NCBI RefSeq assembly: GCF_900167395.1
Contig: NZ_FUWK01000001.1
Span: 30,001 to 62,000 of the forward strand
Length of the DNA: 32,000 nucleotides
Direction of reading: 5' to 3'
Origin: Nitrosomonas europaea
GTDB lineage: Bacteria > Pseudomonadota > Gammaproteobacteria > Burkholderiales > Nitrosomonadaceae
The notes beneath the pieces are model-generated. The model was given only the letters and a program-made list of their open reading frames with translations. It searched no databases and was not told the origin of the DNA. Every line of letters starts with the position of its first letter. Positions within the stretch are counted from its first letter, which is position 1. Shown here piece after piece: positions 1-32,000 of this stretch. Both the position numbers and the translations under genes were made by a program.

Positions 1-153
1 TATGCTGATAAAGACGATGCAGCCACATATCTGGCAGGTAAAATCAAAGGCGGCAGCAGCGGTGTATGGGGACAGATTCCAATGCCGCCAAACGTCAACG
101 TGAGCGATGCAGATGCCAAAGCACTGGCAGACTGGATCCTGACGCTCAAATGA
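1..153 (+). CDS. class I c-type cytochrome (c-552/c-551 family), C-terminal fragment; 5' end lies outside the window
   Basis: Frame 1 is open from base 1 to TGA at 151-153 and reads [50 protein letters not shown]. The GVWGxIPMPPN block, which carries the axial Met, is the hallmark of Pseudomonas c-551 / Nitrosomonas c-552. It matches my recollection of the N. europaea c-552 sequence. Confidence 0.85.
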
Positions 154-177
154 CCTGACGTTTAAGTTTGAATGCGG

Positions 178-207
178 GCCGATACCGGAAACTGTATCGG
201 CTTTTTT
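178..207 (+). terminator. rho-independent terminator of the cytochrome gene
   Basis: Stem gccgatac (178-185) pairs with gtatcggc (194-201) around an 8-nt loop. A tttttt run follows at 202-207, 25 nt after the stop codon. Confidence 0.7.
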
Positions 208-368
208 GTTTCTGCAACATCCTTCTGTGATACCTCTGTGATGCCTGTCCGTTTGCAGATACTCACGAAATACATTCCAAGCCGTGCCAGTCGGCCCGTT
301 TGACAATACCTTGCGCTTTCACTACATTCTTTTGGAATACCCTTTCCAATTCCATCTATCAGACAATC

Positions 369-1337
369 ATGCTTACGGTTTTTCTCGATTTCGGTTCTGT
401 TACCCGCGGTGATATCGATAGAACGGTGCTGGAGCAAGTCGTATCCCCCTGGGTTTATCATGACAACACTTCCCGGGAGCAGGTAGCAGAACGAATCAGG
501 GAAGCAGAAATCGTCGTCAGCAATAAAACGCTGCTGGACCGTTCAGCCCTGGATGCTGCAAACAAGCTGAAACTGATATGTGTGGCGGCAACCGGTTATA
601 ACAACGTCGATCTGATCGCGGCTGCCGAGCGCAACATTCCGGTATGCAATGTGCGCAACTATGCCACCGGCTCCGTCGCTCAGCATGTTTTCATGTTCAT
701 GCTGAACTTTGCCTGCCGTTTCGTGGAATATCAGCAACTGATAAAACGAGGTGGCTGGCAGGCGAGTTCCTATTTCTGTCCGCTTGATTTCGGAATCACA
801 GAACTGGCCGGAAAAACACTCGGTATTGTCGGATACGGAGAACTGGGCAATGCGGTGGCAAACATTGCCAAAGCATTCGGGATGAAATTGCTGATCGCCG
901 AACACAAATCTGCTTCAACCATCCGGCCTGGACGAACAGCATTCGATGAGGTCATCCGTCAGACGGATTTCATTACCCTGCACTGCCCTTTGTCGGAAGA
1001 TACCCGCCACCTGATCAGCAACCGGGAGCTGAACCTGATGAAGCCTTCGGCATACCTGATCAATACCGCCCGCAGTGGCCTGATCGATGAAACCGATCTG
1101 CTGAAAAGCCTTTACTCAAAACATATTGCCGGTGCAGCCATCGATGTCCTGAAAGAAGAACCGCCAGTCAGTGGTAATCCACTGCTGGATTACCCTCATC
1201 CGAATCTCATCATCACACCCCACTCTGCCTGGGCCAGTGTGGAATCCCGACAACGCATGCTCAATCTGCTGGCAGATAACATACGCAATTTCCTGCACAA
1301 CAAGCCTTTCAACCAGATCAAAGATGCGTTGGCCTGA
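369..1337 (+). CDS. D-isomer-specific 2-hydroxyacid dehydrogenase (glycerate dehydrogenase / hydroxypyruvate reductase-like), NAD-binding
   Basis: ORF 300..1337. The family-typical N-terminus MLTVFLDF starts at ATG 369, and the TTG-300 extension is hydrophobic junk that overlaps the terminator region. Supporting motifs are the Rossmann GIVGYGELGNAVA (GxGxxG), LHCPL, NTARSGLIDE, and TPHSAWAS carrying the catalytic His. Confidence 0.85.
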   Translation: MLTVFLDFGSVTRGDIDRTVLEQVVSPWVYHDNTSREQVAERIREAEIVVSNKTLLDRSALDAANKLKLICVAATGYNNVDLIAAAERNIPVCNVRNYATGSVAQHVFMFMLNFACRFVEYQQLIKRGGWQASSYFCPLDFGITELAGKTLGIVGYGELGNAVANIAKAFGMKLLIAEHKSASTIRPGRTAFDEVIRQTDFITLHCPLSEDTRHLISNRELNLMKPSAYLINTARSGLIDETDLLKSLYSKHIAGAAIDVLKEEPPVSGNPLLDYPHPNLIITPHSAWASVESRQRMLNLLADNIRNFLHNKPFNQIKDALA

Positions 1338-1503
1338 TAACCCGTTATTTCTCCAGAAAGAGAATCTGCCGGGCTCTGGAACTCCTTTCTGTTCCAGGCT
1401 GTTTCTGTATTCAATTTGACAAACCACCTGATCCTCATTACTTTCGCGTTCCGTAAGTCCAGGATCAGCCTGGTCATCCGAAAGCCTTGAAGGAAAACTG
1501 ATT

Positions 1504-2778
1504 ATGGTCAGCCCTTTTCGCCAGCACCGCCGTATCCTTGTGGCCAGTCTGGTTGGAACCACCATCGAATTTTATGATTTTTATATCTACGCCACCGCGG
1601 CAGCACTGGTATTCGGGCCGTTGTTCTTTCCTGCAGAATCTCCATCTGCACAATTGATGCTGTCATTCCTGAGCTTCAGCCTCGCCTTCATTGCGCGTCC
1701 TTTCGGTGCAGTTTTGTTTGGTCACTTCGGAGACCGAATCGGCAGAAAATCAACGTTGGTTGCCTCATTATTGCTGATGGGGATATCGACCCTGCTAATT
1801 GCGTTCCTGCCCACCTATTCGACAGCTGGCTGGATAGCCCCGCTGTTATTGTGCATTCTGCGTTTTGGCCAGGGACTGGGTCTGGGCGGCGAATGGGGAG
1901 GCGCAGCGTTGCTGGCTGTTGAAAATGCTCCTCCGGGATGGCGTGGCCGGTTCGGAATGGTGCCTCAGTTGGGCGCTCCGATTGGATTCCTTGCAGCAAA
2001 CGGGCTGTTTCTGCTGATCGGCCTGCAGTTGAGTGACGCAGATTTTGCAGCATGGGGATGGAGAATCCCCTTCCTCGCCAGCAGTATCCTGATTGTACTT
2101 GGCCTGTGGGTACGCCTGAAAATCAATGAAACACCGGAATTTACCCAGGCACTGGCACAAAATCCTCCTGTTTCGATCCCCTTCTGGGAATTGATACGCA
2201 AGCACGCACTCATCACATTTGCCGGAACTTTTACGGTGGTAGCCTGCTTCGCCATTTTTTACCTTTCAACCGCGTTTGCACTCGCCCATGGCACCACCAC
2301 ACTGGGATACGATCGCGAACAGTTTCTCATCACCCAGCTCGCTGCCATAGCATTTCTCGCTGCCGGGATCATCATTGCAGGAATACGTGCCGACAAGGCC
2401 AGTGCCAATCAGGTACTGAGCTGGGGCTGCGCTGCAACGATTGGTCTGGGGCTGACATTTGGCCCAGCTCTGGGAGCAGGATCGCTATGGCTGGTCTGGG
2501 GAATGCTCTCGCTTGCGCTGTTCATCATGGGTTTTGTATACGGCCCTCTTGGTGTATGGCTGCCATCGCTTTTCCCCCCACGAATACGCTACACAGGTGT
2601 ATCCGTTGCGTTTAATGCAGGAGGCATTCTGGGCGGAGCACTCGCTCCGATCATCGCACAAGCACTGACTGATGCCGGTGGTACATCACTCGTTGGCCTG
2701 TACCTGACAATGGCAGGGATATTCAGTCTGGCGGGGCTGAAGCTGGTAGGAAAGTTGATGCCGGACAAAACAGAATGA
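1504..2778 (+). CDS. MFS transporter, metabolite:H+ symporter (MHS) family
   Basis: 424 aa and strongly hydrophobic with about 12 predicted TM segments. The MHS-typical N-terminus is VGTTIEFYDFYIYATAA, and the MFS loop 2-3 motif GHFGDRIGRK is present. Confidence 0.85.
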   Translation: MVSPFRQHRRILVASLVGTTIEFYDFYIYATAAALVFGPLFFPAESPSAQLMLSFLSFSLAFIARPFGAVLFGHFGDRIGRKSTLVASLLLMGISTLLIAFLPTYSTAGWIAPLLLCILRFGQGLGLGGEWGGAALLAVENAPPGWRGRFGMVPQLGAPIGFLAANGLFLLIGLQLSDADFAAWGWRIPFLASSILIVLGLWVRLKINETPEFTQALAQNPPVSIPFWELIRKHALITFAGTFTVVACFAIFYLSTAFALAHGTTTLGYDREQFLITQLAAIAFLAAGIIIAGIRADKASANQVLSWGCAATIGLGLTFGPALGAGSLWLVWGMLSLALFIMGFVYGPLGVWLPSLFPPRIRYTGVSVAFNAGGILGGALAPIIAQALTDAGGTSLVGLYLTMAGIFSLAGLKLVGKLMPDKTE

Positions 2779-2911
2779 CAAGAACTTCACCACTAAAATA
2801 ACGCACATGTGTGCACGAATTCAACAACTGCCAGTCTTTTTCATTTTTATACTATATGGATCGTGTGCAACTACAAAACGAAACATATATGTGCTGGCTA
2901 TAAATAAACTT

Positions 2912-3985
2912 ATGGAACAACAAATCAGGAAATACGAAAGCTTCAACGACTTGCCTGCCGACTGCAAGAAACTTTTCGATTCAGGCGAAAAAGACAGTTT
3001 TGACTTATCCAGAGACTGGTTTCTTCTATTGGAGACTACAGTTATTCGCCAAACAAAAGAAATCTGTATTTTCACTCTGGAAATAGAGGGTGTCACACAA
3101 GGTATCTGGCCAACACTATTACAAAAAAAAGGAAAGCTCAGTCTGAGGCAAATCAGCAGTTTTACCTGTTTTTATTCTTCACTTTATCAGCCTTTAATTT
3201 CTTCCAGCCTGACAGTTGACAAATTGGCTGACTGCTTGAGATGGATTTTATCGGATACCCGGACTGATGTACTGCGCTTTGATATCATGGATCCATCTCA
3301 GTCAAGTTTTAATCTTCATGAGCAAGCCTTAAAGAAAATCGGTTTTAAAACCGATCGATTTTTCTGCTGGGGAAATTGGTATTTACCTGTAAATAATCAA
3401 CCATTCTCCGTTTATTTACAGAATCTTTCCTCCCGAGTAAGAAACACACTGGAGCGGCGCAAGAAAAAATTTCTGGCTGGAGGACACGGAAAACTGGAAA
3501 TTTTGACAACTCACGATAAGCTTCCAATCGCAATCCAGGCTTGGGAAAAAATTTACAACGCAAGTTGGAAAATACCGGAACCCTACCCCGAATTCATGCC
3601 TTCTTTAATCAGTCTCTGTGCAGCCAAAGGCTGGCTAAGACTGGGAATCGCATACTATGACGAAGAACCAATTGCGGCGCAGCTCTGGATAGTAAATCAA
3701 GGTCGAGCAGCAATTTATAAATTGGCGTATGACGAAAAATTTGCTCATTTGTCACCGGGGACAATTCTGACTGCACACCTGATGCAACATGCAATTGACG
3801 TGGACAAGGTACATGAAGTTGACTATCTCACCGGAGATGATGCTTACAAGAAAGATTGGATGAGCCACCGGCGTGAGCGTCTTGGATTAGTTGCCTATAA
3901 CCTCAGATCTTTTTGGGGGTTAATTGGTATATCTAAGCATATTGCGGGAAAAATCAGAAAAAAAATCTTAAAATCTTTGAAATAA
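2912..3985 (+). CDS. GNAT-superfamily acetyltransferase of the FemAB/CelD/BioF2-like type (Acetyltransf_6-like)
   Basis: ORF 2807..3985. I prefer ATG 2912 (MEQQIRKYE) because the upstream extension is hydrophobic and low-complexity. The C-terminal block AAQLWIVNQGRAAIYKLAYDEKFAHLSPGTILTAHLMQHAI...VDYLTGDDAYKKDW resembles CelD / PEP-CTERM-associated FemAB-like proteins. The gene is much more AT-rich than its neighbours. Confidence 0.65.
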   Translation: MEQQIRKYESFNDLPADCKKLFDSGEKDSFDLSRDWFLLLETTVIRQTKEICIFTLEIEGVTQGIWPTLLQKKGKLSLRQISSFTCFYSSLYQPLISSSLTVDKLADCLRWILSDTRTDVLRFDIMDPSQSSFNLHEQALKKIGFKTDRFFCWGNWYLPVNNQPFSVYLQNLSSRVRNTLERRKKKFLAGGHGKLEILTTHDKLPIAIQAWEKIYNASWKIPEPYPEFMPSLISLCAAKGWLRLGIAYYDEEPIAAQLWIVNQGRAAIYKLAYDEKFAHLSPGTILTAHLMQHAIDVDKVHEVDYLTGDDAYKKDWMSHRRERLGLVAYNLRSFWGLIGISKHIAGKIRKKILKSLK

Positions 3986-4123
3986 CTCCTTCTAACTACT
4001 AAGTATTCTTTTTATTTGTCTATCTTCATAAGTACATACCATAAACACAGAAACCTTTTTACTCAATCATCTACACATTAGTCTTTTTAACGCCCCTGTA
4101 GAGAAAAACTCCAGAGTCCATTG

Positions 4124-4786
4124 ATGAGACAACAGCTTCTCGATATCACTGAAATTGGCCCGCCATCACTGGATAACTTTATTTCCTCAGGGAATGAAGA
4201 GGTACTTTATACATTGAGAAATCTGGTTGCGGGCAATCAGCAGGATCGTTTTTATTATCTGTGGGGGAAAACGGGTAGTGGTAAAAGCCATTTGTTGCAG
4301 GCAGTGGCGGATGCTTTTTCAGAACAGCAATGCAACTCACGCTACATCGACTGCAATCAGGATGAGCCAAACTTCAATCCCGGTACAGACTGTATAGTGA
4401 TTGATAATGTCGAACGATTGGATGATGCGGCCCAGATCAGGTTGTTCAATCTTTACAACCACTTGCGTGACAACAAACATGGCATATTTCTGGCCAGTGG
4501 TACCAAACCACCTGCCCAACTGGATTTACGCCAGGATCTGACTACCCGCCTGGGTTGGGGGCTGGTATACCAGGTGCATGAATTGACGGATGAAAAAAAA
4601 ATCGAGGTCATGCAAGATTACGCAATCCGTTGCGGGTTTGAGCTGCCGCTGGAAATTTGCCATTATTTACTGAAATATGAACAGCGGAATTTATCTTCCC
4701 TCATCAGGCTTGTTCACGCACTGGATCAGCTTTCGCTGACCAGGCAACGCCCCATCACCCTTCCCTTGTTGCGCGAGCTGCTATAA
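4124..4786 (+). CDS. hda: DnaA regulatory inactivator Hda
   Basis: Walker A WGKTGSGKSHLLQA, Walker B IVIDNVE, and a C-terminal half (LTTRLGWGLVYQVHELTDEKK...GFELPLEICHYLLKYEQRNLSSL) that is colinear with E. coli Hda. ATG 4124 sits one codon after TTG 4121. Confidence 0.88.
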   Translation: MRQQLLDITEIGPPSLDNFISSGNEEVLYTLRNLVAGNQQDRFYYLWGKTGSGKSHLLQAVADAFSEQQCNSRYIDCNQDEPNFNPGTDCIVIDNVERLDDAAQIRLFNLYNHLRDNKHGIFLASGTKPPAQLDLRQDLTTRLGWGLVYQVHELTDEKKIEVMQDYAIRCGFELPLEICHYLLKYEQRNLSSLIRLVHALDQLSLTRQRPITLPLLRELL

Positions 4787-4919
4787 TCACGTACCAACTT
4801 GCGGGTGATTATCGACTTCAGCAGATCACAATGGCATGAAACGACCCTAAAACGTACTTTTTGTCTGAATTTACCCGGCTTTACCGCATCCATATTTTCC
4901 AATATCAAAGTTCAGTATC

Positions 4920-5585
4920 ATGAAACTGGCATTATTTGACCTGGATAACACGCTTCTGGCTGGTGACAGCGATTTTCAATGGGCCCAATTTCTCATTGAA
5001 CAACAAGTTCTGGATCGGGAAGTCTATGAAGCCCGCAACATCGAATTTTATGAACAATATAAAGCGGGCACACTCGATATCCACGAATTCCTGGATTTTC
5101 AGCTCAAACCTCTATCCCGCCATCCTCGTGAACAGTTAAACACATGGCGCAGCGATTTCATCGAACGAAAAATCGCACCCTTGATCGCTCCAGGCGCACG
5201 TGAGTTGATTGCAAGACATCAGGCCGAAAAAGATTTGTGCATCATCATTACTGCCACCAACAGTTTTGTAACCGCACCCATTGCCCGCATGCTGGGTATC
5301 GATCACCTGATCGCCACTGAACCGGAACAGAAAAATGGTGAATTTACCGGCCGCGTAACCGGCATACCCTCGTTCCAGGCAGGTAAAATAACCCGGCTGG
5401 AGCAATGGCTGGATGCGCACAATCTCACTTGGCTTTCTTTCCTGCAGAGCTGGTTTTATAGTGATTCACTCAATGATCTACCGCTACTCAAAAGAGTAAC
5501 TCATCCTGTTGCAGTCGATCCTGATGCCACACTCCATGAACATGCGAAAAAAAGTGGATGGCCCATTATCAGTCTGCGCCAGTAA
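4920..5585 (+). CDS. HAD-IB family hydrolase (SerB-related phosphatase)
   Basis: The N-terminal catalytic motif LFDLDNTLL (DxDxT), motif II IIITATN, and YSDSLNDLPLL (the motif III/IV region) are all present. Confidence 0.8.
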   Translation: MKLALFDLDNTLLAGDSDFQWAQFLIEQQVLDREVYEARNIEFYEQYKAGTLDIHEFLDFQLKPLSRHPREQLNTWRSDFIERKIAPLIAPGARELIARHQAEKDLCIIITATNSFVTAPIARMLGIDHLIATEPEQKNGEFTGRVTGIPSFQAGKITRLEQWLDAHNLTWLSFLQSWFYSDSLNDLPLLKRVTHPVAVDPDATLHEHAKKSGWPIISLRQ

Positions 5586-5630
5586 TCCTTTCAACCAAGC
5601 GATTTACAATTTCTAGCGAGGAAAAACACA

Positions 5631-5993
5631 ATGAAACGTACTTCCATCTCACTTCTGGCACCAGCAATTCTGTGCCTCTCACTTTCCTTCAATGCTCAGG
5701 CTGATACCTACCCCGAGAAAGCGGGAGAAAAACTGGCTACCGGTGTAGCCAATGTCATTACCGGCGTTGCCGAAATTCCCAAGAACATGATGATTACCAG
5801 CCATAAAAAAGGAACCATCTATGGCGTGACAGCAGGTTTCTTCGTCGGGCTCGTCCATACAGTCGGCCGGACACTGAGTGGTGCAGTTGATATCGTTACC
5901 TTTGTAGTACCCACCACGCCTATCATCAAACCAACCTATATCTGGGATGATTTTGATCGGGAAACAACCTACACCACCTGGCGTATGCGTTAA
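5631..5993 (+). CDS. small secreted protein, exosortase-system-associated TIGR04073-like family
   Basis: A signal peptide (MKRTSISLLAPAILCLSLSFNAQA) is followed by KLATGVANVITGVAEIPKNM ... GLVHTVGRTLSGAVDIVTFVVP. That pattern matches what I remember for TIGR04073. A GAGG-type RBS (gcgaggaaaaacaca) precedes the ATG. Confidence 0.6.
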   Translation: MKRTSISLLAPAILCLSLSFNAQADTYPEKAGEKLATGVANVITGVAEIPKNMMITSHKKGTIYGVTAGFFVGLVHTVGRTLSGAVDIVTFVVPTTPIIKPTYIWDDFDRETTYTTWRMR

Positions 5994-6076
5994 TAATCCA
6001 GAATCTGGCAGCTGTCTTTATCCACGCGCTTCATCAAAACGTGCCAAGCCAAATCAGAAAATACAAAAAGGTTCGG

Positions 6077-6082
6077 TATAAT
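6077..6082 (+). promoter_or_regulatory. candidate -10 box (TATAAT) upstream of guaB
   Basis: A perfect tataat lies 25 nt upstream of the guaB ATG. No good -35 box is visible; the sequence at the expected spacing is tcagaa-like. Confidence 0.3.
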
Positions 6083-6094
6083 AGGGTTTTGTAA

Positions 6095-7570
<1,476 letters not shown>

Positions 7571-7581
7571 GTTTTTCTGAT

Positions 7582-9141
7582 ATGCATTCAGCCATTCTCA
7601 TCCTGGATTTTGGCTCGCAATACACCCGGCTGATTGCCCGGCGCATTCGCGAGACCAATGTTTACTGTGAACTCCATCCCTTTGATGTCAGCCCGCAATT
7701 CATCCGGGAATTTGCACCTATCGGTATTATTCTCTCCGGCGGGCCAGCTTCGACTTTCACTGAGGATGCGCCACGTGTGCCGCAAATCGTGTTCGAGCTG
7801 GGGGTTCCCGTCCTCGGTATTTGTTATGGAATGCAAGCCATGGCAGCTCAGCTCGGTGGAGAAGTGGAAGATGCACAGACGCGTGAATTCGGTTACGCAG
7901 AACTGCTGACTGCGCCGTGCAAGCTGTTCCATGGCATACAGGACCGCATTAACTCCGATGGCAAACCGGCTCTTGACGTCTGGATGAGCCATGGCGACCG
8001 TGTCAACAAACTGCCACCGGGTTTCACTGCCATTGCCTCCAATGCAGCGACTCCCTTCGCTGCCATGGCGGATGAAACGCGCAACTTTTACGGAGTACAG
8101 TTTCACCCTGAAGTCACCCACACACGACAGGGCAAGGCAATTCTCGATCACTTCGTGCACGATATCTGCAGTGCAGGCTATGACTGGAACATGCCTGATT
8201 ACGTGGAAGAAGCCATTGGCCGGATTCGTGCCCGTGTCGGGAATGATAAAGTCGTCCTGGGGCTATCTGGAGGGGTGGATTCATCCGTAGCCGCTGCACT
8301 CATTCATCGTGCCATTGGCGATCAACTGGTATGCGTATTCGTGGACAACGGCCTGCTTCGCCTGAACGAAGCCAAGCAGATCATGGAAACCTTCAGCCGG
8401 AACCTTGCGGTCAATGTCATTTACATCGATGCCGGCAGGCAGTTTCTGGAACAACTGAAAGGAATCACCGACCCTGAACAGAAACGTCGCACCATCGGCC
8501 GTGAGTTCGTGGAAATCTTCCAGCAGGAAGCTGAAAAGATCGAAAATGCAAAATGGCTGGCACAGGGCACCATCTATCCTGATGTCATTGAATCCGCTGG
8601 CAGCCACACCAAGAAAGCAGGCGTTATCAAATCCCACCATAACGTGGGCGGTTTACCGGAAACACTTCATCTCAAACTGCTGGAGCCACTGCGCGAACTG
8701 TTCAAGGATGAAGTACGTGAACTTGGCCTGGCACTGGGATTGCCGCATGATCTGGTGTTCCGCCATCCATTCCCCGGCCCGGGACTGGGTGTCCGTATTC
8801 TGGGAGAAGTCAAATACGAATACACCGAGTTACTGCGTCAGGCTGATGCCATTTTCATCGAAGAACTGAGAAATGCCGGCTGGTACGAAAAAACCTCTCA
8901 GGCATTTGCCGTTTTCCTGCCGATAAAATCAGTTGGCGTCATGGGAGACAATCGCAGTTATGAATATGTAGTCGCCTTACGCGCTGTTCAGACCGAAGAT
9001 TTCATGACCGCACACTGGGCAGAACTGCCCTACACCCTCCTCTCCAGAATCTCAAATCGCATCATCAATGAAATCCGCGGTATCAACCGTGTGGTCTACG
9101 ATATATCAGGCAAACCCCCGGCAACGATCGAGTGGGAGTAG
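7582..9141 (+). CDS. guaA: glutamine-hydrolysing GMP synthase
   Basis: The GATase domain shows [25 protein letters not shown] and QFHPEV. The ATP-PPase P-loop is [11 protein letters not shown], and the C-terminus KPPATIEWE is canonical. Confidence 0.97.
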
Positions 9142-9836
9142 GATTGTTCTTTTAAATTATTGATTTATGTAAAATTAGCAATCAATAAATGATATTTATT
9201 ACATCATCAATGGTGCTTGTTATGGTAGGTGGAGAGCGTGCTATGGCAAGAGTCTCCGATATCATGATCAAGTTCTCCATTCCGCATGATCTTGAGCCCG
9301 ATGCCGAGGTTACAGCACTTGGAGTCCGGTGTGCGGCGTAAACAGCAAATCCGTTTTTAGATAGAGGATAACCCATGCCTGTTCTGCTTTTCGTTCTCTG
9401 GTAGGGTTTGGTAATTTCCTGAGTATAGGGAGCTATGCCAAGTTACAGCCTGAACGAAGACCGCTTGGCTCAGAAAGGACTGGAGAACTGGAACAAACCG
9501 TGGAACAGCCGCGGCAGGCACTGACACGTCAACAGTTTTGGTTTCAGACTTGGGGCAAGAGGTCGTTGACCTGATCTGACGTCAGAGCGGTTCGCTCAGC
9601 AACATCAGAAAAACCCATTTTTAACCCATGGACTCCGTGTCAGCGCCGTACTAGAGCATTCTGCATTTAAGTCCGTGCCCGTGCATATCCGGAATTGAGG
9701 AAGTAATTTCTACATTCAGACTTGAGTATCCTACATCGACTCTATCTAAGTACAGAATGCTCTAATCCCGGGGGCCGGTCATGTCACCGTCATCGGGAAT
9801 CATGATTGCTGCAATAGTCAAGCAAAGAATACCCGT

Positions 9837-12800
9837 GTGATGTCGTCTCTTTCCCAACCCAAGGGCTTAGTATTCGACCTGGAGGTGGTGCCGCCCAAGG
9901 GCAAACAGCCTGCCTGTATTGTGATGGTGGGTGCCTTGCGGCCAGATTCCAGTGCTGAGCTGGAGTTGAAGGTGACTGGAGACCCGTCCTCGGCTCTGCA
10001 GCAACTGGATGCGCTGTCTGAGGGGGCGAGTTTCGTGCTTGGGCACAATGTCATCGCACATGACTTACCCATCTTGCGCGAACATTCTCCCAATATGGCC
10101 CTGCATACTCTGCCAGTCATAGATACGTTGCGTTTATCTCCGTTGGCGTTTCCGCAGAATCCGTATCACCGGCTGGTCAAGGATTACAAACTCATCCGCG
10201 ACAGCCTCAACTCACCCCTGTCCGACTGCCGCTCGACTCTGGTTCTTTTTCAGGATCAACGCCAGGCTTTCACACAGTTGAACGAGAGCAACCAGGCGGA
10301 GCTTCTCTGCTACCAGACGTTGCTGGCGCCGAGTATGAAGGGGAATCTAGGCGCCTTCTTCGCGTCCTTAACTGGGCAGTCTCCGGTATCTGTACCCGAG
10401 CTCAGAACGCTGGTTCCGCAATTGCTGCAAGAGACGGATCCGTCGCAACCGCGGGATTTGAAGGTATGTCGAGCACGATTGGAGCAATTACTCGAAGAAG
10501 ATCTGCAACAGGAGGATCTACACTGGCCGTTGGCCTATGCGTTAGCCTGGCTCCGGGTATCTGGTGGCAACTCGGTGTTGGCACCCTGGGTGCGGCATCA
10601 GTTTCCGGAGGTTGGCCGACTAATTTCCGAACTGCGTGATGCACCGTGTGAGCGAGAGGATTGCCAGTATTGTCAGACGACGCATGACCCACGCCACGAG
10701 CTAAAGCGTTACTTCGGCTTCCCTGATTTTCGCTACGAGCAGCCAGGGGAAAGTCTTCAGCACGATATCGTGCTGGCCGGCATGCGTGGCCAGCATGTAC
10801 TGGCCATCCTGGCGACCGGCGGGGGCAAGTCGCTATGTTATCAATTGCCGGCGTTGAACCGGTTCCATCGTAACGGCAGTCTTACCGTCATCGTTTCGCC
10901 GTTGCAGTCACTGATGAAGGATCAGGTCGACGGACTGCTGGAGCGCAACGTCCAGTGCGCCGCAGCGCTGAATGGCCTGCTTACCATGCCGGAGCGCGCC
11001 GAGGTACTGGAGAAGATCCAGATGGGCGATGTCGGCATTTTGCTTGTGTCGCCCGAGCAGTTCCGCAACAAGGCTTTCCGGCGAGCGATCCGTCAGCGTC
11101 AGGTTGGTGCCTGGATTTTCGATGAGGCGCACTGCCTGTCGAAATGGGGCAGCGACTTTCGGCCAGACTACCTTTATGTGTCCCGCTTCATCCGGGAGTA
11201 CACCGGTGACCAACCGCTGGCGCAGATCGGCTGTTTTACCGCGACGGCCAAGCCCGATGTGCTCGCGGATATTCAGAGCCACTTCAGGGAAAGCCTGGGC
11301 ATTGAATTCAAGGTGTTCCCCGGAGGGCACGAGCGAACCAATCTGCATTTTGACGTGCTGCCCTGCACCAAGGCAGAGAAGTGGTCGCGTACCGATCGCT
11401 TGCTGCACGAGCATCTTGACAGCCAGGAGGGCGGTGCAGTCGTCTTCGTTTCCAGCCGTAAGAGTGCTGAGGAGCTGTCAGACTTCCTGATAGGTCAAGG
11501 CTGGCCTTGCAAGCACTTCCATGCCGGTCTGGAGCCCAACACCAAAACGGATATCCAGGACGACTTCAAAGCAGGACAACTGAGAATCATCGTTGCCACC
11601 AACGCCTTCGGAATGGGCGTGGACAAGGCTGATATCCGTCTCGTCATACATGCCGACATACCGGGATCGCTGGAGAATTACCTGCAGGAGGCGGGCAGAG
11701 CTGGACGTGATCAGGGCGATGCGCGCTGCGTGCTGTTGTACGACCCGCAGGACATCGAAACCCAGTTCGGCATAAGCGAGCGCTCGAAGCTCAGTATTCG
11801 CGACATTCAGCAGATCTTGCGCAAGTTGCGTAACGAGAGCAATCGGCGAAAGGGGGGCAAGTTGGTCATCACAGCGGGTGAAATCCTGTTGGATGATGAT
11901 GTCGATACCAGTTTTTCCGCGGACGAGCGCGATGCAGAAACCAAGGTCGTTACGGCGGTTGCCTGGCTGGAGCGTGGCGATTACCTCAAACGTGAGGAAA
12001 ACCATACACAGATTTTCCCAGCACGACTGGATATGAGTGAGAAAGAGGCCGAGAAGCGCTTGCTGAAAGCCAAGCTGCCGCAGCGTCGATTGGAGGAGTT
12101 CAGGGCTATTTTGCGCTTTCTCTACGGCGCCGATGCTGATGAGCGGGTGAACACCGACCAGTTGATGCAGTTGACCAGTCTGGAGTCGGAGGAGGTTGCC
12201 AGCGCACTCAAACAATTGGAGGAAATGGGGCTGCTGGTCAACGACTCGCAGATCACGCTGTATGTGCGCCACGGTGTGACCGGGGCTTCCAGTCAACGCC
12301 TGCAAAGCTCCCTGGAGTTGGAAAGGGCTTTGCTGCAGCGCTTGCCAGAGCTGGCGTCTGACGCCGGGCAGGGGGAGTGGCAAGATCTGAATCTGCCGGC
12401 ACTGGCCGCTGAGCTCAAGGCGGACACCAGGCAGGGAGATCTCCTGCCGCTCCAGGTGCTGCGCTTGTTGCGCAGCCTGGCCGACGATCATGATGCCAAT
12501 AGCCAGCAGCGCAGCAGCTTCGAGTTACGGCAGCTCAACCGTGATTACCTCAAGTTGCGTATCAAAGGCGGACATTCCTGGCGGCAGATCGAACGTTTCG
12601 GTGAAAAGCGCCGCGCTCTGGCTGGCGTATTGATGGAGTTCCTGATCGGTAAGCTGCCCCCCGGCTCGCGCAACAAGGATCTGCTGGTTGAGACGAGTTT
12701 TGGCGAGTTGGTCAAGGCATTGGAGTCTGATCTTGAGCTGCCCCATCTCATCGCTCCGGATCAGCGCCGCAAAGCAGTTGAGCATGTGCTGCTCTATCTG

Positions 12801-14963
12801 CATCGGCAGGACATTTTGACCCTCAACCACGGCATGACGGTCATGCGTCGAGCCATGACCATCGAGGTCAAAAAGGAAGACAAGCGCAAGACCTTCCTCA
12901 AGGAGGATTACCTGCGACTCGACGAGCACTACCGTGAGAAGCGTATCCAGGTTCATGTGATACATGAGTATGCCGAAGTGGCGCTGAAGGAGATGGCCGA
13001 AGCGTTGCGCTTGGTACTGGATTACTTCACTGACTCCAAGCAGGCATTCATCAAGCGCCATTTTGCCGGGAGGGAAGATGTGCTCAAGCTGGCGACCAGC
13101 GAGGCGTCATGGAAGTCGATCATCGAGTCGCTGAGCACTACTCAGAAACTGATCGTCGCCGACGATGATGACATCAACCGGCTGGTGCTGGCCGGGCCGG
13201 GCTCCGGCAAGACACGTGTGATCGTGCACCGCATTGCTTACCTGCTGCGGGTGCGGCGAGTGCCGGCGACTAGCATCGTGGCGCTGACCTTCAACCGCCA
13301 TGCAGCGAACGAGATCCGTAAACGGCTGTTGGCCCTGGTCGGGGCCGATGCTTACGGTGTCAGCGTTCTGACCTATCACAGCATGGCCATGCGTTTGACC
13401 GGCACCCGCTTTGAGCGAGGTGATACGGTTGACGAACGAGCCCTCAAGCGGGTACTGAGCGATGCTGTCGAGTTGCTGGAAGGCAAGCGCAATGTTGAGG
13501 GCGAGGACAACCTACGCGAGCAGTTACTGCGCGGATACCGTTACATCCTGGTTGACGAATACCAGGACATCGACGATCTGCAATACCGCCTGGTCAGTGC
13601 TCTGGCCGGACGGCACGCGGAAGAGGATGGCCGGTTGTGCATCATGGCAGTAGGTGACGATGACCAGAACATCTATGCCTGGCGCGATACCAACAACCGT
13701 TATATTGAGCGTTTCCGCGAGGACTATGAGGCGTCGATCAGCTTCCTGGTCGATAACTACCGTTCTTCCCTGCGTATCATTGAAGCGGCCAACCAACTCA
13801 TTGGCCAGAATTCGGCTCGTCTGAAAGAGGCCAATCCCATCCGGATCGACAGAGCACGGCAAGAGCTGCCTGCCGGTGGGCTATGGGAAGAGCAGGATAA
13901 ACAGCGGAAAGGCCGGGTACTGAGATTGCTGATCGACCCGAGCGACCGTGAGCGCGGCAATCTGCAGGCTCAGGCGGCCATGCTGGAGTTGGAGCGGTTG
14001 CTGGTGCTCGAGCAAGGGAGTTGGAACGGCTGTGCGGTTCTGGCTCGGACGCACCGCTATCTGTGGCCAATCCAGGCCTGGTGTGAGCAGCACGATATTC
14101 CTTATTTCCTGGCAGCAGACAAGGAAACGGCGTTACCCATTACTCGGCAGCGCAGTTTTGTGGCTGCAATCGACTCTCTGCGAGAAATCGAAAGCGCTTT
14201 GTGCGCGGCTGACGCATGGCTGCGTTTGTCGGGTAGCAATCAACTGGTGGAAGCCGAGTGGAAGAGTTTTTTCCAGACGGCCTTTGAGCAAATGCGAGGA
14301 GAGTTGGGCGACTGCCAACTTGGCAGTGGTGCCTTGATCGACTGGCTGTACGACTACGCCCGTGAATTGCGCCAACAGCCGAAGGAAGGTCTCTATCTTG
14401 GCACCGTGCATTCGGCCAAAGGGCTGGAGTTCCGCCATGTCGTTCTGCTGGATGGTGGCTGGAGCACGCAGGTCGATACCCTGGCCGATGAGCGACGTTT
14501 GTACTACGTAGGTATGACACGAGCCGAACAGACTCTGGCGTTGTGCGAGTTTGCTGACGGCAACCCATTTAGCCGCAGCCTGATGAAGGGGGTTCAGCAA
14601 CACGCGTTCCAGGGACAACCTCTTCCTGAGCTGGAGCTGCGTTTTCAGCAGCTTACGCTGAAGGAGATCGACATTAGTTTTGCCGGTCGTCAATTACCGC
14701 ATGCCCGGATACACAAGGCGATTGAGGCGCTTCGCGAGGGAGATCCGCTGACGTTGAAGGAAGAGGCTGGCCGCTATCAACTGCTCGACAGGCAAGGCAA
14801 CGTAGTAGGGCGAACCGCCAAGTCGTTCCAGCCACAGATTGGCTTCGCTCACTGTGAAGTTGCGGTAGTCATAGTGCGTTTTGCCGAGGATAGTGAGGAG
14901 CAATATAGGGATTTGAATAAGTGTGAGCGCTGGGAGGTGGTTGTGCCGCGAGGGAGAGGGTAG
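9837..14963 (+). CDS. 1708-aa fusion protein: DEDD-type 3'-5' exonuclease-like domain + RecQ-type SF2 helicase + unassigned middle region + UvrD/Rep-type SF1 helicase + small C-terminal domain
   Basis: This is a single uninterrupted ORF starting at GTG 9837 or ATG 9840. Exonuclease-like motifs are FDLE (9873-9884), GHNVIAHD (10041-10064) and HRLVKD (10167-10184). The RecQ core shows ATGGGKS (10812-10832), DEAH (11121-11132), FTATA, ATNAFGMGVDK and QEAGRAGRD (11685-11711). The UvrD core shows GPGSGKT (13194-13214), ALTFNRHAANE, DEYQD (13554-13568), VGDDDQNIYAWR, NYRSS, VHSAKGLEF (14406-14432) and YYVGMTRA (14502-14525). Confidence 0.9.
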   Translation: MMSSLSQPKGLVFDLEVVPPKGKQPACIVMVGALRPDSSAELELKVTGDPSSALQQLDALSEGASFVLGHNVIAHDLPILREHSPNMALHTLPVIDTLRLSPLAFPQNPYHRLVKDYKLIRDSLNSPLSDCRSTLVLFQDQRQAFTQLNESNQAELLCYQTLLAPSMKGNLGAFFASLTGQSPVSVPELRTLVPQLLQETDPSQPRDLKVCRARLEQLLEEDLQQEDLHWPLAYALAWLRVSGGNSVLAPWVRHQFPEVGRLISELRDAPCEREDCQYCQTTHDPRHELKRYFGFPDFRYEQPGESLQHDIVLAGMRGQHVLAILATGGGKSLCYQLPALNRFHRNGSLTVIVSPLQSLMKDQVDGLLERNVQCAAALNGLLTMPERAEVLEKIQMGDVGILLVSPEQFRNKAFRRAIRQRQVGAWIFDEAHCLSKWGSDFRPDYLYVSRFIREYTGDQPLAQIGCFTATAKPDVLADIQSHFRESLGIEFKVFPGGHERTNLHFDVLPCTKAEKWSRTDRLLHEHLDSQEGGAVVFVSSRKSAEELSDFLIGQGWPCKHFHAGLEPNTKTDIQDDFKAGQLRIIVATNAFGMGVDKADIRLVIHADIPGSLENYLQEAGRAGRDQGDARCVLLYDPQDIETQFGISERSKLSIRDIQQILRKLRNESNRRKGGKLVITAGEILLDDDVDTSFSADERDAETKVVTAVAWLERGDYLKREENHTQIFPARLDMSEKEAEKRLLKAKLPQRRLEEFRAILRFLYGADADERVNTDQLMQLTSLESEEVASALKQLEEMGLLVNDSQITLYVRHGVTGASSQRLQSSLELERALLQRLPELASDAGQGEWQDLNLPALAAELKADTRQGDLLPLQVLRLLRSLADDHDANSQQRSSFELRQLNRDYLKLRIKGGHSWRQIERFGEKRRALAGVLMEFLIGKLPPGSRNKDLLVETSFGELVKALESDLELPHLIAPDQRRKAVEHVLLYLHRQDILTLNHGMTVMRRAMTIEVKKEDKRKTFLKEDYLRLDEHYREKRIQVHVIHEYAEVALKEMAEALRLVLDYFTDSKQAFIKRHFAGREDVLKLATSEASWKSIIESLSTTQKLIVADDDDINRLVLAGPGSGKTRVIVHRIAYLLRVRRVPATSIVALTFNRHAANEIRKRLLALVGADAYGVSVLTYHSMAMRLTGTRFERGDTVDERALKRVLSDAVELLEGKRNVEGEDNLREQLLRGYRYILVDEYQDIDDLQYRLVSALAGRHAEEDGRLCIMAVGDDDQNIYAWRDTNNRYIERFREDYEASISFLVDNYRSSLRIIEAANQLIGQNSARLKEANPIRIDRARQELPAGGLWEEQDKQRKGRVLRLLIDPSDRERGNLQAQAAMLELERLLVLEQGSWNGCAVLARTHRYLWPIQAWCEQHDIPYFLAADKETALPITRQRSFVAAIDSLREIESALCAADAWLRLSGSNQLVEAEWKSFFQTAFEQMRGELGDCQLGSGALIDWLYDYARELRQQPKEGLYLGTVHSAKGLEFRHVVLLDGGWSTQVDTLADERRLYYVGMTRAEQTLALCEFADGNPFSRSLMKGVQQHAFQGQPLPELELRFQQLTLKEIDISFAGRQLPHARIHKAIEALREGDPLTLKEEAGRYQLLDRQGNVVGRTAKSFQPQIGFAHCEVAVVIVRFAEDSEEQYRDLNKCERWEVVVPRGRG

Positions 14964-15300
14964 GAGCAACGCTGGATAGATCGCATGCGGATTTTTTGGG
15001 AGTTGGCTATAAGGCAAAATCTTTCATACGGCAATCGACCTGCACTGAATGGAGAGTGGATTGAAAATGGCAAGGAAGCGCAGAAGTAGAGGTAAGCCCA
15101 ATTTATCTGCCGGATTGACGTGGTTTAATGAAACCACATCAAGAGGATTCAAGACAACGATCAGACATGGGAGCGCTGGCGCGCCCGTGGCGATCATCAG
15201 CTACTACATGCCAGAGCGATGGAGCTTGATCCGGCGTTTGATCTCACGCAATACGCGATTTTCAACCAGCACCTCGACTGAGGCTGCGCCCCACGCATAA

Positions 15301-16158
15301 CGAGACAAACTCGAAGACATCGACGAGCAGATCAATGCGGGAATGACGCGAGAATACTTCATCGGTACCGTGCTGGTGTCGCCGACTGATCAGAAAAACC
15401 ATTATGAAGTCATAGATGGCCAGCAGCGCCTGACTACGTTCTTCCTGTTGCTGTGCGCTCTCAAGCATCTGTTTCAGGGTGAGCCGCAGCAGCAAGCCGT
15501 CAGTGGCTTGATCTCGACCAGCTACACGGACAACGATGGGGAAACGCGGATCAGCCTGAAGCTGGAGCCGCGCTACGAGAACGCGGGCGAAGTCATCACC
15601 AAGCTGGTGGAACTCGACGCCGACCCGCAGGTTGTGCGCGTAGGCATTCAGTCATCGAGCATCGCCAGCTTCGGGTCGCTGGAAAACCTGGTCAATGCCT
15701 ACGGCACGCTGTACCGATACCTGAAGGACAACTACGACAGCCCGGCCAAGCTGAAGAAATATTGGGGCTACCTGGCGAACGACGTAGTATTCATCCAGAT
15801 TTCCACGGACGTGAGCAGCGCCCTAAAAATCTTCGAGACGATCAACGAGCGCGGCGTCGGCCTCAACCCGATGGATTTGCTGAAGAACCTGCTGTTCACG
15901 CAGGTGGGGCAAGCGCAATTCACCCAGCTCAAGGATGAATGGAAAAAAATCACCAGGCCATTGGAGAAAGGGAAGGAAAAGCCGCTGTTCGACCATTTCG
16001 TGATGCAGTTGGAGAACTTTCTCTTCTACTACATCTTCACCAAGACGCCGACCAGAGATATGGAGCGCAGCTTTTCCCAATGGGCCAATGAACTGCGCGC
16101 GATCGCTGACGCTGCCGAATGTAGGTGCCACAACCAATGGCAAGGTATTGACTCCTGA
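15301..16158 (+). pseudogene. truncated DUF262 (ParB/Srx-fold, GmrSD / SspE / DndB-like) gene remnant
   Basis: The ORF 15343..16158 contains the DUF262 signature YFIGTVLV...YEVIDGQQRLTTFFLL. The upstream FQRxYxW-type block is missing. The same frame is closed by TAA at 15298-15300 just before KLEDIDEQINAG. There is no DUF1524/His-Me nuclease half. The last ~15 codons look like junction junk, and GC drops abruptly after about 16150. Confidence 0.55.
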
Positions 16159-16362
16159 TCTATGGAAAGGGCAATCTTGGCTCTATATGGTATTTTTCGT
16201 GGTTCGAGCGGTCGGTCTATGATCAATAGACTGATTCAAAAGGATTTTTACTGATTATTGATGACCGAGTGGATCCAGAAGAAATTAGACCACGACAGTC
16301 TTATACAGCTACAATAATTGATCTTGATAACGGTACCACCTTACTAACGGTTCATTACGTTT

Positions 16363-18447
16363 ATGAAAAATCCTCTGGAGGGTAGTGTCATACGGCGCGT
16401 GATGGTAGGCACCGATCGCTCCGAAACTGCCGACCAGACTGTTCAGTGGGCTGCCGGACTAGCGGACCGCTACGACGCAGAGCTATTCATAGTACAGGTA
16501 ATAGTACCGAAATATCCATCCGCCACAGAATTCGGTGAATCCGAACAAACAAGTGCTGTGGCTGCCAACAACGACCTGGCACACTTTGCGCGGCAGATTG
16601 CCGGAGAACGTGGCCATGCCCTGGTCGTCATTAATGCTGATCCGGCATTGGCGATCGTCCATGCCGCTGAGCAGGAAGCAATCGATGTCCTGGTGGTTGG
16701 CAATCTTGGCATGGCAGGTCGAAAAGAATTTTTGCTCGGTAACATACCGAACCGCATCAGTCACAATGCTCACTGTACTGTAATTATTGTAAATGCTGCG
16801 CACTCTGCCGATGAGCGTGCACCGCACTCGGTGCGAGCTTCCCTGTCTAATGATGAAATCCCGTCTTTTAAGCCTCGACTGGTAGCACGCGCTACGCATA
16901 TCGCAGCCGTGATGGCAAAACATGGGCTCACAGAGCTGTTCAGCCAATCCGACCCAGATATATCCATCCGCCGCCAGCAGGCCAGGCGCTTACGTGGCGC
17001 CCTGGAAGAGCTGGGCCCGATATTCTCGAAACTCGGGCAAGTGTTATCAACCCGTCCGGATCTCCTTCCAATCGAATACATCGAAGAACTTGTACTGTTG
17101 CAGTCTCGCGTGCCGCCAATGACTGAGAGCGAGGTCGTCCGGGTCTCTGAACAGGAACTGGGTGTCCCGTGGGAGGATGTATTCAAGTCATTTGACCCGA
17201 ACCCTCTCGCCGCCGGCACAATCGCGCAGGTCCATCGTGCGACGCTCGAAACCGGTGACCGGGTCGTTGTCAAAGTTCAGCGACCCACTGCTCGTGCTGA
17301 TATCGAACAGGATCTCGCTCTGTTCGAGATGTTTGCGGAGAAAGTCGGGAAGCGTCCTGCGCTCAATCAGGTGATCAATATGGAGGATGTGTTCAAGCAC
17401 CTTTCCACCTCGCTCCATCGTGAACTCGACTTTCGCCAGGAGGCCAACAATATTGAGCGGATGCGGACAGTGCTCGCAGACTATGATCGTCTTGCCGTCC
17501 CCAGCATACACTGGGATCTGTCCACATCCCGATTACTGGTGATGGAAGAAATCCAGGGCATTCCGATCAAGCAGGCGCCAGCCGGTCCAGAGCGTATCCA
17601 GGCCGCTCGCCAACTGTTGGAGAGCTACTACAAACAGATCATCGTCGATGGTTTCTTCCATGCCGACCCTCACCCAGGCAACCTGATGTGGTGGAAGGAC
17701 TGCATTTATTTTCTCGATTTCGGAATGGTTGGCGCGGTAGGAGCCGATCTTCGCGAGCATCTTTTGTTAATGCTGATGGCTCTGTGGCAGGAAGATGCCG
17801 GGTTTCTCACCGATGTCACATTGATGATGACGAACGCTGTCAATAGCAACGATTTCGATGTGGCTCAATTCCAGAGCGAGATCGGGGAGGTGATGGCAAA
17901 ATATCGGGCCGCCTCGCTTGCTGAGATGCAGATCGGGCCGCTTCTGCAAGAAATGAGCACCGTCTCGTTACGACACGGGGTGCCGCTGCCGGCTTCGCTC
18001 ACGCTTGCCACCAAAGCACTTGCGCAGGTACAGCTGGCGACTGCTGAGCTTGATCCGACGCTCGATCCTTACGACGTGGCAGGCAAGTATCTGATGCGTT
18101 TGATGGTCAAACGCATCGGCGCCGCGCTCAATCCAAAAACATTCGTGTATCAGTCGCAGAAGTTGAAAGTACGGACTCTGCGCGTGATCGAAGCACTCGA
18201 AAACCTCGTCGGTGTCCGCCCTGGCGGTCCAAAACTTGTAGTGAACTTCAAGGCTAATTCGCTGGAGAATATCGTGCGTCACACAGGACGACGGCTGGCG
18301 CTCGGCCTGACCGCTGCGGCAAGTATTCTGACCAGCGGACTCACGACCATGTCTACGGCTGTTGCCGAGTGGGTACCAGTAACATTCGGGGCTGTTGCAG
18401 GTCTGCTGACTCTTGGCCTGGTTATCGATCTGCTGCGAGGACGTTAA
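16363..18447 (+). CDS. universal stress protein (UspA) domain fused to an ABC1/UbiB-family atypical kinase, with a C-terminal membrane anchor
   Basis: The USP domain (about aa 11-144) carries the nucleotide-binding motif G-x2-G-x9-G-N, read as GNLGMAGRKEFLLGN (16699-16743). The ABC1 motifs are LGPIFSKLGQVLSTRPDLLP, AAGTIAQVHRA, VVKVQRP, ELDFRQEANN, HADPHPGN (17659-17682) and DFG (17716-17724). A hydrophobic tail spans aa 644-690. Confidence 0.85.
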   Translation: MKNPLEGSVIRRVMVGTDRSETADQTVQWAAGLADRYDAELFIVQVIVPKYPSATEFGESEQTSAVAANNDLAHFARQIAGERGHALVVINADPALAIVHAAEQEAIDVLVVGNLGMAGRKEFLLGNIPNRISHNAHCTVIIVNAAHSADERAPHSVRASLSNDEIPSFKPRLVARATHIAAVMAKHGLTELFSQSDPDISIRRQQARRLRGALEELGPIFSKLGQVLSTRPDLLPIEYIEELVLLQSRVPPMTESEVVRVSEQELGVPWEDVFKSFDPNPLAAGTIAQVHRATLETGDRVVVKVQRPTARADIEQDLALFEMFAEKVGKRPALNQVINMEDVFKHLSTSLHRELDFRQEANNIERMRTVLADYDRLAVPSIHWDLSTSRLLVMEEIQGIPIKQAPAGPERIQAARQLLESYYKQIIVDGFFHADPHPGNLMWWKDCIYFLDFGMVGAVGADLREHLLLMLMALWQEDAGFLTDVTLMMTNAVNSNDFDVAQFQSEIGEVMAKYRAASLAEMQIGPLLQEMSTVSLRHGVPLPASLTLATKALAQVQLATAELDPTLDPYDVAGKYLMRLMVKRIGAALNPKTFVYQSQKLKVRTLRVIEALENLVGVRPGGPKLVVNFKANSLENIVRHTGRRLALGLTAAASILTSGLTTMSTAVAEWVPVTFGAVAGLLTLGLVIDLLRGR

Positions 18448-18461
18448 AGATAAAAACAGTT

Positions 18462-18584
18462 TTACGATGCAGAGTTGTTCCGCGCCGAAAATTTTGTGCC
18501 ACTGCGCTTGATCGAACGTAATACAACCCTCTCGATCAGATAGGCGATGATCATCATTACCATACCTAATAGCCAGCGTTCCAT
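18462..18584 (-). CDS. hypothetical 40-aa single-TM peptide (very tentative)
   Basis: The internal ATG of the minus ORF 18462..18704 gives MERWLLGMVMMIIAYLIERVVLRSIKRSGTKFSARNNSAS, a TM helix followed by a basic tail. There is no convincing RBS and I recognise no family. Confidence 0.15.
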   Translation of the reverse strand: MERWLLGMVMMIIAYLIERVVLRSIKRSGTKFSARNNSAS

Positions 18585-18739
18585 TTTTCGAGTCAAAGAC
18601 CCTTTAGAAATCGTTCTCATGGAAACATTATTCATCATAAATCTATTATCAATTGAAGAATTACGATCCGCAATGAGTAACTCTCTGCGCTTAACGCTAT
18701 GCATAACAGGCCGGCCGGATACTCACCATCAGCGTTGCC

Positions 18740-21700
18740 ATGATGAATGATCGTGTATCAGCATGGCTGGATAGCCTTGGTCTCACTGTATATCACGAGT
18801 CGTTTGAGCACAATGCGATCACTTGGGATGTCCTGCCCGAGCTGAATGAAGACGATCTGGAGGCGCTGGGTGTCTTACTGGGGCATCGGAAAATACTCTT
18901 GCGTGCAATCGCGCAATTGTCACAGAACACTGCAAGTCCAGGCCCGGGATCTATACTCGCTGGCGTTATTCCGGAAGAACAATCATTCCCTCTCGAACGA
19001 AATCAGGCAGAACGTCGCCAGTTAACGGTAATGTTTTGCGATCTTGTGGATTCGACGGCACTATCCTGCCGGCTGGACCCTGAAGACCTCCAGGATGTGA
19101 TCCGGCAATTTTTAGTTGCCTGCAGCCAGGCGATTGGCCGACTCAATGGCTATGTCGCAAAATATATGGGAGATGGAATACTGGCTTATTTTGGGTACCC
19201 TCATGCTCACGAAAATGATGCGGAACGAGCCGTACATGCCGGCCTCGCTATTCTGGATACAGTGAAGGTATTTAATCTGAACAATCCCCATCCACAGCTT
19301 AGTATTGCTGCTCGAATCGGGATCGCTACCGGTCAAGTCGTAGTCGGTGAACTAATGGGGCAGGACACTGCCACGGAACGGTCAGTGTTCGGTGAAACGC
19401 CGAATCTTGCCGCCCGCCTCCAGGCACTGGCTAAACCCGGTCAATTGATCATCGATCTGGCGACAAAACGGCTTGTCGGAAATGAATTCGAGTTCTCGGA
19501 TCTTGGTGCTTCCTCGCTGAAAGGATTCGATACACCTGTCCACGCCTGGCAAGTTCTGAGTATCAAGCCATCAGCCAGCCGATTTGAATCCTATCGATCC
19601 GGCCAGTTAACCAAATTCGTAGGCAGAGAACAGGAGATTTCACTCCTGTTGGGCCGTTGGCATGAGGCCGTCAGCGGTGAAGGACAGGTCGTGCTCCTAA
19701 GCGGTGAAGCCGGTATCGGAAAATCGAGAATCGCCTGTAGCTTGCGTGACCACCTTGCAGATGAACGACACCAGGTAATTCAATTTCAATGTTCACCGTA
19801 CCACATTAATACAGCGCTCTATCCGGTGATCAATTTTTTGCGACAGGCAGCAGGATTCGCAAATCAGGACAGTGCCGAGACACAACTGAACAAGCTCGAT
19901 GCCATGGCCGCCAAAAGCGGGATTGATGATCCGAAGACGGTTTCATTGCTGGCCGATCTGCTCTTGATCCGGGGAGATCATCGCTACCCGCCGCTCAATG
20001 TGTCATCCGAAAAACGCAAGGACATGACGCTGGAAGCGCTCGTGCAGCATCTGCAAAAGCTGGCTGGTCATTGCCCCCTGTTGTTCATTGTGGAAGATGC
20101 CCATTGGCTTGATCCGACCACGCTGGAACTCATAACACGAATCATTGGCCATATCCGGCAGATGCGCATGTTGCTGCTAATCACATCTCGACCCGGCTTC
20201 AAACCGGTATGGGCGGAATATAGTTATGTGACATCCCTGACGCTCAGTCGGCTTCCACGCCGACATAGTGCTGAGCTCATTACGACGATGGCAGGAGGAA
20301 AAGTGCTTCCACCCGAAGTACAGCAGGCAATTCTGGCCAAGGCTGATGGCATACCTCTTTATATCGAAACGTTGACGGAAAATGTGCTTGGATCAGGGCT
20401 GCTGACTGAGGGAAACGATTCATTTACCTTGCAGGGTCCAGTAAAGAAATTGCCCATTCCGGACAGTCTGCAAGCCTTGCTCATGGAACGGGTGGATCGG
20501 TTAGGATCAGCCAGGGAAATTGTCCAGGCCGGTGCAGCAATAGGGCGTGAATTCACCTACGAGCTGCTGCAGGCCACTGTTGAAGTGCCGGACAGCGAGT
20601 TGAAGGATGCACTTGATCTGTTTGTTGCTTCCGGACTCGTTCTGCAAGAGGGCGAGATCCCTCTTGCGACATACTACTTTAAGCATGCACTGGTCCAGGA
20701 AGCTGCCTACAGCATGCTGCCCAGGAAACTCCGGCGAGCACTTCATGCCCGCATTGCCAAGGCCCTGGAGAGCCGGTTCTCCGAACGGGTAAGCATGGAA
20801 CCGGAACTCCTGGCTTATCACTATGAGCAGGCAGGATTAGCCGGTCCGGCCGTTGAATATTACCATCGTGCGGCTCGTTGCGATGTGGAACGATCAGCCA
20901 GTATCGAAGCACTCAATCATTTTAATCGGGCGCTCGAGTTGCTAAAGGAACTGCCGCAAGGCCCGGAGCGAGATACCCTGGAGCTGGAGCTCCTGATTGC
21001 ACGCGGAGTCCCGTTGCTGTCCGTCAAAGGGTATGCATCTGACGAAATGGAACATAATTATCGAAGAGCGAAGGATTTGTTACAGGAGCACAGCAGTTTC
21101 GTACATCAGTTCCGAGCCATTCGGGGATTATGGGTCTTTCATCTGGTCAGAGGGCAACTCGCCAATGCGCGCGGCCTGGCCGAAGATCTCCTCGCGCTGG
21201 CTCGCCGCGAGCAAAGCCCGGAGCTACTGATTGAAGCTCACCATGCTTTGGGCGCGACCTGCTTCTACCTTGGCCAGTTTGACGAAGCCAGAACCCATTT
21301 GTTCGCCGCAAAATCTCTCGATGACTCGAATCAACATGACTCACAGGTTTTCTTCTACGGCCAGGATTCCGGAATAACCGCGCGGATTCTGCTGGCCAGG
21401 ACATTATGGATATTGGGTGAAGTCGATCAAGCTGAGACGCTGGCGTTGGAGACGATGGGCATGGCGAGAGAGTTGGAGCACCCATTCACTCGTGTTTTTA
21501 CTCTCATTTTCCTTGCCTGGATCTATTCCGGTGCCCACAATGCGGAGAAAACGCTGGAAATCACCAATGAAGCGATCGCAATTTCAACACAATACTCATT
21601 TGAATTGGGGTTGGCGTGGGCGACCGCCTCGCAAGGCTGGGCGTTGGCCGACACCGGGCAAGAGGAAGGTATCGCCAAGTTAATTGACGGGCTTTCCGCC

Positions 21701-22135
21701 ACCCGGGCCACAGGAGCGCGTATCCACGACTCTTGTACCTTGGCGTTGCTGGCGGAAGTTTATTTGCGTAGAAATAGAATTGACGAAGGCCTGGCTGCCA
21801 TTGAGGAAGCGCAGAAGCTTGCTGTCACTGGGGGAGCATTATTCTGGCAAGCGGAATTGTTTCGACTGAAAGGCGAACTGCTGCAGGAACAGTCCGGCGA
21901 ATCAGTCCAGGAAGCAGAAGAGTGTTTGTGTGAAGCCTTAAAGATTGCGCAGGATCAGCATGCAACAATGCTTGAACTTCGAGCTGCCACGAGCCTGGCT
22001 AAACTTTGGAGAAAACTCAATAAAATAGATAATGCCAAATACATCTTAAATGATGTGTACTTCAGATTCAGCGAATGCACCGACAACCTCGACTTGATTG
22101 AAGCGAAAACAGTTCTTGAACAACTTGGTGTATGA
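18740..22135 (+). CDS. SAM domain + class III adenylate/guanylate cyclase + AAA_16/STAND NTPase + TPR array protein
   Basis: A SAM-like domain lies at aa 5-60 (VSAWLDSLGLTVYHESFEHNAITWDVLPELNEDDLEALGV). The cyclase motifs are RRQLTVMFCDLVDST, KYMGDGILAYFG, RIGIATGQVVVGE and FGETPNLAARL. Walker A is GEAGIGKS (19703-19726) and Walker B is LLFIVEDAHWLD. The C-terminal ~440 aa are TPR-like helical repeats. No HTH output domain is present. Confidence 0.9.
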   Translation: MMNDRVSAWLDSLGLTVYHESFEHNAITWDVLPELNEDDLEALGVLLGHRKILLRAIAQLSQNTASPGPGSILAGVIPEEQSFPLERNQAERRQLTVMFCDLVDSTALSCRLDPEDLQDVIRQFLVACSQAIGRLNGYVAKYMGDGILAYFGYPHAHENDAERAVHAGLAILDTVKVFNLNNPHPQLSIAARIGIATGQVVVGELMGQDTATERSVFGETPNLAARLQALAKPGQLIIDLATKRLVGNEFEFSDLGASSLKGFDTPVHAWQVLSIKPSASRFESYRSGQLTKFVGREQEISLLLGRWHEAVSGEGQVVLLSGEAGIGKSRIACSLRDHLADERHQVIQFQCSPYHINTALYPVINFLRQAAGFANQDSAETQLNKLDAMAAKSGIDDPKTVSLLADLLLIRGDHRYPPLNVSSEKRKDMTLEALVQHLQKLAGHCPLLFIVEDAHWLDPTTLELITRIIGHIRQMRMLLLITSRPGFKPVWAEYSYVTSLTLSRLPRRHSAELITTMAGGKVLPPEVQQAILAKADGIPLYIETLTENVLGSGLLTEGNDSFTLQGPVKKLPIPDSLQALLMERVDRLGSAREIVQAGAAIGREFTYELLQATVEVPDSELKDALDLFVASGLVLQEGEIPLATYYFKHALVQEAAYSMLPRKLRRALHARIAKALESRFSERVSMEPELLAYHYEQAGLAGPAVEYYHRAARCDVERSASIEALNHFNRALELLKELPQGPERDTLELELLIARGVPLLSVKGYASDEMEHNYRRAKDLLQEHSSFVHQFRAIRGLWVFHLVRGQLANARGLAEDLLALARREQSPELLIEAHHALGATCFYLGQFDEARTHLFAAKSLDDSNQHDSQVFFYGQDSGITARILLARTLWILGEVDQAETLALETMGMARELEHPFTRVFTLIFLAWIYSGAHNAEKTLEITNEAIAISTQYSFELGLAWATASQGWALADTGQEEGIAKLIDGLSATRATGARIHDSCTLALLAEVYLRRNRIDEGLAAIEEAQKLAVTGGALFWQAELFRLKGELLQEQSGESVQEAEECLCEALKIAQDQHATMLELRAATSLAKLWRKLNKIDNAKYILNDVYFRFSECTDNLDLIEAKTVLEQLGV

Positions 22136-22267
22136 AATCGCTGCTGGAGCTGGAGCACCAAGAAAAATTCCTACCCGGTTGGTCTGCAACAAAACTGAAA
22201 ATCAGTTAATAATAAAATAAAACATGCCTAAAAAACCACAACAACAGGCTCTATACACATCTATCAT

Positions 22268-23326
22268 TCATTCCCTCATCGTTTCCATATATTGTGTGTG
22301 CAGATGCCGGAGCAAAACGAGCAAAACTGCGCTGACCGGCAGTGCCAGCAAAATTCCGATAAAGCCAAACAGCTGGCCGAAAGCGAGTAATGCAAAAATT
22401 ACCGCTACCGGATGCAGGCCGATACGCTCCCCCACCAGACGGGGGGTAATCAGCATGCTTTCCAGCAGTTGTCCTGATCCCACCACCACCCAGACTGCGA
22501 TTACGCCACTCCATTCCTGAAATTGCGTAATGGCAGCAAAGGTTGCCAGTGCAAGCCCGGTGATAGTTCCTAAGTAAGGTACAAATACCAGAATCCCGGA
22601 TATCAATCCGATCGGCAAGGCAAATTCCAGTTTGACCAGCCATAGCCCTGTCACATAGTAGATGCTCATGATGGTGATGACCGCTGTTTCCCCGCGCATG
22701 AATTCGGCCAGTACGTCATCGGTTTCCCTTGCCAACGTAAAAATCTGTTTTTGCCAGACAGGTGGAATCAGTTCTCCCACTTGCCTGATCAGGTTATTCC
22801 AGTCGCGCAACAAGTAAAACAATACAACCGGCACCAGCACCAGATTCATCAGGAACGTGAGGAGGATCAGGCCACCGCTTTTCAGCGAAGGCAGCATTTG
22901 CGCAGCCACGCCCCCGGCACTTTTCCAGTGCTCTGTCAGCATCTGTTTGAGCGAGGCAATATCGATCTGAAGCTCGACATTAAAATTATCTTCCAGCCAG
23001 GGAATAAACTGGCTCTTCACCAGATCGAGAAAAGACGGGATTCGCTCAACCAATCGTGAAACTTCTTTTTCGAACAATGGAAACAGAATCAGCGCCATGG
23101 CGATGAATATTCCCATGGTCATGAGCATCACGAAGATCGTGCTCAGGGTTCTGGGAATTTTTCTGGCTTCGAGCCAGGTAACCAACGGATTACAGATATA
23201 GGCAATGACGGCCGCCAATAAAAAAGGAGTCAGAATGGGACTGAGCAGATAGATCAGCGCACTGACCACACCAATGACTGTCAAGTACCAGAAGAGACGG
23301 GAATCCGGGGAATATTTGTCGTTCAT
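22268..23326 (-). CDS. perM: AI-2E family transporter (PerM/YhhT, UPF0118) permease
   Basis: A 352-aa polytopic membrane protein. Family-typical blocks include FLLAAVIAYICNPLV, FVPYLGTITG and ITPRLVGERIGLHPV. It is divergent from purM, as in E. coli. Confidence 0.85.
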   Translation of the reverse strand: MNDKYSPDSRLFWYLTVIGVVSALIYLLSPILTPFLLAAVIAYICNPLVTWLEARKIPRTLSTIFVMLMTMGIFIAMALILFPLFEKEVSRLVERIPSFLDLVKSQFIPWLEDNFNVELQIDIASLKQMLTEHWKSAGGVAAQMLPSLKSGGLILLTFLMNLVLVPVVLFYLLRDWNNLIRQVGELIPPVWQKQIFTLARETDDVLAEFMRGETAVITIMSIYYVTGLWLVKLEFALPIGLISGILVFVPYLGTITGLALATFAAITQFQEWSGVIAVWVVVGSGQLLESMLITPRLVGERIGLHPVAVIFALLAFGQLFGFIGILLALPVSAVLLVLLRHLHTQYMETMRE

Positions 23327-23385
23327 TTACGGTAAAATCATGCCTCAAAAGCTGCACTCTAGCCTTAACACTGTGAGAACTCAAC

Positions 23386-24444
23386 TTGACTGCGTCCAAC
23401 CCTGCAAACCCTGATAAAAACCCGATTTCCTACCGTTCATCCGGTGTTGATATCGATGCCGGAAATCGTCTGGTGGAAAGGATCAAACCATTTGCACGGC
23501 GCACTATGCGCCCGGAGGCACTGGGGGGTATCGGCGGATTCGGGGCATTATTCGAAGTACCTGGAAAATACCGGCAGCCGGTGCTGGTATCAGGCACGGA
23601 TGGCGTAGGCACCAAACTCAAGCTGGCTTTCCAGTATGCGCGACATGCAACCATTGGTATCGATCTGGTTGCGATGAGCGTGAACGATATTCTGGTACAG
23701 GGTGCTGAGCCACTGTTTTTTCTGGACTATTTCGCCTGTGGAAAATTGGATGTGGAAATTGCCACCCAGGTGGTTCAGGGAATTGCACACGGCTGTGAAG
23801 ATGCCGGTTGTGCGCTGATTGGAGGTGAAACGGCAGAGATGCCTGGTATGTATCCCGAAGGAGAATATGATCTTGCAGGCTTTGCTGTCGGCGTGGTGGA
23901 AAAAGATCGGATCATCGATGGTTCCGGCATCAGAGAGAACGATATCGTACTGGGAATCGCCTCGAGCGGTCCGCATTCCAATGGATTCTCACTAATCCGT
24001 AAAATTCTTGATCTGAATACAGTGCAATCTGACACTCGTCTTGGTGAAACCAGTCTTATCGATGCGCTTCTGACACCGACCCGTATTTATGTGAAATCCC
24101 TGTTGACGTTGATGGCAGAATTGCCCGTCAAGGGATTGGCACATATTACCGGTGGCGGATTACTGGAGAACATTCCGCGTGTTCTGCCCGACGGCGTCAT
24201 GGCCCATATCGACAGCAGCACCTGGGTACGCCCTTCCCTGTTCGACTGGTTGCAACAACATGGCAATGTGGCCAGGGAAGAAATGCTGCGTGTTTTCAAT
24301 TGCGGCATCGGTATGGTTGTGGTCATTGCTCCGGAACACGCTCAAACTGCCATCGAAATTTTGCACAACGCGGGTGAAACTGTGTGGCAGATCGGCGAAA
24401 TCAGACCTCGTCAATCCGAAACACTCCCCATCGTCATTGCCTGA
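23386..24444 (+). CDS. purM: phosphoribosylformylglycinamidine cyclo-ligase (AIR synthetase)
   Basis: Motifs [47 protein letters not shown] and [11 protein letters not shown]. The only in-frame start near the conserved N-terminus is TTG 23386. Confidence 0.95.
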
Positions 24445-24455
24445 AAGAAGGCGCC

Positions 24456-25088
24456 ATGAAATCAGTAGTCATCCTTATTTCCGGTCGCGGCAGCAACATG
24501 CAGGCAATACTGGAAGCCGGATTGCCGGTCGCCGCGGTGATCAGCAACAATCCAGCGGCAGAAGGATTGATGTTTGCTCAGACCCGTGGTATCCCGACTC
24601 AGGTAATCGATCATCGTACGTTTCCAGACCGGAAAGCGTTTGATGCTGCGCTGGCAGAAACCATCGATACCTATCAGCCTGATCTGGTCGTCCTGGCCGG
24701 TTTCATGCGTATTCTATCGGAAGCATTCGTAGATCATTACCAGGGCAGGCTGGTCAATATCCACCCTTCCCTGTTGCCGGCATTTCCCGGGCTTGATACG
24801 CATACACGCGCATTGCAGGAAGGAGTCAAAATCCACGGCTGCACGGTTCATTTCGTTACATCGCAACTGGATCACGGCCCCATCATCGCCCAGGCTGCCA
24901 TACCGGTGTTGACTGATGACACCCCGACAATGCTTGCCACGAGAGTACTCGCTCAGGAACATCGTATTTACCCGCAGGCCGTGCGCTGGTTTCTGCAAGG
25001 GCAATTGACTCTGGTGGAAAACCGTGTCGAAATCAAAACAACCAGTGACAGTCAGGAGGTTTTATATTCACCCGGGATCGAGCCATGA
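24456..25088 (+). CDS. purN: phosphoribosylglycinamide formyltransferase
   Basis: MKSVVILISGRGSNMQAIL, LAGFMRIL, NIHPSLLP and the GCTVHFV...LDHGPII catalytic block. ATG 24456 is preferred over the ORF-track start at 24384, which overlaps the purM 3' end. Confidence 0.93.
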   Translation: MKSVVILISGRGSNMQAILEAGLPVAAVISNNPAAEGLMFAQTRGIPTQVIDHRTFPDRKAFDAALAETIDTYQPDLVVLAGFMRILSEAFVDHYQGRLVNIHPSLLPAFPGLDTHTRALQEGVKIHGCTVHFVTSQLDHGPIIAQAAIPVLTDDTPTMLATRVLAQEHRIYPQAVRWFLQGQLTLVENRVEIKTTSDSQEVLYSPGIEP

Positions 25089-25810
25089 AACTGCTGTTAT
25101 CCATCGCTCTGTTTTTCTGGGTGGGCATGGTCGCCCACGCAGAAAATTTACCTGAACGCATTGATATCGAATATGTCCTCAATGGCAGTATCGGGCAGGG
25201 GAAAGCACACGAAATACTGCGCGTACGGCAGGAAAATGGTGTCCAGCATTACACCATCGATAGCGAAGCTTCAGCCAGCGGCATTCTAAAATTGATCAAA
25301 CGTGGCAGTATTCATCGCCACAGCGAGGGTACAATCATTCCGCACACGGGAATGAAACCGTTTCGGTTTACAGATCAGCGTGGTGAAAAACCGGCACGTG
25401 AAGTCGAATTCGACTGGAGCGAGCAGCGCATCATTTATCGCCGCAAAGGCCAGGAGATGACGGAAAATCTGCCGAGTGGAACACTCGATGAATTAAGCCT
25501 GGCCTATCACTTCATGTTCACTGCCCCTCCCAGGCAAACACTGGTTGTGCATGAGACCGATTACCACACTCTGCAAACAACCCGTTACACCGTTACCCGG
25601 GAAATGCTGGATACACCGATAGGCAAACTTGCCACGATCGTACTTACAAAGCAACGAGAACAGAATGATCCGTTCAAAAAGAAAATCTGGCTCGCAACGG
25701 ATCATCACCTGCTGCCGGTACGCATTATTTCTACCGAAAAACACGGACTGGAAGTCGATCAGATCGTCACAAAAATCAACTACTCACCGCTGGTAAATTC
25801 TGCCCGGTGA
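25085..25810 (+). CDS. DUF3108-like periplasmic/outer-membrane protein
   Basis: Signal peptide MKLLLSIALFFWVGMVAHA followed by a beta-rich sequence. The ATGA start/stop overlap with purN at 25085-25088 implies translational coupling. The position after purN is typical for DUF3108 in betaproteobacteria, from memory. Confidence 0.65.
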   Translation: MKLLLSIALFFWVGMVAHAENLPERIDIEYVLNGSIGQGKAHEILRVRQENGVQHYTIDSEASASGILKLIKRGSIHRHSEGTIIPHTGMKPFRFTDQRGEKPAREVEFDWSEQRIIYRRKGQEMTENLPSGTLDELSLAYHFMFTAPPRQTLVVHETDYHTLQTTRYTVTREMLDTPIGKLATIVLTKQREQNDPFKKKIWLATDHHLLPVRIISTEKHGLEVDQIVTKINYSPLVNSAR

Positions 25811-25823
25811 CCCCTCCAAACTT

Positions 25824-27083
25824 ATGCGACTGACACCCGAACGACTGGATCTGCTGATTGCTGCCGTGCGCAAGATACTGCCTCTGCAAGCCCCGGCAGA
25901 TGTACTGCTGCGGCAATTCTTTCAGGATCATCACAAACTGGGACAAAATGACCGGGGCACAATTGCGGAAGCCGTATTCGGGATACTACGGCGCCGTTTT
26001 TTTCTGGAAAAACTGGCAGGGAAAGCAACTGCCCGTGAACTGGTATTGGCTTATCTGACCAGATTTCAGGGCATGAATCTGCGGGAACTGGCCCCGCTCA
26101 TTCGGGAAACCGAAATCAAATGGATCCAGCAAATCAAGGCAGTCAAACTGGAAGAACAACCACTCTCCATCCGGGCAGAGTTCCCGGAATGGCTGGTGGA
26201 AAAACTGCAGAAATACCACTCGGATGAAGAAATTTTGCGCCTTGGCCAGACGCTGCAGCAGCCCGCACCGCTGGATATCCGTGTCAACAGCCTGCTTGCC
26301 AAACGTGAAGAAGTACTGGCTGCACTGGAACAGCAGGAAATTGAAGCACAACCTACCCCTTTTTCTCCCGTCGGGATTCGTATTACCGGGAAGCCGGCAA
26401 TCAACCGGAATGCGCTGTTCCTCTCCGGAAAAATTGAAGTACAGGACGAAGGCAGCCAGCTTCTGGGTTTTCTGCTCGCGCCCAAACGAGGTGAAATGGT
26501 AGTGGATTTTTGTGCAGGTGCAGGCGGCAAGACATTGCTGCTTGGTGCGCTGATGCATTCTCGTGGCCGCTTGTATGCTTTTGATGTTTCTGAAAAACGA
26601 CTCAACAATCTCAAACCACGTCTCAAACGCTCAGGATTATCCAATATCCATCCGCAGCGCATTGACAGTGAACGAGATGCCAAACTGAAACGGCTGGCAG
26701 GAAAAATTGACCGGGTAATGGTCGATGCACCATGCAGCGGGCTTGGTACTTTGCGCCGTAACCCTGATTTGAAATGGCGACAAAGCCCGGAAAGTATCGA
26801 TGAGTTGCAAAAGAAGCAAATGGCCATTCTCACGGCAGCAGCCAACCTGCTCAAACCGGGAGGCCGTCTGGTTTACGCCACCTGCAGCCTGTTACCGGAA
26901 GAAAATCAACAAATTGTCGAGCATTTTCTGGCAAATCATCCGCAATTCTCCATTCTCCACTGCGATGAGCTGCTTGCACAACAGAAAATCCACCTGCCTG
27001 ATACCGGAAAGTTTTTACAACTTTCACCGCTTTACCACAATACCGACAGCTTTTTTGCCGCCGTATTGGAACGCTCGGTATAA
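25824..27083 (+). CDS. rsmB: RsmB/Sun-family SAM-dependent rRNA cytosine-C5 methyltransferase
   Basis: The SAM motif VVDFCAGAGGKT, the catalytic motif IV DAPCSGLGTLRRNPD and motif VI LVYATCSLLPEEN are all present. Confidence 0.85.
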   Translation: MRLTPERLDLLIAAVRKILPLQAPADVLLRQFFQDHHKLGQNDRGTIAEAVFGILRRRFFLEKLAGKATARELVLAYLTRFQGMNLRELAPLIRETEIKWIQQIKAVKLEEQPLSIRAEFPEWLVEKLQKYHSDEEILRLGQTLQQPAPLDIRVNSLLAKREEVLAALEQQEIEAQPTPFSPVGIRITGKPAINRNALFLSGKIEVQDEGSQLLGFLLAPKRGEMVVDFCAGAGGKTLLLGALMHSRGRLYAFDVSEKRLNNLKPRLKRSGLSNIHPQRIDSERDAKLKRLAGKIDRVMVDAPCSGLGTLRRNPDLKWRQSPESIDELQKKQMAILTAAANLLKPGGRLVYATCSLLPEENQQIVEHFLANHPQFSILHCDELLAQQKIHLPDTGKFLQLSPLYHNTDSFFAAVLERSV

Positions 27084-27101
27084 CCAGGCCTAAAAACCAA
27101 A

Positions 27102-27129
27102 AAGGGGCCTTTTCTTTTTAAGGCCCCTT
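27102..27129. terminator. bidirectional rho-independent terminator between the convergent rsmB and thioredoxin-like genes
   Basis: A perfect 9-bp stem, aaggggcct (27102-27110) paired with aggcccctt (27121-27129), has a T-rich loop. It is flanked by an A-run upstream and T-rich sequence, so it can act on both strands. Confidence 0.7.
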
Positions 27130-27183
27130 CTAGACGCAAGCGATAACGTAACGCAGCCGCTTGCAAAGTAAATTATTTTCTTG

Positions 27184-27420
27184 TTATTTCAGATCATCGA
27201 TACCGGCACCGAAATTGATATGGAATGCCGCACCGTCGATGACGAGTGCCGGAACCGATTTCACACCTGCTTTCTCAGCTTCAGCAATACGTGCTTTATC
27301 CGTGCCCAGATGAACAATTTCGACCGTATATTTTGAAGGATCAATAGCGTTGGCGACGGCCTGTTCAGCAGATACACATACAGGACAACCCGCGTGATAA
27401 AAAATAGCTTTTGATGCCAC
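27184..27420 (-). CDS. small thioredoxin-fold redox protein (Thioredoxin_3 / redox-active disulfide protein 2-like), CPVC active site
   Basis: 78 aa: MASKAIFYHAGCPVCVSAEQ...VPALVIDG. GTG start at 27420-27418, with an AAGGAG RBS (27427-27432 on the minus strand) 6 nt upstream. Confidence 0.75.
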   Translation of the reverse strand: MASKAIFYHAGCPVCVSAEQAVANAIDPSKYTVEIVHLGTDKARIAEAEKAGVKSVPALVIDGAAFHINFGAGIDDLK

Positions 27421-27586
27421 GTTTTTCTCCTTGACTAAAAATAATTAAAACGACATTCTCTGAAGCGAAAGCTTCCTGTCGCCATTCGAAGCCCAGTAGA
27501 CTCCGACCTTTTCCAGGAAACCCGCAGCCTGATTTTAACACATTAAATCAACGTAATTATATTCAAGGGTTTGCAGATGTCATGCC

Positions 27587-28132
27587 TCAGTAAGGAGGGG
27601 GCGGAGGAGGATGGCCCGGGGGTGGAGGTGGGATATATCTGCCCGAAGAAGATGGATTGGAAGTCACCCCCTGACCCATATTACCGCCCGACCCTTCGAT
27701 CAATCCGGCAGAAACCGGCACACGATGGCCATTGGCATACATACACTGAATATAGGCAATATCATAACGTTCCTGACTGATGGAGCCCGAAGATTGTGCA
27801 GTCCCACTGCCCGCCAACCCTCCTCCCAGCAATCCCATCCCTGCGCCGACAGCCGCCCCGCGCCCGCCGCCCAGCGCAGCACCGGCTGCCGCACCCAGAG
27901 CAGCACCCAGAGCAGCACTTTCCATACCACTGGAAACTGCTGAATTCTTGGGAGTTTCATAATTGGTCTGCTGATTGGCAAACTGGCGACATAAATAATC
28001 ATCGCCACGGAATTGATCGAAATTTTTACCAACGCCCGGAAGCACCATAACGCTCGGCCCAAGCGGAATATTCACACACGCTACAAGCGATACTGCTGCT
28101 GAAAGCACAATCAATCTGGAAAAATGGCGCAT
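27587..28132 (-). CDS. glycine-zipper lipoprotein with a polyproline C-terminus
   Basis: Lipobox LVAC in MRHFSRLIVLSAAVSLVAC. The glycine zipper is AALGAALGAAAGAALGGGRGAAVGAGMGLLGGGLAG, with a conserved YIQCMYANGH block. The C-terminus is YIPPPPPGHPPPPPPY. An AGGAG RBS lies upstream. Confidence 0.7.
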   Translation of the reverse strand: MRHFSRLIVLSAAVSLVACVNIPLGPSVMVLPGVGKNFDQFRGDDYLCRQFANQQTNYETPKNSAVSSGMESAALGAALGAAAGAALGGGRGAAVGAGMGLLGGGLAGSGTAQSSGSISQERYDIAYIQCMYANGHRVPVSAGLIEGSGGNMGQGVTSNPSSSGRYIPPPPPGHPPPPPPY

Positions 28133-28145
28133 ACATACTCCTGCA

Positions 28146-28679
28146 TTATTGAGCGGGTCGGGGAGGTATTTTTACCCAGCCCCCCGGACAGCGTTCTACT
28201 TCTTCCGGATAATAACCGGCCGGATTTTCACAATAGTACCAGTAATTCGTAACCGCCGATTCGGGAGGGGGGGGTACCAGTCGGGCAGGTTGCTGTTGAA
28301 TATAAACCGGCGGATCAGGCGGTACGACCACGACTGGAGGATAATAAACAGTCGGAGGATAGGCGGGCCAGTAAAAACGGCTGGCCGGATAACCATAACC
28401 GTAAGGCCGATAATAAGGTCGGCGGGAATAAGGATACGACCGCCCGTAGCCGAAGCTTCCGTAAATCCCGACATTGCTGCCGGGGTAATTGTAATAGCCG
28501 TAAGATCCGAAAGTACTTGTCAGGCCCACACCCAGGGAAAAATTTCGTTTGCCTGAATAATGGCCATGAGAGCGATTGTGATATCCATGTGAATGCCCGT
28601 GGCTGTAGCTCCAGGAAACACCACTTGCTATCATTCCGGCCAGAATCAGAGACAGATGAAGCCAGTTCAGCCTTTTCAC
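28146..28679 (-). CDS. secreted Tyr/Gly/Pro-rich low-complexity protein with a His-Gly N-terminal tract and a C-terminal YWYYC...C motif
   Basis: A signal peptide (MKRLNWLHLSLILAGMIASGVSWS) is followed by HGHSHGYHNRSHGH, YG/YP repeats, and NYWYYCENPAGYYPEEVERCPGGWVKIPP. It lies 13 nt upstream of, and is co-oriented with, the glycine-zipper gene. Confidence 0.6.
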   Translation of the reverse strand: MKRLNWLHLSLILAGMIASGVSWSYSHGHSHGYHNRSHGHYSGKRNFSLGVGLTSTFGSYGYYNYPGSNVGIYGSFGYGRSYPYSRRPYYRPYGYGYPASRFYWPAYPPTVYYPPVVVVPPDPPVYIQQQPARLVPPPPESAVTNYWYYCENPAGYYPEEVERCPGGWVKIPPRPAQ

Positions 28680-28932
28680 TCATTACTCCTCATATCCGTG
28701 GTACATTTATTTTGATTATTTTGAAATCTGCTCGCCGTATTGTCACTTAGGCCACATCCTCTGACAAAGGTTTCATAAACCATCCAGTATACGCGCTCTG
28801 AAAAAGAACATGGATGCACGGATATTGCTGGGAAAACAGAAAGATACCTGCATCCTCCTGACCAGAAACGATGGCGTACATTTTTACTTTGAATCACACA
28901 TTTCCTGATAACTGATCTGGGGAGATATTTTG

Positions 28933-29655
28933 ATGTCTGGATTGTTTAGTGCGCTTTCACGCGCGTCGGCTAATCTTCTCAACCCGCGCATGCTATGGCT
29001 GTGGAGCTGGCCAATGCTGGTATCAGCCATTTTCTGGTGGCTGATCGGCATGTTCTTCTGGACGCCGCTGTCCGGTTGGGTATTGACCGTCATTCCGGCA
29101 GACACACTTCAAAACTGGCTGGAATCTTCACGTCTGCAAGTCATTGCCGATAGCGTGGAAAGCATCATCAACGTAATCATTTTTGTGACATTGGCGATCA
29201 CCACGAGTCTGGTGATCACCGCGCTGGTCACCATGCCGGCTCTGGTCAATTTTGTAGCGAAACGCTACTATCCTGATCTGGCCAGGATGCAGGGCGGAAC
29301 AATCACCGGCAGCCTGCGCAATGTAATTTCAGCGATAACGATTTTTTTCATTCTCTGGATAATAACCATTCCTTTATGGTTCACCGGAATTGGTCTACTT
29401 GCTCCCCTCCTGGCTGCCGCTTACCTGAACCAACGGCTATTTTTCTATGATGCACTTTCCGAACATGCCAACAGTTCCGAACTGGACAAACTATCTTCCA
29501 TAGATCGATCGATGCGCTGGAGCCTGGGTTTTCTGACAGGTTTGCTACAATTCATACCCTTCCTGAATTTTTTCGCGCCCACTCTGACTGCCCTGGCTTT
29601 CACACATTTCGAACTGGGCCGGTTAGCAAAATTGCGTCATACAGCAGCTGCCTGA
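28933..29655 (+). CDS. polytopic inner-membrane protein, EI24/CysZ-like (tentative family call)
   Basis: About 4-5 hydrophobic helices. The N-terminus MSGLFSALSRASANLLNPRMLWLWSWPML resembles EI24-domain proteins. A GGAGA RBS lies 7 nt before ATG 28933, and TTG 28930 is the alternative start. Confidence 0.5.
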   Translation: MSGLFSALSRASANLLNPRMLWLWSWPMLVSAIFWWLIGMFFWTPLSGWVLTVIPADTLQNWLESSRLQVIADSVESIINVIIFVTLAITTSLVITALVTMPALVNFVAKRYYPDLARMQGGTITGSLRNVISAITIFFILWIITIPLWFTGIGLLAPLLAAAYLNQRLFFYDALSEHANSSELDKLSSIDRSMRWSLGFLTGLLQFIPFLNFFAPTLTALAFTHFELGRLAKLRHTAAA

Positions 29656-29703
29656 TCGTCATATAAGCTCTCCTTTCTTCCTGTTTCGACGGCAAAATAA
29701 AGT

Positions 29704-29748
29704 TTTTTCCGGATCGTCCGATATCAAAAGATATTACGTCCGGAAAAA
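29704..29748 (+). promoter_or_regulatory. 45-nt nested inverted repeat immediately 5' of the REC-GGDEF-EAL start codon
   Basis: tttttccgga (29704-29713) pairs perfectly with tccggaaaaa (29739-29748). An inner repeat, gatatc..gatat, lies between the arms. The 3' arm ends 6 nt before ATG 29755, where an RBS would sit. Confidence 0.3.
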
Positions 29749-29754
29749 TCTGAA

Positions 29755-31479
29755 ATGCCATACGGAAAACTGAGACTCCTGATCGCAGGTCACTCCAAAG
29801 CTGATGTAGAACAATTATCTGCCGATTTTGGCCGTAATGGAGTACAGCTCATTTACCAGCATGTAAACAGCCTGTCTGATATCCAGTCAGCACTGAATAC
29901 ATCAAGCTGGGACGCTATCATCACCGAACACTCGATGGCCGGATTCGATACCATGCAGGCATTGGATCTGATGAAAGCCTGTCATCAGACAATTCCCTTT
30001 ATTCTGTACACCGCAGTAACGGATGAACAAGCAATACTTCCCCTGTTGCACAACGGAGCAAACGGTTGTGTAACAAAAGGGCACTCAATGCAACTCATGC
30101 TGGCAATCAGTCGAGAACTTGAATACCTTGATCTGAAACGCAGAAAACGCCAGGCTGACAGCCATATCTACCGCATGACCTACTATGATGAGCTGACCGG
30201 TCTGCCCAAACATAATCTCTTTCGGGAGAAAGCAGTATCGCTGCTGCCGGACAATGCCATCAATGGCGACATGATCGCTGCAGTTTATTTCATCGATGTC
30301 AATCGCTTGTCGCGCATCAACAGCAAATATGGTTACAGTATCAGCGACAATCTGATACAGCAGCTGGCCAGCCGACTATCCATATATTCCGACAAGACTG
30401 GTATCCTGGCACGCATCGAAGGGAGCAATTTCGTTTTTCTCAAAACCGGCCTGACCGGCGCCGATCAGGCACAGATCTTGGCCAATCAGTTACTGAAACT
30501 CGCCACAGCTCCTTTCATCATTAATAACCTTGAGTTTTATATCACCCTGAATATAGGAATCAGCCTCTATCCACGTGATGGTCGAGACATCGAAACACTG
30601 CTCGCCAATGCCGAAAATGCACTGTTTTCCACTAAAAGATCCTGGCCCAATACTTACAAATTCTATACTGCAGAAATGGGAGAGGCTTTATCGCAAAAAA
30701 CCAGGATCGAGCAATCATTACAACACACCCTCAATGACAGGGAATTTATTCTGCATTACCAGCCGATAATTGATCTCAAAACCGACAGCATTGTCGGTGC
30801 TGAAGCGCTGGTCCGGTGGCAACACCCTGAGCTGGGATTACTTTCACCGGATAAATTTGTTTCCCTGGCAACCGAATCCGGCTCCATTATCAAAATCGGC
30901 AAACGGGTATTACATGAAGCCTGCAGACAGGCTAAATGCTGGCAGGACAGCAATCATGGACCTGCTTTCGTTACAGTCAATATCTCTGCCATAGAACTGG
31001 ATCAGCTTCAGTTAATCAAGCATGTTGCCGAAGCATTACAAATAACGGGCCTCGATCCTGCCAGGCTGGAGCTGGAGATCAGCGAATCCGTACTGATGCA
31101 GGATATCGATGGAAGTATCAGGATATTGAATAAATTAAAAGAAATGGGAATCAGGGTCGTAATGGACAACTTTGGCACTGGTTATTCATCGCTCAATTAT
31201 CTGCGGCGCCTGCCTGTTGACACTATCAAGATCGGCCAGCCACTCGTTCAGGATATTGCCAGCCAATCTGATACTTCTGTGATCATCACAGCCATCGTCA
31301 CACTGGCCCGGAATCTTGGCATGCAAATACGTGCAGGCAATGTTCAGTCACGCACACAACTGGATTTTCTGCAGAAAGCAAATTGCCATCACGTTCAAGG
31401 ATTTCTGTTCAGCCCTCCTGTTTCAGCAGAGAATCTTTTACCCCTCATTGAACAATGCAAAACCGGAACCTTCGCATAA
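29755..31479 (+). CDS. receiver-like + GGDEF-like + EAL-like signalling protein; all three domains appear degenerate
   Basis: In the REC-like N-terminus the acceptor position reads ITEHSM, with Glu at 29926-29928 instead of Asp, and the acidic DD pair is replaced (LLIAGHS). The GGDEF site reads EGSNF (30418-30432). In the EAL domain, EALVRW, NIS, ELEISE and QGFLFSPP are present, but DDFG is DNFG (31165-31170), KID is KIG, and EGVE is GNVQ (31333-31347). Confidence 0.9.
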   Translation: MPYGKLRLLIAGHSKADVEQLSADFGRNGVQLIYQHVNSLSDIQSALNTSSWDAIITEHSMAGFDTMQALDLMKACHQTIPFILYTAVTDEQAILPLLHNGANGCVTKGHSMQLMLAISRELEYLDLKRRKRQADSHIYRMTYYDELTGLPKHNLFREKAVSLLPDNAINGDMIAAVYFIDVNRLSRINSKYGYSISDNLIQQLASRLSIYSDKTGILARIEGSNFVFLKTGLTGADQAQILANQLLKLATAPFIINNLEFYITLNIGISLYPRDGRDIETLLANAENALFSTKRSWPNTYKFYTAEMGEALSQKTRIEQSLQHTLNDREFILHYQPIIDLKTDSIVGAEALVRWQHPELGLLSPDKFVSLATESGSIIKIGKRVLHEACRQAKCWQDSNHGPAFVTVNISAIELDQLQLIKHVAEALQITGLDPARLELEISESVLMQDIDGSIRILNKLKEMGIRVVMDNFGTGYSSLNYLRRLPVDTIKIGQPLVQDIASQSDTSVIITAIVTLARNLGMQIRAGNVQSRTQLDFLQKANCHHVQGFLFSPPVSAENLLPLIEQCKTGTFA

Positions 31480-31621
31480 TCCTGTTTCCAAAGCACCCTT
31501 GACCGGAGAAAATTGCTTTATCATTTCCGTTGTCCGGTACAGCGCCAACGGGCAGACAAATTTCACCCGTCCCGCCTTACTGGATTGACCAGACTATGAA
31601 CGATATTTTTCAGGGGTAATA

Positions 31622-32000
31622 ATGATCAACGTAAAGAAATTACTGAGTCTCGCACTTTCGGGATGGCTATTTCTATCCATGAGCGCTCAGGCTACCGAAG
31701 AACAGGCAACGTCACACCACACAAACGCCGCTGATGTCACTACACTGGAAAAAATAGATACCCAGGTTGGGACAGGTGAAGAGGCGGATATTGGCAAAAC
31801 CGCCAAGGTGCACTATACAGGCTGGCTGTATGATGCTGCTGCCGAAGGCCACAAAGGCAGGAAATTCGACAGTTCTTACGATCGTGGAAGTCATTTTTCA
31901 TTCCTGCTCGGAGCCGGGCGGGTTATCAAAGGGTGGGACCAGGGTGTTATGGGTATGAAGGTAGGTGGCAAACGCACTCTGATCATTCCCTCTTCCATGG
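31622..32000 (+). CDS. FKBP-type peptidyl-prolyl cis-trans isomerase, secreted; 3' end lies outside the window
   Basis: ATG 31622 follows AGGGG. Signal peptide [24 protein letters not shown], then VHYTGWLYD...[43 protein letters not shown], which is the canonical FKBP core. The frame stays open to the end of the window. Confidence 0.85.

Follow-up and report, generated by a model that had tools for sequence, protein, structure and literature searches.

The guaA-perM interval of Nitrosomonas europaea holds a 6.9-kb mosaic of pieces of defence genes originating in other bacteria, which is about half of the 13-kb island that had been proposed there. The window, the 32,000-nt stretch that was analysed, is 100% identical to CM135170.1 and 99.98% identical to N. 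europaea ATCC 19718. An initial annotation had treated the whole of 9142-22267 as a mosaic island without mobility genes; horizontally acquired mosaic DNA without such genes is present, but its extent is 9266-16160. In the account considered probable, the interval has three parts: an unoccupied docking site where guaA ends, an N. europaea-specific insert composed of pieces of at least two foreign defence loci, and a right half of resident DNA. The ends of guaA (9141) and perM (22268) and the gene calls between them were confirmed, and the features are listed below.

7582..9141, plus strand: guaA, GMP synthase (Pfam GATase, NAD_synthase and GMP_synt_C), closing the conserved left block.
9126..9141, plus strand: unoccupied attB, GATCGAGTGGGAGTAG; homology to the GIsul2-bearing CP157069.1 stops at 9137.
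9142..9265: resident AT-rich flank 3' of guaA, 124 bp, GC 0.315 (blastn, L049 2395-11686 against window 1-9265).
9266..9797: non-coding DNA, 532 bp, the left part of the insert; no ORF and no Pfam, Rfam or PADLOC match.
9798..15118, plus strand: Pseudomonas-type defence-island segment, 5.3 kb (blastn to L034, L033 and L037; 88.2% nucleotide identity).
9840..14963, plus strand: HEL, intact helicase gene, 1707 aa (Pfam, NCBIfam, PADLOC, PDB sequence search, AF2/Foldseek).
15067..15118, plus strand: scar of Shango sngA (TerB_N), first 17 codons (comparison with L034, sngA start 15230, and L037).
15137..15307, plus strand: 3'-end remnant of a 434-aa gene (blastn, 78-83% to L066, L139 and L140).
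15310..16118, plus strand: GmrSD type IV restriction pseudogene (Pfam GmrSD_N only, from profile position 32).
16161..16362: upstream region of Usp-ABC1, common to PRO5 (blastn), with a promoter-like site at 16286-16315.
16263..16278: candidate relic att, GACCGAGTGGATCCAG (PRO5 GATCGAGTGGGTCCAG), at a position homologous to the PRO5 copy.
16363..18447, plus strand: Usp-ABC1, Usp plus ABC1/UbiB-like atypical kinase, 694 aa (Pfam, NCBIfam; GC3 0.587).
18740..22135, plus strand: cyclase, SAM - class III nucleotidyl cyclase - AAA_16 STAND ATPase - TPR, 1131 aa (GC3 0.533).
22268..23326, minus strand: perM, AI-2E family transporter (Pfam), opening the conserved right block.

The boundaries of the insert were set against a relative that does not have it, the sister lineage PRO5 (L049/L054; GuaA 98% identical), in which guaA is followed by 597 bp and then by the Usp-ABC1 kinase, the cyclase-STAND gene and perM, the same order as in N. 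europaea. Blastn of L049 against the window matched 1-9265 at 94.2% and 16161-25768 at 96.6%, and PRO5 has 268 unrelated bp in place of the 6,895 bp at 9266-16160. The unit missing from this close relative is therefore 9266-16160 (6.9 kb), not 9142-22267 (13.1 kb). The alignment of relatives proposed in the initial annotation thus yielded exact junctions, 9265/9266 and 16160/16161, but the 268 bp of PRO5 are not matched by any N. europaea sequence, so neither arrangement represents a clean empty site. The insert is also present in L060 and L064, which represent a 98.6% identical lineage.

The composition of the insert is foreign. GC3 reaches 0.682 in HEL and 0.768 in the GmrSD remnant, against a mean of 0.517 (sd 0.053) in 17 flank genes, and a tetranucleotide scan, also suggested earlier, gave a distance peak of 29 at 10001-15000 against 9-12 in the flanks, the largest value within the window belonging to the segment 9798-15118 (GC 0.569). 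The reported GC difference between 9837-16150 and 16363-22135 was reproduced (0.567 versus 0.528). The supposed long AT-rich seams turned out to be ordinary intergenic DNA, with a GC content of 0.31-0.43 inside the interval versus 0.27-0.46 in the flanks of the window. Among the loci compared, the non-coding left part of the insert, which includes an 18-nt inverted repeat (9652-9669 / 9747-9764), was confined to those of the N. europaea type.

Homology to Pseudomonas DNA, at 88%, spans exactly 9798-15118, the segment that carries HEL. Residues 1 to ~280 of this protein are predicted to adopt a DEDDh-type 3'-5' exonuclease fold (AF2 pLDDT 84.7; Foldseek matches to DEDD exonucleases), and its invariant residues are D13, E15, H69, N70, D75, H110 and D115. 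There follow a RecQ-family SF2 helicase core at 285-657 (GGGKS at 327, DEAH at 428), a weak winged-helix signal at ~760-810 and a UvrD/PcrA-like SF1 helicase at 1094-1570 (AGPGSGKT at 1118). The protein matches a Pseudomonas MULTISPECIES protein at 93% identity and proteins from Alcaligenaceae and Enterobacterales at 76-91%, and its cross-class identity is evident from these alignments. With its motifs intact and dN/dS values of 0.086 against Pseudomonas and 0.15 against L060, the substitution pattern indicates that HEL is a functional gene under selection. The sampled Pseudomonas copy differs from HEL by a dS of 0.48, which exceeds that of the core genes between N. europaea and PRO5 (0.07-0.19), so the sampled Pseudomonas was not the direct donor.

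The Pseudomonas copy has Shedu/Fic on one side and Shango/Hhe-like genes on the other, in a Pseudomonas aeruginosa-type defence island located downstream of pheST-ihfA. The N. europaea segment stops inside the first codons of sngA, and this 17-codon scar was evidently brought along with HEL from the donor. Unlike the Pseudomonas island, N. europaea, a host of a different proteobacterial class, kept the helicase only, and Shedu, Fic and Shango are absent. An open reading frame at 15049-15300 ('orf83') was rejected as a gene, being a chimera that spans the junction of the sngA scar.

No full-length model in PADLOC v2 covers HEL; only partial matches were obtained, to DpdF, PsyrT and GajB, and the score against the housekeeping RecQ model was 324 bits, under the cut-off of 640. 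HEL would most likely serve as a single-protein, nucleic-acid-targeting defence against phages or plasmids, in which invading DNA would be opened by one or both helicase motors and digested by the 3'-5' exonuclease at the N-terminus. The arrangement with a DEDD-fold exonuclease ahead of a RecQ-family core is that of WRN, the exonuclease-helicase fusion was also compared with DinG of Staphylococcus aureus, and the partial matches recall RecQ-like (DpdF/PsyrT) and UvrD-like (GajB) defence helicases. Unlike all of these proteins, HEL has a second, SF1 UvrD-like motor fused C-terminally.

To the right of this segment, comparison with intact loci identifies the roughly 1 kb at 15137-16118 as the remains of a type IV restriction locus ('434-aa gene + GmrSD') that has undergone three deletions. 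The 434-aa gene, which precedes GmrSD in other genomes, is represented by residues 388-434 (tblastn, L139 2239-3543). The GmrSD pseudogene, called as a 271-aa ORF at 15343-16158, was mapped onto full-length metagenomic homologues of 611-624 aa with 85-91% nucleotide identity. Relative to complete GmrSD (DUF262 + DUF1524), it retains the DGQQR-bearing DUF262/GmrSD_N domain at its N-terminus but has lost the first ~39 codons including the start codon region, an internal 306 nt at about 15987, where there is a 9-nt overlap at 15979-15987, and the whole nuclease domain GmrSD_C. This is the truncated DUF262 pseudogene that the initial annotation had placed at a seam, and the seam is real, since the ORF ends at 16158 and homology to PRO5 restarts at 16161. 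The insert, with pieces of at least two foreign loci, was assembled in more than one event, as had been suggested.

The last codons of guaA contain the core GAGTGGGA (9130-9137), which is intact and empty in the window. This core serves as the integrase-dependent integration core of GIsul2 at guaA (PMC9376610); GIsul2 is described by Nigro & Hall 2011 and Harmer 2017, as cited in PMC9376610, as a 15.5-kb integrative element with sul2 and ars genes that targets the guaA 3' end. In sister N. europaea strains and other Nitrosomonas the site is filled by GIsul2 with canonical attL and attR, as in CP157069.1 and contigs L013, L046-48, L050 and L052-53, and GuaA of the GIsul2-bearing loci is 100%, 98% or 93% identical to that of the window. 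Both junctions could be read in L009 and L031, contig L060 begins exactly at GAGTGGGA, and the attR junction agrees with the GIsul2 right end carried by plasmid R485; over 10 kb, the Nitrosomonas element is 100% identical to clinical plasmid copies. Breaks of metagenome contigs at the guaA end (L031, L060), considered as a sign of artefact, are explained by this presence/absence polymorphism.

Precisely this site holds GIsul2 or a GIsul2-family scar in several further Nitrosomonas lineages. In HPC101 a GIsul2-type integrase (95% aa identity), disrupted by a frameshift, precedes SIR2_2 cargo, and L045, L044 and L055 retain only scars of 81 to 12 nt of the GIsul2 left end. The content directly 3' of guaA differs in every lineage examined, and seven of nine flank types contain GIsul2-family sequence. 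The earlier idea that the guaA 3' end is an integration site thus holds for Nitrosomonas, where GIsul2-family tyrosine integrases have their attachment site there and the hotspot is active. Nevertheless, the 6.9-kb insert is neither GIsul2 nor a recognisable derivative. As first noted, integrase, tRNA and clear direct repeats are missing: tblastn of the GIsul2 Int, AlpA, RepA, RepC and TrbL proteins against the window gave no match, the window has no ars genes, and no tRNA or Rfam family was found between guaA and perM.

The proposed search for a duplicated guaA 3' end gave no convincing copy in the window, only a degenerate candidate at 16263-16278, which may be a relic att bounding the variable bay. 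In PRO5, 11 nt of the guaA end recur at the homologous position, a match reached in 13 of 20,000 shuffles for a candidate picked post hoc. The window version matches 9/11 and, on its right, is not followed by the guaA stop codon that a genuine attR should have. Homology to PE_soil1 ends immediately left of this position; the PE_soil1 sequence on that side may just mark where a repeat or IS element ends. Neither end of the insert has an att-like repeat, and its left junction lies 124 bp past the att core, so the present insert was not simply integrated at attB. The 124-bp flank between them is common to PRO5 and absent from every other species, whose homology stops at 9137-9140 (blastn).

The remaining 6.1 kb (Usp-ABC1 and cyclase) is common to PRO5 and PE_soil1, with identities that follow those of the flanks. 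The Usp-ABC1 protein is 98% identical in PRO5 and 91% in PE_soil1; three close lineages and composition suggest that the gene is resident in the N. europaea clade. The cyclase resembles the cyclase/ATPase part of TIGR03903, without the kinase, and has orthologues of 76-90% identity in HPC101, Nitrosospira, N. nitrosa, N. ureae and Nm84. Because of the host-like composition and the conservation of the cyclase across Nitrosomonadaceae, 16161-22267 looks native, and the description of the interval as holding only accessory-type genes fails for this half (GC3 0.53-0.59).

The reading of all 13.1 kb as foreign, brought in by at least two insertions that split an ancestral guaBA / perM-purMN adjacency, is consequently largely refuted and very improbable. 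It could appeal to the position of the interval between two conserved blocks, DsbH...hda-HAD-TIGR04073-guaB-guaA (L041, L044, L045, L049, L055) and perM-purMN-DUF3108-rsmB...GGDEF/EAL-FKBP-rsgA (11 Nitrosomonas genomes), and to the fact that Usp-ABC1 plus cyclase were found at the guaA-perM position in no other species examined. However, PRO5 keeps both genes at 96.6% nucleotide identity yet does not have the left 6.9 kb, and the cyclase adjoins perM in PE_soil1 and L018 too, again with flank-like identities. The parallel with E. coli K-12 stands in so far as yfgO (perM), hda, purMN and guaAB all lie within 19 kb, but it shows only loose regional linkage: guaA and perM are 15 kb apart there, with 13 genes between, and were directly adjoining in no genome examined. 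In HPC101 ~36 kb separates them and the orientation differs, in L045 rsgA directly adjoins guaA, and in N. eutropha and N. halophila other genes come after perM; since the two are not neighbours in other Nitrosomonas species, their proximity is specific to the N. europaea clade.

Under the favoured three-part account, the space just 3' of guaA would act as a cargo bay, filled again and again by integrase-borne islands, from which deletions would then remove the integrase and backbone and leave cargo. The insert would be the residue of such a history, with HEL as the only part still doing anything; the integrase pseudogene of HPC101 and the scars in L045, L044 and L055 provide a precedent for decay in place. 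It is possible, though not favoured, that the insert is unrelated to the guaA att and entered the intergenic region as a linear fragment or donor-assembled patchwork by illegitimate or microhomology-mediated recombination. The off-core, repeat-free junctions, the truncated gene pieces with scars of illegitimate joining, such as the 9-nt overlap, and the lack of any integrase trace by tblastn fit this idea, which leaves a coincidence of location to be explained, given the variable content and prevalence of GIsul2-family sequence 3' of guaA and a candidate relic att bounding the bay. Somewhat less likely is a reversed polarity, in which the common ancestor of N. europaea and PRO5 had the HEL/GmrSD mosaic or a larger island and a deletion in PRO5 left the 268 bp. 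That these 268 bp are unmatched, that PRO5 has the better-preserved relic att and that deletions are frequent at the site (L045, HPC101 and three in GmrSD) agree with it, while the still strongly foreign GC3 of HEL speaks against long residence. An assembly artefact or chimera can hardly have made the mosaic, as the complete genomes AL954747.1 and CM135170.1 both show this structure at 99.98-100% identity, and it recurs in numerous independent metagenome contigs.

Degraded islands at integration hotspots are nothing out of the ordinary, but the dissection of this one is unusually clean. As in other degenerate islands at the 3' ends of housekeeping genes, the insert is absent from a close relative, atypical in composition, adjacent to an att site and without mobility genes, and the sister species HPC101 represents an intermediate state. 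It departs from them in that half of the originally proposed island is resident and no flanking repeats are left in this strain. In the outgroup PE_soil1, the locus is interrupted by IS elements and contig ends.

The interval between guaA and perM and its surroundings carry the following genes, and the gene calls of the initial annotation were upheld:

4121-4786, hda
6107-7570, guaB
7582-9141, guaA
9840-14963, HEL, a 1707-aa helicase
15343-16158, ORF with GmrSD_N (DUF262) alone
16363-18447, Usp and ABC1 kinase protein (Usp-ABC1)
18740-22135, SAM - class III cyclase - AAA_16 - TPR protein (the cyclase)
22268-23326, minus strand, perM, beyond which lie purM, purN, DUF3108 and rsmB

An assembly artefact as the source of the mosaic was rejected, since independent sequences match the window at 99.98-100%: CM135170.1 and several metagenome contigs are 100% identical over 19 kb, and ATCC 19718 (AL954747.1) is 99.98% identical.

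One of the nearest non-identical GuaA proteins (98%) belongs to 'Betaproteobacteria bacterium PRO5' (WBZO01000714.1, locus L049; also L054), a sister lineage with the gene order guaA, 597 bp, Usp-ABC1, cyclase, perM, purM and purN. By blastn, L049 2395-11686 aligns to window 1-9265 at 94.2% and L049 11955-21560 aligns to window 16161-25768 at 96.6%. Between these blocks lie 268 bp in L049 versus 6,895 bp (9266-16160) in N. europaea; the 268 bp specific to PRO5 had no match among all compared loci. Absence from a relative with conserved flanks (94-97%), as expected of an island, was thus found for 9266-16160 only and not for 16161-22267. The 9266-16160 segment, which PRO5 lacks, is foreign DNA of composite make-up. 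It is present with identical junctions in L060 and L064, from a lineage 98.6% identical, and is therefore common to N. europaea in the broad sense and missing in the next lineage out. The contigs of PE_soil1, considered as an outgroup for the direction of gain or loss, stop at IS or repeat sequences.

The interval had been proposed to be one 13-kb island. This does not hold, since 16161-22267 is present in PRO5 and host-like in composition, and the terms 'mosaic' and 'successive events' suit the 6.9-kb insert but not the whole 13 kb. The end of the truncated DUF262 gene, regarded earlier as a seam, is one: PRO5 homology resumes two bases past the stop codon of this ORF, which makes the seam a genuine breakpoint. 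The feature is a degraded 6.9-kb defence-type insert adjoining an integration hotspot that is already known, and resident signalling genes come after it. The original observation is confirmed in part and its interpretation supported in part.

The reported GC contrast was reproduced, with 0.567 in 9837-16150 versus 0.528 in 16363-22135 and 0.49-0.50 in both flanks. The seams, described as AT-rich, have a GC of 0.31-0.43 against 0.27-0.46 in normal intergenic spacers of the flanks, and are therefore not distinctive. Relative to a hand-computed GC3 reference of 17 flank genes (mean 0.517, sd 0.053), HEL (0.682) and the GmrSD remnant (0.768) are higher by 3 and 5 sd, and the tetranucleotide distance to the flanks is highest at 10001-15000. 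No mobility genes, tRNA or flanking direct repeats were found at the interval, as had been noted: Pfam detected no integrase domain in any interval ORF, tblastn no trace of the backbone of GIsul2 (the sul2/arsenic integrative element targeting the guaA 3' end), and the window contains no tRNA or tmRNA and no Rfam family. A search for direct and inverted repeats over 8900-22400 returned short chance-level families, with no copy of the guaA end and no convincing direct repeat. A promoter and terminator scan gave counts no higher than those of shuffled sequences.

In PE_soil1 (L055), Usp-ABC1 (91% amino acid identity) and the cyclase (89%) also adjoin perM, and in a third species, L018, the cyclase (82%) does so; in both, these identities follow those of adjacent core genes. 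Full-length orthologues of the cyclase (76-90%) occur in Nitrosomonas sp. HPC101, Nitrosospira sp. NpAV, N. nitrosa, N. ureae and Nm84. The GC3 of Usp-ABC1 (0.587) and the cyclase (0.533) is within the spread of the 17 flank genes, and dN/dS versus PRO5 is 0.14-0.20. Identities tracking core genes, the cyclase orthologues and host-like GC3 argue that the two are not island accessory genes; the right half thus looks resident, for Usp-ABC1 as judged from the N. europaea clade and composition only. The cyclase resembles TIGR03903 (TOMM system kinase/cyclase fusion protein) at 568 bits, under the 706 cut-off, and the match begins at model position 277, a SAM domain standing in place of the N-terminal kinase. 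Full-length relatives of the cyclase (75-81%) occur both in Nitrosomonadaceae and in MAGs that carry the labels Nitrospiraceae/Nitrospirota and Polynucleobacter, and its conservation across nitrifier groups is unusually high for a signalling protein.

Conservation holds separately for the left block (DsbH...hda-HAD-TIGR04073-guaB-guaA) and for the right block (perM-purMN-DUF3108-rsmB...GGDEF/EAL-FKBP-rsgA); only in the N. europaea clade does the guaA 3' end link them. In HPC101, guaA and perM are ~36 kb apart on one contig and the same strand. Following perM are a 460-aa uncharacterised protein and then purL, OPT and others in N. eutropha, SJ624, PRO4 and HPC101, and an OEP/HlyD/ABC exporter in N. 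halophila and ANs5. Synteny across species therefore marks the guaA 3' flank as a recurrent breakpoint and the guaA-perM adjacency as not ancestral. The linkage noted for E. coli K-12 holds at the regional level: yfgO (perM), hda, purMN and guaAB fall inside 19 kb, although guaA and perM are not direct neighbours. As E. coli YfgH and YfgI showed no convincing homology to the Gly-zipper and orf177 proteins of the window, extended synteny with K-12 is not claimed. The 460-aa protein (no Pfam match) stands directly after perM in five related species (L018-L022, about 11060-12550), in L018 between perM and the cyclase. Its gene is absent from N. europaea, PRO5 and PE_soil1, and no remnant was found between cyclase and perM (22136-22267), so its loss there left no trace.

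HEL is 93% identical in amino acid sequence to a 'MULTISPECIES: Pseudomonas' protein, 88-91% to proteins of P. aeruginosa and Alcaligenaceae, and 76% to that of Pseudocitrobacter; by comparison, the housekeeping GuaA is just 77-79% identical to those of Nitrosospira, Sulfuricellaceae and other Burkholderiales, all Betaproteobacteria. The insert thus combines atypical composition with high identity to distant taxa. At the DNA level, the match with Pseudomonas extends over precisely window 9798-15118, at 88.2%. The Pseudomonas HEL locus belongs to a defence island downstream of pheST-ihfA, in the order Shedu (SduA_C), Fic, HEL, a TerB / BrxC-BrxD-like / DEAD helicase trio and a 2098-aa protein with the architecture Pkinase-DUF4011-AAA_11/12. 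The trio is presumably Shango and the 2098-aa protein presumably Hhe-like. The homologous segment closes with 52 nt (15067-15118) that correspond to the opening 17 codons of Shango sngA, which indicates that the N. europaea piece was cut from a HEL-Shango context; 'orf83' (15049-15300) is a chimeric reading frame spanning the cut. Between two Pseudomonas loci, the three Shango-like genes behave as a precise 5.9-kb presence/absence block (L034 15275-21201 versus L037 15274/15275), and L037, without Shango, keeps the first ~15 sngA codons, the break falling within a few bases of the N. europaea segment end.

In a distant-mode search of the insert DNA against plasmids, only helicase-gene matches of 66-73% and one DUF262 match of 71% were obtained, with no plasmid-borne copy. 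The non-coding 532 bp at 9266-9797 had no match in any compared locus; within it is an 18-nt inverted repeat (9652-9669 / 9747-9764, 89% complementary, arms 77 nt apart).

A metagenome scan with the DUF262 remnant as query yielded 80 loci, many of which contain full-length 611-624-aa GmrSD genes (GmrSD_N plus GmrSD_C) that are 85-91% identical to the remnant at the nucleotide level. The remnant is built as follows:

15137-15307, 3' end of a 434-aa gene preceding GmrSD in some genomes
deletion of ~129 nt, GmrSD start and first 39 codons
15310-15987, GmrSD codons 40-266
internal deletion of 306 nt, with a 9-nt overlap
15979-16118, GmrSD codons 368-414
terminal deletion of the remaining ~600 nt, entire nuclease domain

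A GmrSD protein has DUF262/GmrSD_N and DUF1524/GmrSD_C in ~600 aa; the ORF matches GmrSD_N alone, from profile position 32. The remnant is a type IV restriction gene that is dead and stems from a second and different donor context. As to a defence-gene cluster, the dead GmrSD is the sole catalogued member in the interval, HEL having partial PADLOC matches only. Of two metagenome lineages (L004/L008 from ERR9765778 and L003/L015 from JGI 3300014713), one has HEL split into ORFs of 1498 and 223 aa, and the other has a further broken GmrSD remnant, with hda and guaA split too; this could be real decay or assembly error.

The dN/dS of HEL is 0.086 versus Pseudomonas (dS 0.48) and 0.15 versus L060. 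HEL is intact and under purifying selection, and the remainder of the insert is debris. Residues 285-657 form a RecQ-family core (match to E. coli RecQ, E 4e-60) with GGGKS at 327 and DEAH at 428. The protein scores 280 bits against the RecQ family model TIGR00614 (cut-off 220) and falls below the cut-offs of the equivalog models TIGR01389 (324 vs 640) and NF008279 (244 vs 1015); by these scores, HEL is a member of the RecQ family and not the housekeeping RecQ. Residues 1094-1570 are UvrD/PcrA/Rep-like, with AGPGSGKT at 1118. The N-terminal 290 residues had no Pfam or PADLOC match; Pfam at E<=1 on the N-terminus, middle and C-terminus gave weak winged-helix signals only, and PADLOC on the same pieces was uninformative. 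An AlphaFold (AF2) model of the N-terminus, built from nine homologues, reached pLDDT 84.7 and pTM 0.84. All specific Foldseek matches of this model were DEDD-type 3'-5' exonucleases, at weak scores (E 3.5e-3 to 0.1, TM 0.3-0.46): the exonuclease domains of S. aureus DinG, Pol II and T7 polymerase, ISG20, RNase AS, ERI1 and TREX2. D13, E15, D75 and H110-x4-D115, the candidate catalytic residues, show no variation among 9 homologues.

HEL is read here as a predicted exonuclease-RecQ-(winged helix)-UvrD fusion. Its front resembles WRN or DinG, and HEL differs in having a second motor behind. PADLOC v2 has no model spanning full-length HEL, and the literature searched for this architecture held nothing specific and no paper on HEL. 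The genomic company of HEL in Pseudomonas and its cross-class mobility suggest that it may serve to defend against phages or plasmids. This widespread, defence-island-associated architecture, to which no system is assigned, is a reasonable candidate for experiment.

The GIsul2 core 5'-GAGTGGGA-3' is located at the guaA 3' end, and integrase-dependent excision and integration of the element have been demonstrated (PMC9376610). In CP157069.1, a complete N. europaea genome (L009; left flank 99.2%), homology to the window stops at 9137, four bases before the guaA stop, and is followed by genes for an integrase, AlpA, RepA-like, RepC, TrbL, ptaRNA1 toxin and ACR3/ArsC/ArsH (L009 11561-21560). Over these 10 kb, identity is 100% to the GIsul2 copies found on plasmids from E. 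coli, Morganella (R485), Acinetobacter baumannii, Pseudomonas and Providencia, among them clinical plasmids such as R485 and pAB3-like ones. The attL sequence is ...ATCGAGTGGGA|ATGATTCC, by which the guaA end (IEWE-stop) is regenerated. A metagenome contig (L031, 99.6% to the window) opens with TGTCTTGTTTACAATAGAGTGGGA (1-24) and continues with window 9138 onward; this 24-mer is the GIsul2 right end, located 280 bp past sul2 in R485, with 23/24 identical. The L060 contig opens exactly at GAGTGGGA (1-8). The window has a single GAGTGGGA core, at 9130-9137 in attB configuration (the empty target site), and the left junction of the insert is elsewhere, at 9265/9266. The junctions in CP157069.1, L031 and L060, together with the published core, show that the window carries an unoccupied attB at 9130-9137. 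The site is intact here, and in sister strains GIsul2 occupies it; wherever GIsul2 is present, the 13-kb interval would fall to the right of attR.

The window differs from a GIsul2-family element as follows. GIsul2 has an integrase just 3' of guaA, and none was found in the window with Pfam or with tblastn using GIsul2 Int (E<=0.01), a search that did give matches in L041, L043 and L051. The GIsul2 backbone of alpA, repA, repC, trbJKL, toxin and ars (copy annotated in R485) was likewise negative in the window by tblastn. Finally, attL and attR of GIsul2 each have the core, whereas the window has one core and a candidate relic matching at 9/11 positions. At other Nitrosomonas loci, guaA is followed by:

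Contigs with GuaA 98% and 93% (L046-48, L050, L052-53): intact GIsul2
Nitrosomonas sp. HPC101 (L041 11561-17014, QRCC01000009.1; L043): GIsul2-type integrase, 95% amino acid identity, with a frameshift near codon 45, then a 1276-aa SIR2_2 protein
L045 (11561-11880, JAJTXG010000001.1): 81-nt scar identical to the GIsul2 left end, then directly rsgA and a pterin-4a dehydratase gene
L044: GIsul2 left-end scar and IS
PE_soil1 (L055): 12-nt scar and IS
L051 (11590-12675), of PRO5-type lineage: different tyrosine integrase, 58% to GIsul2 Int

GIsul2 is also at the guaA 3' end in L013, and at least two other Nitrosomonas lineages besides N. europaea carry it there. Given the second integrase type in L051, at least two island families target the site in this genus. 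The HPC101 locus is a decaying guaA island with a different, defence-like cargo in place of the GIsul2 backbone, an instance of guaA island decay with loss of integrase function. In N. europaea, rsgA and the pterin-4a dehydratase gene lie ~10 kb beyond perM, and the L045 arrangement suggests a deletion or rearrangement begun inside GIsul2. The flank GAGTAG plus GATTG.../ATCTG... is found in the window type and PRO5 only. The literature searched contained no paper linking Nitrosomonas with GIsul2.

In PRO5, ~100 bp upstream of the Usp-ABC1 start, is the sequence GATCGAGTGGGTCCAG, the first 11 nt of which equal the guaA end; the homologous window sequence at 16263-16278 is GACCGAGTGGATCCAG. The 11-nt match is short, was found post hoc, and arose in 13 of 20,000 shuffles of the 596-bp PRO5 spacer. 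PE_soil1 aligns with N. europaea and PRO5 rightward from the base after this motif and not leftward, although its leftward sequence may be where a repeat or IS element ends. The relic lacks the guaA stop codon expected on its right. It may be an old attR-type junction, the stretch from guaA to 16263 then being a cargo bay filled and eroded differently in each lineage; owing to the short post hoc match and the missing stop codon, the chance of this is put at somewhat under even.

The most likely history of the locus is the following. Integrase-borne islands would enter repeatedly at guaA; deletions and illegitimate joins, exemplified by the cut in sngA, the trio of deletions in GmrSD and the 81-nt scar of GIsul2 in L045, would strip the vehicles and bring cargo fragments side by side; and selection would have kept HEL. 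A wider joint reading is tentative and rather unlikely: HEL as an uncatalogued single-gene phage or plasmid defence, moving as a bare segment of 5.3 kb among the defence islands of Gamma- and Betaproteobacteria, with the guaA-proximal Nitrosomonas bay as a capture site that GIsul2-family integrase traffic supplies with such segments, where deletion then removes the vehicle and the useful gene stays. If true, wastewater nitrifiers and clinical Proteobacteria would at one site be exchanging both the sul2 island and defence genes.

For the annotation of N. europaea, 6.9 kb of foreign DNA should be set apart from 6.1 kb of resident DNA, with 'orf83' and the 271-aa DUF262 ORF as debris and HEL as the single live foreign gene. 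The Nitrosomonas guaA 3' end is a busy hotspot of integration and rearrangement. The most interesting by-products lie just outside the island question. One is GIsul2 itself, the sul2/arsenic island carried by clinical plasmids from Enterobacterales, Acinetobacter and Pseudomonas, which is 100% identical in several ammonia-oxidiser lineages and relevant to the question of wastewater nitrifiers as resistance-island reservoirs. The other is HEL, an uncatalogued, putative exonuclease-RecQ-UvrD protein apparently moving between defence islands across proteobacterial classes.

A further variable site lies in the left flank, where an Acetyltransf_6 (GNAT) gene (2807-3985) has a GC of 0.40 and GC3 of 0.38, far under its neighbours. 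At this site L013 carries a second Acetyltransf_6 gene together with an additional DegT aminotransferase, an unrelated 247-aa gene on the opposite strand takes its place in PE_soil1 (L055), and the PRO5 copy is only 87% identical, versus 96-100% for its neighbours.

Follow-up and report, generated by a model that had tools for sequence, protein, structure and literature searches.

The window analysed here (32,000 nt of Nitrosomonas europaea, contig NZ_FUWK01000001.1) carries an open reading frame at 9837..14963 (+), whose translation unites a predicted DEDDh exonuclease, a helical linker with a CCCH cluster, a RecQ-type SF2 helicase core, a middle region, and a UvrD-type SF1A helicase core followed by a small C-terminal tail (Table 1). 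An earlier note, made from the sequence alone, had described a single frame of 1708 aa between these coordinates, and the open reading frame list and the translation contain exactly that: 1708 codons plus a stop, without interruption. The start is probably the ATG at 9840 rather than the GTG at 9837, because homologues are 1,707 aa long and begin at the second codon. A complete N. europaea chromosome matches the region at 100% identity, and the gene itself shares 100% and 99.96% identity with two such chromosomes. Shorter calls in ATCC 19718 (1642 aa) and CM135170 (1663 aa) were considered as signs of decay and rejected, as they reflect alternative start codons on identical or near-identical DNA.

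Table 1. Features of the exonuclease–RecQ–UvrD locus (positions in the 32,000-nt window; aa, residues of the fusion protein).
Feature	Position	Strand	Evidence or remark
guaA, core gene; 3' end is an insertion hotspot	7582..9141	+	Pfam; protein identical to N. europaea CAD84005
5' flank travelling with the gene	9798..9839	+	Nucleotide homology begins at 9798 (P. aeruginosa), 9770 (Alcaligenaceae)
Exonuclease–RecQ–UvrD fusion gene, complete	9840..14963	+	1,707 aa from ATG 9840; 1,708 aa from in-frame GTG 9837
Predicted DEDDh (DnaQ-fold) 3'-5' exonuclease domain, aa ~9-125	9861..10211	+	Residue conservation, DinG profile match, AlphaFold/Foldseek
Helical linker domain, aa ~126-285	10212..10691	+	Helices with high pLDDT (AlphaFold)
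RecQ-type SF2 helicase core, aa ~286-667	10692..11837	+	Pfam, TIGR00614, PDB profile matches, motifs
Middle region, ~425 aa, aa ~668-1092	11838..13112	+	Sub-threshold Pfam wHTH, AlphaFold, weak Foldseek
UvrD/Rep/PcrA-type SF1A helicase core, aa ~1093-1570	13113..14546	+	Pfam, NCBIfam, motifs
C-terminal tail, aa ~1571-1708	14547..14960	+	Few conserved residues (H1626, W1699)
3' flank common to P. aeruginosa	14964..15118	+	blastn, alignment; homology stops after the sngA stub
Truncated GmrSD_N/DUF262 restriction-like remnant	15343..16158	+	Pfam, PADLOC partial matches

The Nitrosomonas locus and its flanks

Upstream of the fusion gene lies guaA, where homology to strains with a different island breaks at 9137; in other strains the guaA 3' end is followed by an integrase island instead of the fusion gene. 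We found no att-type direct repeat of the guaA 3' end that would mark an island edge, no remnants of Fic, Shedu, AbiEi or integrase genes in the 5' spacer (9142-9797), and no Rfam or tRNA matches in the window. The large adjacent ORFs were considered as paralogues and rejected, as no similarity was seen. Downstream, the next gene had been read as a decayed DUF262 gene, and decayed it is: it lacks the start of the domain and its entire C-terminal half, matching only positions 39-199 of the Pfam GmrSD_N profile and only positions ~53-274 of ~560 in the PADLOC HEC-06 and Orf5 profiles, with an in-frame stop upstream at 15298-15300.

The Pseudomonas aeruginosa homologue, PA14_RS11730, sits in core defence hotspot 1 (cDHS1), flanked by Shedu and Shango, and shares 93% protein and 88% nucleotide identity with the N. 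europaea copy. This identity, together with a composition unlike that of the flanks (57.4% GC in the gene, against ~50% in the surrounding Nitrosomonas DNA, much as the earlier note had remarked), indicates recent inter-class transfer. The DNA common to the two species runs only from ~40 bp upstream to ~155 bp downstream of the gene, and near its downstream limit holds a 17-codon stub of the Shango gene sngA (15067-15117), 15 of whose 17 residues are identical to residues 1-17 of P. aeruginosa SngA (tblastn). A structured RNA or terminator in this shared 3' flank was considered and rejected, as its fold is no better than that of shuffled sequence (z = 0.68). The fusion gene moves as a single-gene unit of ~5.3 kb, without a conserved partner, into variable regions in which defence systems are frequent; a Pseudocitrobacter copy is a solitary insertion, again with a composition unlike that of its flanks.

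Modules of the fusion protein

No Pfam family matched residues 1-288, even at E <= 10, and the sole sequence link of the N-terminal domain to known exonucleases is a match of the family profile to the Exo II region of the Staphylococcus aureus DinG exonuclease (8zef, E = 5.8e-4). The catalytic candidates named from the sequence (D14/E16, D76 and H111/D116) are borne out by conservation in both close and distant relatives: D14, E16, H70/N71/D76, H111 and D116 are invariant or nearly so across 121 close and 66 distant homologues, such that the Exo I D-x-E, Exo II D and Exo III H-x4-D residues are all present. The AlphaFold model of this domain (mean pLDDT 91.8) has as its top Foldseek matches mainly DEDD/DnaQ-fold exonucleases, at a probability of ~1.0 and E-values of 1.7e-3 to 4e-2. 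On these modest E-values and the conserved residues, we predict an RNase H-like DnaQ fold of the DEDDh class, with exonuclease activity as a prediction of the same kind. The linker that follows ends in a C271-x4-C276-x2-C279-x3-H283 cluster (nt 10647-10685), in which the three cysteines are invariant among aligned homologues and H283 is mostly conserved; it may be a zinc knuckle, with metal binding putative.

A full set of RecQ-type SF2 motifs had been proposed for the next module, and it is upheld by Pfam (DEAD at aa 307-475, Helicase_C at aa 522-625), by the NCBIfam recQ_fam model TIGR00614 (280.4 bits against a cut-off of 219.8, which places the core in the RecQ subfamily), and by the conservation of the motifs themselves, including Walker A (TGGGKS with K331), DEAH at 429-432 and motif VI (QEAGRAGRD). 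The family profile also matched RecQ structures in the PDB at E = 1e-25, and dN/dS in this core is 0.03. The scores for housekeeping RecQ orthology fall well under their cut-offs (324 bits against 640 for TIGR01389, 244 against 1015 for PRK11057), and the domains RecQ_Zn_bind, RQC and HRDC gave no Pfam match, even at E <= 10 on the middle region; residues 640-1100 contain no cysteine at all. The middle region itself, modelled at a mean pLDDT of 73 with a better predicted core, gave weak Foldseek matches (E >= 0.046), mostly to winged-helix proteins, and from this model it is probably, at low confidence, an array of winged-helix domains. A homologue search with the middle region returned 23 proteins, mostly fragmentary.

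The second motor is equally recognizable. Pfam UvrD-helicase, AAA_19, UvrD_C and UvrD_C_2 together span aa 1104-1570, with PF00580 at 141 bits and PF13245, PF13361 and PF13538 exceeding their cut-offs, and the UvrD/Rep SF1A motif set reported by the earlier note is conserved: Walker A (AGPGSGKT with K1125), VDEYQD, GDDDQNIY, YRS, and motifs V and VI. Both Walker A lysines, K331 and K1125, had been correctly positioned. Against the NCBIfam models for UvrD, PcrA, Rep and helicase IV the protein scores 120-183 bits, where the cut-offs for orthology are 543-1168. The C-terminal tail gave no significant Pfam or PDB-profile match. Any specificity of the protein may reside in this tail and in the middle region.

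Distribution, selection and genomic context

At least 591 matched stretches from species-representative genomes of many phyla show the architecture at full length. The N-terminal domain family comprises 1,116 cluster representatives, the complete members being 1,680-1,910 aa long and the shorter ones truncations; the fusion of all modules is universal within the family. A variant lacking the UvrD module was considered and rejected, as proteins of 890-1,380 aa are truncations, frameshifts or internal deletions. The three-module fusion is genuine, and a large family has it as its standard form. Purifying selection acts on every module, with dN/dS of ~0.08 overall and 0.03-0.13 by module, and the three catalytic centres are conserved over deep divergence.

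These data bear directly on whether the gene could be an artefact, i.e. a chimera of two genes produced by the assembly, or a pseudogene in decay. In one Logan assembly a frameshift does divide the gene into 1498 + 223 aa, and a Nostoc plasmid copy consists of three adjacent same-strand ORFs, 25-37 nt apart. Yet independent assemblies, the two complete N. europaea chromosomes among them, give the identical sequence, hundreds of species have full-length homologues, and the overall dN/dS comes with all motifs intact. The recurrence of the architecture and the agreement of the assemblies rule out the chimera, and the chance that the gene is an artefact of either kind is negligible. The Nostoc split, annotated as RecQ, UvrD and '3'-5' exonuclease', was also considered as support for the exonuclease and rejected in this role, as the exonuclease label falls on the UvrD C-terminal fragment.

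The family is spread in a patchy, non-syntenic manner. It is carried by 22 large plasmids or chromids and missing from phage genomes; a megablast search with the Pseudocitrobacter gene as query found no copy in complete E. coli genomes. This is not the picture of a ubiquitous, syntenic core gene of host-like composition, which the earlier note had named as the outcome that would speak against it; in both Nitrosomonas and Pseudocitrobacter the composition differs from that of the host.

Defence genes lie within 10 kb of the fusion gene in eight of the 12 annotated contexts, a plain count over those contexts; the other four hold no recognizable defence system, and two of these four have toxin–antitoxin pairs only. 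Separate contexts contain an MmeI-type restriction–modification gene with GmrSD, ABC-3C/Lamassu-like genes, and AbiE; one locus combines SIR2-HerA, HNH and PD-(D/E)XK genes, another has ResIII plus a methylase, and the surroundings of plasmid copies include a type I-D CRISPR system and a methylase–helicase pair; to these the window adds its Shango stub and DUF262 remnant. PADLOC matches were found among the neighbour ORFs, and bulk scans of neighbours, read as family-level counts, gave no conserved neighbour: no Pfam family occurred more than twice among 128 neighbour ORFs from 43 species. The suggestion that context favours conflict or defence over housekeeping is supported, given a patchy and non-syntenic gene that resides in defence islands and on large plasmids and is 93% identical between Nitrosomonas and Pseudomonas.

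Known systems and possible function

Neither the PADLOC v2 models nor the literature yielded a named repair protein or defence system to which the fusion protein can be assigned, in agreement with the first reading of the sequence. The PADLOC models match generic helicase cores only, the best reaching 343 bits on this 1,708-aa protein.

The earlier note had likened the architecture to that of the Werner helicase (WRN), and part of this comparison stands: in both, a DEDD-superfamily 3'-5' exonuclease at the N-terminus is followed by a RecQ-family SF2 helicase in one chain, with WRN helicase structures among the matches of the RecQ core (E ~1e-12). The rest does not. The WRN exonuclease is of the RNase D type (DEDDy), whereas the fusion protein has the DEDDh signature H-x4-D and a predicted domain structurally closest to DinG; a second motor of the UvrD type is missing from WRN, and neither RQC nor HRDC is detected in the fusion protein. 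The likeness is one of analogy only, and WRN and the bacterial exonuclease–RecQ fusions almost certainly arose independently. DinG of S. aureus and Bacillus subtilis, the best profile and structural match of the N-terminal domain (8zef/9ii8), also has a DEDDh exonuclease N-terminal to an SF2 ATPase. Its motor is XPD/Rad3-like, however, not RecQ-like, it lacks both a UvrD module and a large middle region, and it is a conserved chromosomal gene rather than an island gene.

RecBCD, AddAB and AdnAB likewise combine two ATP-driven DNA motors with nuclease activity in one machine that processes DNA ends and also destroys phage DNA. These are multi-subunit enzymes with SF1 motors only (of opposite polarity in RecBCD) and PD-(D/E)XK nucleases, whereas the fusion protein has one SF2 and one SF1A motor, both expected to run 3'-5', and a predicted DEDDh exonuclease, all in a single chain. 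Among defence systems, Gabija (GajA/GajB), Hachiman, Nhi, Cas3, Druantia DruE and Hna share with it a defence-island habitat and the coupling of a translocase to a nuclease, but none unites two helicase superfamilies, and their nucleases are of the OLD/TOPRIM, HD, PD-(D/E)XK and PLD kinds. Gabija and Hachiman moreover require a separate partner gene, of which none is conserved beside the fusion gene; the PADLOC GajB models match the UvrD core only (~173 bits), the window lacks a GajA-like neighbour, and across the 43 species no neighbour is conserved. PsyrTA/RqlHI and mycobacterial RqlH are, like the RecQ core here, non-canonical bacterial RecQ relatives without the standard RecQ C-terminal domains, and the PADLOC PsyrT model scores 274 bits, on aa 284-667 only. 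These proteins differ in being ~690 aa long, in having neither exonuclease nor UvrD module, and in being paired with an adjacent antitoxin gene; no conserved small gene adjoins the fusion gene. Nor does the Dpd system apply, as the DpdF model NF041063 gives 188 bits against a cut-off of 550 and the window contains no dpd genes.

We suggest from the genomic context that the fusion gene encodes a stand-alone, single-gene helicase-nuclease directed against phages or other mobile elements, and give this reading a probability of about 0.5. More tentatively, the family could constitute a widespread single-gene immune system that unites SF2 RecQ, SF1A UvrD and DEDDh exonuclease modules, the mechanism of which may be unlike that of known systems. 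By the biochemistry of the RecQ and UvrD families, both motors would move 3'-to-5' along DNA using ATP, and by that of the DEDDh family the exonuclease would trim nucleotides from free 3' ends. The enzyme might load on structures exposed by foreign DNA (such as 3' tails, forks, D-loops or rolling-circle intermediates), perhaps assisted by the middle region, and would then unwind them and degrade the freed 3'-ended strands, keeping the invader from replicating in a way akin to Cas3, Gabija, Hachiman, Nhi or RecBCD. In a speculative variant, each motor takes one arm of a phage replication fork or bubble and the two strip off newly synthesized strands, with the exonuclease digesting the 3' ends set free; since two motors that share a polarity cannot both enter from a single DNA end, this arrangement is the more plausible. 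Equally speculative is that one motor acts as a sensor or switch for the nuclease, like the ATPase domain in S. aureus DinG. Both the substrate, which may be DNA, RNA or R-loops, and the cooperation of the two motors are conjectural at this stage.

The gene might instead be an accessory genome-maintenance enzyme, i.e. an acquired repair or recombination helicase-nuclease that serves as a bacterial counterpart of WRN in function, or as a one-chain substitute for RecQ/RecJ or RecBCD, rescuing host forks, processing DNA ends or removing R-loops, with its island location due only to dispensability and mobility. The best-known members of all three module families are repair enzymes, the closest structural neighbour, DinG, is a replication-stress factor, and several copies lie amid ordinary metabolic genes with at most a toxin–antitoxin pair close by; the strong purifying selection is compatible with any useful function. 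We nevertheless consider a repair role unlikely, in view of the patchy, non-syntenic spread with recent inter-class transfer, the recurrent adjacency to defence systems and the location in a defined P. aeruginosa defence hotspot, scores far under the RecQ, UvrD, PcrA and Rep equivalog cut-offs, and the missing RecQ accessory domains RQC and HRDC. A selfish gene, one that serves the carrier island or plasmid (in replication, transfer, stabilization or counter-defence against host nucleases) and not the host, would fit the copies on plasmids and chromids, the conjugation genes (TrbM, TraI_2) close by in some loci and the Tn7-like genes in another, and the occupation of the guaA 3' integration hotspot in two hosts; polyvalent proteins of conjugative elements are also known to combine SF1 and SF2 helicases. 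Such a role is decidedly doubtful, however, as the gene has no consistent association with an integrase, relaxase, replication or transposition gene, solitary intact copies are under purifying selection without any mobility genes nearby, and phages lack the family altogether.

That the fusion gene is one part of a multi-gene system, for example a Shango accessory that no longer functions alone in Nitrosomonas after loss of its partner, appears very improbable. In P. aeruginosa the copy does precede Shango on the same strand, at a distance of 105 bp, and the Nitrosomonas copy retains the first 17 codons of sngA. Shango, however, is a three-gene TerB/ATPase/DEAD-helicase operon that excludes the fusion helicase and neighbours it in P. 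aeruginosa; in published work the three genes were cloned without the fusion helicase gene and were active (Johnson et al., 2023). In addition, P. aeruginosa L005 retains the helicase after a clean Shango deletion, no neighbour family recurs more than twice across the 43 species compared, and there is no decay in the Nitrosomonas copy.

Both DNA repair and bacterial immunity depend centrally on helicase-nuclease enzymes, and we know of no described enzyme in which an SF2 and an SF1 motor share one chain with a proofreading-type exonuclease. If the fusion gene acts in defence, it would add a compact single-gene module and provide a natural experiment on the cooperation of two DNA motors that share a polarity; if it acts in repair, it would represent a horizontally spreading bacterial functional analogue of the Werner helicase. 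P. aeruginosa PA14, a model strain, carries an intact copy within the best-studied defence hotspot, which puts the function of the gene within reach of the genetics and phage panels already available.

Databases already contain the family in abundance, with its members entered as 'RecQ family ATP-dependent DNA helicase', a name that conceals two-thirds of the fusion protein.

Architecture of the fused chain

The earlier note had read a single uninterrupted frame here, and translation, together with the ORF listing, Pfam and NCBIfam, confirms 1,708 codons plus a stop with both a RecQ and a UvrD module. Because the homologues are 1,707 aa long and begin at the second codon of this frame, translation likely starts at the ATG at 9840; residue numbers follow that note's 1,708-aa numbering. 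Against TIGR00614, the RecQ-family model of NCBIfam, the protein reaches 280 bits (cut-off 219.8), and it falls far short of every RecQ, UvrD, PcrA, Rep, helicase IV and DpdF equivalog cut-off. On these Pfam and NCBIfam scores we assign the protein genuine RecQ-type and UvrD-type cores, yet rule out orthology to a housekeeping enzyme.

Pfam gave no match to aa 1-288, even at E <= 10, and a PDB search with a single sequence gave none. Three independent lines support the DEDD exonuclease that had been proposed for this region. Residues D14, E16, G69-H-N...D76, H111 and D116 show no or almost no variation in three sets: 121 close homologues, 58 diverse N-terminal fragments (~40-47% identity) and 66 full-length homologues (36-73% identity). 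A family profile matched the Exo II region of the Staphylococcus aureus DinG 3'-5' exonuclease (8zef; E = 5.8e-4). AlphaFold models aa 1-300 with confidence (mean pLDDT 91.8, pTM 0.88), and Foldseek matched this model mainly to exonucleases of the DEDD/DnaQ fold, i.e. DinG, RICE1, Nibbler, the Cas2-DnaQ domain, ISG20, Pan2, REXO2 and the proofreading domains of T7 and family-B polymerases, with probabilities of ~1.0 for most and modest E-values (1.7e-3 and weaker). DinG is the closest structural relative of the domain, which we place in the DEDDh class because of its H-x4-D motif.

Directly before the RecQ core lies a C-x4-C-x2-C-x3-H cluster that is conserved throughout the family, C271, C276 and C279 being invariant and H283 mostly conserved. 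These residues may bind zinc, as a putative zinc knuckle replacing the absent RecQ zinc-binding domain. Neither the cysteines nor the Pfam signatures of the RQC and HRDC domains were found in the middle region. Because its Pfam winged-helix matches are all sub-threshold, AlphaFold predicts it with moderate confidence (mean pLDDT 73, the core being better predicted) and its Foldseek matches are weak (E >= 0.046, mostly winged-helix proteins), we regard it with low confidence as a probable winged-helix array. For the C-terminal tail (~138 aa), Pfam (including E <= 10) and PDB-profile searches detected no relative.

Features of the helicase gene and its surroundings
Feature	Window position	Residues	Remark
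Accessory segment	~9142-16362
Spacer	9142-9797		~650 bp, separates guaA from the transferred unit
Helicase gene	9837..14963 (+)
Helical linker			after the exonuclease fold, up to the CCCH cluster
CCCH cluster	10647-10685	271-283	putative zinc knuckle
DEAD (RecQ module)		307-475	Pfam
Helicase_C (RecQ module)		522-625	Pfam
Middle region		~668-1092	probable winged-helix array, low confidence
UvrD-helicase, AAA_19, UvrD_C, UvrD_C_2 (UvrD module)		1104-1570	Pfam
sngA stub	15067-15117		first 17 codons, within ORF 15049-15300
GmrSD_N/DUF262 fragment	15343..16158		next ORF after the helicase
Cyclase protein	18740-22135		1,131 aa

Spread and integrity of the family

More than 120 full-length homologues (65-98% identity) occur in Pseudomonas, Stutzerimonas, Halopseudomonas, Alcaligenaceae, Pseudocitrobacter, Rosenbergiella, Azoarcus and Azospira, and at least 591 stretches encoding relatives turned up when one genome per species was scanned. 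Among the 80 best of these, most align over nearly the whole query, contig-end cuts excepted, and the hosts of these 80 span Gamma- and Betaproteobacteria (including Neisseria), Desulfobacterota, Verrucomicrobiota, Acidimicrobiia, Bradymonadia, Zetaproteobacteria and Nitrospira. An exhaustive search that used only the N-terminal domain as query returned 1,116 cluster representatives (E <= 1e-3), of which the complete members are 1,680-1,910 aa long; the homologue search never found this domain in any architecture other than the triple fusion. Members of intermediate length, considered as separate architectures, were rejected as truncations, frameshifts or internal deletions. All three enzymes keep their catalytic motifs family-wide, and dN/dS between the Nitrosomonas and Pseudomonas copies is 0.085 (0.03-0.13 for each module); with full-length homologues recurring so widely, the triple-module chain stands as a real gene.

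One incomplete family protein (P0367, 1,312 aa) has an extra N-terminal extension of ~400 aa before the exonuclease domain. In one Logan N. europaea assembly (locus L096, 12259-17381) a single-base indel, either an error of assembly or a genuine inactivating mutation, divides the helicase into 1498 and 223 aa. On the Nostoc punctiforme plasmid pNPUN02 (locus L102, 7797-12815) a distant copy is broken into three adjacent ORFs, the last a UvrD C-terminal fragment whose RefSeq label, '3'-5' exonuclease', could mislead.

Insertion at guaA and probable transfer between classes

The window matches N. europaea ATCC 19718 identically at the proteins GuaA (CAD84005), GuaB (CAD84006), Usp-ABC1 (CAD84002) and the cyclase (CAD84001), and over positions 9000-16500 the identity is 100% with one complete N. 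europaea chromosome and 99.96% with ATCC 19718. The accessory segment can be delimited because the remainder of the window is core metabolism. As the earlier note held, the gene lies in an accessory island, is GC-richer than its flanks and is followed by a decayed DUF262 gene, here a fragment without a start and without the whole C-terminal half.

The guaA 3' end is an insertion hotspot, because in other N. europaea strains (L097, L101, 11557 onward) a different island occupies this junction, which lies 4 bp ahead of the guaA stop codon (9137-9141), and in Pseudocitrobacter faecalis (L009, 9753-15207) the helicase fills the same slot as a solitary insertion from the guaA terminator to yfgG. 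The other island, which resembles the GIsul2 family, encodes a tyrosine integrase, AlpA, an AAA_25 protein, RepC, a FitA-like protein, TrbL, a ptaRNA1 toxin and resistance to arsenic (ars genes). No att-like repeat was found at the guaA 3' end, and the Pseudocitrobacter insertion lacks both mobility genes and visible terminal repeats. A beta- and a gammaproteobacterium thus have this junction occupied by a single 5-kb gene. The spacer next to guaA has no notable ORF, RNA family, tRNA or similarity to the neighbour genes of other copies. The cyclase protein combines SAM, adenylate/guanylate cyclase, AAA_16 (STAND-like) and TPR domains and gives generic PADLOC PycC (Pycsar cyclase) matches; since Nitrosomonas genomes share it in identical form, it probably belongs to core signalling and not to the island.

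The helicase shares a 90%-identity cluster with P. aeruginosa proteins. Its 93% identity to them, and a composition (57.4% GC, GC3 68%) near that of the P. aeruginosa copy (57.9%) and above that of the Nitrosomonas flanks (~50%), point to a recent transfer between bacterial classes. Because nucleotide homology to that copy (88%) is confined to 9798-15118, the transferred unit is the gene with ~40 bp upstream and ~155 bp downstream. The homology ends right after a 17-codon stub, 3' of the helicase, of sngA, the TerB_N-encoding first gene of the Shango defence system; it reads MARKRRSRGKPNLSAGL in the window and MARKRRGRGKPNLSGGL in P. aeruginosa (15/17 residues identical). From this stub we infer that the Nitrosomonas copy derives from a helicase-Shango arrangement like that of P. 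aeruginosa. One P. aeruginosa locus (L005) has a clean Shango deletion with a breakpoint within ~8 bp of the Nitrosomonas homology end; the sngA start may be a recombination hotspot.

Neighbourhoods and possible role

Recognisable defence genes lie within 10 kb of the helicase in eight of 12 annotated contexts: P. aeruginosa core defence hotspot 1 (cDHS1; Shedu, Shango, an Hhe-like giant protein), Azospira (MmeI-type RM, GmrSD, Tn7-like genes), N. europaea (remnants), Zoogloeaceae (ABC-3C/Lamassu-like), Alcaligenaceae (AbiE), Pseudomonas LAIL14 (SIR2-HerA, AAA_15/21, HNH, PD-(D/E)XK, KAP), a Thiothrix plasmid (type I-D CRISPR) and the Nostoc plasmid (methylase plus helicase). Two Pseudomonas loci have toxin-antitoxin pairs only (ParE; RES-Xre), and defence genes are absent from the Pseudocitrobacter and Stutzerimonas contexts. 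Very large unrelated ORFs directly follow the helicase in P. guineae (L018, 15143-20281; 1,712 aa) and in a Methylococcales genome (L040, 15698-21739; 2,013 aa).

The gene is a conserved single-gene cassette of three enzymes, under selection, moving horizontally and often found among defence genes. This upholds the guarded earlier suggestion of defence or mobile-element conflict. The likeliest role, at about even odds (roughly 0.5), is that of a stand-alone helicase-nuclease restricting phages or other mobile DNA. Going by the behaviour of the RecQ and UvrD families, both motors would translocate 3'-5' and unwind, driven by ATP, and the exonuclease, as in other DEDDh enzymes, would degrade the released ends 3'-5'. 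Speculatively, two motors of the same polarity might each take one arm of a fork or bubble; alternatively, one might be a regulatory ATPase, as in S. aureus DinG.

A mobile accessory repair enzyme would share the horizontal movement, and we consider it a distinctly weaker candidate beside the frequent defence neighbours. Somewhat less likely again is a gene serving its own mobile element. The family occurs on 22 large plasmids. As a whole it is absent from 50,697 phage records, and just 14 of 2.9 million IMG/VR contigs contain it; the 10 neighbours scanned there were cellular or RM-like. Membership of a multi-gene system such as Shango, its neighbour in P. aeruginosa, seems improbable; no partner gene is conserved, no Pfam family occurring more than twice among 128 flanking ORFs from 43 species (these include HipA, DarT, AbiEi, GajB, MkoB, type III methylase, PD-T4-6, DzbA, mad6, PDC-S01 and ABC-3C components). 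We give an artefact almost no credence, a chimera or decaying gene being rejected on the recurrent full-length architecture, conserved motifs and low dN/dS.

That the protein matches no named anti-phage system, as previously noted, was borne out. Because PADLOC v2 matches (DpdF, PsyrT, GajB) are confined to generic cores, at <= 343 bits on 1,708 aa, none of its models represents the family. Being common in databases under a partial name, the family is not new as sequence; it is new as a described entity, uncharacterised and widespread, and its architecture is a new variant inside a known helicase-nuclease enzyme class. It is readily testable in P. aeruginosa PA14, which carries a copy (PA14_RS11730). 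A literature search found no characterisation of the family; the sole mention found of a family gene is in Johnson et al. (2023; PMC10250203), where the gene order is that of loci L001-L004.
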